A stretch of 61,449 nucleotides of DNA, the filler included, from Catajapyx aquilonaris (taxonomy: Eukaryota): assembly GCA_000934665.2 (NCBI GenBank). It is 3 parts of 3 records of this genome, joined end to end, with 100 filler letters (N's around TTAATTAATTAA, not from the genome) between each part and the next. Parts side by side here need not be neighbours in the genome. Positions count along the whole stretch, not along the records: positions 41,272 to 61,449 come from JYFJ02006318.1; 2 more parts are not named here. One strand, written 5' to 3'. Under the pieces are notes generated by a model. The model ran no database searches. It was not told the DNA's origin and saw nothing but the letters and a program-made list of their open reading frames with translations. Positions 1 to 61,449 of the stretch are shown here, piece after piece (position 1 is the first letter of the stretch; the number at the start of each line of letters is the position of its first letter). The position numbers and the translations under genes are program-made.

Positions 1-2091
1 GGCCGCAGTGGCGCTTTCCCATGTTAAACTCGCATAGACGGTGGCGCCACTGCGGAATTTTTCCATGAGGCTCCGTACGCTGCCTGTGCTAACTACTCTG
101 GTAACTGCTATCACAGCTACGGATGCTGCTCCAAGTGGGTACACGTAGCGTTGTCCCCAACTGGACACGTAGTGCTGACCCCAATTGGACTGCTCGTAAC
201 GGCTGCGGGAACTGGTTGGACTCGGTACGACTGGCTAGTTGTCTGTCGATCCATACTGGCACCGGAGACATCCTGATGGACCCAATCCGTCCATGATGCT
301 GGCTGGTAGTCTGGCTCGCCGCTCGCCCCCATTTTATACTGGGAGCCAAGGGCATGCTGGGAGGTTGATGGCTTGGAGATTAGGATTCCATCTGCAGCTA
401 CATAATACTTTTATTGCACTCTCACCAGAATGGGTTGAGTGGCCCCCATGCCTTGAACTGTTTGGGTTGCCTGCTCTAGTGTTGCATCCTGCAGTATGAA
501 AGCAACAATCATGACAATGCCGCCAAAAGACCACCTTAATATAAAATAACTCAAGAAATTTCAGGTCTGTTCTCATTCAACTGCAATAAGACTAGTGTTA
601 TATACATAACTTGTTCATGAATCACGAGCATTGTACGTCTGAGTTATAATACAGACCGAATTTAGGAGACATAAAATATTTCACTTTTGTTGTTGATGTA
701 AGTTTATAAAATAAAAACGGCGTGGGGTCAAAAAAGACCCCACGTTTCAAGTTAAGCATGGCTAAAATAATGAGGTTTCATACTATGGGGTAAAGTTACG
801 TTAAGAAGTCACAAATACGTCATGTAAAAAGGTCACATGATCAGGTGGTGCATATCCAATCTAAGTTCAAAATTCAATCATGGTATCATACCACGGTCCT
901 TACATACAGTCGTGGTTTAAAGATAAAAGACATCGCATATGTAGGCCTACTGTACGTCTACTTATAGTATACACTCCCACCATTATGCATATTTAGGAGG
1001 CTACTGAAGTATAAAATGGCATGCAAGGCTACAAATAACTCACCATTGAAGACATTAACAAACTCATGAAGTCCTTCTTCCAGAAATATTGCTTTACAAA
1101 CTCATCTGCCATAATGCCCAACAGCACAGCTCGCACACACTCCAGGCCACAAATGAAGCGACGCGGTTGGAGAGGAATGGCTGATGCAATACAGACAGGA
1201 AATTGCTTCCACAAAACTGTGTAGACTCATCATAGCAACGCGACTGTTAGTGTGTATTTTTGTGTATTGTGTATTTGTTTCTCTGTAACATATACTGTGG
1301 GAATACACTTTGACTGTGAACCTTAGTTACACAAAAGTGGCACAGAGTTACACTATACTGTATACACAGGGTGTGTATCAAAGACACACTGTACACAAAA
1401 CTGTGTATTATTCATATGTCACAACCTTTGTGTATGTAGCAAGAACACTTTAAATAATACACTATGCAACGCGGTACTTTACGAAATCAAGTCCCCCCCC
1501 CCCCCGGAAGAGGAATTAGCACAATAATTAGCAACTGTTAAATTCCTTTAAAAATAGGCCTAGAAAAGATAATGAAGTTAATTTCAATGAACACTGTCAG
1601 GGCCACTCCATACTATTGTGACGAGGCCAGTACAGCAGATGTACTAAGTCCAGCAGTGGGAATCCAATGACATAACATGATATTAGTAACTGGTTCCGGG
1701 GATACGAGTCACCTAGTCCAAGCCAGGACGTTACGTAAATGACTACAGTCATATTGACGGCCACGTAAACAGAAGCCAGGTTGCACACAGACAGGAAGCT
1801 GGAAGACGTGTGTGGGCGCGATCGAGCAATATAATAAGGGATAGCGAGAGACACAATGGAGAGTAGAAGAGAACACGGAAAAGAGATCAGAAGAGAAGAG
1901 AGGGGAAAAGAGCAGAAGGAAGAGCAGATCTGAAGAGACCCTTAGAGCAACCCAAGAAACAGCCCAGATGTAGGAGAAAGGACAAGCACCGTGTACCGCT
2001 ATCAGTTGCGTCGCCTGTTGGTTAAAGTAACTAAAGGAACCGGTCAAGCGCCGAAACTAAAGCAACACATCGAGGATCGATGGGACTCACG

Positions 2092-2636
2092 GTGGACTGG
2101 ACTGAGGGAGAGGATGATCAAGGAGAGGGAGGACAGAATTGACACAACGACTAACTGGCCCGACTACAGATTTGTAAAGATAGAGAGAGAAGAATACCGA
2201 TATTTGGACAGAGAAAATATAATTTTTTTGAAGGTGTTGGCTAAACTCAGATGTGGGACACTGCAGGGCTAGCTGGTCGTGGTTGACAGAAACGGAGAGG
2301 AACTGTTTATTGTGTGGGGAGGGGGAGAAAATATGGGGCACATTGTGAGGGACTGCAGGGTAATGAGGAAGGAGAGGAGGAAAGGGATACCGGCGGTGGA
2401 GGAGATGGAGGATGAACAGGAGTATGGCATTGTAAAGAATGTTAAAAGAGGGGGAGTTCTGTGTAAATATCTGTATGGTATGGTGAAGAAAAGAAAGGAT
2501 GCAGTTTTGGAAAGACAGGGAGATGGGGTGAGTGTAAATAGAACTATGTAAATGCAAATGTAAATGTGTAAAGAAGGAGGAGGGTCGGCGAAGCGGCATG
2601 TGCTGCAGTCCGACAAAGGTTAAATAAAGCAAAAAA
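2092..2636 (+). mobile_element. 3' remnant of a non-LTR retrotransposon (LINE ORF2 C-terminus, decayed)
   Basis: Interrupted frame reads LAKLRCG...ENMGHIVRDC, like the degenerate CCHC C-terminus of LINE ORF2; ends in AATAAA, an A-run and (CA)n. Confidence 0.5.
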
Positions 2637-2645
2637 ACACACCCA

Positions 2646-2678
<33 letters not shown>
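2637..2678. repeat. (CA)n microsatellite
   Basis: Directly visible. Confidence 0.95.
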
Positions 2679-2681
<3 letters not shown>

Positions 2682-3022
2682 TGTCTTGACTAAGGCGTGG
2701 GGACGGACATTGATCACTTTTCACTGCGAGTGTTAACTGATCTAACCTAACCTAACCTAACCTAACCTTACCTAACCTATCCTACCTAACCTACCCTACC
2801 CTAAGTAACCTAGGCTGAGAAAAATGGACTTTTGTGAAAACCTACAAATGAAAATAGTGGGGACATGTCCCCACTAATTTACACATGTCCCCACTGTAAT
2901 GGTACACTTCGCGTGTGTGAGCCTGTGGGGACCGACAAATGTCCCCACAATTGGAAGTGGTCCCCACAGCTACAGTAAAACCACAGACTTCCGTCCCCAG
3001 ACCTTAGTCAAGACCTGATCAC
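2677..3022 (+). mobile_element. Non-autonomous MITE-like element, copy 1 (internal CCTAA repeats)
   Basis: Subterminal IR TCTTGACTAAGG..GGGGACGGA / TCCGTCCCC..CCTTAGTCAAGA; near-identical inverted copy at 26089-26439. Confidence 0.85.
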
Positions 3023-4455
3023 AACTGCTGATATGCCGCTCTTAAGTCACGTGGGTCTGAGGGGGAAACCTATATTTAAAAAACCGGAGTTGCATCGGGG
3101 TGCACCAAAATTTGGTGATACTAATGCTGGGGGTGGGTGGGGGAGGGGGGAAATTCAAAGAGGAAGGGAGTAGGATGAATGAGAGAGGGGGGGAGGGGAG
3201 GGACATGCCTAGGATCAGGTGGCTTCAGGCAATAACAATGTACTGTAAAATGTAGTCCTTTTTTCTCAATTTTTATTGTTACAAGTAATACATTCAGATT
3301 TTAAAGCATGTAAATTAAAAACACCCAGTGATTCACAAAAGACATAAAAGCTAAGGAGTTTCATGAAAAGCCAGACCATTTCGTTGGCTGTAAGATTAAA
3401 TTTTTCCCGACATATTACAGTATTAATAAAATATAGTCAAAATTATTGAAATCACATAAGACAGTGTGGTACACTTTTCAATGTTCACTGTTTTTAAAAA
3501 ATCAGGTTATCATTCGTGGGGAACACTCATGTGTCAATAAAGAATTTATATGGTATTACATTTTCCAATTTTCTCAGATTTTTAGTGAATGATTGCGTCG
3601 TCTTAAAAGAGCGGGAAAAGGGTTAGAAAAACTTGAATTCACATGTGTACATAAAAAAACCAACAATTCACCATATCCTGACTTCAGGCTAGGTGTAACA
3701 CACCAAGGCTTACAACTACTGATTGACAGCCGAACTTGACATAGCTTTCCTACTAGCATGTGACTTTTATCATAACCTTCCGACCATCCTCTACTGCAAG
3801 CTAGTCAGAATGAGTGCCAGAAGAAGTGATGAGCTTGACGGATGGAAATATACAGGCGGAAGCATATGCATTGCAGAGTATGGAAACAATGAATATCCAT
3901 CCATTACTTCCCTGTACACAAAAATTCAGACCAGAGAGTGTTCCATAGTTTCAGTACCATGAAGTACCATGAATTTGTTTCTAATGGACATGCTTATAGA
4001 TACATATTGGGGTGCTCTGGAGAGGCAGCGGACATCACAGGAAATTGGGAAACCTACATGGCACCACAATAATATTTTGTTTACATTGTAGTGTCAGCGC
4101 TTGTACATTTTTCTCCAGAACAGAGAAGTGAAGGATGAGAGAAGGCGTTCAGGTTAAGGCCAGTTAGATTGCTATGAAAACTTGCTTCAAGCATGTAAAT
4201 CCGCTAACACAGAACAAAATGGCACACAGTTGATGGGCTATCAGCAGCAAGTCACAATGTGTCACTTTATTCTGTGAGAAACACAGTTGACAACAAAAAA
4301 TGTAAAAATTATAAGGAAGCTATACGTTCGGGAACTTGAGCAAAGCAATTAATTCAATGTGACATGTGAATAGTAAGGTACTGCTTATTAATAAAACCAG
4401 AATCCTAGTGAGAAAGTTATGTAAACTGATTACGCCACTAATCATCCTATCTTTT

Positions 4456-4866
4456 TCAGTGTTTAAAAAAAATTAAATGAGAACTCGGAGAGAACGAAAC
4501 TGGGCGGGGCTGCGGATGTGCATGATTTAATAAATATTCAGCGAGGTTCGGGGAACGAGCTATACTTGCGGGGACCATACAATGCATCGCCTTGCGAGGC
4601 TTACTTTTCCGTTTGGATATCCGGGGTTTCTGGGTGGAGATGGATATCCAGGTTACCTGGACGGACATGGATTCCTCAGGGTTCGTCATTCTCATCCTCT
4701 TCTTCTCTCCTCCTATCTTTTCAATACTATCCTCATCATCATGCCCTTCTCTTTTGGTCCCTCGTCCATTCTCCTCCACTCCTAAAAATTGGACGATGAT
4801 CGCTGTCATGTTATCGTGACCTGTACAATGACCATGATATTCTGGGGCAACGCATCTATCAAATAG
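4456..4866 (-). CDS. PPM1G: PPM1G-like exon 5 (probably terminal)
   Basis: TCTCTTCCAG acceptor; LFDRCVAP...[13 protein letters not shown] followed by a basic tail; stop at 4456. Confidence 0.75.
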   Translation of the reverse strand, partial: LFDRCVAPEYHGHCTGHDNMTAIIVQFLGVEENGRGTKREGHDDEDSIEKIGGEKKRMRMTNPEESMSVQVTWISISTQKPRISKRKSKPRKAMHCMVPASIARSPNLAEYLLNHAHPQPRPVSFSPSSHLIFFKH

Positions 4867-7800
4867 CTGGAAGAGAGAAATACCCACAATATGTAATCAA
4901 TGGTGCCAACACAAAAAATAGCTCTTACCAAATTAATCATAACAGCCTTTAAACTCCACAAAACCTACACTGCTACTTCCGTACAACAAACGTAACCTAG
5001 CCATTGAGTAACTTGTCGTTTCCATGCAATATTTTAGGTGCATGACCATGATAGTGTAGTTACCGGCAGCATCATCCAGATTTTGACATGAATTTAACTT
5101 GACCTTGACCAATATAATTAAAAGCCACCACACCTGCTCACAGATCGTAGACAGCTTAATGCCTGGAGTCTCGAGTCTGGTTCGTACAAAATCCACCACC
5201 TCCTGGCTGGTCATAGCGTTCCAGATTCCATCGCATGCTAAGACCATAAATTCATCCTTCTGGGGATTTATGGTGTATGTCCGCACGTCTGGTAGGGCTG
5301 TTACCATCTGCTCTCGAGCTGATAACTTCTCATTCCGTTTGTAGCAGTGGTCACCTTAACATGGGTGATAGAGAAAAGAGCAATGCTTAATCGTTTGCAC
5401 TATTCTCACCCTATTAACTATGAACTAGTGTCGTGGAGTCGCGGGTGGCCCGAAACTTACGAGAATATATTGAGAGTGTCACGTAACTGATTAATCAAAG
5501 GCCACATCCTTTTGTGCATTTCTCAAACATATCACTTAGTTTTAACGACATTCTTATGATAGTTAATTTGATATGACTTAATTTTTCTAGGTGTTTCAGG
5601 GCTATAGTGATATTTCCGGATATTTCAAAAGCCTATTTGGGAAATGGTACAGATGTAGGATTGTCGTGCCTCTAAAAAAATTGACCTCCCAATTTAAAAA
5701 CCGGATTTTTTGATATGTTATAGCTCAGACCTTGTGATTGGAAAAAATTAATACAGTATGTAAGTAGTAACATTTCATTTAATGATTAAGTGGATGGCTG
5801 CCTACCGGAAGGACATCACGTCCTCCCGGTAGGACGAAAAAACGCTACTTTTAAAGCGCTGTAACCTGCGAATGAGTCCTCCGAGCAGGACGTTTCCGTC
5901 AAGAAACGACGGCACATACTCCCCCGGGTTTGCGAGAAACTAAGTTGGAAAAAAAAATCGCAAATTTGTTTCAAACATTTACAAAAAAAATTGCAAAAAA
6001 TGCCGACTGTCATTTTCAAGACGAAAACTCGCGTTATTGTCCCTGCCACCTATTTTGACCCCAATGGGTCACATAAGTGGTCATAATCACAGTTTGGGCC
6101 ACCCGTCCTACCGGCAGGACTTTCTTATGCTTTGGTCACACAGCACGTCCTGCTGGTAGCGCTACCAGCAGGACATGAGGCCATCCACTTAATCATTAAG
6201 GAAGGTATCATTGGATTTGAAAGAGTCATGCATGTAAAGGTATGCAGCACGTGTTCGATTTGGCAACTCCGCGATAGTGACCCCTGGCGGGGCCCGGCGG
6301 GCGGGGCCACAATGGGTGGCCACTTGGCTCCTGGTCCAATTTTGTCGCACATACACTCCTTCAAATCCAATTATCTTCCTTAAATTGAATGCTACTACTT
6401 AGCCTACAAACTTTTCTAATCTCAAGGAAAAGGTCAGAGCTATAACATATCAAAAAATCGTATTTGTAAATTTCTTTAATTTCTTTAATTTTAAATAATT
6501 TATGTATCAAAATGGGACAACAACAACAACACGACATTTCCCTATGAGGGGTAGTCAGCGATGAAGGGAGACAAAAGCTAGCCCAAAATATGACTTAAAT
6601 TTTTTATTTTTATTTTTTATTTATCTTACCCCGTTCTGGGCCATATTGGCCCCTTTGGGGGACCTCCTTCCTTTATTACATGACTATTACATAACTGAGC
6701 TCTTTTTAAACCCAACAATATATTTACAAACTGCTTGTCAAAAGAATAAAGAAAAAATAATAAATAAATAAATGAATAAAGCTTGTCACAATCCAATTTG
6801 TATAGCTAGACCAGGATAACTCATCTCACTTCACATAAATCCAGGATTTTTGATGACTTAAATTAAAACTTGTGAAAATAAACCTATAAACAACCCGTCC
6901 CACACCCCACCCCTGCCCATCTCAGACGACAGACACTGAATATTAAATTTCAATACTGTATTACACTATTCAATACGTTACTTCGCCAAATCAAACCCCC
7001 TCGCCACCAGTCACTACTGCGGACGCCCTGGCCACGCCGACGTGTATCAATGGCGTGTGTCAATGGAGTTTACATGCCATTCAAATCAAGTGCATTGGAA
7101 ACTCTTCAGTCACATGTGCTTGGACTGTTCTGCAGATTGGGGTGGTGGCCCACTACTAGTTTCCTTTGTAGTCTGTTAATCTCATGAACTCGGACTACTA
7201 GTCAAGTGATATTAAGGGCAACAACTTCCAAAAGAAAATGAGATTTTTAACATTATTATTTGTACTCTTCAAATCCAACTTTAAGTGGGAAAGTGAACAA
7301 ATATATTCTTACCAATCGCCCGGGACAGGTTGAGCACACCATTCACACGTCCTTTGGGCGTGACCCTCCCTCCAGCCAGGATTATCCTCTTCCTTTCTAG
7401 GTAGTCCAGTGGTTTGTGGTCGATGGTCATATCAACCGCTTTACCCTCACAGCTCATCACACATCTTGAGTCACCCACGTTGGCCACAAAGAGATCATTT
7501 CCTCGAAGTAAGGCCACAACAGCTGTGCATCCTGAATCTCTACCAGGCATCTTCATCTTCTGGCGCTGCTTAAGATGAACAAGAAAAGAGGTAGCAGAGG
7601 GATCATTCTTGGATGATGATGGTCTCTGTTCTTCTCTCTTGGAGGAGGAAGGCATGTCTCCAGAACTACCATCCTCTCCCTCACACTTGGCTTCACCACT
7701 GCCACCAATATCAACATTCTGGTCACCATTTCCGATCTCATCAGGGGTTTTTATGAGCTTAACATTCAGAAAGGATGATGACGAAGAAGTGTGCTCAGCA

Positions 7801-10800
7801 CTTACGTAAAAAGTCACGATATTGGATGATGGTGGCTTATCCCCATCTTGGCTCTTAGAGGAGGAAGGCTGGTCTCCATCACTACCATCCTCTCCCTGAC
7901 AATAATTGGCTTCACCAATTCCACCAATATCACTATTCTTGCCTCCATTTGCAAGATGATCTGACACATGTTTTGGTATTGGAGCTGTAAGCTGCTGCTT
8001 AGCCTTGAGAAATGACGATATTGGAATGCCTTCAGGGCGTCGATACAGTGTGATTACTGGCTGTCCCTTGGATGATGGTGGCCCCTCCCCACCTTCTTTC
8101 TTGGATGAGGAATTTTGGCTATTATGGCCATCATCAACTCCACTTATGTTCATGGCCATCAGATCATGGTGGGAAATCTGTGCTTCCTGCTTCCTGCTGT
8201 CGCCTGAAAAGGACGAAAAGACAGTATGTTGAGACAACCTCATTACTATATCAGTATAAGTCATTTGAATCTTCATAATTTAAACCAAACAGATCATCAT
8301 GCTTGGGCATAATACTAACACAGATTCACGACAAAATGATGCAGGTACAAAATGATTATCCAAAAGTACACAAAAAATTGACTCTGAACAATGTCATGTG
8401 TTTCAATTTCAATAAACATTGATGAACCTTATTTATTTATTTTTATTTTTATTTATTTATTTTACCCCATTATGGAGCAGAGCTCCTATAGGGGGACACT
8501 CCTTAACCATTACACATGGACATGTATCTACTTACGTACAAAGGAAAAAAAAAAATTAATATCAAAAATAAACTGCTTTGTGGGCTCTGCATACAGTAAG
8601 TGCATCTGGTTCGGTGGGCAACGTGGAACATCTACCAAATAGTTCGTACGAGGGGTATGAAAAATGGGGCATGATGAACCTTATAAGTCAGTGGTGTCCA
8701 GTAGTATGACACAATCATGTAAAGATCTTTTGATAACAACTGATGTTACAGACGATAGTTTTTTTTTCAGTACCCCGTGCTAACCGTTTCGGATTTATAG
8801 GGGGACACCGCAACCCCATACAAGTACATATAGTATGAAATCAAGTCATATCACATAAGTCCATTATCTTTATCAATTGAGAAAAAAAAACAGAAATATA
8901 GCAAAAGCTGAATCCCTTGCCAAGACATCAAAAAACACTTGGGAGTCTGTCAGGTGGGACCTTGGGCAAATTACAGAGATATCTCTTTCTCAGTGAAGCA
9001 GTTTGTTTGCATTCGATCATGTAATGATGTAACGTGCCCGGGTCATCAATATTGCAAAGCTATCAAGTTTCAGCCGATTTGGAGTCAAAGAACCAGAATC
9101 GCTGCGATATGTTACTAATATTACATAGAAGCCTAATGGCCGGTTAAAAGGGTAGGTTCCAGCTTAGATATGGCGCCTTCTCTGCTCCCGACCTGCTCCC
9201 CACTATAGTTTTATGACAATGTTGCCTGTGGGATGAACCAAATCAACCAATCCCACTACAAAACTGACCAGGAATAGTTGTGCAAGACCACATATTGGCA
9301 TGTGCCAGGCATATTTTCATATGAAATTTTCCGAAGGAGGCACGGTGGCCGTGATGGTAACGTCTCGGCTTGCTATGCGAAAGGTCCCGGGTTCAAATCC
9401 CCACCCGGGAACAAACCTTTCGCTTGCGTCAATGGGTCGGGCAGCGCCTAAGGAGGCGTCTTGGCAACCTGACCTCCTGGGGGACTGCACATGGCCCACC
9501 GCTGGACAATGCCCCTGCACATGTGTCCCCTCCCCAAATCCCCTCCCTTACCCAATTTCCTAGTATTCCTTGCACTGGTGTCTGAAGAAAAATAATAATT
9601 AGAAAACTGTATGGTGGTCTGCCACCCCCATAAAGCGGCCTAGGGTTGCATCACGGGGTAAATAAAATATGGAATTTTCATGCAGGAAGAGGTGGATTAG
9701 CTACCTATGTCTTATCACTGCACAGCTACAAATCTTTCTGGTCTAATTTGAATCATTCAAATTAAAATAGGTAGTTTTTTAGCGGTTTTCGGCGTATGCT
9801 TCCTTAGGGCCGGTTGCACCAGTCGCGGTATATGGGAAGGTATATAGAAGAACCCTGCACCGCGGGTACACGGTATATGCCATGAAAAGCCTCGGGTTTA
9901 TTCCATAGCGTTGCACCGGTCCAGATAAACGGGGGGTTTTCGGTAGTCCGCTGGCTCATGAGAGACGTAAGCGGGCAAAAATTTTGGAGGGCGCTGATTG
10001 GATCGCAGCACCCGTGACGCAAGCCGTGACGTCATGGAAGTATGGCTAGTCGTCTAGTATCTACGGCAACCATGTGGCAGGGTGGCCACCTGGTGTCACA
10101 CAGTACACAAAATCCCTAGCACCATGACAACACCACGACAACACCATATACCCGCGGTATATAAAGCAACTTGTGCTGCAGGATCGGCGGGTAGATGGAT
10201 CGGGCGGTAAATGTGGGAGGGAGAACGGGCCGTTTTAGAAAAAACGTAGGTGGCGCAACACTTCTCGCGGTATACCGGAGTGAAAACCCGCCGTTTTCCA
10301 TATACCGTGACTGGTGCAACCGGCCCTTAATGGCTCATGTTAAATCTTAAATGGAAATGTGGCTAGTAGAATTTAAATTTCAGTTAGTTTAAAGACAAAT
10401 TAATAAATTGTCATATTTCTGTTGAAACATTTTGAACTGCAGATGTTTTCTTACTGTTTAAAGCCATAGCTTCTAAGTTGAGCAGTGTTGGTGCAGTATT
10501 TTCCCAACATATTGAAACTATTCTGGCAGATTAGGCACCAATGTCTCTTAGAGGTACATCATAATAAATTACCGTCTTCATATTCATGAGGCTCATCTAT
10601 GATTCCTTCAATGTCCTTCAGCACCTGGATAACCTCCTGAGTGGTCAAGTGGGTATAGTTGTGCAAGATCAGTCATATTGGCATGTGCCAGACATATTTT
10701 CATATGGAATTTTCATGTAGAAGACTGTATTACCTGTATGTCTTATCACTGCACAGCTACAAATCTTTCTGGTCTCATTTGAGTAGTTCAAATTCAAATA

Positions 10801-13298
10801 AGTCGTGTTTTGGCGCATGGTTCATTAATGGCAAATACACGGCAAATGTTAAATGCAAATGTTGCTATGTATTAGAATTTAAGGTTCAGTTAGTTTAGAG
10901 ACAAATGAGGATATTTTGCCATATTTCTGTTGAAATATTTTGAACTGCTGATATTTTCTTGCTGTTAGAGCAATAGCTTTTTAATGGAGCAGTATATTCT
11001 AATCATATTGAAACTATTCTGGCAGATTAGGGATCAATGTCTCATATGCATAAATAATTACCATCTCCTGCATGCTCATGAGGCTCATCCATGACTCCTG
11101 AAATGTCCTTTAGCACCTTGATGACATCTTTTGTGGTTAGGGTGGCATCAAAATCCAGAAATGAACGCTCCAGGGCAAGGGAAAGGTTGCCTTGCTTGTA
11201 CAACTCAGACCCGATTATGAACTGAGGTAGCTGCTCGGCACAGTAGGTTGCCACCTCATGACCATTGTGGCCGTCGTATACGGCAAATAGAGACGTGTCC
11301 TGGTCGTAGTTCACTATGACGTTGTGTGCATCCTGAAAAATAAAAGCATGTAAAAGAAGATGACATCCTAGATAAGTAAAAAAATTGATAACTTCTGTTA
11401 ATATTGATATGAATTAGGCTGTAGCTTATCTTGCATAACTATTTAAGTTACTACTGAATAAGGTGACTGTGCAACATACCACTTCACCACCAATTTGTCT
11501 ATAAACTGAACATACGCACAAGAAACAATCAGTAACCTGGTGATATCATTTAATAATCTGTATACTTATGTACTTCCAAAAGTGGCACTCCTAATTAATT
11601 ACTGGAAAGCACATGAAATAATCTCATTCCAAAGTGTGCTTCATTCCAACTCTGACCATTGAAACTTACAGGAAGCACACGAAATATATATTGTGGGTTA
11701 TCTTGCAAGGTAATTATAAGTCTGCTGAATAGGGCATCATGTGATCTTAACTCAAAAAGGAGGATGGAGATGTAAATAATGAATATGAATAAATAATGAG
11801 CACATTTAAGTGAGCTAAGTACTACTAATCATCAAGAGGTATTTTCAAATTTTTCCGTGATGTTTTCATCATGTACACCAAGTAAATATCCGTTTTTAAA
11901 ACTACCAATCCCACTTGCCGTATCCAATTTGACTGGTTGATTTTCTGAGCTCATGCTGGTGTAATGATATACCGCCGGTACTGTACTTCCTCACTAGCCT
12001 ATAACACTGATTCGTGCTTGTCAAAATATCCCTGTCATGGATTGGCATACTGAAGACCAAAATCTTATCCCATTAGACTAAATAGTGATCAGGACATCTG
12101 AAGAAACTTAATGCATCTGGATTCTAACCTGATGCAACTGACATTTAATCAGTAAAAATGAACATTAATTGTTACAGAAAAGTATAAATTGTCCTAGCAA
12201 TGGTAATATTTATGTGACATGCCCTCAAAATGGGGCGGCCCACAACCTTGGAAATACTGCTCCATTGTGCATTGTGCATGGTATACATGGTGTCAGTGGA
12301 AACTTGACTGAATGCTGCTACCTTCAAGTGCCTTCAGTGCACCCCTTGACTACTGATGTAGCAAAGTACATTGCATGGTGTGGCCGTTTTGTTGCACTTG
12401 ACACACCATGGTAAAATCCTACAGCAGTACACTGAGATTCTAGTCTGGCTATCCTGGGCTATCCTGTGCATCTTTCTTGGATGTCTTTTTGATGAATGTA
12501 TAAAAGTTTTGTCAATCCAGAATAATTGTGGCTGCAGTATATAATAATGCAAATACCCTTTTCATCTGTTAACCACACTCACTTTGTGCTGTTATTAGAT
12601 TTGCAGCATAATATAGGACAGGATGCATGTATAGTGCAAGAACATCCTGTCATTAAAAGCAGGCAAGGACATTCCTAACTTGAAGCAAATCTCACCTTCT
12701 AACTGAATGTTACCTTCGATTACAAACCATATATCTACATTTTTGGTGTTGCATGCTATTCTAAATGCCATAAAAGTCAATAGGGAAAGTTTTACCCTAG
12801 ACTTGACAGGACACTGACATCATTTTTTCTGCATCATTCACATTTATTTATTTCAAGACCCAGAGTATTCCTCTTTTTGTGTGTGCCTGTCACCTGAGGA
12901 TACAAAGATACAAAGCATCCAATGCTAGTAGAATTTGGGAACATAGGACCCAAACTGGCAACTGTACGCATGTAAAAACCAACGGTCATACTCCACCTCT
13001 TCGATTTTACCTTCTCAGCGTAGTTACTATTCCAAAGCAGCAGTTTCCCCTCACTAGAATCACTATGCTATGACATGCATTTCACCTTTCACTGGCGAAA
13101 ATGTGAGCTGTCCCATTGTCCAGCACCCTTTCACATGCATCGTGTCACGTTTAAATATAAATATAAATAAGTAGGACTGAGTCTCACCTCCTGCGAGACG
13201 CGCCAGCCTTGCATGGAGCTGGACCCGACTCGGACAGACTTGGAGACCTGGTCGCAAGACTCTTTTTTTGTCACTGGCTTTGTCATTGGAATGCCCAT
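4456..13298 (-). CDS. PPM1G: Protein phosphatase 2C, PPM1G-like, diverged; 5 coding exons complement(13188-13298, 11062-11332, 7313-8203, 5134-5354, 4456-4866), about 634 aa
   Basis: Motifs [77 protein letters not shown] and [12 protein letters not shown], plus a long central insert; all four introns are GT-AG with matching phases (0,1,1,0). The 3' end is uncertain: a possible donor CAG/GTAACC lies at 4656. Confidence 0.9.
5134..5354 (-). CDS. PPM1G: PPM1G-like exon 4
   Basis: GDHCYKRN...EQMVTALPD...[19 protein letters not shown] and GT boundaries in phase. Confidence 0.88.
5695..6470. mobile_element. Nested inverted-repeat non-autonomous DNA element(s) in PPM1G-like intron 3
   Basis: Outer arms TTTTGATATGTTATAGCTC / GAGCTATAACATATCAAAA; inner arms TTAATGATTAAGTGGATGGC / GCCATCCACTTAATCATTAA. 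Confidence 0.65.
6200..6379. mobile_element. TTAA-flanked MITE (Kolobok-like)
   Basis: TTAA at 6196-6199 and 6380-6383; imperfect TIR GGAAG..ATTGGATTTGAA / TTCAAATCCAAT..CTTCC. Confidence 0.65.
6517..6594 (-). mobile_element. 3' tail of a LINE/SINE (RTE-like) ending in (TTG)n
   Basis: The same sequence with a (CAA)n tract recurs at 61356-61449. Confidence 0.55.
7313..8203 (-). CDS. PPM1G: PPM1G-like exon 3 (Ser/Gly-rich insert plus catalytic core)
   Basis: TTTTCAG acceptor; 891 bp phase 1-1; DSGCTAVV...NLSRAIG; donor GTAAG. Confidence 0.9.
9332..9666 (+). mobile_element. tRNA-derived SINE with 13-bp TSD
   Basis: A box TGGCCGTGATGG, B box GGTTCAAATCCC, A-rich end; TSD ATATGRAATTTTC at 9319-9331 and 9667-9679; the empty site is visible in the paralogous repeat near 10702. 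Confidence 0.85.
9807..10326. mobile_element. PIF/Harbinger-type MITE
   Basis: TIR GGGCCGGTTGCACCAGTC / GACTGGTGCAACCGGCCC with TTA TSD; empty site in the duplicate near 10825. Confidence 0.88.
10573..10654 (-). pseudogene. Partial diverged copy of PPM1G-like exon 2 3' end
   Basis: [25 protein letters not shown] versus [26 protein letters not shown], with the same GTAATT donor. Confidence 0.8.
11062..11332 (-). CDS. PPM1G: PPM1G-like exon 2
   Basis: TTTTTCAG acceptor; DAHN...[13 protein letters not shown]; donor GTAATT. Confidence 0.9.
13188..13298 (-). CDS. PPM1G: PPM1G-like exon 1 ([37 protein letters not shown])
   Basis: ATG at 13298, donor GTGAG at 13187, PP2C motif SSMQGWR. Confidence 0.88.
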
Positions 13299-13930
13299 AT
13301 TTGAATGGGGTGTGAGGAAGCAAGCAGGGCCAAACGGGAAGGGGTCGAGGAAGGTGGTGGATCAGCAAGAATGAGTCAAGCTTCGTATTCCGGCTAATAG
13401 AACTCAACCACCATCTTGGAATGTTGGACGGGGGGGAAGGGACCATGGGTGCCAGATGGAAATTTTCCCGCGCTCTCCTCCCCTCTCCTGTGTGTGTTGG
13501 GCAGTTACAAGCTGAACCTGGCAACCAGTGAGGCCATCTCTGAGAGCGCCATGATGGAGCTCCTTCCTACCGATTGGTTCACATATATCAGCTCAAAATA
13601 ATTTTTCTCCTTCACCTGCACAACTCAAGGCATATTTGAAAGATTTAACTATATACTTGATACAGGGTGACCTAAAATACTTGTCATCTTCTTGGCATCC
13701 TAATGCATCAAAACAGAACATCTGACTGTCGAGGAGAGCAGAGAAGCTTTGGCTTCTTTGGCTTTGTCACTCCTCCGTGGCTTTGTTAACGGTGTCTTTC
13801 TTCAATTATTAGTGTCACTTCCCTGTAAACGTGTTTCTCCTTCTCTTTCTGTCGTTTTGCAGCTGGGAAGAACCTGCCATAATGGGGAGTGTACAGTACA
13901 TATGGGATAATAATTGGTGATGGTCTATTG

Positions 13931-14518
13931 CGGTGGTGCCCAACCTGGGGGGCGCGAGAGGATTTCAGGGGGGGNAATCGCGCTTTGGAGGAGTAGCAAG
14001 AGGAGCGCTAAGGCAATCGTGAGTCGCCGAGATTCTTCCCAAATTCGCATCCTGAGCCAAGATGCCGTGACCCGTTTTTAAAAAACTCTTCCCCTTCTAG
14101 ATCGCGCAATTTTTATCCGAATTGATCGAGCCTTGGTCGGGAGGCTCAATTGGCTCTTCGTCGCCATGCTGTGACAATTTTAGGTCCGCACCTCCAGCGA
14201 GACGGCTACGCCGGCGGTGCGAACACAACGCAGCACCCGTCCCTCGGCCAAACTTGCCCTCCGCGAGTGGGAAAAATCGTCGTGACCGTGCGCCCTTAAG
14301 GAAGATTCCACTGTACTTTGTCCGCTACATTCACCTATACTTTGTGACCTTGAACACAAAAAAATTTACGCCTGCGGCGGGCTTGTTCGCCCTTCTGGTG
14401 TTGCCCCTAATATTTCAACAGGTTTTCATTCCTCAGTTATAATTTTTTTTTCAAGTGTTTGGTGAAAACGAAAAGGGGGGCGTCATGACGAAAAGGTTGG
14501 GAAGAATGGGAACCATTG
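13931..14518. mobile_element. hAT (Charlie/Buster-type) MITE between the divergent genes
   Basis: Ends CGGTGGTGCCCAACCT / GGGAACCATTG; 8-bp TSD GTCTATTG / GTTTATTG. Confidence 0.7.
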
Positions 14519-14904
14519 GTTTATTGGGAGGGGGTTGAGGAAGAAGCAGTGCAGCAATAGGTCACAAATAATGAGCGATTAGTCATCCAACTTTGGTTAT
14601 TTTACTGAGGGTTTTTTCACTTGGACATGTGTACGTGTCCGGTTGTAGATCGCTTGTGGAAGGTGCCATGGATGATCGAAAATGTGCTCCTACTAGGAGC
14701 AGTGGAGAAAGGGCAGACCACAAATCGCAATAATTCAGGCAATATCACTTTTGCCATTATTTGGTTTTGGCATTTGGTGACATTATTACATAAATAGTAG
14801 TCTATTTAATCATACAAAAATATTAAATAGTGCAGGATTTTGTTGATTACTGATTGATTAGTTGATTTTATTGATTGGTAATTGTTTACCAGGACCAACG
14901 CACC

Positions 14905-16147
14905 ATGATGTCATCAGTTTCTGTCAAGATAGAGGTGGACGAAGAAGGTGAAATGCCTCGCACGACTGAAGAGGCAGTGGATTTGGCGTCATGGAAAGCA
15001 GCATTATCCACCTTGATTGCCGATGTAAACGAGGAGCCTAAAGAGGATGAAGAGATTGCAGTCGGACCCAGTCAAGTACCAGTATGTGCTGCTTTCAATG
15101 ATTGTTATACCTGAGTATGAAAATGATGCCCTTTATTGATATCATCCCAATAACTTGTTTCAATGCAATCCTCCCTGACACTCACACAGTTTTTCCAACT
15201 CATCTCACAGCATTAAAAAGTATTTTCTGTTGCATAATGGCAAATCACCCTTTCATTAACCTTCCTGGAATTCGTCATTGCTGGAAAATCGATGGCAATG
15301 AAAGAATATATATATTTGAAGTTAAGGAACAGGAAATAGTAATTGAGGGCCATGACTGGGCTGTAAAATGCATGGGTGAGTTGCAGCTGTTTTCTACTAT
15401 CCATGAAAATGTAATCAAGCTGTAGATTATTTCATATAAATATACGATATTGGACGTGTCGAGGTCTTTGAATTTCACATTTGCCTAGACAGCGGGTATG
15501 CACACTACTCTGAAATGAATCCCAAGTCCAAGGTCCTCATATATGCATCATTTGTTGAGCCATAATACGTATTTCCTTGCATGGGGCTCAAAGTAGTGAA
15601 TGACCTCTACCTTGTGCAATGCTCATTGCTCTAATGTCCCTTTCAGGAAGGAGCCGAAATGGCTGATTGGAAAGGAGTGGGGAAGGACACGATCGAGGCA
15701 GGCACGAGGAGTAATACACCGCAGATGTCTTATGTTTGCCAGGTGTGCCATGGGAGGTGGATCAATGAAAGCCAGTCAGGTTTGAAATATCACATGATGA
15801 GACATACTGGAGAGGCCCCACATACTTGCCCTGTATGCGAGAAAAAGTTTTGTACGCAAACATATCTGGCAATACACGCGAGGGCGCATACAGGCGAGAA
15901 GCCTTTTCGGTGTGAGGTTTGCCAAAAGTCATTTTCTCAAAGAGCTGGTTTGAAGTATCATATGATGACACATACTGGAGAGGCCCCATATACTTGCTCT
16001 GTATGCGAGAAAAAGTTTTGTGCGAAAACATATCTGGAAGCACACGAGAGGATGCATAAAGGCGAGAAACCTTTTGGGGGTGAGGTTTGCCAAAAGTCGT
16101 TTACCCAAAAGTGTGTTTTGAAACGTCACACTTTGCTTCACCAATAA
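14905..16147 (+). CDS. C2H2 zinc-finger protein, join(14905-15081, 15647-16147), about 225 aa, 5 fingers (last one degenerate)
   Basis: Acidic N-terminus (VKIEVDEE); phase-0 GTATGT...TTTCAG intron; CxxC-x12-HxxxH repeats with TGEKP/TGEAP linkers; an acceptor at 14892 implies an upstream exon. Confidence 0.85.
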
Positions 16148-16307
16148 TACAACAAAAAAATGATCAAAACCTTGCCCGTAGCTTTACCTCCCCATGGACT
16201 AGTGCCCCCCCCCCCCCCCACCTCTGTTTGTCCAGATGCTACAGGTACAACTAATTAGTGACCTCAGCCATTCAATTTGTTAATGAGGAACTAACTTTAG
16301 GAGGAAA

Positions 16308-16372
16308 GGCAGGTTGGACGAGTGGTTAAGGGTCCGCGTGAGAGGTCGTGGGTTCGAACCCCATACCTGGCA
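16308..16372 (+). pseudogene. tRNA-derived fragment (tRNA pseudogene or SINE head)
   Basis: A box TGGACGAGTGGTTAAG, B box GGTTCGAACCC and acceptor stem CAGGT/ACCTG, but the anticodon arm is missing. Confidence 0.6.
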
Positions 16373-19300
16373 AACTTTTCTTCGGCTCTTTTTCGCCTTT
16401 CTTTGTCTCCCACTGACCAGGACACCCGTAATTCTGAAGAAAAAAAATACACTATTATATTTCCACTGTTGTCACTTGTCATGATTCTCAAGTGTCTCAT
16501 GAAATATGCCCAAAGCAGGCCCAAAGTCATGATTATTTTGTGGTTTATGTTGGTTCCAGAATTTTTCTACATCCCGCATGTAATGTCCTCCTACGACGTA
16601 CTGTACGTTTACCTTTCAGTGAGTGGCCCAAAAATTTGGAAATAGTTATTCCTTGCCAAGTGCATTGTGAACCAGTGGGTATGGACTTAAAACTGCCAAT
16701 GTATGCCACTTATTAATCAAAATCATTGAGGAAAATGTATCAGTCCTAAAGAAAAATGAGAGCCTTGTTGAACAGTCCTAGTGTCAGCCAGGCATCCAAC
16801 CTCTCTGCCACCAAAAGCATAAATAAAGTGGGTTTTCAATCTCGTTATTGTTGCACTCACCACATGTTCACCCTAAGCATGCTAATCCAGAAACACTCGG
16901 CCTCTACAATTATTGATAAATTGGATATTCAATATTCCTTTATTTACCCAAGACTTTTCCTCCATTGACACTTCACTATTACAGGGCTCAAAGCTCTTCT
17001 CAGCAAACATATTCCAAGTCTCTCAGTTCTCCAGCACACTTGCTTGGCTTGACCTGCCAAGAGTGCTTTGTCTGTTCTTATCCAGGAAGTCTCGTCCTCC
17101 CCCCTTGTCCCTCTCCTCATCATGGTGCGAGACAAATTGTGGTGACGCAAAGTTCAGTCTGAACCCTGGGACTTGCCAATGTTTCTTCTGAGTTAACTCT
17201 CTATGATGAAAAGAAGAATGTGACTGTAGTGCATGCTGGTATTTGTATTCCAATGGCACAAAACATGGCATTATAAAGTGAATATTGGGCATAAGCTATA
17301 GGAAAAAACCTAATGCAAACCGGCTGGTACTGCAAATAATAAGGCACCAAAAAAATCTATGCTAATTATTGAACTTGACCCTGATCTCCTGAAAAGTTGG
17401 ATCAGATTGGAATGCATATTATTATTCTTCCACACTCAGTTGCCCAAAAGAAGCTGACTGCATATCACTAAAATGCTGATGGAAAATTTGGACCAAGTGC
17501 TTCAGCCTAATGTTTTAATAACTTGTTCTAGATTTACCATCGATCATGCAATTGATGCTAAATTGTGGAAGCCAGATAAGCTAATGAGATGACTGATTCA
17601 AAATGTGGCAGTGTAGAACTCTTGCACTACTGTCTACATTAATTTGCCTCCCACCCCCAGAAGTTAAAACAACAACAAAATAATACGTACAGTACCCTTT
17701 ATTTTGTGATGAAATCTGTACCTGCTGTTCTGCTAAATTAAATTCTGACTGACGAACTGATAAGTCCTTGAGAACCAGTGACCAGCAGTCCAGCACCATT
17801 ACAACATGTAAAACTAAAAGTCAAGTAACTGAAACCCCTGTGCCCTTGTTTAGATTGACCCAGATTCAAGTGCAATGTATCTACATCACTTCACAGCGCT
17901 TTCCAGCACTTTTCTACTCATAATTTTCAGCCCTCAACTTGCACTAACTGCAATGATGACTAGTGGAATATACTGTAAAATAAATGCTAACCTGTCCATG
18001 TTGCCCTGGCTTCTTCAACACTTGTGCGCCCACTTGTTCTATGGCTGACCAAACACTGCTGCAACACAGGGCTGGCTCAGAACTTTTGCACCTGAATAAA
18101 GAATGTTATTGCAATGAAAAAAAAAAATGCCATGTGAATGATGAGATGATGATCGGGGTGTCCGGCCTCAATCCCACTCGATGCAAGGGAAGGTCGATTG
18201 GCCCCTTCATGGCGGCCAGGGTGGTCGGGAATGCTTATGGGCCAACCTACCTGATCTTGCCCGTCGAACCGATCAGATTGAAGGAACATCGAAAAACGAA
18301 CCTTCTTTCGAACGCCATTTTCGAAGATACAGGGGGGAGGAGGGGAAGGATGGAAGAAAGGGGAAGGGCTGGGAGGAGGGCGAAAACAGGCGTTTAACAT
18401 CTACAAATTACTTTCCATCGTCATTAGTGCTGCCTTGGTCCCTGGCATTCTTTGGAATTGCTCTGCAAGTACTGGCCTTGTTTGGTAATACAAAAACATC
18501 ACCTTATTATTACAGAATAATTATACGGAAATGGAAAACAGCGTCTATCATCTTAATGCATAATATAAAATTATTAATGGTTCGCCTAAGGCCCGAATGT
18601 GAAGGGCGCCCTCTAGCAGCCTCTAGAGGTACTGTATTACTTTATGTCTTGAACAGTACTGTAGGGCGTAGGCCATGGTGGAAACTGTAGGCCTACTATC
18701 TGACCATCTACCTCCAGATTCCTTTTGTTACCTTGATCATTCTCGCGCTTATGTGGCAATTGTTCTCAGAACCGGGAGCTGCCGGGAGGACCTTTGGCAT
18801 GCAGGAAACAAGTGAAGAGCACAGGGGAAAAACGGGGAATGAGACACAAAAAATGTCAATGAAAAATCGAAGAAATTGCTTTATTTCTTCACGTGTATAA
18901 GGAATAATAGGGATATCTTCACGTCATTATATGCAACTGTCACCCTTGTACCCATGGAAAGCCTCCAGGTATAAGTGTCACCTATGCTATATGCTACTAT
19001 TGTACTGTGCACTTGGCAGGAACCCCAACGGAATTGGACATTCCCCGTTTTTCCCCTGTGCTCTTCAAGTGAATAATTAAACGAATGGCTCCTTGGCTGT
19101 TATGACCCTCCCTGATCGTCTTGCTGCAATGCTGTATGAGGCAATGAGGGGTAGGTAAATCGGGAAAATATTTTAATTTGAAGGATGAATTCCGCCAGCA
19201 TATCATATTTAAAATATCCGGAATGTAAAGCTTCATCGGGACACTCATTGTTGCTCGTCGGCTACGTGCATAATTATGAGTGAATGAGGAAGTGGGTGGA

Positions 19301-20177
19301 GTGCAGAGCAATCGGGCAAAGGGTGGGGCCATGGTGGGTGGGGCAAACGGGCATGGGATGGTCGGAGAACAAGAGAAGTCAAGAGGTGACTAGAAGGTGC
19401 ATCTGGCTCCCCTGAATGTGGTCGCTCCGTTTTGAGGCTAGTTACATCGTCACAGCCTGGCATGGTAATATCATTATTGCCGAGGTCACCTTGAGTAAAC
19501 CGTTTCTTGTTTTAAAAGTTTTATTTTTATATCAATATTCGAATATTATCTGGCAACAGTGCCTCCGTCCGTCGTCAGCTGTCGCCCATGGCTGTCGCCA
19601 TGTCATCTAATTGCGGGGCACTGGTGCCGAGAGCCAGCAAGCAAGTCATATGAATCAGATGTTGTAGCTCTTTACTACTCTGCAGATCCGAGGTCAGCTG
19701 CAGCTGAAGATAAAGATGCACCAATACAAGAAGTGGTATAATGACTGCAATCACAGCATCACCAATTAGTAAGGTCTGGTTCTTGGTTCACAGCATGTCT
19801 CATTTATTTGCATAATATCATTATTTTCACACATGCCTTCCGGCCCTCCTTGTGACGTTGCAAAAGCATGTTGACTATTGAAATTACCTTAATCGCTGAA
19901 CTGAAAGGAATGAAGTCTTTTTATTTACACAATAACTACGGCATCAGGGATGTAATTGGAAAGAGTTGGAGTACCACTGCAGGTGTACACCGGAGTACAG
20001 AAGTGATTAACCCATTGTTCCTTGTTGTGTAGTGTGTGTGGGTGTGTATGCTGTAAATGCACTGACTGAGAGTGAGAGACAGCACCTCTTCCATGACCGC
20101 CAGCTGACCCAGTTACGCCAGCTGACCTAACCAAAGGTATGAGAACTCATGAACGGCGGAGAATGGGTGTTCTTCAA

Positions 20178-20891
20178 GTGGGTATGTAGCATTCACCCAG
20201 TGACAGAAGTCACTGCTACTGCTGCTAAGCTACCCTTCAGGCTTGTTGACAACAACGATTGGCAGGGTCCAGGTGCTGTGTCTGGCTGGATGAAGACTTC
20301 AGGTGGGTTTGTAGCATTCACCCAGTGACACAAGTCACTGCTACTGCTGCTAATCTACCTTTCAAGCTTGTTGACAACAACGATTGGCAGGGTCCGGGTG
20401 CTGTGTCTGGCTGGATGAAGACTTCAGGTGGGTTTGTAGCATTCACCCAGTGACACAAGTCACTGCTACTGCTGCTAATCTACCCTTCAGGCTTGTTGAC
20501 AACAACGATTGGCAGGGTCTAAGTGCTGTGTCTGGCTGGATGAAGACTTCAGGTGGGTTTGTAGCATTCACCCAGTGACACTAGTCACTGCTACTGCTGC
20601 TAATCTACCCTTCAGGCTTGTTGACAACAACGATTGGCAGGGTCCAGGTGCTGTGTCTGGCTGGATGAAGACTTCAGGTGGGTATGTAGCAATCACCCAG
20701 TGACACAAGTCACTGCTACTGCTGCTAATCTACCCTTCAGGCTTGTTGACAACAACGATTGGCAGGGTCTAAGTGCTGTGTCTGGCTGGATGAAGACTTC
20801 AGGTGGGTTTGTAGCATTCACCCAGTGACACTAGTCACTGCTACTGCTGCTAATCTACCCTTCAGGCTTGTTGACAACAACGATTGGCAGG
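20178..20891 (+). repeat. 125-bp tandem array (at least 5.7 units, truncated by the gap)
   Basis: Near-identical units at 125-bp period, also seen as repeating ORFs at 20259, 20384, 20509, 20634 and 20759. Confidence 0.97.
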
Positions 20892-20991
20892 NNNNNNNNN
20901 NNNNNNNNNNNNNNNNNNNNNNNNNNNNNNNNNNNTTAATTAATTAANNNNNNNNNNNNNNNNNNNNNNNNNNNNNNNNNNNNNNNNNNNN
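20892..20991. other. Assembly gap with TTAATTAATTAA linker
   Basis: 100-base N block with a central six-frame stop linker. Confidence 0.97.
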
Positions 20992-22106
20992 CATCTCCAT
21001 TTTCCATATGCTACTTACCTTCGCACAATCTCGGCGAATACGGGTAGTTCATACCAGTCACCAAGCGCGGGAACAGGGAGTGGAAAATTCCCTAGTAACC
21101 CAACTCCTACCAGCTGAGCGGCCGTGTACGTGTTCACATCGGATTTTTTTCCGGGAAAACAAAATTTACTACATCGTGGAATCTTGGCCGTCAGATATGA
21201 AATGGGTAGAGGTATATGTGTAATTTTTTCAGAAGTTTTCTATGGATGTCCACACACCTCAGGTCAAAGGTCAAAGATTTTGACCTCAAAACAGTATAGC
21301 CATTTTTATATAAAAAATATTATCTGGCATGTATTAGACACCCTTCGCGGTTAAGTACACAAGAAGGCCAAAAGAATTCCTTAAAAATGCTTGTTAACTT
21401 GTACAGCAATTGATTTATGTAGGGGTACCGCGCTATTTCACACATTCCAGGTCACATGGCTACTCAGCATCTGTGACACATGTGTCATTGTTTCCACGTT
21501 AGATCTTTTTCATATCCCATTCCAATATCACAATCCAAATATCATGGACATAGCGAACATGAGGGTTGCATCTTGAATTTATTTTGCCTGATTTCAGTGA
21601 TTTGTCATGGAATCACCCTACTTTCAATTCTTCCTTGTAAGGACTTACGGGCTACCACATGTATTCCACTTTTCTGGGGTCCCGCATCCGTCGCCATCTT
21701 GGACGGACTTGCGGGCCCGCAGACTTACGGGAGTCCACGAGAATCCAAGCAAATATCTGCAATAAATTATGGGGGGTTTCCATTGACGAATGTGACCTTG
21801 ACCCCGGGTCACGGTCAGTGGCGCCATCCACAATTTACCCCGCAGAACTATCCTGTGTTCCCCTTGGTGCAATGACTGCAACCCACATTCCATATGCAGC
21901 AGGTCTTGTTGGATGCATCATTGTCAGGATATTAGCAGAAGCAGTTTTAAATGGACCACCCTGTATGTATACCCTAAGCCTAAGGACATGCAGGTGAGGA
22001 AAAGGGTGGCCAGGTTCTGAAAGGACTCCACACTATAGAAAATAAAATAATAAAGGTGAAAAGGTAACGGACTCTGGACATATACATATATTTTTTTTAA
22101 TAATTA

Positions 22107-22650
22107 TTTTAAGGGCGGAAGCCCTTAAGTAAGACCGTAGCATAGCGTTTCAACAATGAATTTTTCCTGTTTCTTCTTCTTGTTACGTTTTTTTCAATCG
22201 CCCTAACTCAGATTCTGCTCTAGGTAGAGCTTCCAAATTTTGAACACAGATCCCCACCGTCGTGAATTGATTTCCTACCATTTACACTTTTACTTAATTC
22301 CTCTTCAAAACGCCGCAAAAAAAATCGAGACCACTGAAAAATACGTTTTCATTTCTTTGCTCAATAACTATTCGGAATACGGTTTCATCGTCAAAGGGCC
22401 GAAGGTGCAGTGGGATGGTGCGGATCTATGTTCAAAATCTCACAGTTCCCACTGCTACAGGATCGGAGCTGTGATTTTTTTACCTCGTATTTTTTCTGTC
22501 ATTAATTCATTTGTTCATGACGCCATCACCTAGAAACGTCAATACCTCCTACCTCGAAATGTCCCCATCTAACATTGATCAGGATGGTCTGGGCCACAAC
22601 ATATCCCATTTTCAGGCAAATCGAACGGAAGGCCACTCGCCCATATATTT
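22107..22650. mobile_element. Possible non-autonomous Helentron/DINE-like element
   Basis: Terminal hairpin AAGGGC-GGAA-GCCCTT next to a T-run and a (TTC)n stretch; boundaries approximate. Confidence 0.3.
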
Positions 22651-22938
22651 TGTGCCTCCTCCTTTATATGCTCAAAATATATTATGGTTACACATTTTAC
22701 ACTATTGCCTGATTTGAAGGGGTCTGTGTAACCAGTGTTTCAGTGTGAAACTGATGATATATCGCTTTTAGTGAATGACATTAAACTTGAAAAACCTGGC
22801 GTCATTTAGCATTGTTGATAATTTCAATGAAATATTATCTAAGGGCACTTGACCTTACTCTGGCGATTTTTAAGTGTTTTTTTGTGTAAAATTGCGAATC
22901 CCAAGCACTGATATTCACAATACCATATCTGCGAAGTA

Positions 22939-23844
22939 CGGGGTGTTCAAGTCATTCCCGGACTTTATTTTTTAACAAATCACACACAAGTGACACAGAT
23001 GTCAAACCTTGGTCATTTCTCGACGTAGTCCCCAGCAACAGTATACATTTTCCCCACCGATGCATAAGCGCTTGTATCCCAGCAGCATAGAATGAGGGTT
23101 CCCCCCTCCTCAGCCACGCCAGGACAGCTTCTTGCACTGCCTAATTTGTCTCGATGACAAATGCTCTTTTAAAGGCCCTAAAAGGTGGAAATCGCTGGGG
23201 CGAGGTCGGGGCTGTATGGCGGGTGAGGAATAGTGGTCCAACCGAGTGTGCGAATTTTGTCCATGGTGATATGGGCTGTGTGGGGGCGGGCATTGTCCTG
23301 CAGTAGAATAATGCCTTGCAGACACCTTAGAGACGCGAATGTGTTCATGCAGAATAGTCTCAACACTGCCACAACTGATTCCTGTCATCTGCATTAAGTC
23401 CACGAACAGTAACACTACGGTCACTGAGCACTAAAGCCTCCACACGCTTGATGTTCGCTGGCGTCACCACACTGGGCGCCGACCCGCCATGTCCCGGATC
23501 ATCGAGCACACCTTTGCGGCCGCCTTTGTATCGTGCAGCCCACTCGTACACCACCGACCTTCTCAGGGTATCCTCCCCATACTGTCCCCTCAGTCTTGTG
23601 AAAATGTCCGATGTTTTGATTCCTTCCGCTCCCAGAAACTTAATGATAACGCGTTGTCCCACTACTGCTCTGACACCACCCGACGCCATCTTTTTTTGCT
23701 CTCTCACAGGACGGTTTACGGAGACTGGCCCTTGACTGGATATACAAGACAGTTGAAGGAAGGTGTGGGATAAGTTTGACACCTGTGTCACTTGTGTATG
23801 ATTTGTTTAAAAAAAAAGTCCTGGAATGACTTGAACACCCCTCG
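22939..23844 (-). mobile_element. Internally deleted, frameshifted mariner element
   Basis: TIR CG(A)GGGGTGTTCAAGTCATTCC flanked by TA; HTH N-terminus (QRVIIKFL), LLQDNARPHTA and HPPYSPDLAP motifs. Confidence 0.93.
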
Positions 23845-23967
23845 TATTTGCAGACCAAATGTATCCCTTACAGACTACAATAGGCCCTGCCTAGGGATAC
23901 CACAATGAACTGCACCGCAAAATGTCACAATAGTACGCAAGCTATGTAGCAACATATTGGAATAATT

Positions 23968-24202
23968 GAAGACCTCGGGGGAAGAACGATCAGCGTCCAC
24001 TTTTTGTCAAAAATGATTTACATATCTCAGAAGATACTTTCACTAGTGTAGAATATGATGGTCGTGGTTGTGTAGTAATGACCCTAAAGGGCCCTAAAGT
24101 GGGATTTACAATGGCCCCTTATGTGCCTTTGAAATTTAAAATTGGAATATCTCATCAGTTTCACATGAGATGGACCTTGATCGTTCTTCCCCCGAGGTCT
24201 TC
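23968..24202. mobile_element. Sola1-type MITE
   Basis: TIR GAAGACCTCGGGGGAAGAACGATCA with AATT on both sides; a decayed relative lies at about 36580-36810. Confidence 0.7.
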
Positions 24203-24619
24203 AATTACTCTGCACCACATCTCATTAGACTGGTGAACTGCAAAGTATCAACACCATGAGGAAGACCCTGGCTGTTTTCGTCCTGTGCTTCATTATGTTT
24301 CAGCTTACACGTCACGTTGAAGGTAAGGTGCCCTCAATGTATTCAGTACTTAAGATGTAATCTGCTCATGTTTTATTTTCGTAAGCATGTTGCTACCTCT
24401 TTGTAGCAGCCAGGCCAGTGTATGTACGACGATTGTCCAGTCGGATACAAGCTTGTGAATGGCAGATTCTGTGTAAGAGGAATGATGTGCTGCATGCCAC
24501 TCCTGAAGTAATCTTGCAAAGCAGATAGCGAAGGGGATTTGGTAATGTCTCAGTGAATTATTAGCCGTGGAGAGCAATACCTAATAACCAATGAACTGTG
24601 TCTGCATGGAAATAAACCT

Positions 24620-24718
24620 TGAAAATAATCATGTAAAGAATCTTTATTAAAATATTACTTTTGATTATTCAAACCTTCTTATTTTTTCAAATTAATTCTT
24701 CTATTATTATTACTACTA

Positions 24719-24802
<84 letters not shown>

Positions 24803-24936
24803 GCTATTATTATTCAATATTAATTATTCAACCCCATACACAATGAGGTTTAGGTACCTCATTGTGTATGGGGAAGGTTTGAATAATTAATCAAAAGTAA
24901 TATTTTAATAAAGATTCTTTACATAATTATTTTCAA
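24620..24936. repeat. Fold-back element containing a (TAT)n(TGT)n microsatellite and an internal hairpin
   Basis: Arms ATGTAAAGAATCTTTATTAAAATATTACTTTTGATTA and its reverse complement; hairpin CCCCATACACAATGAGGT / ACCTCATTGTGTATGGGG. Confidence 0.8.
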
Positions 24937-26003
24937 TTTAGGTAACTGTCTGTAATTTTTTTGTGCTTCATAATTCATTCTTGGTGTGCTTCATGTGTGT
25001 GTAATGGGCTTTCACTTTTCAGGAGATTACATTTGACTACATTTTTTTATTTATGGTGATAGTTCTGAATAATGGGGATGAACTTCCTAAGTCTACAAAC
25101 CAAAATCAGAGACTCAAAACTTACAGATTGCTAACCTAGGCAACTAGCAGAAATCACAGCTAATACTATTTAAGTGCCTCTGCCTGTTTTCATCTAATAA
25201 ATTGCTTATCTGTGGAATGATTACTGGGGTAAACACTCTGCAGATCATCCCCTCATAAATTGTGGCTTGGACAATGCACCACAGTATGCACTAGACTAGA
25301 CATTACAGTCATCACTGTACGTATGCTTTGTACTTGATTCCTACAGTTGATTTTGTACTATAAATTTAAAACTTATAATATAACAATAAGGTACGTGTTT
25401 GGCACCTGGTTTGGCCTAAATGCAGTGGAGCCACACGTAAAGTCCCAGGAGGTTGATTCAAGTGAAAATCTTCTTGATTCCGTACCTGGAATAAACAAAG
25501 GAAACGAATACAGTTACACAGCATCTAGATTCTAGGCCACTCACTAAAACCTCCTTCAAGTTAAAAGTAGACCTATGTGTCCAGAAATATTCATTTTTAT
25601 GTTTAATCCAGTAGGTAAGGGTAGATAAACAGTGCAATTATTCATGCCTTTGAGGCACGAGTATTTTCATAATAAATTTTCATAATCAATCACAAACTAC
25701 ATTATACATTTTCAAGGCAATTAAAATGTTTTAATTCATTTTCTTCTTCAACTTGTACCATGTGTTAAAAGTTTAAACAAAATAATAATGACCTTCCACA
25801 GTACAACCAACAGCAATATATTTAGCACGGTAAAGTTTTTTTTCCATATTGGTTGCATAGTAGACTACCATTTCTCTCTTAGGGTACATTTGCTAGAAAC
25901 TTCTTTGATTAGTGGCAGACTTCAAATTTTGTGCATAATGATTAAAACATGTTAGGTGTTACATTAATTTCATCCTTTTTACTACTTAAAACCAGTGGGT
26001 ACT

Positions 26004-26437
26004 GTACTATGGGGCTCAAAATAATTGTTTTGGCCACTTTATCCTGGTCTTGAAGCAACCCTTCACACAAGCCCCACAGTGAGCATGGGTGATCAGGTCT
26101 TGACTAAGGTCTGGGGACGGAAGTCTGTGGTTTTACTGTAGCTGTGGGGACCAGTTCCAATTGTGGGGACATTTGTCGGTCCCCACAGTCTCACACACGC
26201 GAAGTGTACCATTACAGTGGGGACATGTGTAAATTAGTGGGGACATGTCCCCACTATTTTCATTTGTAGGGTTTCACAAAAGTCCATTTTTCTCAGCCTA
26301 GGTTACTTAGGGTAGGGTAGGTTAGGTAGGGTAGGTTAGGGTAGGTTAGGTTAGGTTAGGTTAGGTTAGGTTAGATCAGTTTACACTCGCAGTGAAAAGT
26401 GATCAATGTCCGTCCCCACGCCTTAGTCAAGACAAGA

Positions 26438-26468
<31 letters not shown>

Positions 26469-26524
26469 AAGGGTTGCTTCAAGACCAGGATAAAGTGGCC
26501 AAAACAATTTGAGCCCCATAGTAC
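26004..26524. mobile_element. Short fold-back MITE (arms about 62 bp) interrupted by MITE copy 2
   Basis: Arms 26004-26069 and 26463-26524 are reverse complements. Confidence 0.75.
26089..26439 (-). mobile_element. Non-autonomous MITE-like element, copy 2, followed by (TG)n
   Basis: Reverse complement of 2677-3022 with few differences. Confidence 0.85.
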
Positions 26525-26688
26525 CATGCATGCAGTACAACAAATATATTCAAAGTGGAATATCCACAGTAATGATATTGTACAATGCCATATTGTCACA
26601 ATTCATTTTAACAATGGGAAAAGAGTTCAAAACATTAAGCATAGGCCTACTCACCTTTTCTTCTCATCTTGAACCTTTCATTACTGGA

Positions 26689-27607
26689 CTAGTCTTCCTG
26701 TGAAGAGGATTCTGACTCGGTCAGCTCTCCACATGCAGCTCTGGCCAGCATCTGCAAGTCAGCGTACTCTTCCTTCTTATCCAAGGAGAGCTTGAGCTTC
26801 TTCATGACAGTCCGCTTCTTCCCTGCCTTTGATGGTGTTGGATCTTTGATCTTCGTGTTCCTCAGCTTACTTGTTTGTGCAGAAGTACCAGGTTCCTGGT
26901 AATCCCCCATTATCCCCACATGTCTCTCCAATTCTGCATCTTTCGGCTTCTGCTCCATCCCTCTTATCAAAGACTGTTTCAGTTTGGTCTCTTTCTCCTG
27001 GCACTCTCTTTTTTCTGCGTGAATCTCAATGTGGCACTCATGCTCGACCTTTTCAATCTCAAATTTACTAGCAGCATTTTTCAGATCAACCCGCCTCTGA
27101 CGCTTTTCGTCCGACTCCAATATCTGCACTCCTCGAGTAAAATCAGGATGAACCAAGTCCTTTAAATCTTTCCGCTTCCTTTCTAGCTTTTCCCTCTTGT
27201 CTTGTGCAATCCTATTTGGTCATACAGGATGATATAATTATATTCATATACTGTGGCACACCATTTCGTATAAAATGGACAAACAAACTTTGCCTTATGT
27301 ACAGATGCAAACGTACCTCTTCCTGACCTTCTTGAGCTCATCTTGCAACAAGTCATTGTCAACAATAACGGGTCTGTCGCTTTTTTCCTTCCCCTGCACC
27401 GCTTGGGGCTCTTCCTTCTGGTGCTTCTTTCCATACTTGGGACGTGCACCGCCTGAGGGTTGTGATCCGGCAGTCACACGAACTGGAATGAAAACGGCAT
27501 TCTTGAAAGTGGACCGGGTCCGGTACCGGTCCCGTTTACTCACCCGATTTGCTCTCACGAGATGAAGAACTGGAAGAAGCGTCCTTGCCTTGGTCCTTGC
27601 CCTCCAT
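26689..27607 (-). CDS. SUDS3: Sds3/BRMS1-family (SUDS3-like) Sin3-HDAC subunit, diverged; complement join(27544-27607, 27317-27482, 26689-27211), 250 aa
   Basis: Two GT-AG introns (61 and 105 bp) in phase; coiled coil QDKREKL..HPDF..EIEKVE..LKQSLI..GDYQE..TSKLR..DPTP..DLQML parallels recalled SUDS3 QDKLASL..ETEQVE..LKENLI..GDSME..TRKLR..DPVP..DLRTL. Confidence 0.78.
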
Positions 27608-28144
27608 TTTGTTTGACAGTTAGGGAAAGAGAGAAAAAAAAATCCAAAAATGAACAAGCTACTCTGCTATTGTCTATAGCAGCGAGTTTGGTCACTGCAG
27701 CTGTAGCTGTTATTATTCCAAATTGCTGATCACGTTGCTGATTAATCATCGGCAATCAGAAAATACGATGCAGGCAAATCAGAGCAGGTGCTCAGGCAAT
27801 GGCACACTCACGTACCTCGCACCTCACGTACTTTCCGCCTTTTCCACAGCTGTACATACCTAATGCTACAATGATGCATAATTGTGAAGTTTCAGCTACT
27901 ACAGGGTGTAGTAGAGTAACGAGCGAGTTAATGGGTCAAGCGCGCAAGAAGGGGTGAGGAAAAATCGTATGTGGCGACAACCACGGTCAGTTTTATAAAA
28001 CAATTAGCAATAAGGCAGTAGACGATTTGTTTCATTTCGTCATGACGTCACATATTTTCTGTTTGAATTGAAAGGCGCGTGCCGTACGGGTTGCACTGAA
28101 CAAGGCGCTCTCATGATATCCGCGCAAAACAAACTGTTCGCAAC

Positions 28145-28252
28145 AAAAAAGCATCACAGGAGCATCACAAGAGCATTAGAAGAGCATTAAAAATTGACGT
28201 TTTATGAGAGACTCACCAGTGATGCTTTTTTAATGTTTTGCGGTTTACAGTG
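28145..28252. mobile_element. EnSpm/CACTA-like terminal fragment (second copy at 36868-36965)
   Basis: AGCATCACAAGAGCATTA subrepeats ending TTTRCAGTG-TA; diverged direct copy at 36868-36965. Confidence 0.5.
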
Positions 28253-28383
28253 TAGACATCCACACCCACAATACATATGATTGTGCGTTATGGCCACATT
28301 TTGGGATCTTTACTTTATGTTGGAAAATATCTTTGATTTGTTTCCTATTTATTTATTTATTTATGTATTTATTTATTTATTTA

Positions 28384-28412
28384 CTAGCAGAAGTACCCGT
28401 TCTTCGCACGGG
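28384..28412 (-). mobile_element. Helitron-type 3' terminus (hairpin plus CTAG)
   Basis: Minus strand reads CCCGT-GCGAAGA-ACGGG-TACTTCTG-CTAG-T. Confidence 0.6.
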
Positions 28413-29125
28413 GAAAAAAAGAGCGTGGATAATTACACCGAAATCTTCTTAGATCTCAAGCAATATTATAAATGCAAAACTGCTCATTCCCTTGCATATG
28501 TAGGCACTGGAAGGGTGTAAAATTTCTGGTTTGTTTGCGTAATAAAGAGCCACGCAACTATGGCTATGTGGTTATCAGAATACAAAAAGGTGGAACATAT
28601 GAGACAGAAACAAAGAGGAAAAAGAAGAGAGGAAAGACTGGTGTCTCTCAGTCTGTCTCCTATCCCAAAGACCTGTCCAACTTGGGCGGCCCTAGCAGCA
28701 GACGACACTACCGCCGGCATAGCTCTTCAGGATCATGGGAAAACGAAAGCCCACAACCACGGAAAGGTGGAGATACATTGGGGGGAGGGGACATAAAAAA
28801 TTTGGATAAAAAATTGGGGGAAGTGCAAAATTTGAAACCATTTATAGTCCTGCTTCTATGGTAATCACCAACAAAATTCTGTTGCCACAGGCAAACAAAT
28901 TTTATTTTTTTGCCTTACATACGTAGATTATCAAAATATGTTATTTCTTAATTAATTTATAGCAGCAAACCCGTGTGTAGTGTCTGTTACATATGTTAAC
29001 ATGGTGTCAGTCAACGTACACATAAGTGATCGAAAGCGGAGGGATAATTGGACAGTGTTATGAAATAACGGATCAACCCACAAAAATGTCAAAATTGAGC
29101 CAAGCCCAGGAACGTACACCTAAAG

Positions 29126-29343
29126 CAGAGGTTCTTAACCTTTTAGGGCCTCCGCACCCCTTTGCAGACAATATATTGGTCCTTGTCGCACCCCCTTTAC
29201 CAGGGGTCATTGATTACGTTCATAGTTAAACCAGTTATTAGCTCTTGGTTAGATTAAGTCCAGAGGTGCACCTTGCTCGCACCCCCCAGGGAAGCCACCT
29301 CGCACCCCCTGGAGGTGCGGGCACCCCAGGCTAAGAACCGCTG
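29126..29343. mobile_element. hAT MITE
   Basis: TIR CAGAGGTTCTTAACC / GGCTAAGAACCGCTG; perfect 8-bp TSD ACCTAAAG. Confidence 0.9.
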
Positions 29344-30023
29344 ACCTAAAGGATCCTACTTCATTCAGTTAAAATCACGCTGGTGAAATCTGCATAGCTA
29401 CTTCTACCATAAATGACCGAAAAGAACACTGAATTAATTTCACAGGTATGACCTTCAAAGCCCTTTTTCTCAAAACTGGTCTCGCGTGGGTTGACGCATT
29501 ATTGCATACCACCGTCCAATTATCAAAATAATACAGTAGGTACCCGTTTTACACACCTCCATTTTACGCCGTTCCACATTAACGCCGGTTTGAAAATGAC
29601 CTCATAAAATTTTTAAATTGAAAAATTGTGATAACGTGGAAATTATGATAGCTTGCTGGTTGTGAAGTGGCCAAGAAAGATTTCCCATGCGGGAAGTACA
29701 CGTTTTACGCCGCTCCATTTTACGCCGTTTCGCATTAACCCCGGTTTTAAAATTACATTTGAAAATTTTGTATCTGAATTTTAAAAAATATATACCGTAT
29801 TTGATGATAACACAATCTGAACATGAAGGCATCACTCACTTTATAGAGACAGAGACATTAAATAGGACGTTTTAAATCGTAGATTCAGTTATGCTGAAGT
29901 AAAAAAGGCGTATTTATTAGTATAATAGTGTGTATTGTACACAGCCTATACAGAGCATCTATGCCGTTCTTTTGGAGATTTGGACATGGTGTCACCCTAC
30001 ATGAAATAATTATGTTCAATATT

Positions 30024-30517
30024 ATCCCACCAAGAACCTTTCTGTAAAAAAAGGCCAAGTTCTCCTGACTGCTTGGCCGTCAAAAGTGGTGAGATCTGAA
30101 ATACGGCCAAGTTCAACGTCGTTGTCAATTACTGGCATTCTCAACTTCTTCAACCTAAACCACTAACTTTATTTTTCCATGTCGACCTTAGGTTTAATCA
30201 TCAAAAAATTTTAATGTAATTTCTCCTGATGTCACTTAGCCATTGCTCTTAAAACTTTGAAAGAGTTGTAGAATTCCACAATACCTCGGAATGAGCAATG
30301 GCCAAGTGACATCAGGAGAAATGACATTAAAATTTTTTGATGATTAAACCTAAGGTCGACATGGAAAAATAAAGTTAGTGGTTTAGGTTGAAGAAGTTGA
30401 GAATGCCAGTAACTGACAACGACGTTGAACTTGGCCGTATTTCAGATCTCACCACTTTTGACGGCCAAGCAGTCAGGAGAACTTGGCCTTTTTTTACAGA
30501 AAGGTTTTTGGTGGGAT
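30024..30517. repeat. Long inverted repeat (225-bp arms, 44-bp spacer)
   Basis: 30024-30248 is the reverse complement of 30293-30517 with only a few mismatches. Confidence 0.95.
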
Positions 30518-30655
30518 CTCACCTCTTTTTGTAGGGAGGACGAGTATAGGCTAATTATAATAAATCTCGGGGAGCCCCCTACGGCTGGGCGTGGGAGCAA
30601 TGGCCCGTTAAATATTCCAAATAAGGTAATGAATACTACGAAAGTGTGTGAAACT

Positions 30656-33600
30656 CTATCTTTTCCTCTGAATAGGTATGATTTTCTTCTGCCTTCTCAT
30701 AGTACGCTTCTTTTTTTTCTGTTCTGGTTGTGCGAATTGGACATCTGCTACACCTGATCGCATAGCCCATTCGCGATCCTTAACCACTTCTGTCGATGCC
30801 TTATTAGCCCTTTTGAGGATGGATAAGTCTGGTCGGTAAATAGATCTTAATCTATCGTACTCCAGAATAGCTGATTCTTGAGCCTTGATGTTAGTAAAGG
30901 AGGCATTGATGAGATGCACTCCGTTGAGACTTTTAACTCTGGAAAGAGCCACGTAGGCTTGACCGCACGAGAAGACAGAGGAACCAATATCGATGAGTGC
31001 ATTAGTGAGACTCAGGCCTTGGCTCTTGTGTATGGTAATGGCATACGCCACACAAATTGGGAATTGTTCCCTGTACACATAGGCTCTATCGATGACCTCG
31101 AATTTTGATTTCACTCTCACTAGGTCATGCACTAGGCCATTATTAAATTTTATAGCTAGACTTCTAGTCTTCCTAATGTCGTCCGGATCCCATCTCACTT
31201 GCACTACAGTCCCTATGGAACCATTAACCAGACCCAAACTGACATCAATGTTCCTCTTCAGCATTACCCTGACTCCTTCCTTTATAAGTAGGGTTGCTTC
31301 TAACCCAGCTGCCATAGAAGAGTCTTCCTGATGTGATTTTAGGGCTTCCCGGGCTCTTTTCGAGAGGAACCACGGACAATCGACAGTATCAGTTGCTATA
31401 AGTCTGATCTCGGGACGATGAATGGCTTTGAGCATGGCGTTGTTTAACTGGTCACACATGTTTCGAGTTGGCAGCAAGCAAACAGTGTCCTGTGGTAGTT
31501 TGGCTAGGCATTGACAGATTTCATGAAGTCTGCCCTCGTTGGAATCTGAATGCAGCGGAATCAATCTTTTGGAGAGAACTTGACGGTCCGTTTGTGTTGT
31601 GACGCCTACTCTGACTCTGTTTAAAATGTCGACAAAAGTGGAATCATTTTGCTGCCTCATGTTTAGAGTGAGCTCGTCATAGGTGAACAATTCCCTCAAT
31701 AGATTTGGGACACTTAGCGATCCTAGTAACTTGTTGACCTCTGAAGCAGACAGGGATTCGAAAGGAGAATTTTCTCTGACAGGGGGTAACTGCAAGAGAT
31801 CCCCTAGGACAAGAATGTTAATTTTTCCGAACCACCCATCCTCGTGGTCACTTGTGTCGAAGATTTCGGACAGTCGAAGATGGATGTAGGCCAACGTGAC
31901 GTTGGAAATCATGGACACCTCATCGATAATAAGTAGGACAACATCTTTCAAGTCAGACCTGAGAAGTTTGAGAACTTCGTCAGAAAGAGGCTTATATGTG
32001 GGCGTGCGCTTGTGTTCGACTGGCAACTGTAGCAATCTGTGGATGGTTAAACCATTGACATTGTACGCCGCGATGCCAGTGGGTGCACTCACTGCCACCT
32101 TTTTGTTCAAATGCAGCTGGACCCAAGCTTTGATAGTTTTTATTAAGAAACTCTTCCCTGTGCCGCCAGTGCCACTAACAAAGCAACGCAAAATGAGATT
32201 GCGAGTAGTATAATTTTCCATTGTTCTGCTGACCATGTCGAAGACCCTTTTCTGGTCAACGTTTAAATTTTGTATGAGCCCCTGAAGATCCTCGTAGGAT
32301 TTGAGTTGTTCCGCACAGTCCATCCGAAGGAAATCCTCCATGGCACTGACTGCTTCCAAGGGGTCGAACTGGATAGGATTGTCAGGACCATCACCTTCCT
32401 CCACATTATCATGACCTACTTCATTGAGCTCAGCCACTTTGGCCTGCACCTTTTCGAAAGCTAGCTGAAGATTGTTGAACAATTCTGTTCGAAGGTTTCC
32501 GTAATGAAGGCCATCCCTTAATTGATCCCTGGCGGAATGAAATGCTTCCGTGTAAGTTTGGAACCCCATTTTGAGTTCCTGGATGTCCCGCCATGGTTTG
32601 AACATCAAAAGGAGTGCGAAAAAGTACTTTTCTGGCACTTGTTCGACATCGTAATGGTAGTGGTTTATGAGGTATGGCCTGTCCCTCTTCTTGAGAAACT
32701 TTTCCCCCTCTTCTAGAACATAGAATTGGGCAGTTGTTGAAGCAGGTCGTATTGTTACGATATCGTAATCCTTCATAAAACTGTACAGATTAACAAGTTC
32801 CAAATCCTTAGGCCTGGCGGGGTAGTGGTTGTCGATCCAGGACTCATAGTAGATGTCTGTGGAGGTGGGATCGAGCATATTCATCTGGGCTCTGGATTTG
32901 ACCCTTCGGTTCCGGTGGATGTTGACATCCAGCCACCTAATTGTAGTGTGAGGATCGGTGCCATGTAACGGGATGCCCAAGAGAGTGTCACTGGCTTCCA
33001 GAGCCCCACATTCTCTGTTCCCCAAAACCCGGAGGCCGATGTTGTACAACCGACTTCTCAAAGACTTAGTCGAGTTGATGTCATTGAAGGTGTCCATAGC
33101 GTGCGTTTTCTCACTCTTTGTCGTGTACTTAGTAACATAGTGGTTAAGAATGGCCGACTTTTCTCCCACGTATTGAATGTCAATATTGCCATTCCAAGCA
33201 AGCAATACCGTAGGATTGTAGTCATTGATCATCTGGGAATCCTTGTTTCGCACAATGCTGTAGAACCGACCGTTTGAAGAGAGAGTCTTTCTTGCAGCAA
33301 TGGATTCCACAAAATCCCTGATAATGATTTGATCAGTGACTGGTCGCGGGAAACCAAACCTGCAGACTGACACAAAACTCTTATTAGTCTTTTTCTTCCT
33401 CATGCAGTAGTTATTGTGCCTGTGCGTTTGGTATGACACTACCCGTTGGTGAAGAGTAGGAGAAAGGTTATTTTGTGGAATTGCGCACGTGACATACTTG
33501 GAAATGAAGGACGCTACCTCTTCTGTAGAGGATTCGTGAAGAATGGGAGCATCCTTGACCCACAAGATCAAATGGAAGTGTTGGGCACCTCTGGACTGAT

Positions 33601-33940
33601 ATTCTCGCCTCCAAAAGTAATGTTCGACCTTACCAAGGGGCTCATCCGTGGAAGTGAGGAAATCCAACACAGCACGAAACTTATTGTCTATGAAACGAGA
33701 AGTGGAGACAGGATCAAGGGCCACGAGCTCACTGGTACGCTTTTTAGCCATTTCAGGTCCGTTGACTTCCCTGATATATTCCCCCAAATCGTCCCACATC
33801 CACTCTGAGGGGCTCATAGTGAGGAACCAAGTGGCTGGACCATAATGATGTGTCATGCAGTTAACGTCATTCCTGGGCTTCCGCCAAAACTGTTCGGTGT
33901 TTCTCAACCTGCTGAATATAGCCGTCAAGTCACCTTCCAA
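30656..33940 (-). CDS. Helitron Rep (HUH) plus PIF1 helicase ORF, 1094 aa (C-terminal part of the frameshifted gene)
   Basis: Uninterrupted ORF carrying all the Rep and SF1B helicase motifs. Confidence 0.85.
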   Translation of the reverse strand: MEGDLTAIFSRLRNTEQFWRKPRNDVNCMTHHYGPATWFLTMSPSEWMWDDLGEYIREVNGPEMAKKRTSELVALDPVSTSRFIDNKFRAVLDFLTSTDEPLGKVEHYFWRREYQSRGAQHFHLILWVKDAPILHESSTEEVASFISKYVTCAIPQNNLSPTLHQRVVSYQTHRHNNYCMRKKKTNKSFVSVCRFGFPRPVTDQIIIRDFVESIAARKTLSSNGRFYSIVRNKDSQMINDYNPTVLLAWNGNIDIQYVGEKSAILNHYVTKYTTKSEKTHAMDTFNDINSTKSLRSRLYNIGLRVLGNRECGALEASDTLLGIPLHGTDPHTTIRWLDVNIHRNRRVKSRAQMNMLDPTSTDIYYESWIDNHYPARPKDLELVNLYSFMKDYDIVTIRPASTTAQFYVLEEGEKFLKKRDRPYLINHYHYDVEQVPEKYFFALLLMFKPWRDIQELKMGFQTYTEAFHSARDQLRDGLHYGNLRTELFNNLQLAFEKVQAKVAELNEVGHDNVEEGDGPDNPIQFDPLEAVSAMEDFLRMDCAEQLKSYEDLQGLIQNLNVDQKRVFDMVSRTMENYTTRNLILRCFVSGTGGTGKSFLIKTIKAWVQLHLNKKVAVSAPTGIAAYNVNGLTIHRLLQLPVEHKRTPTYKPLSDEVLKLLRSDLKDVVLLIIDEVSMISNVTLAYIHLRLSEIFDTSDHEDGWFGKINILVLGDLLQLPPVRENSPFESLSASEVNKLLGSLSVPNLLRELFTYDELTLNMRQQNDSTFVDILNRVRVGVTTQTDRQVLSKRLIPLHSDSNEGRLHEICQCLAKLPQDTVCLLPTRNMCDQLNNAMLKAIHRPEIRLIATDTVDCPWFLSKRAREALKSHQEDSSMAAGLEATLLIKEGVRVMLKRNIDVSLGLVNGSIGTVVQVRWDPDDIRKTRSLAIKFNNGLVHDLVRVKSKFEVIDRAYVYREQFPICVAYAITIHKSQGLSLTNALIDIGSSVFSCGQAYVALSRVKSLNGVHLINASFTNIKAQESAILEYDRLRSIYRPDLSILKRANKASTEVVKDREWAMRSGVADVQFAQPEQKKKKRTMRRQKKIIPIQRKR

Positions 33941-35869
33941 CTCGTCTTACTGAGCATCTGGAGATACCGCTGGGCCGTCATTCTTTCTTTTTGGTTAAAG
34001 GTGTTCATTTTATAAAATATCCCAGAATTAAGCTGGCGCAGGTTGGCGTCGTTGAGCAAAAAAAATAAATATTGCTGGTCGAGTCGGAACTGTGGGTGTT
34101 TGGACATCAACCTGGCCTTAATAAATTCACTGGAAGTGAGTTTCTTTTCACGTGGGTGAAATTGACCGTACATCCCTTCAACGTAGAGATGGGGGAAACA
34201 CTTCACATCGAGAAATTCGTCCCTGGAATCTATTGGAACGCTGTTTACTTTGAGCATTTGGTATAGTTCCGAAGCAGGAGCATTCTGCCTTCGCTCGTGC
34301 AAAGGATAGATGGTGTATTGCTCGTAATGAGCATCTTTTTCCTTAGTGATTTGCGTTAATATGGCGCTTCCCTCTTCGGGGTCGGAGTCGGGAAGTACTT
34401 CTGTTGTGGCGACAACGTGCTGTAAGTCATCGCTGACGCCTTGAAGTAATTGATGAGGCTTATGAGGCAGTGCAATCTGGGAATAATGTAAATTGACTTG
34501 CTTAAGAAGTGCCAAGGCTTCATAGACTCTATTAACATCGACAATGTCTTCCCAGATAATTTTTGTCTTTGTAGGCGTACCGCGTACCACAATGTACAAC
34601 TCATGGTTGGCATTTATGGGATCTTGTGGTTTGGGTAGCTTTCTTAGCGTCTCAGCCAGGGGCAATGGGAGATGGAAGGTTCTGCCCTTCACTTTCTTGA
34701 CCATTTGCCGATTAGGTATGCGTTTGTTAGCTACTGGAACCATAGATGTAACGAATTGGAATGCTTTAGCACGCTGAATCAAAAGCCTCTCATAGTCGTT
34801 AAGCTGACTTATTGTCGACGGGATTTCTCCGACATATAGGTCGTTGAGTACGCAAGTAGGAGGCAGTTCATTAGCTCGGATTTTGTGAAGGCAGGAATGA
34901 CATATAAAAGGACTCTGAGTAATATTATTTGAATGGTGATAATGAAGAAGCCGAGCCCAGACATCCGTGGATATGGATTTTCTCAGCCGTCCTATGGTGG
35001 AAACATCTCTAGAAGAACAAAGTTTATGGCAAGAAATGCATTCAAGTCGGGGTGTGTCGAGATTTTTTTTGCTGAACAATTTAAATGCGGAAATGTGTTC
35101 ATCGATGATGTCATCCTCGATAATTTCACCCGCATCTTCCATTTCGACAGAGACACCTGCACTTGGTTTTTTTTGGCTGCTTCCCCAGGTCTTTCATCTT
35201 CTCGACGTCCCCATTTTCCAAGGCCTGATCCAATGACCTGACTGACTCGCATTCGCTCTGTATAAGGTACAAGCGTCGTACAATTGTCCTTAGTCGCGGG
35301 AAATGGGCTTTGAGAGAATTGACAAAGGTAATGCGATCATGTAGTTGCCTCGTTTCTGTCGACATCGAGAAAAGTTGTGCCGGTGTATTGCTCTCCAATT
35401 CGAGGAAAATGTCCTTCAATCTCAACAATGAAGGCTCATCTAGCGCACACAAAGAATGACAAGTCCATACCATACCTTTGTAATGTTTTTGAACATCAGC
35501 AAAGATGGCTGTACCACTCCCATCAATTTGAATAGGTGTGTCTTTAGATTCATGCACCTTGTAGGTCTGTTCCCAATGAAATGACTCCTGATTGTCCCGA
35601 TGCTCAGATTTTCCCAGTAATGCCTCATATCGCTCGGTAATGTTGGCGCCTGTAGGGCAGACTCTGAGTCTCTCTAGCCCCAGAGTAAGTATTCCTTTCA
35701 AACGCTCCACTGTTTTGCGGAGGTTCCCTAAGGTCAGTTGTCTACGGTGTAGAACCCACTTAATAAGTTTTTCGGCTTCCAACCGATCTCCTGTTATTTC
35801 TGAAGCCTTTCTGACAATTCTTTCGACATTACCTTTAAAGTGTAGTTTATTGTTTGACCTTTTCCTGCG

Positions 35870-36060
35870 CACAGCCTGACGGTTAACGTCTGGGTGTGAA
35901 GCAGTATAGCTGGCTACAGCCTGCCGGTGAACGTCCGGCTGTGAAGCAGTATAGCGCGCTACAGCCTGCCGGTGAACGTCAGGCTGTGAAGCAGTATAGC
36001 TCGCTACAGCCTGCCGGTGAACGTCCGGATGTGAAGCAGTATAGCGTGCTACTGCCTTTC
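35870..36060 (-). repeat. 45-bp coding minisatellite (ARYTASHPDVHRQAV, about 4 copies)
   Basis: Visible in both the DNA and the translation. Confidence 0.9.
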
Positions 36061-37670
36061 GGTGCTGTTCTGGGCGTTTTTGACGATAACGGGCTGAAGC
36101 TGCTTGGAGTTGTTGAGAACGTGAATTCTGTGACGTCTTAGGCCTGCCCCTTCTGTTCTTAAGTGGCCTACCCCTTTTCTTGACACTGTCGTCATTGCTA
36201 ACACTGTTTGTAAGACTAGGTTGACTTGGACAACCATGAGCACCAAGTACTGGTTCAGTAGAGGGATCGTTAAGAGGGACTAAAACATCATAATGACCGG
36301 ATAAACACATTTGGAAAGAGCATCATCGCATCGTTGATTAAATTAACGATGGCTACCAACTAAAATAAACTTATTAGTTACGATTTCAAATTCCATTGAA
36401 CTACTTATTAGCACTCACAACAAAATCAGTGTTTAAAGACTTAAAAACATGATGCACAGCAAATATAAATAAACTCAACCGTTTGCACATTATATTAAAA
36501 GCCTGGAAAAGAAAAAAAAATTACAGAGAGTACTAGCGTATACAATATACATGATATTCAATTGGCATACTATGCATATTAAGACCTCGGGAGAAGGATG
36601 ATCAAGGTCCACTTCAAGTGAAACTGAGATAATTTCGATTTCAAACTTTGAAGCCCCCATAACATTCCATTGTACTCGTACATCCCACGTTCGGGGCCTT
36701 CCATAGTGGACGATGATCATTACTCCACAACCCCGACCAAACTATCATATTCTACACGACAGATAACCCATCCTGATGTGGATCTTGTTAGTTATTTCCC
36801 CGAGGTCTTCAAATGAAGATGACCATTGACTTCGAATTAATAACCGTGTAAGGCAATTTGTGTTGCTAAAAAGCATCACAAGAGCATTATAAGATCATTA
36901 AAAATTGATGCTCCATATAGGAGACTCACCAATGATGCTCATTTAATGTTTTGAAATTTGCAGTGTACGCAAAGAAGTCTGTCAATTATTTCGAGCATGC
37001 AGGCTGACCTCCCGCTGTAACTGGCTCCCTGGTAAATTAATTGCAGGTCTCAGATTTGAGCTTTCCCAGATGGGATGCATCTGTAGAACTCATCCCAACC
37101 TTCTCAGAAGGGCTCATGCCAAAAGTGAAAGCGGTACAGTGTAGTTTTCCAAAAAGTCCCCCTATATTCTCTCCTCCTTTCCGCTTAGGTCTGGTCCTAA
37201 TGATGAATTGAATGAAATTACTCTTAATTTTCTAATTTTAGAGTACAAGTTCTCCAGTCTATAGGTTCGTATGTTTTTTTTGTCATTCATTAAAAAAACA
37301 GCAAGTCGCATGGGGCCCCTAAACTCCTGGGGCCCCCGGGCAACTGCCCATCTAGCCCATACGGTAAGACGGCACTGGAATGCACGGAGCCTTGAGTCAT
37401 CCAAGCACTATGCCTGGATGACTCAAGCCTCCGTGCTGGAATGTGCCATGAATACTCTATTAGCAACAATGTTATTCTTAGTCGACATCATCTGGCCTTC
37501 TGTAAATTGCCTTTGATTTCGCAGGAATGGTGTCATTTGGATTTTGCAATTTATGTTCCGTAGATCAGCTTCGGTGCGTGCGTCCCTGGTCACTCCAAAA
37601 AAAATATTGACATGATGATCGGCCCCGGAGCCAAACCACCAGACGCGGACAAGCAAAGCCAGGATATATA

Positions 37671-38094
37671 CAGGGTGTATCTGAACTCAGAGCCCCGACG
37701 TATATGACTGCCTTCCTAGCCACCAGAGGATCGATTTAAGTATAGGAGTCATTATGTTTGGCCGCCTCATTACGGAGATAATTGGCCGCAAACATGTAGT
37801 ACAAAATATCCTGTCGGTTAGGCCACCCATCGAACCCTCCCCCAGTCAGAAGGCTCTGGAAGGTCTGGGGGCCGGACTTTGTTGGTTTGTTGCCCACAGG
37901 TGGTAAGGCCTCTTTGGCTAGTTACACCAGAAAATTCTATTTAAAAGTCAGAAGGAGCGATTAGGCAAAAATCGCTAAAGAGTGTATCTCCGTAATGCGG
38001 CGGCCAAACATAATGATTCCTATACTTAAATCGATCCTCTGGTGGCTAGGAAGGCAGTCATATACGTCGGGGCACTGAGTTCAGATACACCCTG
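37671..38094. mobile_element. Tc1/mariner-type MITE with TIRs of about 110 bp
   Basis: TA-CAGGGTGTATCTGAACTCAG ... CTGAGTTCAGATACACCCTG-TA. Confidence 0.92.
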
Positions 38095-38948
38095 TATAGT
38101 AATGAGAAACTCGCACTCACGAAATCACTCCGGGGGCAGTCCGCCACGGGGCCAATTGAGTTTTGGAACCCGAGGGCGGGAACCTCCTCACTACAAAAAA
38201 AAAATCTCAATAAGATCTGCCCCGGGGCCAGACCACCAGACGCGGGCAAGCAGAGGCCATTTAACATGGGCAGGGATAGGAAAGTCCCGCCTCTTGCTAG
38301 CATTTTGCCGCCATCTTGATGGGCAGGCCAAAATTGGCCGCGAGAGGCGCGCATCTGGAAATTGGTCAATTGTGCTGTTCATAAATTACGCAAATAATTT
38401 TACATTTACTAAGTTACATTATTAAATAAATAAAATGTTATTTCTGGAAGGTAGGTTCAGATTGGGTAATTAATTCATGAGGACGTCACGTCTCACGTGA
38501 CGTGTTCGAACGCTCGCGCTTGGATCTGGATGAGAGAGTTGTCTGCTCGGCGGGGGGAAAGGATCCGGCCTGAAATCCTATCCAAGTCCTTTACGAGAAG
38601 AAATAGTGGTGTTCGGAATACGTGTACATCCGGGAAGTCAACTCCGGATTTGTAGTTGGATGCGCGCCGAAGTGGGGGGGCTGCCCTGAGAGAAGTAAGC
38701 TCACCATCTTTAGAACACTGGTTCAGGCCGGTTCAGGCACTTGGTATTTGAGTGGAAGTCTACCCTAATACATTTATTGGTTAAAACCATGTTGCACGGT
38801 ATGACTCAAACAATCACTGCCAGATGCATGACCAATTGTAAATCAAGAAAAAGATGTACTGCATTAACCAGTGATTACTGAACTAATGTTATTTTTTGGT
38901 GTTGTAGTTTGCTGTTAGCATCAACTCAACGTTGCTGTCTGTGCAAAG

Positions 38949-40690
38949 ATGGACCGTGGCAGGTGGGTGCAGCCGCCTGGAGGTCAAGCGATGAGTTACC
39001 AGCAGCCCGATGAACAAGAAGAGGATGATATGACTGCACGGTACTTGTCTCACCTCCCAAGTGCTTATAATGCATGAGAACACTGCATACGAGCATTACA
39101 AAAGCCGTCTCTTGAAGCCTTGCACGTCTGTTCATGACTACTACTCTAAGTGGAATATGCAAAAGAAAGCCTCGAGTTAGGAGAATCTACAGCATGACTG
39201 CAGAAGTTTCATGTTGCCATTTAACATGTTCTTACATAGAGATTTTACTTAATTTTCTCACTTAGTAGCATGTATGCAAGGCACTTCTTACAGGGAAGAT
39301 GAAATGATTCACACTTGAATCAAGTGGTACAGTATTGGTCACATATCGAGGCAACTGCCGGCGACATTTTCCGAAGCGGCAGAAGAAGGAATCGAAGATA
39401 AGCATGCTACAAGCCGGGCCAGCAAGATTCCTTCTTCTGCCGCTTCGGAAAATGTCGCTGGCGGTTGCCTCAATATATGACCAATACTGTACAGTACTTC
39501 AGTCTACCTGCATTTAACACATCTGGATTGTTATCTCTGGCAACAATTGTGTTCTGAACCGCTTTAGGCTTGGGTTTGGAATTCTGCATGCACATCAGCC
39601 TGCCTTACAATCTACTTTGCCACATCCCAAACGCTGCAGTTGGTAGCTCAGAAGATCAAACATTAGACGCAGCTTTGCCCAACTTGTGAGCTCTTCTGCA
39701 CATTCACTTACGTAATTCTTCGTTGAATCACAGAGATGCACTGCATCATTTTGTGCTGCTTCACATGCTAGAGCAATGCAAAGAGGGTTTGAAAATGTGA
39801 GTTGGCTCTTCTGAATGTGAAACATAGCGCCAGTTGATCACGTAGTTGTCCATCTCCTTGAATTTGCAGTTATCTAGCAGTGTATGAGACAGTTTTGCAA
39901 ATATTAGTAGTGGTCTCCTTTGGATAGGGTAGGCTTGCGGTAGGGTCAATGACAGTAACTGATTAAAGCCAATGTACATTGCCTTAATGCAGACTCCTCT
40001 TCCTTCAGTTACCATGAAGGAGTGGTTTGTTTGCATATCATACCTCACACTTCACATGCTTGTTCTAGGTCATGGGATTTGCTTGGACAGAAAAAAATCC
40101 AGGCCATCCAGGGAATGACTAACAGTCTCTTCACGCAGCTCAACAACAAGACGAAGGAATGTACTGAAGGGCGAAGTGCCAAGGGGGCTATGCTGAATGA
40201 CATGGTATAAAATCACAGTGTTGAGGTCAATGATCCCAAGTTGCATTCCAATGTTCACTTGTAACTTCAGATTGCAGAGATCATCGACTCCTTCGAGCTC
40301 AACGAGATACAGGCAAAGACGCAAGATGATGAAGTATTCAAGATAATGGGAGAGTTGAAAAGGAAAATGTCTGAGCTTCTCAATGAATACGCGAGCCTGT
40401 ATTCAAAACACGTAGAAATCCTGCGTGTCATCTGCCCAATCCTGCACTCTGTAGATGGAACTGGGGATGTTAACCCGGGCACAGGCTGGAAAGTAGCTCC
40501 AGGGCGATCTACCACTGGTAATAACTTGAACAATCAGGGGCAAAATATGACGCCACCTCCTCGTGCTGGCCCAAGCACCTCTGCCGCATGGGCACAAGGA
40601 CATCAGCCCAAACGGCCTGCCCCTGGGACACCCAATATCCCACGTAAAAGTCAAAAGTCTCCTCGACTTCCAATCAGCCTCTTGGACTAG
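38949..40690 (+). CDS. 215-aa coiled-coil protein, possibly SYCE2-like; join(38949-39040, 40069-40204, 40271-40690)
   Basis: GT-AG introns in phase 2 and 0 give one open frame; AATAAA at 40731; probable 5' UTR donor GTAAGC at 38695; helical core resembles SYCE2 by eye only. Confidence 0.68.
39330..39489. mobile_element. TA-flanked fold-back MITE (partial second copy at 52473-52567)
   Basis: TIRs of about 64 bp, CAGTATTGGTCA..GCAGAAGAAGGAATC. Confidence 0.88.
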
Positions 40691-40825
40691 AGGTCAGTGT
40701 TATGTAACACATTACTCCGTTTAGTTGTTGAATAAAGTTCACAGTTCTTGTCTAAGCTGCTCATCTTTATTCCATCACAAATAATGTGCATATCTTTATA
40801 TATATTAATATATGTACATATATAA

Positions 40826-40972
40826 GGGCGACACGGTGGCGGAGTGGTTAGCGCCGCAGCCTTCCACCTCTAAGGTCCCGAGTTCGATCCCCGGGTCGGA
40901 CGGAGGATACTTATGTGGATAGAGTTTCGATGGGTTCTCTCCGTGTTCGCGTGGGTTTTCTCAGGGTTCTCC
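40826..40972 (+). mobile_element. tRNA-derived SINE, V-SINE-like, 3'-truncated
   Basis: A box TGGCGGAGTGGTTAG and B box GAGTTCGATCCC, then GTTCTCTCCGTGTTCGCGTGGGTTTTCTC resembling the V domain. Confidence 0.75.
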
Positions 40973-41171
40973 TGTACATATCTTCTAATACTGTATACAA
41001 AAAACTACCGCAATAAGTAGGGCACTCTACAACTCCTTCCTAGCCTGCCCACTTAAAAATAACTTCTGTAGCCCCTGCATATTCATAGCTCAAATCTGCA
41101 AGAAAACATAATGGACCACAAATTTCAAATCCATATCAAATTACGAGATGGTCGAGCCACCAAGTTTTCTG

Positions 41172-41271
41172 NNNNNNNNNNNNNNNNNNNNNNNNNNNNN
41201 NNNNNNNNNNNNNNNTTAATTAATTAANNNNNNNNNNNNNNNNNNNNNNNNNNNNNNNNNNNNNNNNNNNN
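41172..41271. other. Assembly gap with TTAATTAATTAA linker
   Basis: 100-base N block. Confidence 0.97.
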
Positions 41272-41437
41272 ATGTCAGCAACCGCGTTAACCAGGTCACT
41301 CTGGAGATCCGTGCGCAATCCATCAATCAAGCCCTTAATTTGATCGTACGACGCCATCACGCCGAGAGAGCCGAGAAAAGCCACCAATGTTTGCGTTCGC
41401 GTTTGACTAAGAGCTCACTATCACACGTCCGGCTCGC

Positions 41438-43290
41438 TCAAAATCTGGCTGCTGTCTGATGGGGAGAATTAGGTGGTTGCTTCAGTCTCACCAGCAACTT
41501 TGCTTTATCTGGCAAATCTTCCACAAGCACATCCACCCAGACTCGCCATTCCTCATCCCAGATCTGAAACCCCAACTGTCCTTCAGATCCACATAGGATG
41601 GGGAAGGTTGCTTGCTGTGCTAGGATTAGTCCAGTTCGATCAGCTTTCACCTCCTTCTTTTCCTCCCCAAAAGTGACATGGTAACGTATGTTTGCTGCTC
41701 AGCTGCAAAACAGAAAAGAAGACATGTATAATGATGTATAGCCTGTAGGCCATGGAAATAAGCAGCCACAATGCATTTACTAACAGGATGTTGCAATCTC
41801 CTGGGCCTATCCAACAATGCCAATACGCGTTCTCACATTACCTATTATATACTACATGCATGCAGGCACCACTGGTTGCCAAGCTAAGGGCATGTAGCTC
41901 ATGGGAAACTGAACAAGGACAGCATAGGTTGTGCCATTAAGATTGTCAAAGTCACATAAGGTCCACCCTGTACTTCAACACAACATGGCACTGTCCACAT
42001 AATTATGTGGTGAACGCTTATGGGAAGGAAATGAATTAAATTTGATGCTGAATGACAAGTTAAACCCAAACTTTTGCCACACAATACATAGGAATGTGAC
42101 ATGTAATCAAACAAGCCCTCAAAGCACTCTGTCACTAAAAATGCTTCACCACCAACTAGCAGTATTTTTAAAAAATTACATTAAATTTGGACACGCCATT
42201 TTCGGCTTCCACTACAATGGCGGCACCACATGTGTACGTTGTCCCCTTAACAGTTACAGATTTCGCTTGGGAGATACTTTTCGTTGTGAGAGTATTAATA
42301 TCGATGGGCAGCAACGTCACACATTCATCTTGCAAATTATTCGAAATAGGTTTGCTTTTCGCAGTTCAAACCGTCTCTGAAAAGTCACAATTGCTCATTT
42401 GTATGTAACATTGATGTAATTGATGGCGCTTGGCTAAAGTTTGACATACATTTTTCATGTTTTTTAATGGAGCCAGGACGGTCTTAAAATAGGAGTGCTT
42501 AGACTAAAATCTCATGGTCCAAATGTGACGGCCCAAATCTCCGCGTGAGGTCTGGATAATGCACGAGAAAGTGAAACTTTGGAGTAAAAGAGTTGGTGCT
42601 GCCTTGGACACGGCTGTATTCCTCCAGAAAAGTACCAATGTGTATCTTCATGTAGGAAATTCCGGTCGGATTTTGCACAGGACTGGTGACAGCATCGTCA
42701 ACATCCCCCCCAAAAAAAGCAGAATTAGCATACTGTCGGAATTTTCGCGCGTAAAGTAGGGCCTCAATATTAGCGGAATCAGCCGTAGCAGGCACCACAT
42801 CTGGCTAAATGATTCCTTCACTCTTACTTTCCCTTTGTCGTAGTGTACAAGAGATGGTTTATTCCCGGAGTCAGTAGGCCCGTACCTAAATTTTTGAATG
42901 GTATGATTTCTGAAATCCAGCGTGCAAACTTTGGACTTCGAGATTTGTCAGGATGTTGCTTATCAGCCGGGGTCCTACCCCTTCAAACAGGTCGTGGGCA
43001 ATATCTGGTGCACAACTGGTCACAATATGGAAACCTGCGACGTAATTCAGAGGGCACTGGGTTTTTACACCGCAATGTGCAATTAAAGTCTTGTCACCCG
43101 CAATTAATTTCACTTGGCTATCGTGTCCTCGTATCGTTCGCAGGGTGAAGTCGTCCGATGTAAAGACGGACCCAAAGTTGCTTCTCTTTGTTGTGCAAAA
43201 TCTGCAACAACTTTGTGATTTCAATGATTCTAAGAACCCTCCCAAGGAATGTGCACCTAGATTGTCAACCAGACTATGGGGTTGGTTGAA
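41438..43290 (-). mobile_element. Decayed EnSpm/CACTA (CMC) transposase plus start of its second gene
   Basis: DNLGAHSLGGF..CRFC, PDIAHDLFEGV and TPKFHFLVHYP..RFGP motifs; 41438-41700 resembles the accessory ORF (FQIWDEEW..DLPDK). Confidence 0.8.
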
Positions 43291-43377
43291 CCAGGGTGCA
43301 AAAACATTAAATTCACATGAGTAGGCCCTTTTTTCCGGCTGCTCTTAATAAGAGGCTACATCTTCACATGTCCAGGC

Positions 43378-44215
43378 CTACATGGAGTCATCAGAGTCGC
43401 AGTTGTGGCACACGCACCACGGTGTGCCCTCCGTACATAACTCATGAGCACATATCTTACAGTCATTGCACTGGACCCACTTTTCACGGGAGGTGCTGTT
43501 TCTGTAGACGTGGTGACACAACCAAACAAAATGTTTCTTCCTCCTCTGACATTGAGTCATCGTCACTTTCACTCTGACTGGTGAGTGGACTTCTGTTGGG
43601 TCGCCTTCGATGCAGTACCAAGGCGCAAATCTTTCTTGCAATTTCCCTTCACCATTTTATTCTTCCATGGCGGCCTTTTCTGGCATGTCCGTCAGAATCG
43701 CAGATTTCCTCTTTTTGCGTCCACGCCCAGAATCTATCCTAGGACCGGCCTTAGGAAAGGGTCTTACCACTTCCGGGGAAAATTTTCCAGCCTGCACCTC
43801 AGCTTCCTCGGATGAGAGGCCTGCTGATGACGGCCCTGGTTGGTTGTTAGGTGCTGATGCTTCACCTGATTCTGCAAGTTTAAATCAATATTAGCCTAGG
43901 CCTGCAGTTAGGTTTTTTTTAATAGGCTTATTTGGGGCTATTAGCAGTCGACCACCTTATTCGGCAATGTTCATCATATCTATTCCTAAATGAGACCCAT
44001 GGTTATCAAGGAGCAAGAGAACAGAGCGCTCTTTTGAGGGGATGAAGGGGACCAGGAATATTGCTGCAAAGTTGTCCTTCATCCAGCCGGACTGGTTCGC
44101 AGCTCCGATCCATCCTGGTGGGACATCTCTAATAAAATGGTCGTCAAATTTCATTCTGGGGAAGATCAACATAGGCGGGACAAAGTTTCCCAGTGCATTC
44201 ACGGCTACGCAGAAG
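43378..44215 (-). mobile_element. pogo/Tigger-like DDE transposase fragments with C-terminal PHD-like finger
   Basis: AVNALGNFVPPMLIF, SGWM, LLLLDNHGSH; WVQCNDCKICAHELC..CHNC. Confidence 0.85.
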
Positions 44216-44554
44216 TAATCAATGTCCCTCGTTCGAATATGTGCACTATGAAGATGAAGCACTAACCAGCCAAGATTCTTGTAATTTCGCTGATCAATAA
44301 GTCTGATTAAAAATGGGATCAGACCTTACCATCGTTACTCCAAATCTACATCATAATTATAGGGGCAGACATCTTGCCCCTCCTGGCCCTCATTGGCTGG
44401 TTGCAGATCGATGGTTTTGACTTGACATCCCTTGGCATAGGTGTGCGGATTGACTGTTATGACCTGTCTCGGACCCCAATGCAGATAGGTGTGGGGTGCA
44501 GTCACTTACGTGTTGAAATTATAATATGAAAACCCGCGAAAATGCAGATAGACG

Positions 44555-45005
44555 GTTTTGACTTTTCACGGAAGATTTCCTCTGGGGTCAGCAAGTGGCC
44601 ATCATCAGTCTTCTGCAGGGAGTCACGCAATGCTAGACGTTTTATTGTTCCTCCCACACCATCGCAGGGGCCTTTCCCATGCGATGTGACGAAGAAGTGC
44701 CACTCAGCTTCTTAAGTAATTGCAGTCAGACTTATGCAGGCAAAGATTCCTAAAGTTTTTCATATTCTTGTACTGGGATGCGGCACCATCCGAAAAGTAG
44801 AATACCTTTCGTAGTTTTGTGGTAACTGCTCTTTAACCAGTATCAATACTTGTTGGAAATAGTAAACTGCAGCTGCTTTGTGGTGCTTGATGTCAATGAT
44901 ACCGGCAAAACATTTTGCCATCAGCCGTCCATCTTGTCTGTAATACGGTACAAACGGATGAATTGTCGCTTGACCTTTTTTCCAATGGAAGGCTTGCACC
45001 TCCAT
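44555..45005 (-). mobile_element. Sola2-like transposase fragment
   Basis: EVQAFHW..ATIHP, YFSDGAASQYKN and WHFFVTSHGKGPCDGVGGTIKR across frameshifts. Confidence 0.75.
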
Positions 45006-45636
45006 GAGTCCGCCCCGGTGCGCCTCAGACACTAACAGTAATGTGCTTCCCTGCAGCCGGGAGGTGTGTCTCAATGGTCTGACCTGCCCAAAAGGCAACG
45101 CACATGCTAATGGTGCCGGAGGAGGGGAAATTATGGCAAGATTGTCACTGAAGTATCCATAATGATAGTTGATATAAAGCTCACCTGTTCAGCCGCACTC
45201 TCACTCCTGTATATCCCGTGTACAGCAGTATATGTCTGCCCCCGAGTCCGCCCCGGTGCGCCTCGGACACTAACAGTAATGTTCTTCCCTGCACCCGGTG
45301 GCCATCTTGTCCAAATGGACACGTCAGCACCAGCACCAGGGCTGCATCAGCCTCTGACGTCAGCATCTCTTCAAGGCCTTTTTTAGAGGTTACCCTTCTC
45401 GGTTATAGGTTACCACAGAAGCTAAATTTCCATCATGTAACCTCTAAATAATTGTAACGTAAAAATGCGCCATCTTGTAACCTCTACAAAGGTATACTGT
45501 AACTTTAACACTAATGTAACTTCTATTAAAGCGCAAAAGTGCTAGGTCATGTAACCTCTGGAACACAGTAACCTTTATACACATGGAACGAGTTCGTCAG
45601 TAACCTCTAAAAACCGATGTAGAGGTTACATGACTA

Positions 45637-45826
45637 TAAGAGTGTAGAGGTGGGTTTCTGTGCTTCAATCTCATCCTGCTGCATTGCTGTCATTGCCGAT
45701 TTCCATTTCCTTGTGTGGAGCTGTTGTTTGATTAAGAGGTGTCTTTTTTCCGATGGGCTAACTGTAGTCTTCTGCACTTGAAGAATATCGCAGGTGCTGC
45801 AAGTGTCCATTCTTGGTCTTCGGAAG
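45637..45826 (-). mobile_element. Duplicated Sola1 transposase fragment (copy of 49272-49461)
   Basis: FRRPRMDTCSTCD; near-identical DNA. Confidence 0.85.
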
Positions 45827-46015
45827 CTTCCGAAGACCAAGAGTGGACACTCTTAATCAGGAAACCTCTAAATGGAGGTTTAAAAACTGGCAGTTTTTAA
45901 ACCTCCACTTTGGAGGTTTCCTATAGAAACGTGCACTCTAAGTCATGAAACCTCTAAATGCCTCTAAATAGAGGTTTAAAAAGTGCATGTTTTTAAACCT
46001 CAACTTTAGAAGGTA

Positions 46016-46227
46016 CACCCGCGAGCATAAAGATGGAGACGGCAGGTCCTCACCTTCGGCAGGCTGCTCTGCCAATCTCAGCTATTACGGTATCAAATAT
46101 ACTCTCATAAATACACGATCACACGCCTGATGCAGCTAACTCGGTTCCAAAAGAGTTCATTAATTTGAGTCGGATAAAGAAAGGTCAAAAAAAGGGCCTG
46201 CCGTCTCCATCCTTTTGCTCGCGGGGA
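46016..46227. mobile_element. TA-flanked Tc1-type MITE
   Basis: TIR CCCGCGAGCATAAAGATGGAGACGGCAGG / CCTGCCGTCTCCATCCTTTTGCTCGCGGG. Confidence 0.8.
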
Positions 46228-46367
46228 TACATGAAACCTATAAAATACAAGGTACCTTGTAGCCTCTCATCTAGAGGCTTTTTTAAAGGTGCATTTTAGA
46301 GGCTACGTTCAGAATTAAGGTTACAAACCAATGAAATGAATTACCACAGATTAATGCATACACATTA

Positions 46368-46721
46368 CTACTAAATTCACGGTGGAAGACCGGATAGGCT
46401 TCACCCCCTACCACTGGTCATGGCCAGCTCTGCTGCCAAATGTGGAAGGTTCGATGGTTTATGGCAGGGGACTGCTTTATTTACCTCTTCTACCCCAATA
46501 AACCCTATTGTACCTCTCCCGACATCCATCCCTCCCCTTGAGGCGATTGCCACTCTTGGCAACTCAGCAGGAGTGTGCCAAGCCGGGAAAAACGGTTAAG
46601 CTCTACTCCAATGGTATTTCTCCATAAGCTTTCCCTAATACTACAAAAATGTCGAACGTATTTCCAAACGTGATTTTGCAGTGGGCAGGGCCTATCCGGT
46701 CTTCCACCGTGAATTTAGTAG
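46368..46721. mobile_element. TA-flanked MITE
   Basis: Perfect TIR of about 32 bp, CTACTAAATTCACGGTGGAAGACCGGATAGGC. Confidence 0.88.
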
Positions 46722-48628
46722 TAGCATGTTTTTATTTCTGACATGACTGGAGGTCTGAATATACTGAAATACTTGATATACTTGAATCCAACTCCAGAGC
46801 CCAAATGATGACCAATGCCCATATATGCACCAACCATTCTGGTGGTGGCCTGCTTGCTGTTAGTGGCCTGTTGTGACAATAGTTGTTAGTGTTAACCATT
46901 GTCAAAACAGGCCACTAATTCCAAATGGGCTGCCAGAAGGGTTGGTGCATATGGGCAACAATGAAGCAATTGATGTGTCATCATTTTGGCAGCTTCTTTT
47001 TCCTTTGTCTCCACTCTAAGTCATCATCATTTTGGCAGCTTCTTTTTCCTTTGTCTCGTATACTTGAATCCTACTCCAGAGCCCAAATGATGACCAATGC
47101 CCATATCCGGGAACGGTACAGAAGGGCCCATGATCGGTACCGGACGCTCCCGCCTCCGAAACTCCGACCTTTCATCCTGCCGCCCTGTCAAAAAGGCCGG
47201 CAAGGTTGGAGCTTCTTCTCGCTCCCTGCTCACTACACTGGCAGTTCCCGCCCTCTGTGGAGAGGTCCAAGAACTTTGCCGAACCCCGTCACCACCAGGT
47301 GGCAGCGCCTGCCTTTGGTCACGTGGTTCGTTACGCTCCCTCCAACCGCCAACAGATGGCGTAGGGGCCCAGTCATCCCCAAAGGAAGGGAGCTGGGGAG
47401 GGGCGCTGCCCAAAAAGGGCAACAGCGGCGTGCTGATCATCACGTCACTGGCCCTGGGCGGGGCCAGGTCCACCAATGAATAATCCACCTTTACCTCCGC
47501 TGGCGAAGGGGGGGGGGGGGGGGGGGGGGAGAGACCTTGGTGGAGGTAGTCAAGCGGGCCATCACGTCCGCCACCGCCTTTTCCACCTCAATTTCGCCGG
47601 CCTCTAACGACAAGCCTAGCCCCAGTCGCACCCGCTGGGAAGCGGAGAGCGACCCCATGGCGTCTTGATGGCGGCCATCTTTGACCCCATCTGGATGCTC
47701 CATTCCTCTTAGGATTACTTCGGCACGGAGGGCCAAATAAAACCCGTACCCCTTCCACTAAGCATCCCAAGATGCACTCCTTGCACCGGCAATCCCAAAA
47801 GAGGACCCGGTACGCCCGAACTATTCAGCTAGGGCTGCTGAGCCTCGCTAATTAAGCGAGACAAAGGCGGGAGTGGGTGTACGCCCACGATCTAAAAAGA
47901 TCGGCCAAACGCTGGAGCGCCACTTCTACGACAATGGTTACCTTCTACCTTCCAATTACAAGGCCAGTCACCATTAAAACACATTTTATTTCGGTTTGGA
48001 TGAGTACACTCACGGAAAACGCCTCCAACACTAACTGGGGAGCTCCACGGCTCCGCATCCGCTTCACTCGCCGGCTCAGGCTGCTCTCTCCTTTTTTTTT
48101 GGTCTTTTTCTCCCTCCTCCCTCCCCGGGAACACCCCCAGGGTTGCCAGGTGTCCCAGGGATGGAGGCGGCCACTTCAAAAACAAGTCGTAGCAGGTGGT
48201 GGCGGATTCAATCCAGACGGCAATGTTGCTTCCAAGGTAGATTATGTTGATCCTATGTAGGTGTGGTCGGTGCTGTCATGCTGGGGGAGCAGGCTTTAAC
48301 CAGCATTTACTGCTTAAAAAAAGGCTCAATTTTATGCCTCGAACATGGGGTCATCTGCAGCAGGGTATTGTGACTGTATACCCAGAGCAGTGTACAGTCA
48401 TGTGCAAAAAAACATGCAAAATTGTGTACCGCACTGAATTGTACACACTGACTTTACCATGTGTAACAAGGATCCCTTCCAGGAATGATTTTGCTCTGAT
48501 AATATTTAGTGCAAATTGCTCCTAAGATGAAAGTGACAGCAATAACTGGGATGCCCAATAACTGTTGGGCTCATAATTCCCCGTAAAATTAAGTCAAGGT
48601 AATGGGCAAAACTTGGCACAAAACTCAC

Positions 48629-49193
48629 CCGGGAGTCCGACCTCACGGGCCACTTCAGCCCAAAGTACTTGTGTGATGTTCCTGTCGCGGTGGTCCTTCA
48701 TCGTCTTATCCCAGATTGCCGCCCTGTCTTGCACCGCGATGATCAGGGCTTCCTTCGAGGCCACCGTACTCTTCCGCGCCTCCGCCTTCGCCTTCCTCTG
48801 ACTCATTTTGTACAGTAAGTTCCCGACACCAGCAAGGCAGCAACTCCAACTCAGTGGACTCACACAGAAAGATGGCTGCTGCCTGACCGGCACAGGTGAC
48901 AGGTCTCCCCGGCCTCCCCCACCCCCAGCTCCCACCCTCCCAGTCCCCCATTGGCCGCACACGGTCACGTGGTCTCCAAGCAGTTATTCGCTTTGTAAAA
49001 TAAGCGCCCAAAATTCGCTTCTATCTGTCTCTGGCAGGCCAGCGCGATTTTGTGTTTAGACGCGCGAGTAACCAAAATTCGCTCGCGTCTTGCGGAAATT
49101 CGCCGATACGTGAATTGCTTTTGTCGACGCGAATTCGCGGAAGGCTGTTTTTCGCTCGCTTTTGACGCTTTTTCGCGTATATGTGAATCCAGC
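48629..49193 (-). mobile_element. Harbinger-like 5' end with MADF-domain exon (ATG 48806, donor 48628)
   Basis: LIIAVQDRAAIWDKTMKDHRDRNITQVLWAEVA is a MADF pattern; terminus TAA-GCTGGATTCACA at 49193. Confidence 0.7.
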
Positions 49194-50331
49194 TTACCTT
49201 CATGTGCGAGAGCCCTGCCCCACTGAAACCGGCAAAATCACATTTGGAGGCTACATTGGAGGTTTCCTGACTAAGAGTGTAGAGGTGGGTTTCTGTGCTT
49301 CAATCTCATCCTGCTGCATTGCTGGCATTGCCGATTTCCATTTCCTTGTGTGGAGCTGTTGTTTGATTAAGAGGTGTCTTTTTTCCGATGGGCTAACTGT
49401 AATCTTCTGCACTTGAAGAATATCGCAGGTGCGGCAAGTGTCCACTCTTGGTCTTCGGAAGGACTGGTTTGGGAAATCTTTACGGAACACTGCTGTAAAA
49501 CTTGTAGCTCACATTGGCGTCAGGATGTAGCTTTTTGAAGCACATGAACATCATGTGCATATTCAGATCCGGGCTGAGATAATTATGTCCTGCTTGTGTT
49601 CCGCCTGCCATAGTGTGATTCCTCAGTCGGGAAGGTTGATATGTGCGTTTTCACTTTCTCACGATTCTCATTGGAACTAGGCTTTGTGGCCTGCTTCCGT
49701 CCATCATAATATTTATTATTGCCCGCCGCCTTCTTGGATGCAAGAACTTTCACCCTCTTCTCCGACAACCCAAAAATGTTGCGAAATGTTCCGCAGCAAA
49801 CTTGCTTGATTTCACCACTTCCAGATGGAACAGTGTAAGTCACAGTACACTGCCTTCTACTCTCCTTTGGATTGTCATACGTCCCATGTCGCCTACGTCT
49901 CAAGGAGTTACGTGCATCAGACCCAGCATGTACGTGCCCTGTTCTTCATGACTCGTCATGGAATAGAACTCCTTGAACAGCTTCGCTTTTTCTTCACCAC
50001 TAATACACGGCAGTGAAACTGGCATTTACATAATGCCTGGAAACGGATACGAAATGCAACTCACTTGTGCCTACGAAATATCAGGTGGCTATCATGCCGC
50101 AGTAGACAATGATAAATCAAAATCAGTATGCCTACCGTTGCGTGTGGCGGGGGTCTTGGAGGCACAATTGCACCGCATCGTGATGTATACTCTGCCCCCG
50201 CTACTCTAGCTCTCTTTGCCACTGACTGTGCAGAACCAGTGCCACGAGCTCGCCGCTTTTTGGAACCACCAGTTTCGAGACGCCATGTTGAACAGCTGAT
50301 GCACTGAAGGCACTTGGGACCTTTGCATGTA

Positions 50332-51849
50332 CGAGGGTGAATCAATGAATTCTGAGCCTCGCATAGAAAGACTTTTTTTATAATCACCAATTTCGTGAGA
50401 CTTTACAACATAGTCCCCCTGAACACTAATGCACTTCTGCCATCTGTGCTCCAACTTCTGGATTCCATGTAAAAAAATATCTTTCCCTACCCCACCCAAC
50501 CACTCATGCATAGCACTGATCACTTCATCATCACCAGAAAAATGAGTCCCACGCAGGCTCTCTTTGAGTTTTGGAAAGAGGTGGTAGTCGGAGGGGGCCA
50601 AATCTGGGGAATAGGGGGGATGGGGGAGAAGTTCAAACCCACAATAGTGAGCAGCCACCTGTGCAATCCGTGAGGTGTGGGCTGGAGCTTTGTCTTGGTG
50701 GAGCAGCCCCCCTTGGGTCAGTTTTCCGGGCCTCTTCTCCTTGATGGTCTCGCGCAGCTGGTGTAAAAGGTTGGCGTAGTAGTCTCCTGTGATAGTGCGC
50801 CCATGTTGCAGAATGTCCACCAACAGAACCCCGTCACAGTCCCAAAAAATCGACGCCATCACCTTCCCCACCGATGGAACGACATGAAACATTCGTGGGG
50901 GTGGAGATCCATGATGCCGCCACTCCTTACTCTGCATTTTGGTTTCTGGGCAATAATGATGAAGCTGTCACCGTTAGCCACGCTATGGCGACGATACCAG
51001 TGCGTGTCCCACAAGGGGCCCACAACACCCGGAAAGAATAAGATTTGGGAACTGTTTCTGGACGGACTTAAATTTATTGGCAACCTCTCTCTCCAAGTAC
51101 AGGGCTACGTCTCCTCTCTTATCAGTACCTCAGTCCCTATATATGGCATAGGTGGGGGCGCCACCATCACAGGTTACACAGTCACAGGTTACAAAGCCAT
51201 GCTTCGTCTTGAGTCACAGCGACCCAAGAAAGCGGCAGTGTCCCGTCGATACACCTCCAATGACTCTTCAGATGTGATCACACCAGTCCTCTTCTGATCT
51301 GGTGTCAAGCGGCGAGGTACCCAACGCGCCGAAAGCTTGTGCATTTCCAAGGTTTTCGTCAGGATTTATTGGACACTGCCAAAAGAGATGCCCACCGCCG
51401 TGGCTATCATTGCTGGATGGTGATTCGCCTGTCAGCCATCACCATGTCATGGATTCTGTCCACGATTTCCTCGGTGACCGAAGTTGACGGACCGCCTGGG
51501 CGGGGGTCATCTTGCAAACTCTCCCAACCCATCTTGAATTCTCGTGCCCACCTTTTGACTGTAGCATATGACGGAGCATCGTCATCTCCTACTTGTAACG
51601 TCTCTTCGTGGATGTCCTTGGGGCACAACCCTTTTTTGTGGAGGTGTCTCATCACTGCAGGTGCCTGGCGTTTGTCCATTATCAGGACAGGCCCACACGT
51701 TCACACATACAAGGTTCAAGTACTCTTGGTGGAATCAGAATGAAACTTGGTGATATAGGTTCCAATGAGTGCCACTACAAGTTGGTAGAAGCATGTCATT
51801 GTAGGTCAACTCCATCTATATCAGGCTCAGAATTCATTGTTCACCCTCG
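50332..51849 (-). mobile_element. Full-length but inactivated mariner element
   Basis: TIR CGAGGGTGAA(T)CAATGAATTCTGAGCCT flanked by TA; WVPRRL, TQDEAW, HQDKAPAH and HPPYSPDLAPSDY motifs; stops and a frameshift. Confidence 0.95.
50966..51193 (-). mobile_element. Solo LTR (228 bp) inserted in the mariner transposase
   Basis: TGT...ACA ends, 4-bp TSD AAGC, minus-strand TATATA then AATAAA; removing it restores DEAWL-HHYCPETK. Confidence 0.8.
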
Positions 51850-52679
51850 TAAAAAGGCCCTGCACGTAGGCAACCACCTCATCTACTGGCCAAATGTGAA
51901 ACCTTACTGATTTTTCTGGCACTTGGCCAACATTGGCGATGGCACATAGGATACCTCGACACTCATAACACAAAACCGGATTTTTGGGCACTTAGGACCT
52001 TTGCATTGTCTCCCCTTCAATTAACCAAAAATGAATTTATTAGAAAGCAAAACGTGTTTACAATAAAAGCTTGATGACAAGCTTGATGAGTTTTTCTATG
52101 TTTCTCTCTGAGGCAGTAGCAAACTCCTTCAATATGTTTGATTGACTTTTTCTCATTCTCCTTCTGGGTGTGCCTGCAAAAATAGGAAGCAATTTTTTTA
52201 AATATTTAGGAATCCTTCATAATATGCTTTTAAAGCTGCATTTAAATGCTAGCGATTTTATCGGTGATGTTGCAGCGACGAGCCCAATTTTTGGGGTGAA
52301 AACACTTTTTGTTACCACAATCGTTACTTTCACTTGGTGATGACATCGCTGATCAAATCGCTCACATGTTCACATGCTTACAGGAGCATGTGAAGTTGCT
52401 TAGCATCACAGTTTAACATACCAGCCATGCTCATTTTTTCCTTATACAGTGCTGGACATTAATTCCGTTGTACAGTATTGGTCATATATTGAGGCAACCG
52501 CCAGCGACATTTTCCAAAGCGGCAGAAGAAGGAATCTTGCTCGCCCATGCTTGAAGTATGCTTATCTCCCCCTCCATGTGGCTGTTGTCCTCGTGTAGAG
52601 TTACTTCCGCTGAAACATGGTGTAATAAAGGCGATTGTTATACGTCATGCTAAAGTTGAAGAGTAATAGTTGTGACCCA

Positions 52680-53102
52680 CCTGTAATTACTCTTCCCGCC
52701 AGGATCTCGTCCCGCTGTAACAAGACCTCTGGGGTCAGGTCACTGACGTCCAGTACATCCCCAGGATTTTCCGCAGGGCGGTCACCAATAATCGAGTCCA
52801 CCCGACTGTAATACTCCCAGTCCACCCGATGATGGCCGGACTGGCTATTCTTGGTCTTGACTTCGGCGATACTTGATAGTGAGCCTCCTCATCTTCTCTT
52901 TACATTGAGGACCGGTGACCACCACGTTGAACCGGTCCTTCATCGCCTGGCTCATCCTCTCAAAAACTACCTTGTTGTGGGCAGCCTTCCGGAGCTTCTC
53001 CTGCGCCTCGCCCCAGACCACCAGCAGGCCTCTGGTGGCCTGGTCGGTCCACTGAAATACCTTTTTGCCAACAATACACACGCTTTCGTTGGAAGACGCC
53101 AT
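52680..53102 (-). pseudogene. Myb/SANT-like (trihelix) DNA-binding gene of Harbinger type, frameshifted
   Basis: WTDQATRGLLVVW..NKVVFERMS..TGPQCKEKMRRLTIKYR, then SG..WEYYSRVDSIIGDRP in another frame. Confidence 0.8.
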
Positions 53103-53818
53103 GTATGATGCCTTGCTCCAGGAAACAAGCGTCTGGAGACAGCACCCGTACCCCGCCAGCGCCACCGGAGAATTAGCGGCTGACTGTTGAACTTCTGTAT
53201 ACCCCTGATACAGTACCTAGAATACAGTGCATCCCAATATTTTTCGTTGGCGACCCCAAATAATCGCTTCGCTAAATTGGCGACCCTCCTCATGCGCCCA
53301 TCGCAACCCACAGTTTGGGAATTACTGGTCTAGATCCTTATACGTATTTCACAGATATATTTACATAATACCTGAAGAATATGATTGTCAGAAGTGGAAG
53401 AATAATTTTTGTTGCTGTCATGGAGACGAACTCAAGGAATTAGGAATGGGCAGAGGTGGGTAAATGAGAAATATTCATCTACTAATTTTCCATACAAATA
53501 TTTATTTCCAGTTTATATCGACACCATAATATATCAATAAGCATATGAAACACACCGGAAAAAAACCTTCAAAAAGCAGAATGCTAGTCATGAGGAAATG
53601 GAGTTGTAGGAAATATTGCAAATATTGCACTTGTGTTTTTACCGAATTTACTGTGAATTTAGTATGAATTTACTGTGAATTTACTCAATTTTTTACTGTC
53701 AATTTACTGTGAATTTACTGGCTGAATTTATTAGTCAATTCAGCCCAAAATAACTATCACCATCAGTATACATGATCCAAGTTATTTTGAGCCGAATTGA
53801 CCACAAAAACGGTTTTCC

Positions 53819-54290
53819 CTAACAATACTTCTTCCAACTCCATTTCCTCATGACTGTCTGGTTTCTTGCATTTTTTTTTTGGTTTCCCTTTTTTTTAACC
53901 GAAAAAAACCTCTCTTGTTTTTCTAAATTGGCATTAGCGCCTGCCACGTCCTTCTTCTTAAATTCAAAAACCGGTGTCTTGCCCACTTTGAGCAGCTTTC
54001 TTGCTGCCTGGGCATGATCAATGACACCTTGCGCAATCGACTCATCTGGTTCAGGATAATTCCTAGTATCTTCTAGTAACCCTTTCACTACTTCACACAT
54101 TTTTCTTTTCACTGACTCCCTAGAATTACCCATTTCGCCAGACACTTTCCTATTTGGCACAATTTCTTTATGGAATTGTCTCTCTTCTTCCAATGTGTCA
54201 TCTATTGTATTGCCAATAATGCTTGGGACAGCCTCCTGATGCTTAGTAACACATGTAGCACAAAGCAGCAGACTGAAAGCAGAAGTACGA
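53819..54290 (-). mobile_element. Probable MULE/SWIM transposase C-terminal fragment
   Basis: ANANLEKQERFFSVKKK resembles the tail of arthropod MULE-SWIM proteins; no catalytic motif seen. Confidence 0.4.
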
Positions 54291-55051
54291 AAGTCTGCCG
54301 CTAATTCTCCGGTGGCGCTGGCGGGGTACGGGTGCTGTCTCCAGACGCTTGTTCCAGGAACAGGAAGGCAAGGGAACCAGAGCCCAGAGGGCAGCACTGA
54401 GGGAGGAGTGACGTCATGATCCTGACTAAGCTGGCTGCCACAGTCACCTTCGTAAACGCGTTCGGGTGGAGGAAGGACATGTGGGAACACCCCAATCGCG
54501 TTTTTCGGGTGTAGGGATCATGATCCCTGTGGCACATGGGAATGACCCTAATGAGTTCGAAATGCAAAAATTGGTTTAGCTGATCGTAATTGCGCAGGAG
54601 GATTGCCCTCTTTAGCCTTTTTTCCAGCAGGAACAATATTTCGTCGCTGTCAATCCAATACCTCGTATCTACGAAGAACCCAACTTTACAGGAGAAGGAA
54701 ATAACTATTTCTTAAAGTACTGGCACACAACAGAAAATCCCTAATTTTTTCCCCAGCCTTACAGCTCTTAAGAATTACACTTCCTTGACTGAAATTCAAA
54801 TTCCTAACAATGTGACATTGTTGGTGCACTTACGAGGTTTTGCAATATGAAAGACATTACAACACTTCGAAGATGAGAGGTTTTGTCAGAACGGGTTTTA
54901 GAAAAGGAAATACTTTGGGGAGTAATATTGATCATTTTTTTTATTTCAATCTGAATAATATTGACATGAATGCCCGGCAATCATGAAATGCCATTAGCCT
55001 ATAGGCTAATATCGATTCTAAGTATTTCTGGCATGATTGCACGGGTACGGA

Positions 55052-57583
55052 TCACTGCAGCCTACATGGCGCAAATTGTTGTAGAAATGATGGTAATCCT
55101 TTGGAAGGACAGACGAGCTGCTGCAAGTGGGTGTACTTATCCAGTGATATGGCTACAGGACCATCATACAGCTTTTTGATTGTACAGTGTGAAGCATCCT
55201 GCCTACGTTGTGGCATAGTTTCCCAGTGGTCGGAGAATGCTAGTTTGTACTTGATAGTACCATCATGACTGTAATTCAATCCCCTTAAATCCGTGACAAC
55301 TGGATCCCCTGATCGACGACCCGGACGGATGGATGAATAGTACTTTAAATCACTGTAGTCCTCAAAGAACGACCACTCTAAGTACCTGACGTTGTAAGGC
55401 TGAGGTTTGGCACGTGCCACGGAACAGGCATCGACATACATAGCCGGAGTGTATATAGGCTTATTACGATACTGCCTCTCAATGGTGCTGTGCATACTAT
55501 CACATTCCATTTGCGTATGGCCCTTGACAAGGTACTTCTGAGTGATAGTAACTGAATGAGTGATGGCAGTGTGCAGCAAAGCATTAGCCAGAGTAGTATG
55601 GCGATTATGGTAGTTACAACCATCACTGTAGAAAATCACTGAATCCCCAGCTGTTGTATGTTCCTTAATAAAGTTGCACATAATTGTGCTGAACTCATTT
55701 CCTGTTATGTGTCCATCTCCCTCATGCCATAGATAGCAATATCCACGTCCTGCTTTCAAATCATATATAGTGAAGTTATGAACGCATAATTTCATTTTAT
55801 AATACAAAGCAGAGGCATTTAACTTGGGAGAAAGCAGAACAGACTGCATGTCCACCGTATACAAATGGCTGACATTTTCATCATCTTTGTCTCTGGCTTT
55901 TTCTGCTCTTGCCTCCTCCTTCATGTTTATGTGAGTTTCATATTCCTTGTCACCAGTGTTTCCAGTCTCATGGCCAACACAAATGTCGCACTGATCTTTT
56001 CTGCATAAAAAGGTACAGGATTAAAAGTATCACAGTTACATAATTATTATCAGTCACAGGTAATCATGCATAATACAGTGCTTCTTACTTCGGTCTGTAC
56101 AAAGCCAGATTCATTTTCTTGAATATGTCCAGAAAGTGGCCCCAGCAGAATGGGCGCACGTTTTGATTCCTTGCATTTGCACAGTATTCCCTGTGCAATG
56201 CCGAAATTGACTGTCACATGGGTTCGAGGTACAGTTTTTTGGACGATTCCCTGCAGTAATGAGATTCCATCTTTGGAATGTCCTGAAGATAGGACTGCAG
56301 ATGCTTTTGGCGGTGTTCATCCTCCCTTGGTCCAGAATTATGGCGATGATCCACGTTGTCATCTTTGGCTGTTCCTTTGGTCATACCTAAGGCCCATGCT
56401 CGAACACTCCATTCCTTCAAGCCATAAGTTGAACAGAAGAAATCCTTGCAAACCTTAACCATACCAACACGTTCCTTCTGCATGTGGTACAGTAGTGTAT
56501 TAGCTCTTCGTGAAGAATCCTTGGTTTCTATTGAAAAAGGAGCCATGTGCTAAAGTAAAGACATAATGACACGCACTTGTGTAATCACTTGACTTACCAC
56601 CACCTGTCCGTCTCTTGACATCCTTGCCATGTACTAAGGCGGCTACTTTTACACGTCTCTGTTCCCATGTTAGGTTTTGCCAGAAATGTCGGAATTCTGC
56701 TTCTCGATAGGATTGCGTAAATTGGTTGCAGCAAAACTTCATTTTATTGCTAGTCTCTGTGGCATGTTTGCAAGGTGGCCCCATCACCCTAGCGCTACGT
56801 GGTTCAGACAGTTCCAACTTCCCATCTCTCTTCTTGTAGCCACAATATTCTTTCCCTTCCATACGCAACTTCTTTTGTCGTATCTTGTCTCCAGGCGATG
56901 CAGTAGTTTTCCTGCGTTTGCCAGTAATGGTTGGGGAGGCACATTCCTTTCTGGTCTCATGCTGCTCATCGTCTGATTCGCTCTCTGACGTTTCAGATGG
57001 TACATAAGAGGATTCTGAGTCACTTAAATCCACTCTCTCCTCTCTCCTTCCTTCTCTCATCCTCCCTTCCTTCTCTCATCCTCCCTTCCTTCTCTCATCC
57101 TCTCTTCCTTCTCTCCTCCACTCTCTCTTAGATCCACAACTCTCTGGAAAGTAATTCGTGCAACAAGATTACTTGTGACAGTACTACAAACTGTAACATT
57201 ACAGCTTGTACCAGAGGGTGCTTCTGTGTCTCCCTTTGTTTCTGTATCATCTGGAGGGACGGTTTTCTGTCCGTCTGTAATGCATAACAGCAAGTAAAGC
57301 AACAATTTTTAAATGTGAATCTGAGGCGTGCAAGCGAACTTTAAAATGTACCTTCACCAGTTGTGGATTCAGAATCTGTGTCCCCTGGTGGATATCTCAC
57401 ATTGATTTGTGAAACGGCCAGAACTGGTGGAGCTGTTTCATGGAAAAGCATTATGTTATAAAATAATATAAACAGCAGACAACGTCAAATTATACGAAAA
57501 TTCCCATCATAAGTGAGTCTACCTTCCTGTCGTGTAGCAATCAAGGCCTTGGCCATTGTCACCAGCATCTTGCCTCGAGACAT
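55052..57583 (-). mobile_element. Intron-containing Sola1 transposase pseudogene
   Basis: MSRGKMLV start; KVCKDFFCSTYGL, IPKMESHYCR, KKDQCDIC, TVDMQSVL, YSDGC, YLVKGHTQMECDSMHSTIE; introns 56528-56597 and 56001-56088; premature stop at 56214 and a 3' frameshift. Confidence 0.88.
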
Positions 57584-58112
57584 TCTTTGACCTACACAGG
57601 CAGTTTATGCCAAGACATGAACATTATTAGAGCCAATACTTACTCCTTAACTATGCCACTGTTGAAAACCATGCGTTGCAAAACCTCTTACATGATGATG
57701 TTCAAAGGCATATGTTACGGCAAAACCTCGTATAATGAATCAGCACATTTCGTTACAGCATGCTTTCGGTGCTATTGTCACATGTGACAAAGTTTCACCA
57801 TCACGAACCAACGGGGGAACTATGTCCCACTTTGGTGCCAGTCACTGTGGCACTAATTACGCCTTAGGTGTAGGGTATTAGACTGACAAAGAGGAAAGAT
57901 ACTCACCGAAGCCCACTTGGGAAGTGGCCATCTTGGATTGCTGCACATACGAGGTCTTGCTGCTAATATTTCCCGAATGTTGGAGGTGAGGTTTTGTCAT
58001 ACACCTAGATGGCGCGCTTTGGGTTCTCTAGGGAATATGAGGTTTTGCCAACAGATGGGGCTTGTATTGACTACTACAAAACCATGGAAAACTGGAAATC
58101 GGCCAAAGTGCG

Positions 58113-58342
58113 AGATACGAGGTATTGGATTGACAGCGACGATTTGTTTCCTTGGTGTACTGTTTCCTGCATGAAACATGAACTGCGAGAGAGTCTGATC
58201 TCTTAAATATAACATTCTTACCATCTCTCCTCCTCACGCTAGCCTTTACAATGGCTTCCAACCCTCTCTGCACAGTCACAATATCGGTTCCATCGTTGAG
58301 CGGCTTATCACAGAGTGTACAATTCGCGTCCGGCATTTTCAT
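58113..58342 (-). mobile_element. N-terminal fragment of an Academ-like transposase
   Basis: CTLC..GLEAIVKASVRRRDG..VHVSCRKQYT pattern; truncated. Confidence 0.45.
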
Positions 58343-59169
58343 TCATGAAACCTAGTCCATATTATAGAGGTCAGTGGGTGTACTAGGCTTCGAAAGTCTG
58401 AAATGCGAAGATTTTGGATCACTTGAAAACTATGGTCAATCGCTCTAGCGGCCAAACGAAAAAAGCTAGCGAGCTGGTTCTAGTCTCTTCTTTTAGGAAA
58501 TTCCATCAGCTTTCATCTTGATAGAAAGTGATTTTTCTCTAGGATGCATCGTTTCGGAGTTATAAGCGGAAAACTAAAACAACTTACGAAATTTTATGGT
58601 TTTTCGCAATTTTTATGGTGAAGTCATATCCGAATGTAGTCGATAGCTGGATTTTCAGATTGAGCATCCCAAAAAATCCGTCGAGAATAATTCTTCAGCG
58701 ATTTTTTCCTGAATCCTTTATCCATTTTGCTCTGCTTGGCTCTGCTGCGTGCTCTGAAAGATGTGAATCGGCGAATGGTAAATGGGAATGACAATAGTTG
58801 AAAATTAAACCTTGTATATTTTTCCGTTGTGTATTTGAAACAAACATGTAGTGTTTTACTGCCCTTACAAAATATTATCGAAACCCAAATAATAGTTTTT
58901 TTAGTACGGTATTGTCAAACATGTGCAGTCGTCTTCATTCTTTTCTCAAGCCTTTTCCTCTCTCTCTCTCTCCCTCTCTTACCGCAACAATTCATTTCTT
59001 TCCTTCACCCAAGCAAAATTCTTATAAGAGTGAGAATATATACAAGTTTGTCACATATATGGTCGGCATGCTCGGGGTGAATATCAATCCATTTAAGGTA
59101 ATCCTTCCCCTGCCCCCTAATCACATCCTGCACATTGCGGATGAAGTGATTGCCAAGGAAATAGGTGGG

Positions 59170-60040
59170 TTATATCTCTTTGTCAATCCCTTCAGACAAA
59201 TCTTCAACACATTTCATAAGGTCCTCAGATGGGTAGGTTAACCCTGTTGCAACGTTGTCATATTGTTTGTAAAAAAAACATGTCGCTCCCAGAGGCACTG
59301 CATCTGATGTAAGTAATCCCCTGTATCCTTCACAGTCACCACTTGCTGAGGTTGGTTTTATTACACGCTTGGATAAATACCCAGAGACATAAGCAAGGCC
59401 TTGCTCATGGTATTTGCAGTCGCTGAAGTCTGAAATTTTATCAGCTTCACCTTGGGTGCTGGATGGAGTGGAGGTGGATGATTGGCCATGTGCTGCAACA
59501 GTAGAAATCCTGACACCTTCCATGTCATTGGTAGACGCTCATAGTGCTCAGGAGATTGTCAAAGTCGGTTTCACAATAATAATTCTTTGTTGATGTGGAT
59601 CGTAGATTCTGCACCATTATTTTCTTTGCAATGTAGGAGAATTCTCTTGGGCTTGGCCTATCTCTGCAGCCTTCCTCACTCCTCCAAAAGCATTCTCTAA
59701 ACAATCTTGGTTTAGCCGTCCCATTAGCAGGAACGGCAGGCCCTCATCCTGCAAGTGCAGCCACAACTGTTCTGCTGCGGAGAGTGTCACCAGCCAACCA
59801 GTTTGACTGGGACACTTGATGGCATTTCCATTCATTTTTAGAAAGGTCCCATTTCTGACACTTTCTTTGCACTCCCGCCACATTTGCAAGTGTCGAGATG
59901 TCGATGTCACAGCACCGCACAGGTCCCTCGTTGGATGCCTCATTACCCGACTGTTGACACTGTCAAACATTTTGTCGACAGTGCCAACAAAGTCAGCAGA
60001 GTGCTGGGCTGCTACAGGCAGGATACTCCCAGTTTCAGAT
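59170..60040 (-). mobile_element. P-element/THAP9-type transposase C-terminal fragment
   Basis: ADFVGTVDKMFDSVNS, GWLVTL, RLNQDCLENAFGGVR, LAYVSGYL, GLTYPS. Confidence 0.88.
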
Positions 60041-61355
60041 AAGCAGCATAGTGGGGTCATTTTCATTTTTTTTGCGCAAATCCCGATATTTGTTTGTGAA
60101 ATATGAAACCTAAACGTCATAGTTTTCACTTATGATATGGTTTAAATGGAAGTTTAATTGATATTACAGATTTAACAGTGGATAGTGGCTTCCTTTGTCA
60201 CTTCTGTTACCATCGTGTGGATGTTTTTTTTAAAATCACTATGTATGTAATCTTGAAGTTGTAATGCTCCCACACAGCGGAGAGAACCACTCTCGTGGGA
60301 GTATTATTTTTTATTTACAGGAAACATGAAATTCGGCTCAATTGTTGTGGATAGGAATGGCTGGTAACGAGAATTATTAAAATTTCACAAGGTTTCATTT
60401 ACGAGTCACAGTTATGAAGCTCATGCACATAGATGTAATATTTTTAAATATGTAAGGCATCTGGGAGGCTTTCACTTACTATACTTTAATTAACAGTACC
60501 TCATACCACTCTCATGCTATGGTAAAGACTCACCTGGGTAACAGATGTGACACTCATTTCAAGAAATGATAATAGCAATAATTATGATGAATCATACCAA
60601 AGAACATTATTCACATTTTCTATACCTGACATGGTACCTTTCAGAGTTGGAATGCACGAGGGCACATTCTTTGACACAGAGTCTACTTCATTCTCAGTAA
60701 CGTAAAACAATTTCACATTAGTGGCATTCTTCAAATGATCATAAAATGCTTTAGCATTAGATATATCTTTTTCATGGCTACTTGTGCATCAGATGTGCGC
60801 TTCAGACACCCCCCTACCCCATCGGCCCCCTTCCCAAGTACTGCCTCAAAAAACGACCACGTTCCTTTTTGAAATCCCTCTCCCAAAAGCAATTCCTCTT
60901 ACTATGAGAACTGAATTACAGCAGGCACTTGAGACAATTTCTTTGGAGCTTCATAATTATTACTGGTGTGTGTTCTCAAGTATTCACATGCATTCCTGAT
61001 GTGAGCTTAACTGACCTTCTTGATTGAAAATTGTTGGTTTTGCAAATGGCAGCAATATATTCCTCAGTGTGCCTGAAAATTGGGCATTATTATAATGTAC
61101 AGCACAAAACCTCACATTCTAGGACGCTTGCCCTCAAATGGGGTTTAAAAAATAATTTTTTTAAAAAAAACCTCACGTTCTTGTGCACTTGAATGGATGA
61201 CCCATGGTGTTGCAGTAGGGCACTGCACTCAGCTGCACTCCAGCGATTCATCACACCTGTAAGATATATTAATAATAGCGACTATCAATGCCACACTACA
61301 TCCAGAAAGTGCCACAAGGTATGTGGCAGAAAAATGGGCAGTTGTGATAGTCCTA

Positions 61356-61449
61356 ACAACAACAACAACAACAACAACAACATCACGACATTTCCCTATG
61401 AGGGGTAGTCAGCGATGAAGGGAGATGCAAGCTAACCCAACATATGAAC
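61356..61449 (-). mobile_element. 3' tail of a LINE/SINE with (TTG)n, same family as 6517-6594
   Basis: Shared CACGACATTTCCCTATGAGGGGTAGTCAGCGATGAAGGGAGA. Confidence 0.6.

Follow-up and report, generated by a model that had tools for sequence, protein, structure and literature searches.

Eleven loci with similarity to transposases or transposon proteins occupy positions 41272–61449 of a Catajapyx aquilonaris window (the whole stretch of DNA analysed, 61,449 nucleotides), and all 11 are on the minus strand. Four things are observed: the shared orientation, the range of families represented, the coexistence of complete with truncated copies, and a strand skew running the length of the region. 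Judged from these features of sequence, the piece may be part of a larger piRNA source locus of the uni-strand type. This is the single most likely explanation, ahead of three rivals, with a probability that stays short of even.

Structure of the window and loci of the array

The window is composed of three separate pieces of about 20 kb, because its N blocks (20892–20991 and 41172–41271) are identical artificial linkers of the form N44-TTAATTAATTAA-N44. The piece with the array is 20,178 bp in length; a linker precedes it, and it runs to the end of the window. Since both ends are cut by artificial joins, no neighbouring gene or promoter can be assigned to it. The zinc-finger ORF and the PP2C gene lie on another piece and were rejected as sources of a promoter or of readthrough into the array. 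The upstream mariner and Helitron, cited in the original prediction as further minus-strand elements, are on piece 2, the relative orientation of which is arbitrary, and lend no support.

Table 1. Features of the array piece and the preceding linker (positions along the window)
Feature	Position	Strand	Remarks
Artificial linker	41172..41271	none	Joins piece 2 to piece 3; array begins at next base
EnSpm/CACTA-like (Plavaka / Transposase_21-like) coding remnant with stops	41900..43344	-	Lower border approximate
pogo/Tigger-type DDE_1 fragment	43960..44325	-	Pfam E 6.1e-5, 23.1 bits vs cut-off 22
Unnamed DDE-type transposon protein family, fragment	44388..45083	-	In-frame stop and frameshift
205-bp piece	45622..45826	-	96% identical to 49259-49461, sharp borders
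MADF domain fragment	48612..48746	-	E 7.5e-7, profile 1-47 of 84
DUF7869-type transposase, N-terminal part, ends before DDE domain	49259..49987	-	tblastn 49398-49987, best E 4.3e-7
mariner	50343..51839	-	Coding 50209-51700, nearly full length, with frameshifts
Myb_DNA-bind_4 (Myb/SANT-like) fragment	52848..53054	-	E 3.2e-10
MITE-like unit	53124..54353	undefined	74-nt inverted arms, 95% complementary; without coding similarity
DUF7869-type DNA transposon, 3.5 kb	54641..58142	-	Coding 55055-57075, three ORFs (broken twice)
P-element/THAP9-like transposase, C-terminal part, in-frame stops	59173..60129	-	PDB 6p5a_A, E 3.3e-3
Second small fragment, unnamed DDE-type family of 44388-45083	60761..60868	-	6 tblastn matches, best E 2.2e-5

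Within the EnSpm/CACTA-like remnant, only the ORF 42889–43344 was compared. Its ESM-Atlas score is 0.98, with 195 of 256 features in common, which is a lead only; of the matching Atlas clusters, Plavaka (PF18759) is present in 11% of members and, at rank 23, Transposase_21 (PF02992) in 43%. No Pfam match was obtained for the remnant. The pogo/Tigger-type fragment scores above the DDE_1 cut-off, over profile positions 10–93 of 177 only. For the unnamed DDE-type fragment at 44388–45083, 95 homologous proteins were found at E <= 1e-3 (best 6.8e-31; Pfam domain in none), together with 125 tblastn matches. In the original prediction this locus is labelled Sola2, and the locus 49259–49987 is labelled Sola1. 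A 25-nt palindromic junction is located at 45802–45851, at the border of the 205-bp piece, and short foldback repeats continue to about 46006.

The MADF fragment may be of transposon or host origin. DDE_Tnp_4 gave no match on either strand (Pfam, six frames), leaving PIF/Harbinger membership without its domain; the name Harbinger, initially given to the MADF and Myb pieces, is unproven, as no such domain accompanies them. The ORF 53822–54517 (232 aa, minus) was rejected as a transposase remnant (0 homologues among 1.84 billion representatives; Atlas 0.75, unrecognised). The tentative P/THAP9-like assignment is based on 129 residues, query positions 42–170 being aligned to positions 430–553 of the 6p5a chain; the Pfam match to TNP-like_RNaseH_C is very weak (E 0.17).

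Two loci look like whole elements. One contains Transposase_1 (E 2.4e-21), HTH_48 (E 2.2e-4) and DDE_3 (E 1.1e-4) domains and is flanked by diverged inverted arms of 45 nt (50343–50387 and 51795–51839, 73% complementary); by its sequence characters (Transposase_1 DDE, Mos1-type HTH and terminal inverted repeats) it is a mariner. The other, the 3.5-kb DUF7869-type element, has perfect 30-nt inverted arms (54641–54670 and 58113–58142), a Pfam DUF7869 domain, a tblastn match at 55060–56886 and at least 500 homologues (best E 1.3e-100, 52% identity). Its right arm is straddled by a minus-strand ORF (58031–58342), for which neither a word-sharing homologue of similar length nor a Pfam match was found. 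Most loci are truncated or broken; the earlier description of most pieces as internal slices does not extend to the mariner and the DUF7869 element.

Orientation and base composition

Pfam profiles searched in all six frames, with translation continued across stops (E <= 0.01), gave 6 hits at 5 loci on the minus strand and 0 on the plus strand; tblastn of 215 transposon proteins against the window gave 4 minus-strand loci and 0 on the plus strand. The many plus-strand coding fragments that would speak against a one-way array are thus absent from both searches, each covering both strands. Among 20 of the longer plus-strand ORFs, nothing credible was found in Pfam at E <= 1. ORFs of at least 110 aa number 18 on the minus strand versus 10 on the plus strand; at a length of at least 70 aa they are balanced (49 minus, 47 plus). 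Transposon copies are overwhelmingly one-way (minus 11/11), as is expected of a uni-strand piRNA cluster. The initial count of 11 minus-strand coding fragments out of 11 is upheld as the orientation of 11 loci of similarity. Among the family labels attached to it, Sola1, Sola2, Academ and Harbinger are provisional; the matches obtained are to DUF7869 proteins and to an unnamed family.

Reverse transcriptase, integrase, gag, env and MULE domains were not found on either strand (Pfam, six frames, E <= 0.01), so the minus-strand MULE-like piece, solo LTR and tail of a LINE reported earlier stay putative. The enrichment in Gypsy/ERV elements that is the hallmark of flam-type clusters is likewise absent from the piece (Pfam, six frames, both strands). 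Scanning the window for Rfam families and tRNAs gave no hits, hence no SINE-like or small-RNA gene is available for orientation.

The plus strand of the array piece is pyrimidine-rich throughout, un-annotated parts included. GC skew and AT skew are negative in 30 of 40 windows of 500 bp; in the other two pieces the corresponding counts are 20 and 19 of 41, and 21 and 25 of 40. GC skew is negative in all 10 un-annotated blocks longer than 150 bp, and therefore the one-way property seems to reach beyond the named loci. Coding DNA of minus sense gives such a skew, its sense strand being purine-rich. The region-wide skew is consistent with minus-strand transposon sense and is no sign of plus-strand transcription. 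As a calibration, the sense strand of the PP2C gene on piece 1 is G-rich in 2 of 3 introns, a sample too small for use. AATAAA occurs 6 times on the plus strand (expected 9.5) and 16 times on the minus strand (expected 8.3). ATTAAA is distributed in the opposite way (plus 10, minus 4), and the two signals summed are balanced (plus 16 vs minus 20).

Candidate piRNA source locus and its alternatives

A uni-strand piRNA cluster is defined by a long transcript of the strand opposite to the transposons and by abundant, uniquely mapping small RNAs (23–32 nt) of one strand with 1U bias. For transcription, small RNA and selection at the array the following account is inferential. Cut-and-paste DNA transposons of at least six protein families would have inserted time and again, nested in one another and suffered deletions, to form a graveyard, the recognisable copies of which all finally lie in one orientation. 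A long plus-strand precursor, initiated at a promoter or by gene readthrough outside the piece, would be cut into piRNAs antisense to transposase messages. Antisense insertions would be retained, since silencing guides come only from them. Most of the copies are old and interrupted by stops, so that an active element matched by their piRNAs may be lacking, which speaks against a piRNA source; so does the visible extent of only 20 kb. The piece is cut at both ends, and such clusters extend over tens to hundreds of kb.

Ordinary transposon-rich DNA, with an orientation shared by chance and picked out afterwards, is an unlikely explanation, if the most serious of the rivals. The probability of a shared strand (two-sided, 2 x 0.5^n) is 0.001 for 11/11, which reproduces the value first proposed and stands against chance. 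It rises to about 0.008 for the 8 loci with E <= 1e-4 (8/8 minus), which tempers that value, and to 0.06 for the 5 loci of the symmetric Pfam scan alone (5/5). All three values are post hoc, the piece having been singled out from hundreds in this genome (316 windows, each with room for about three 20-kb pieces), and about one such run would be expected over these windows if a fair share of the pieces is transposon-dense. The 205-bp copy and the locus 49259–49987 may, in addition, not be independent. Randomly oriented remnants would not be expected to give the skew found in 30 of 40 windows and in the 10 un-annotated blocks.

Another, improbable explanation is that the loci are not independent insertions: part of the array would go back to few events (one element capturing DNA or copying it as filler, or a local duplication) and would have inherited its orientation. 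The segments 45622–45826 and 49259–49461, 96% identical, share identical sharp borders and a palindromic junction, and resemble the product of repair or filler copying, not of two transpositions. Four different families are placed within 4 kb (41.9–45.9 kb) with very short gaps, and the two unnamed-DDE pieces and three DUF7869-type pieces amount to two families only. Against this, self-comparison revealed no further duplicated DNA within the piece, and at least two loci, the mariner and the 3.5-kb DUF7869 element, are clearly separate insertion events because each has its own inverted arms. To our knowledge, no single element carries transposases of six superfamilies.

Rather unlikely, too, is that a plus-strand host gene surrounds the piece, which would then be situated in a long intron or non-coding transcription unit. 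Sense copies would be purged by selection on account of the splice and poly(A) signals that they carry, and no piRNA function would be involved. In favour are the scarcity of AATAAA on the plus strand, which would agree with such purging, and the fact that 20 kb of a large intron needs no exon. Against it, ATTAAA shows no depletion on the plus strand, and the piece showed no host exon on that strand. Antisense bias of transposons within genes is described as established for mammals and is attributed to selection against transcription-terminating sense copies (PMC3517506, PMC3088655). If so maintained, the array would be similar to this intronic bias in being one-sided relative to a transcription unit and kept by selection against sense copies; the bias described in these sources does not take the form of an all-or-none DNA-transposon array, and no host gene is visible here. 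A count of 11/11 is far beyond the strength of such a bias, and DNA transposons were omitted from the analysis in PMC3088655.

Comparison with known clusters and significance

In published unistrand clusters most transposon fragments are reported to run opposite to cluster transcription, and such clusters have been found de novo by strand bias of repeat annotation alone and later confirmed by small-RNA data (PMC10643416). Similar to the array, flamenco and flam-like clusters of Drosophila contain many transposon families, largely as fragments, in one orientation (PMC10643416). Flam-like clusters are given as 227–1,085 kb in size and enriched in Gypsy/ERV LTR elements, their strand bias being due to Gypsy elements only (PMC10643416). 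The array is distinguished from them by the 20 kb visible, by having no retroelement domain on either strand, by the assignment of every named piece to cut-and-paste DNA transposons, and by being known from its sequence alone.

Mosquito core piRNA clusters, arthropod loci in which antisense inserts act as traps, resemble the array and are described as supplied by readthrough from upstream genes (10.1101/2022.08.22.504762). Such readthrough would fit an array piece without a promoter of its own. Unlike the array, these clusters are defined by small RNA and chromatin and are enriched in endogenous viral elements (10.1101/2022.08.22.504762).

That the array represents a uni-strand cluster of a non-dipteran arthropod, stocked almost wholly with cut-and-paste DNA transposons, is a tentative proposal, somewhat doubtful at present. 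A literature search limited to titles, and thus no proof of absence, found none that describes DNA transposons as the material of a unistrand cluster.

If the orientation is due to chance or to an intron effect, the piece is ordinary repeat DNA, and the case warns that a genome-wide control is required before a one-way run in a 20-kb sample is given weight. If the piece is a piRNA source, it would be a one-strand cluster predicted from sequence beyond Drosophila and mosquitoes, aimed at DNA transposons and not at retroviruses. It would help to test whether, in arthropods that have received little study, clusters can be found by orientation bias alone. The trapping of antisense copies by one-strand clusters would then not be special to Gypsy/ERV control in fly follicle cells and would be a general arthropod device, tracking the transposon classes active in each genome.

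Window composition and features of pieces 1 and 2

The window consists of three separate pieces of 20,891, 20,180 and 20,178 bases. Both N runs have the form N44-TTAATTAATTAA-N44, with stops in all six frames of the TTAATTAATTAA spacer; the window is therefore not continuous. The pieces are unrelated and artificially joined, so claims spanning them are unsafe. The array under study is exactly piece 3. The upstream mariner and Helitron, originally added as further minus-strand support, are real elements, yet they sit on piece 2, which makes the direction in which they point arbitrary with respect to piece 3. The PP2C gene and the zinc-finger ORF are ruled out as flank or promoter of the array, both being on piece 1.

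The PP2C gene has at least four exons; its 332-aa exon matches PP2C only at residues 228–324, after a long N-terminal stretch without domain match. The zinc-finger ORF is a 168-bp tandem duplication of a two-finger unit (copies 87% identical). A satellite reaches the end of piece 1. The two inverted copies of a 378-bp repeat are 97% identical and represent a repeat family of this genome that is young and non-coding. The Helitron is nearly intact, its Rep/helicase ORF preceded by a 422-aa (DUF6570) and a 398-aa ORF, the latter containing a 45-bp tandem repeat; a 500-bp palindrome adjoins its 3' side. In all three pieces CpG observed/expected is 0.55–0.68 and TpG+CpA is in excess (1.18–1.25), a base composition that suggests germline DNA methylation in the genome.

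Features of the three pieces (window positions)
Feature	Position	Strand	Detail
378-bp repeat	2650–3022; 26089–26466		pieces 1 and 2
PP2C phosphatase gene	4459–13290	minus	exons 4936–5355, 7284–8279 (332 aa), 11045–11413; first exon near 13200–13290
C2H2 zinc-finger ORF	15635–16144	plus	170 aa
Satellite	20172–20891		125-bp unit, 5.8 copies, 96% identical
N runs	20892–20991; 41172–41271
Mariner-type HTH	23363–23806		weak; piece 2
Helitron	30024–36322	minus	piece 2
Palindrome	30024–30517
Helitron Rep/helicase ORF	30659–33946		1096 aa; PIF1 E 1.5e-24, Helitron_like_N E 1.8e-19
45-bp tandem repeat	35867–36064
Piece 3	41272–61449
ORF with Atlas match	42889–43344	minus
DDE_1 (pogo)	43972–44181	minus	Pfam six-frame scan
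Unnamed family, read-through	44502–45020	minus
Unnamed family, tblastn	44388–45083; 55421–55693 (weak); 60761–60868 (new)	minus
205-bp copy	45622–45826	minus	96% identical to 49259–49461
Palindromic junction and foldback cluster	45802–46006
MADF	48612–48746	minus	Pfam six-frame scan
DUF7869 group, tblastn	49398–49987; 55060–56886	minus
Mariner Transposase_1 + DDE_3	near 50539–50949	minus	Pfam six-frame scan
Mariner inverted arms	50343–50387 / 51795–51839		45 nt, diverged
Myb_DNA-bind_4	52848–53054	minus	Pfam six-frame scan
MITE-like unit	53124–54353		1.2 kb, 74-nt arms
Third-longest ORF	53822–54517
DUF7869 element arms	54641–54670 / 58113–58142		30 nt, perfect
322-aa ORF	55055–56020	minus
DUF7869	55421–55594	minus	Pfam six-frame scan
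104-aa ORF	58031–58342	minus

Transposon loci of piece 3

Eleven loci with similarity to transposon proteins, of at least six families, are present on piece 3, all on the minus strand (11/11). A Pfam scan of six frames translated through stops (stops as X; E ≤ 0.01) yields six matches at five minus-strand loci and zero on the plus strand. As a single ORF the pogo piece reaches 23.1 bits (curated cut-off 22; E 6.1e-5), and a single-ORF scan adds a Mos1-type HTH to the mariner. Relatives of the 322-aa ORF number at least 500 and come from insects, fish and molluscs; among the matches listed the best has E 1.3e-100 and 52% identity, and many carry DUF7869. A distribution this patchy is to be expected of a transposon protein. 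Searched against the window by tblastn, 120 of these relatives match at two places only; the two pieces originally called Sola1 and the large 55–57 kb element thus form one DUF7869-type group. The unnamed read-through has 95 relatives (best E 6.8e-31), none with a Pfam domain; these served as its tblastn queries. The minus-strand P-like piece has a match (E 3.3e-3) to 6p5a, a structure of the P transposase of Drosophila.

Several labels of the original prediction fail. Reverse transcriptase, integrase, gag, env and MULE domains are absent from both strands of piece 3 in the six-frame scan, so the solo LTR, LINE tail and MULE-like piece stay assertions; its end carries a plus-strand (CAA)9 run but lacks LINE coding similarity. 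Because no DDE_Tnp_4 partner accompanies the MADF or the Myb piece, their Harbinger label is unproven; both could be host-derived. ORF 42889–43344 matches ESM Atlas clusters (0.98) with minority Plavaka or Transposase_21 members, a lead towards EnSpm/CACTA and not proof. The third-longest ORF is unrecognised by Atlas and has zero relatives among 1.84 billion representative proteins.

The pieces had been described as mostly internal slices. The mariner, however, is almost complete in length, and the DUF7869 element is a 3.5-kb unit; both have inverted arms, while the other named pieces are partial. Despite perfect arms, the coding region of the latter is broken twice, into three ORFs. Its arm match stops exactly, not one base further on either side. 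The 104-aa ORF (Met start, Cys-rich N-terminus; no homologue found by search) spans the right arm and could represent the leading part of an older gene that the insertion interrupted. A MITE-like unit is also present.

Strand bias and its explanations

The two-sided chance of one orientation (2 × 0.5^n) is 0.001 for all 11 loci, as originally calculated. It rises to 0.008 for the eight loci with E ≤ 1e-4 (pogo, the unnamed family twice, MADF, DUF7869 N-terminal piece, mariner, Myb, DUF7869 element) and to 0.06 for the five of the strictly symmetric Pfam scan, all values being post hoc. Because 316 windows of the genome were examined, each with up to three such pieces, a single chance run among transposon-dense pieces is possible. 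Ordinary repeat DNA sharing an orientation by chance is a rather unlikely explanation. Base skew, measured independently of naming any transposon, speaks against pure chance. On the plus strand of piece 3, GC skew and AT skew are each negative in 30 of 40 500-bp windows (piece 1, 20 and 19 of 41; piece 2, 21 and 25 of 40). GC skew is negative in 10 of 10 unannotated blocks >150 bp, and is −0.082 in unannotated DNA overall vs −0.041 in the annotated part. Sense strands of coding DNA are usually purine-rich, as is the minus strand here; much of the unrecognised DNA is therefore probably also minus-sense transposon remains. ORFs of at least 110 aa number 18 on the minus and 10 on the plus strand; shorter ORFs are balanced. 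The original observation thus holds in part: the array does run one way, and somewhat more strongly than its named elements by themselves indicate.

Orientation shared through common origin of non-independent pieces is improbable. The 205-bp copy, with sharp borders and a palindromic junction, resembles repair or filler copying, and four families are packed within 4 kb (41.9–45.9 kb); yet self-comparison gives no other duplication in piece 3, and two elements (mariner, DUF7869) have inverted arms of their own. Next to the copy, the palindromic junction together with a cluster of short foldback repeats looks like a hairpin-repair scar or small foldback element. Antisense elements would also result if piece 3 lay within an intron or a long non-coding unit belonging to a plus-strand gene and sense copies were selected against. 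This is unlikely: in the portions of the literature drawn on, antisense bias inside mammalian introns is a modest excess, not all-or-none, and a plus-strand exon is not visible in the six-frame Pfam scan of piece 3.

Likeness to uni-strand piRNA clusters

Piece 3 is tentatively regarded as a putative uni-strand piRNA cluster, the most likely of the readings although somewhat short of probable. In this reading, plus-strand transcription would begin outside the piece, and the resulting RNA would be processed into guides antisense to transposase messages. Base skew is no pointer to such transcription. On piece 3 AATAAA is rarer on the plus strand (6 vs 16 minus), ATTAAA is not (10 vs 4).

The one-way layout is like that of Drosophila flam-like loci. 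In the sections of PMC10643416 used here, most transposon fragments of flam and flam-like loci lie opposite to cluster transcription, and flam-like loci were found de novo through repeat-annotation strand bias and then confirmed by small RNA. Mosquito core clusters, in the part of 10.1101/2022.08.22.504762 used, contain antisense inserts transcribed via readthrough from upstream genes. The strand bias of fly flam-like loci is driven by Gypsy elements only (PMC10643416, same sections), whereas Gypsy enrichment, the flam-type hallmark, is absent from piece 3. If a cluster, piece 3 differs from flam in its stock of transposons, and would be a new member, with unusual content, of a known kind of locus.
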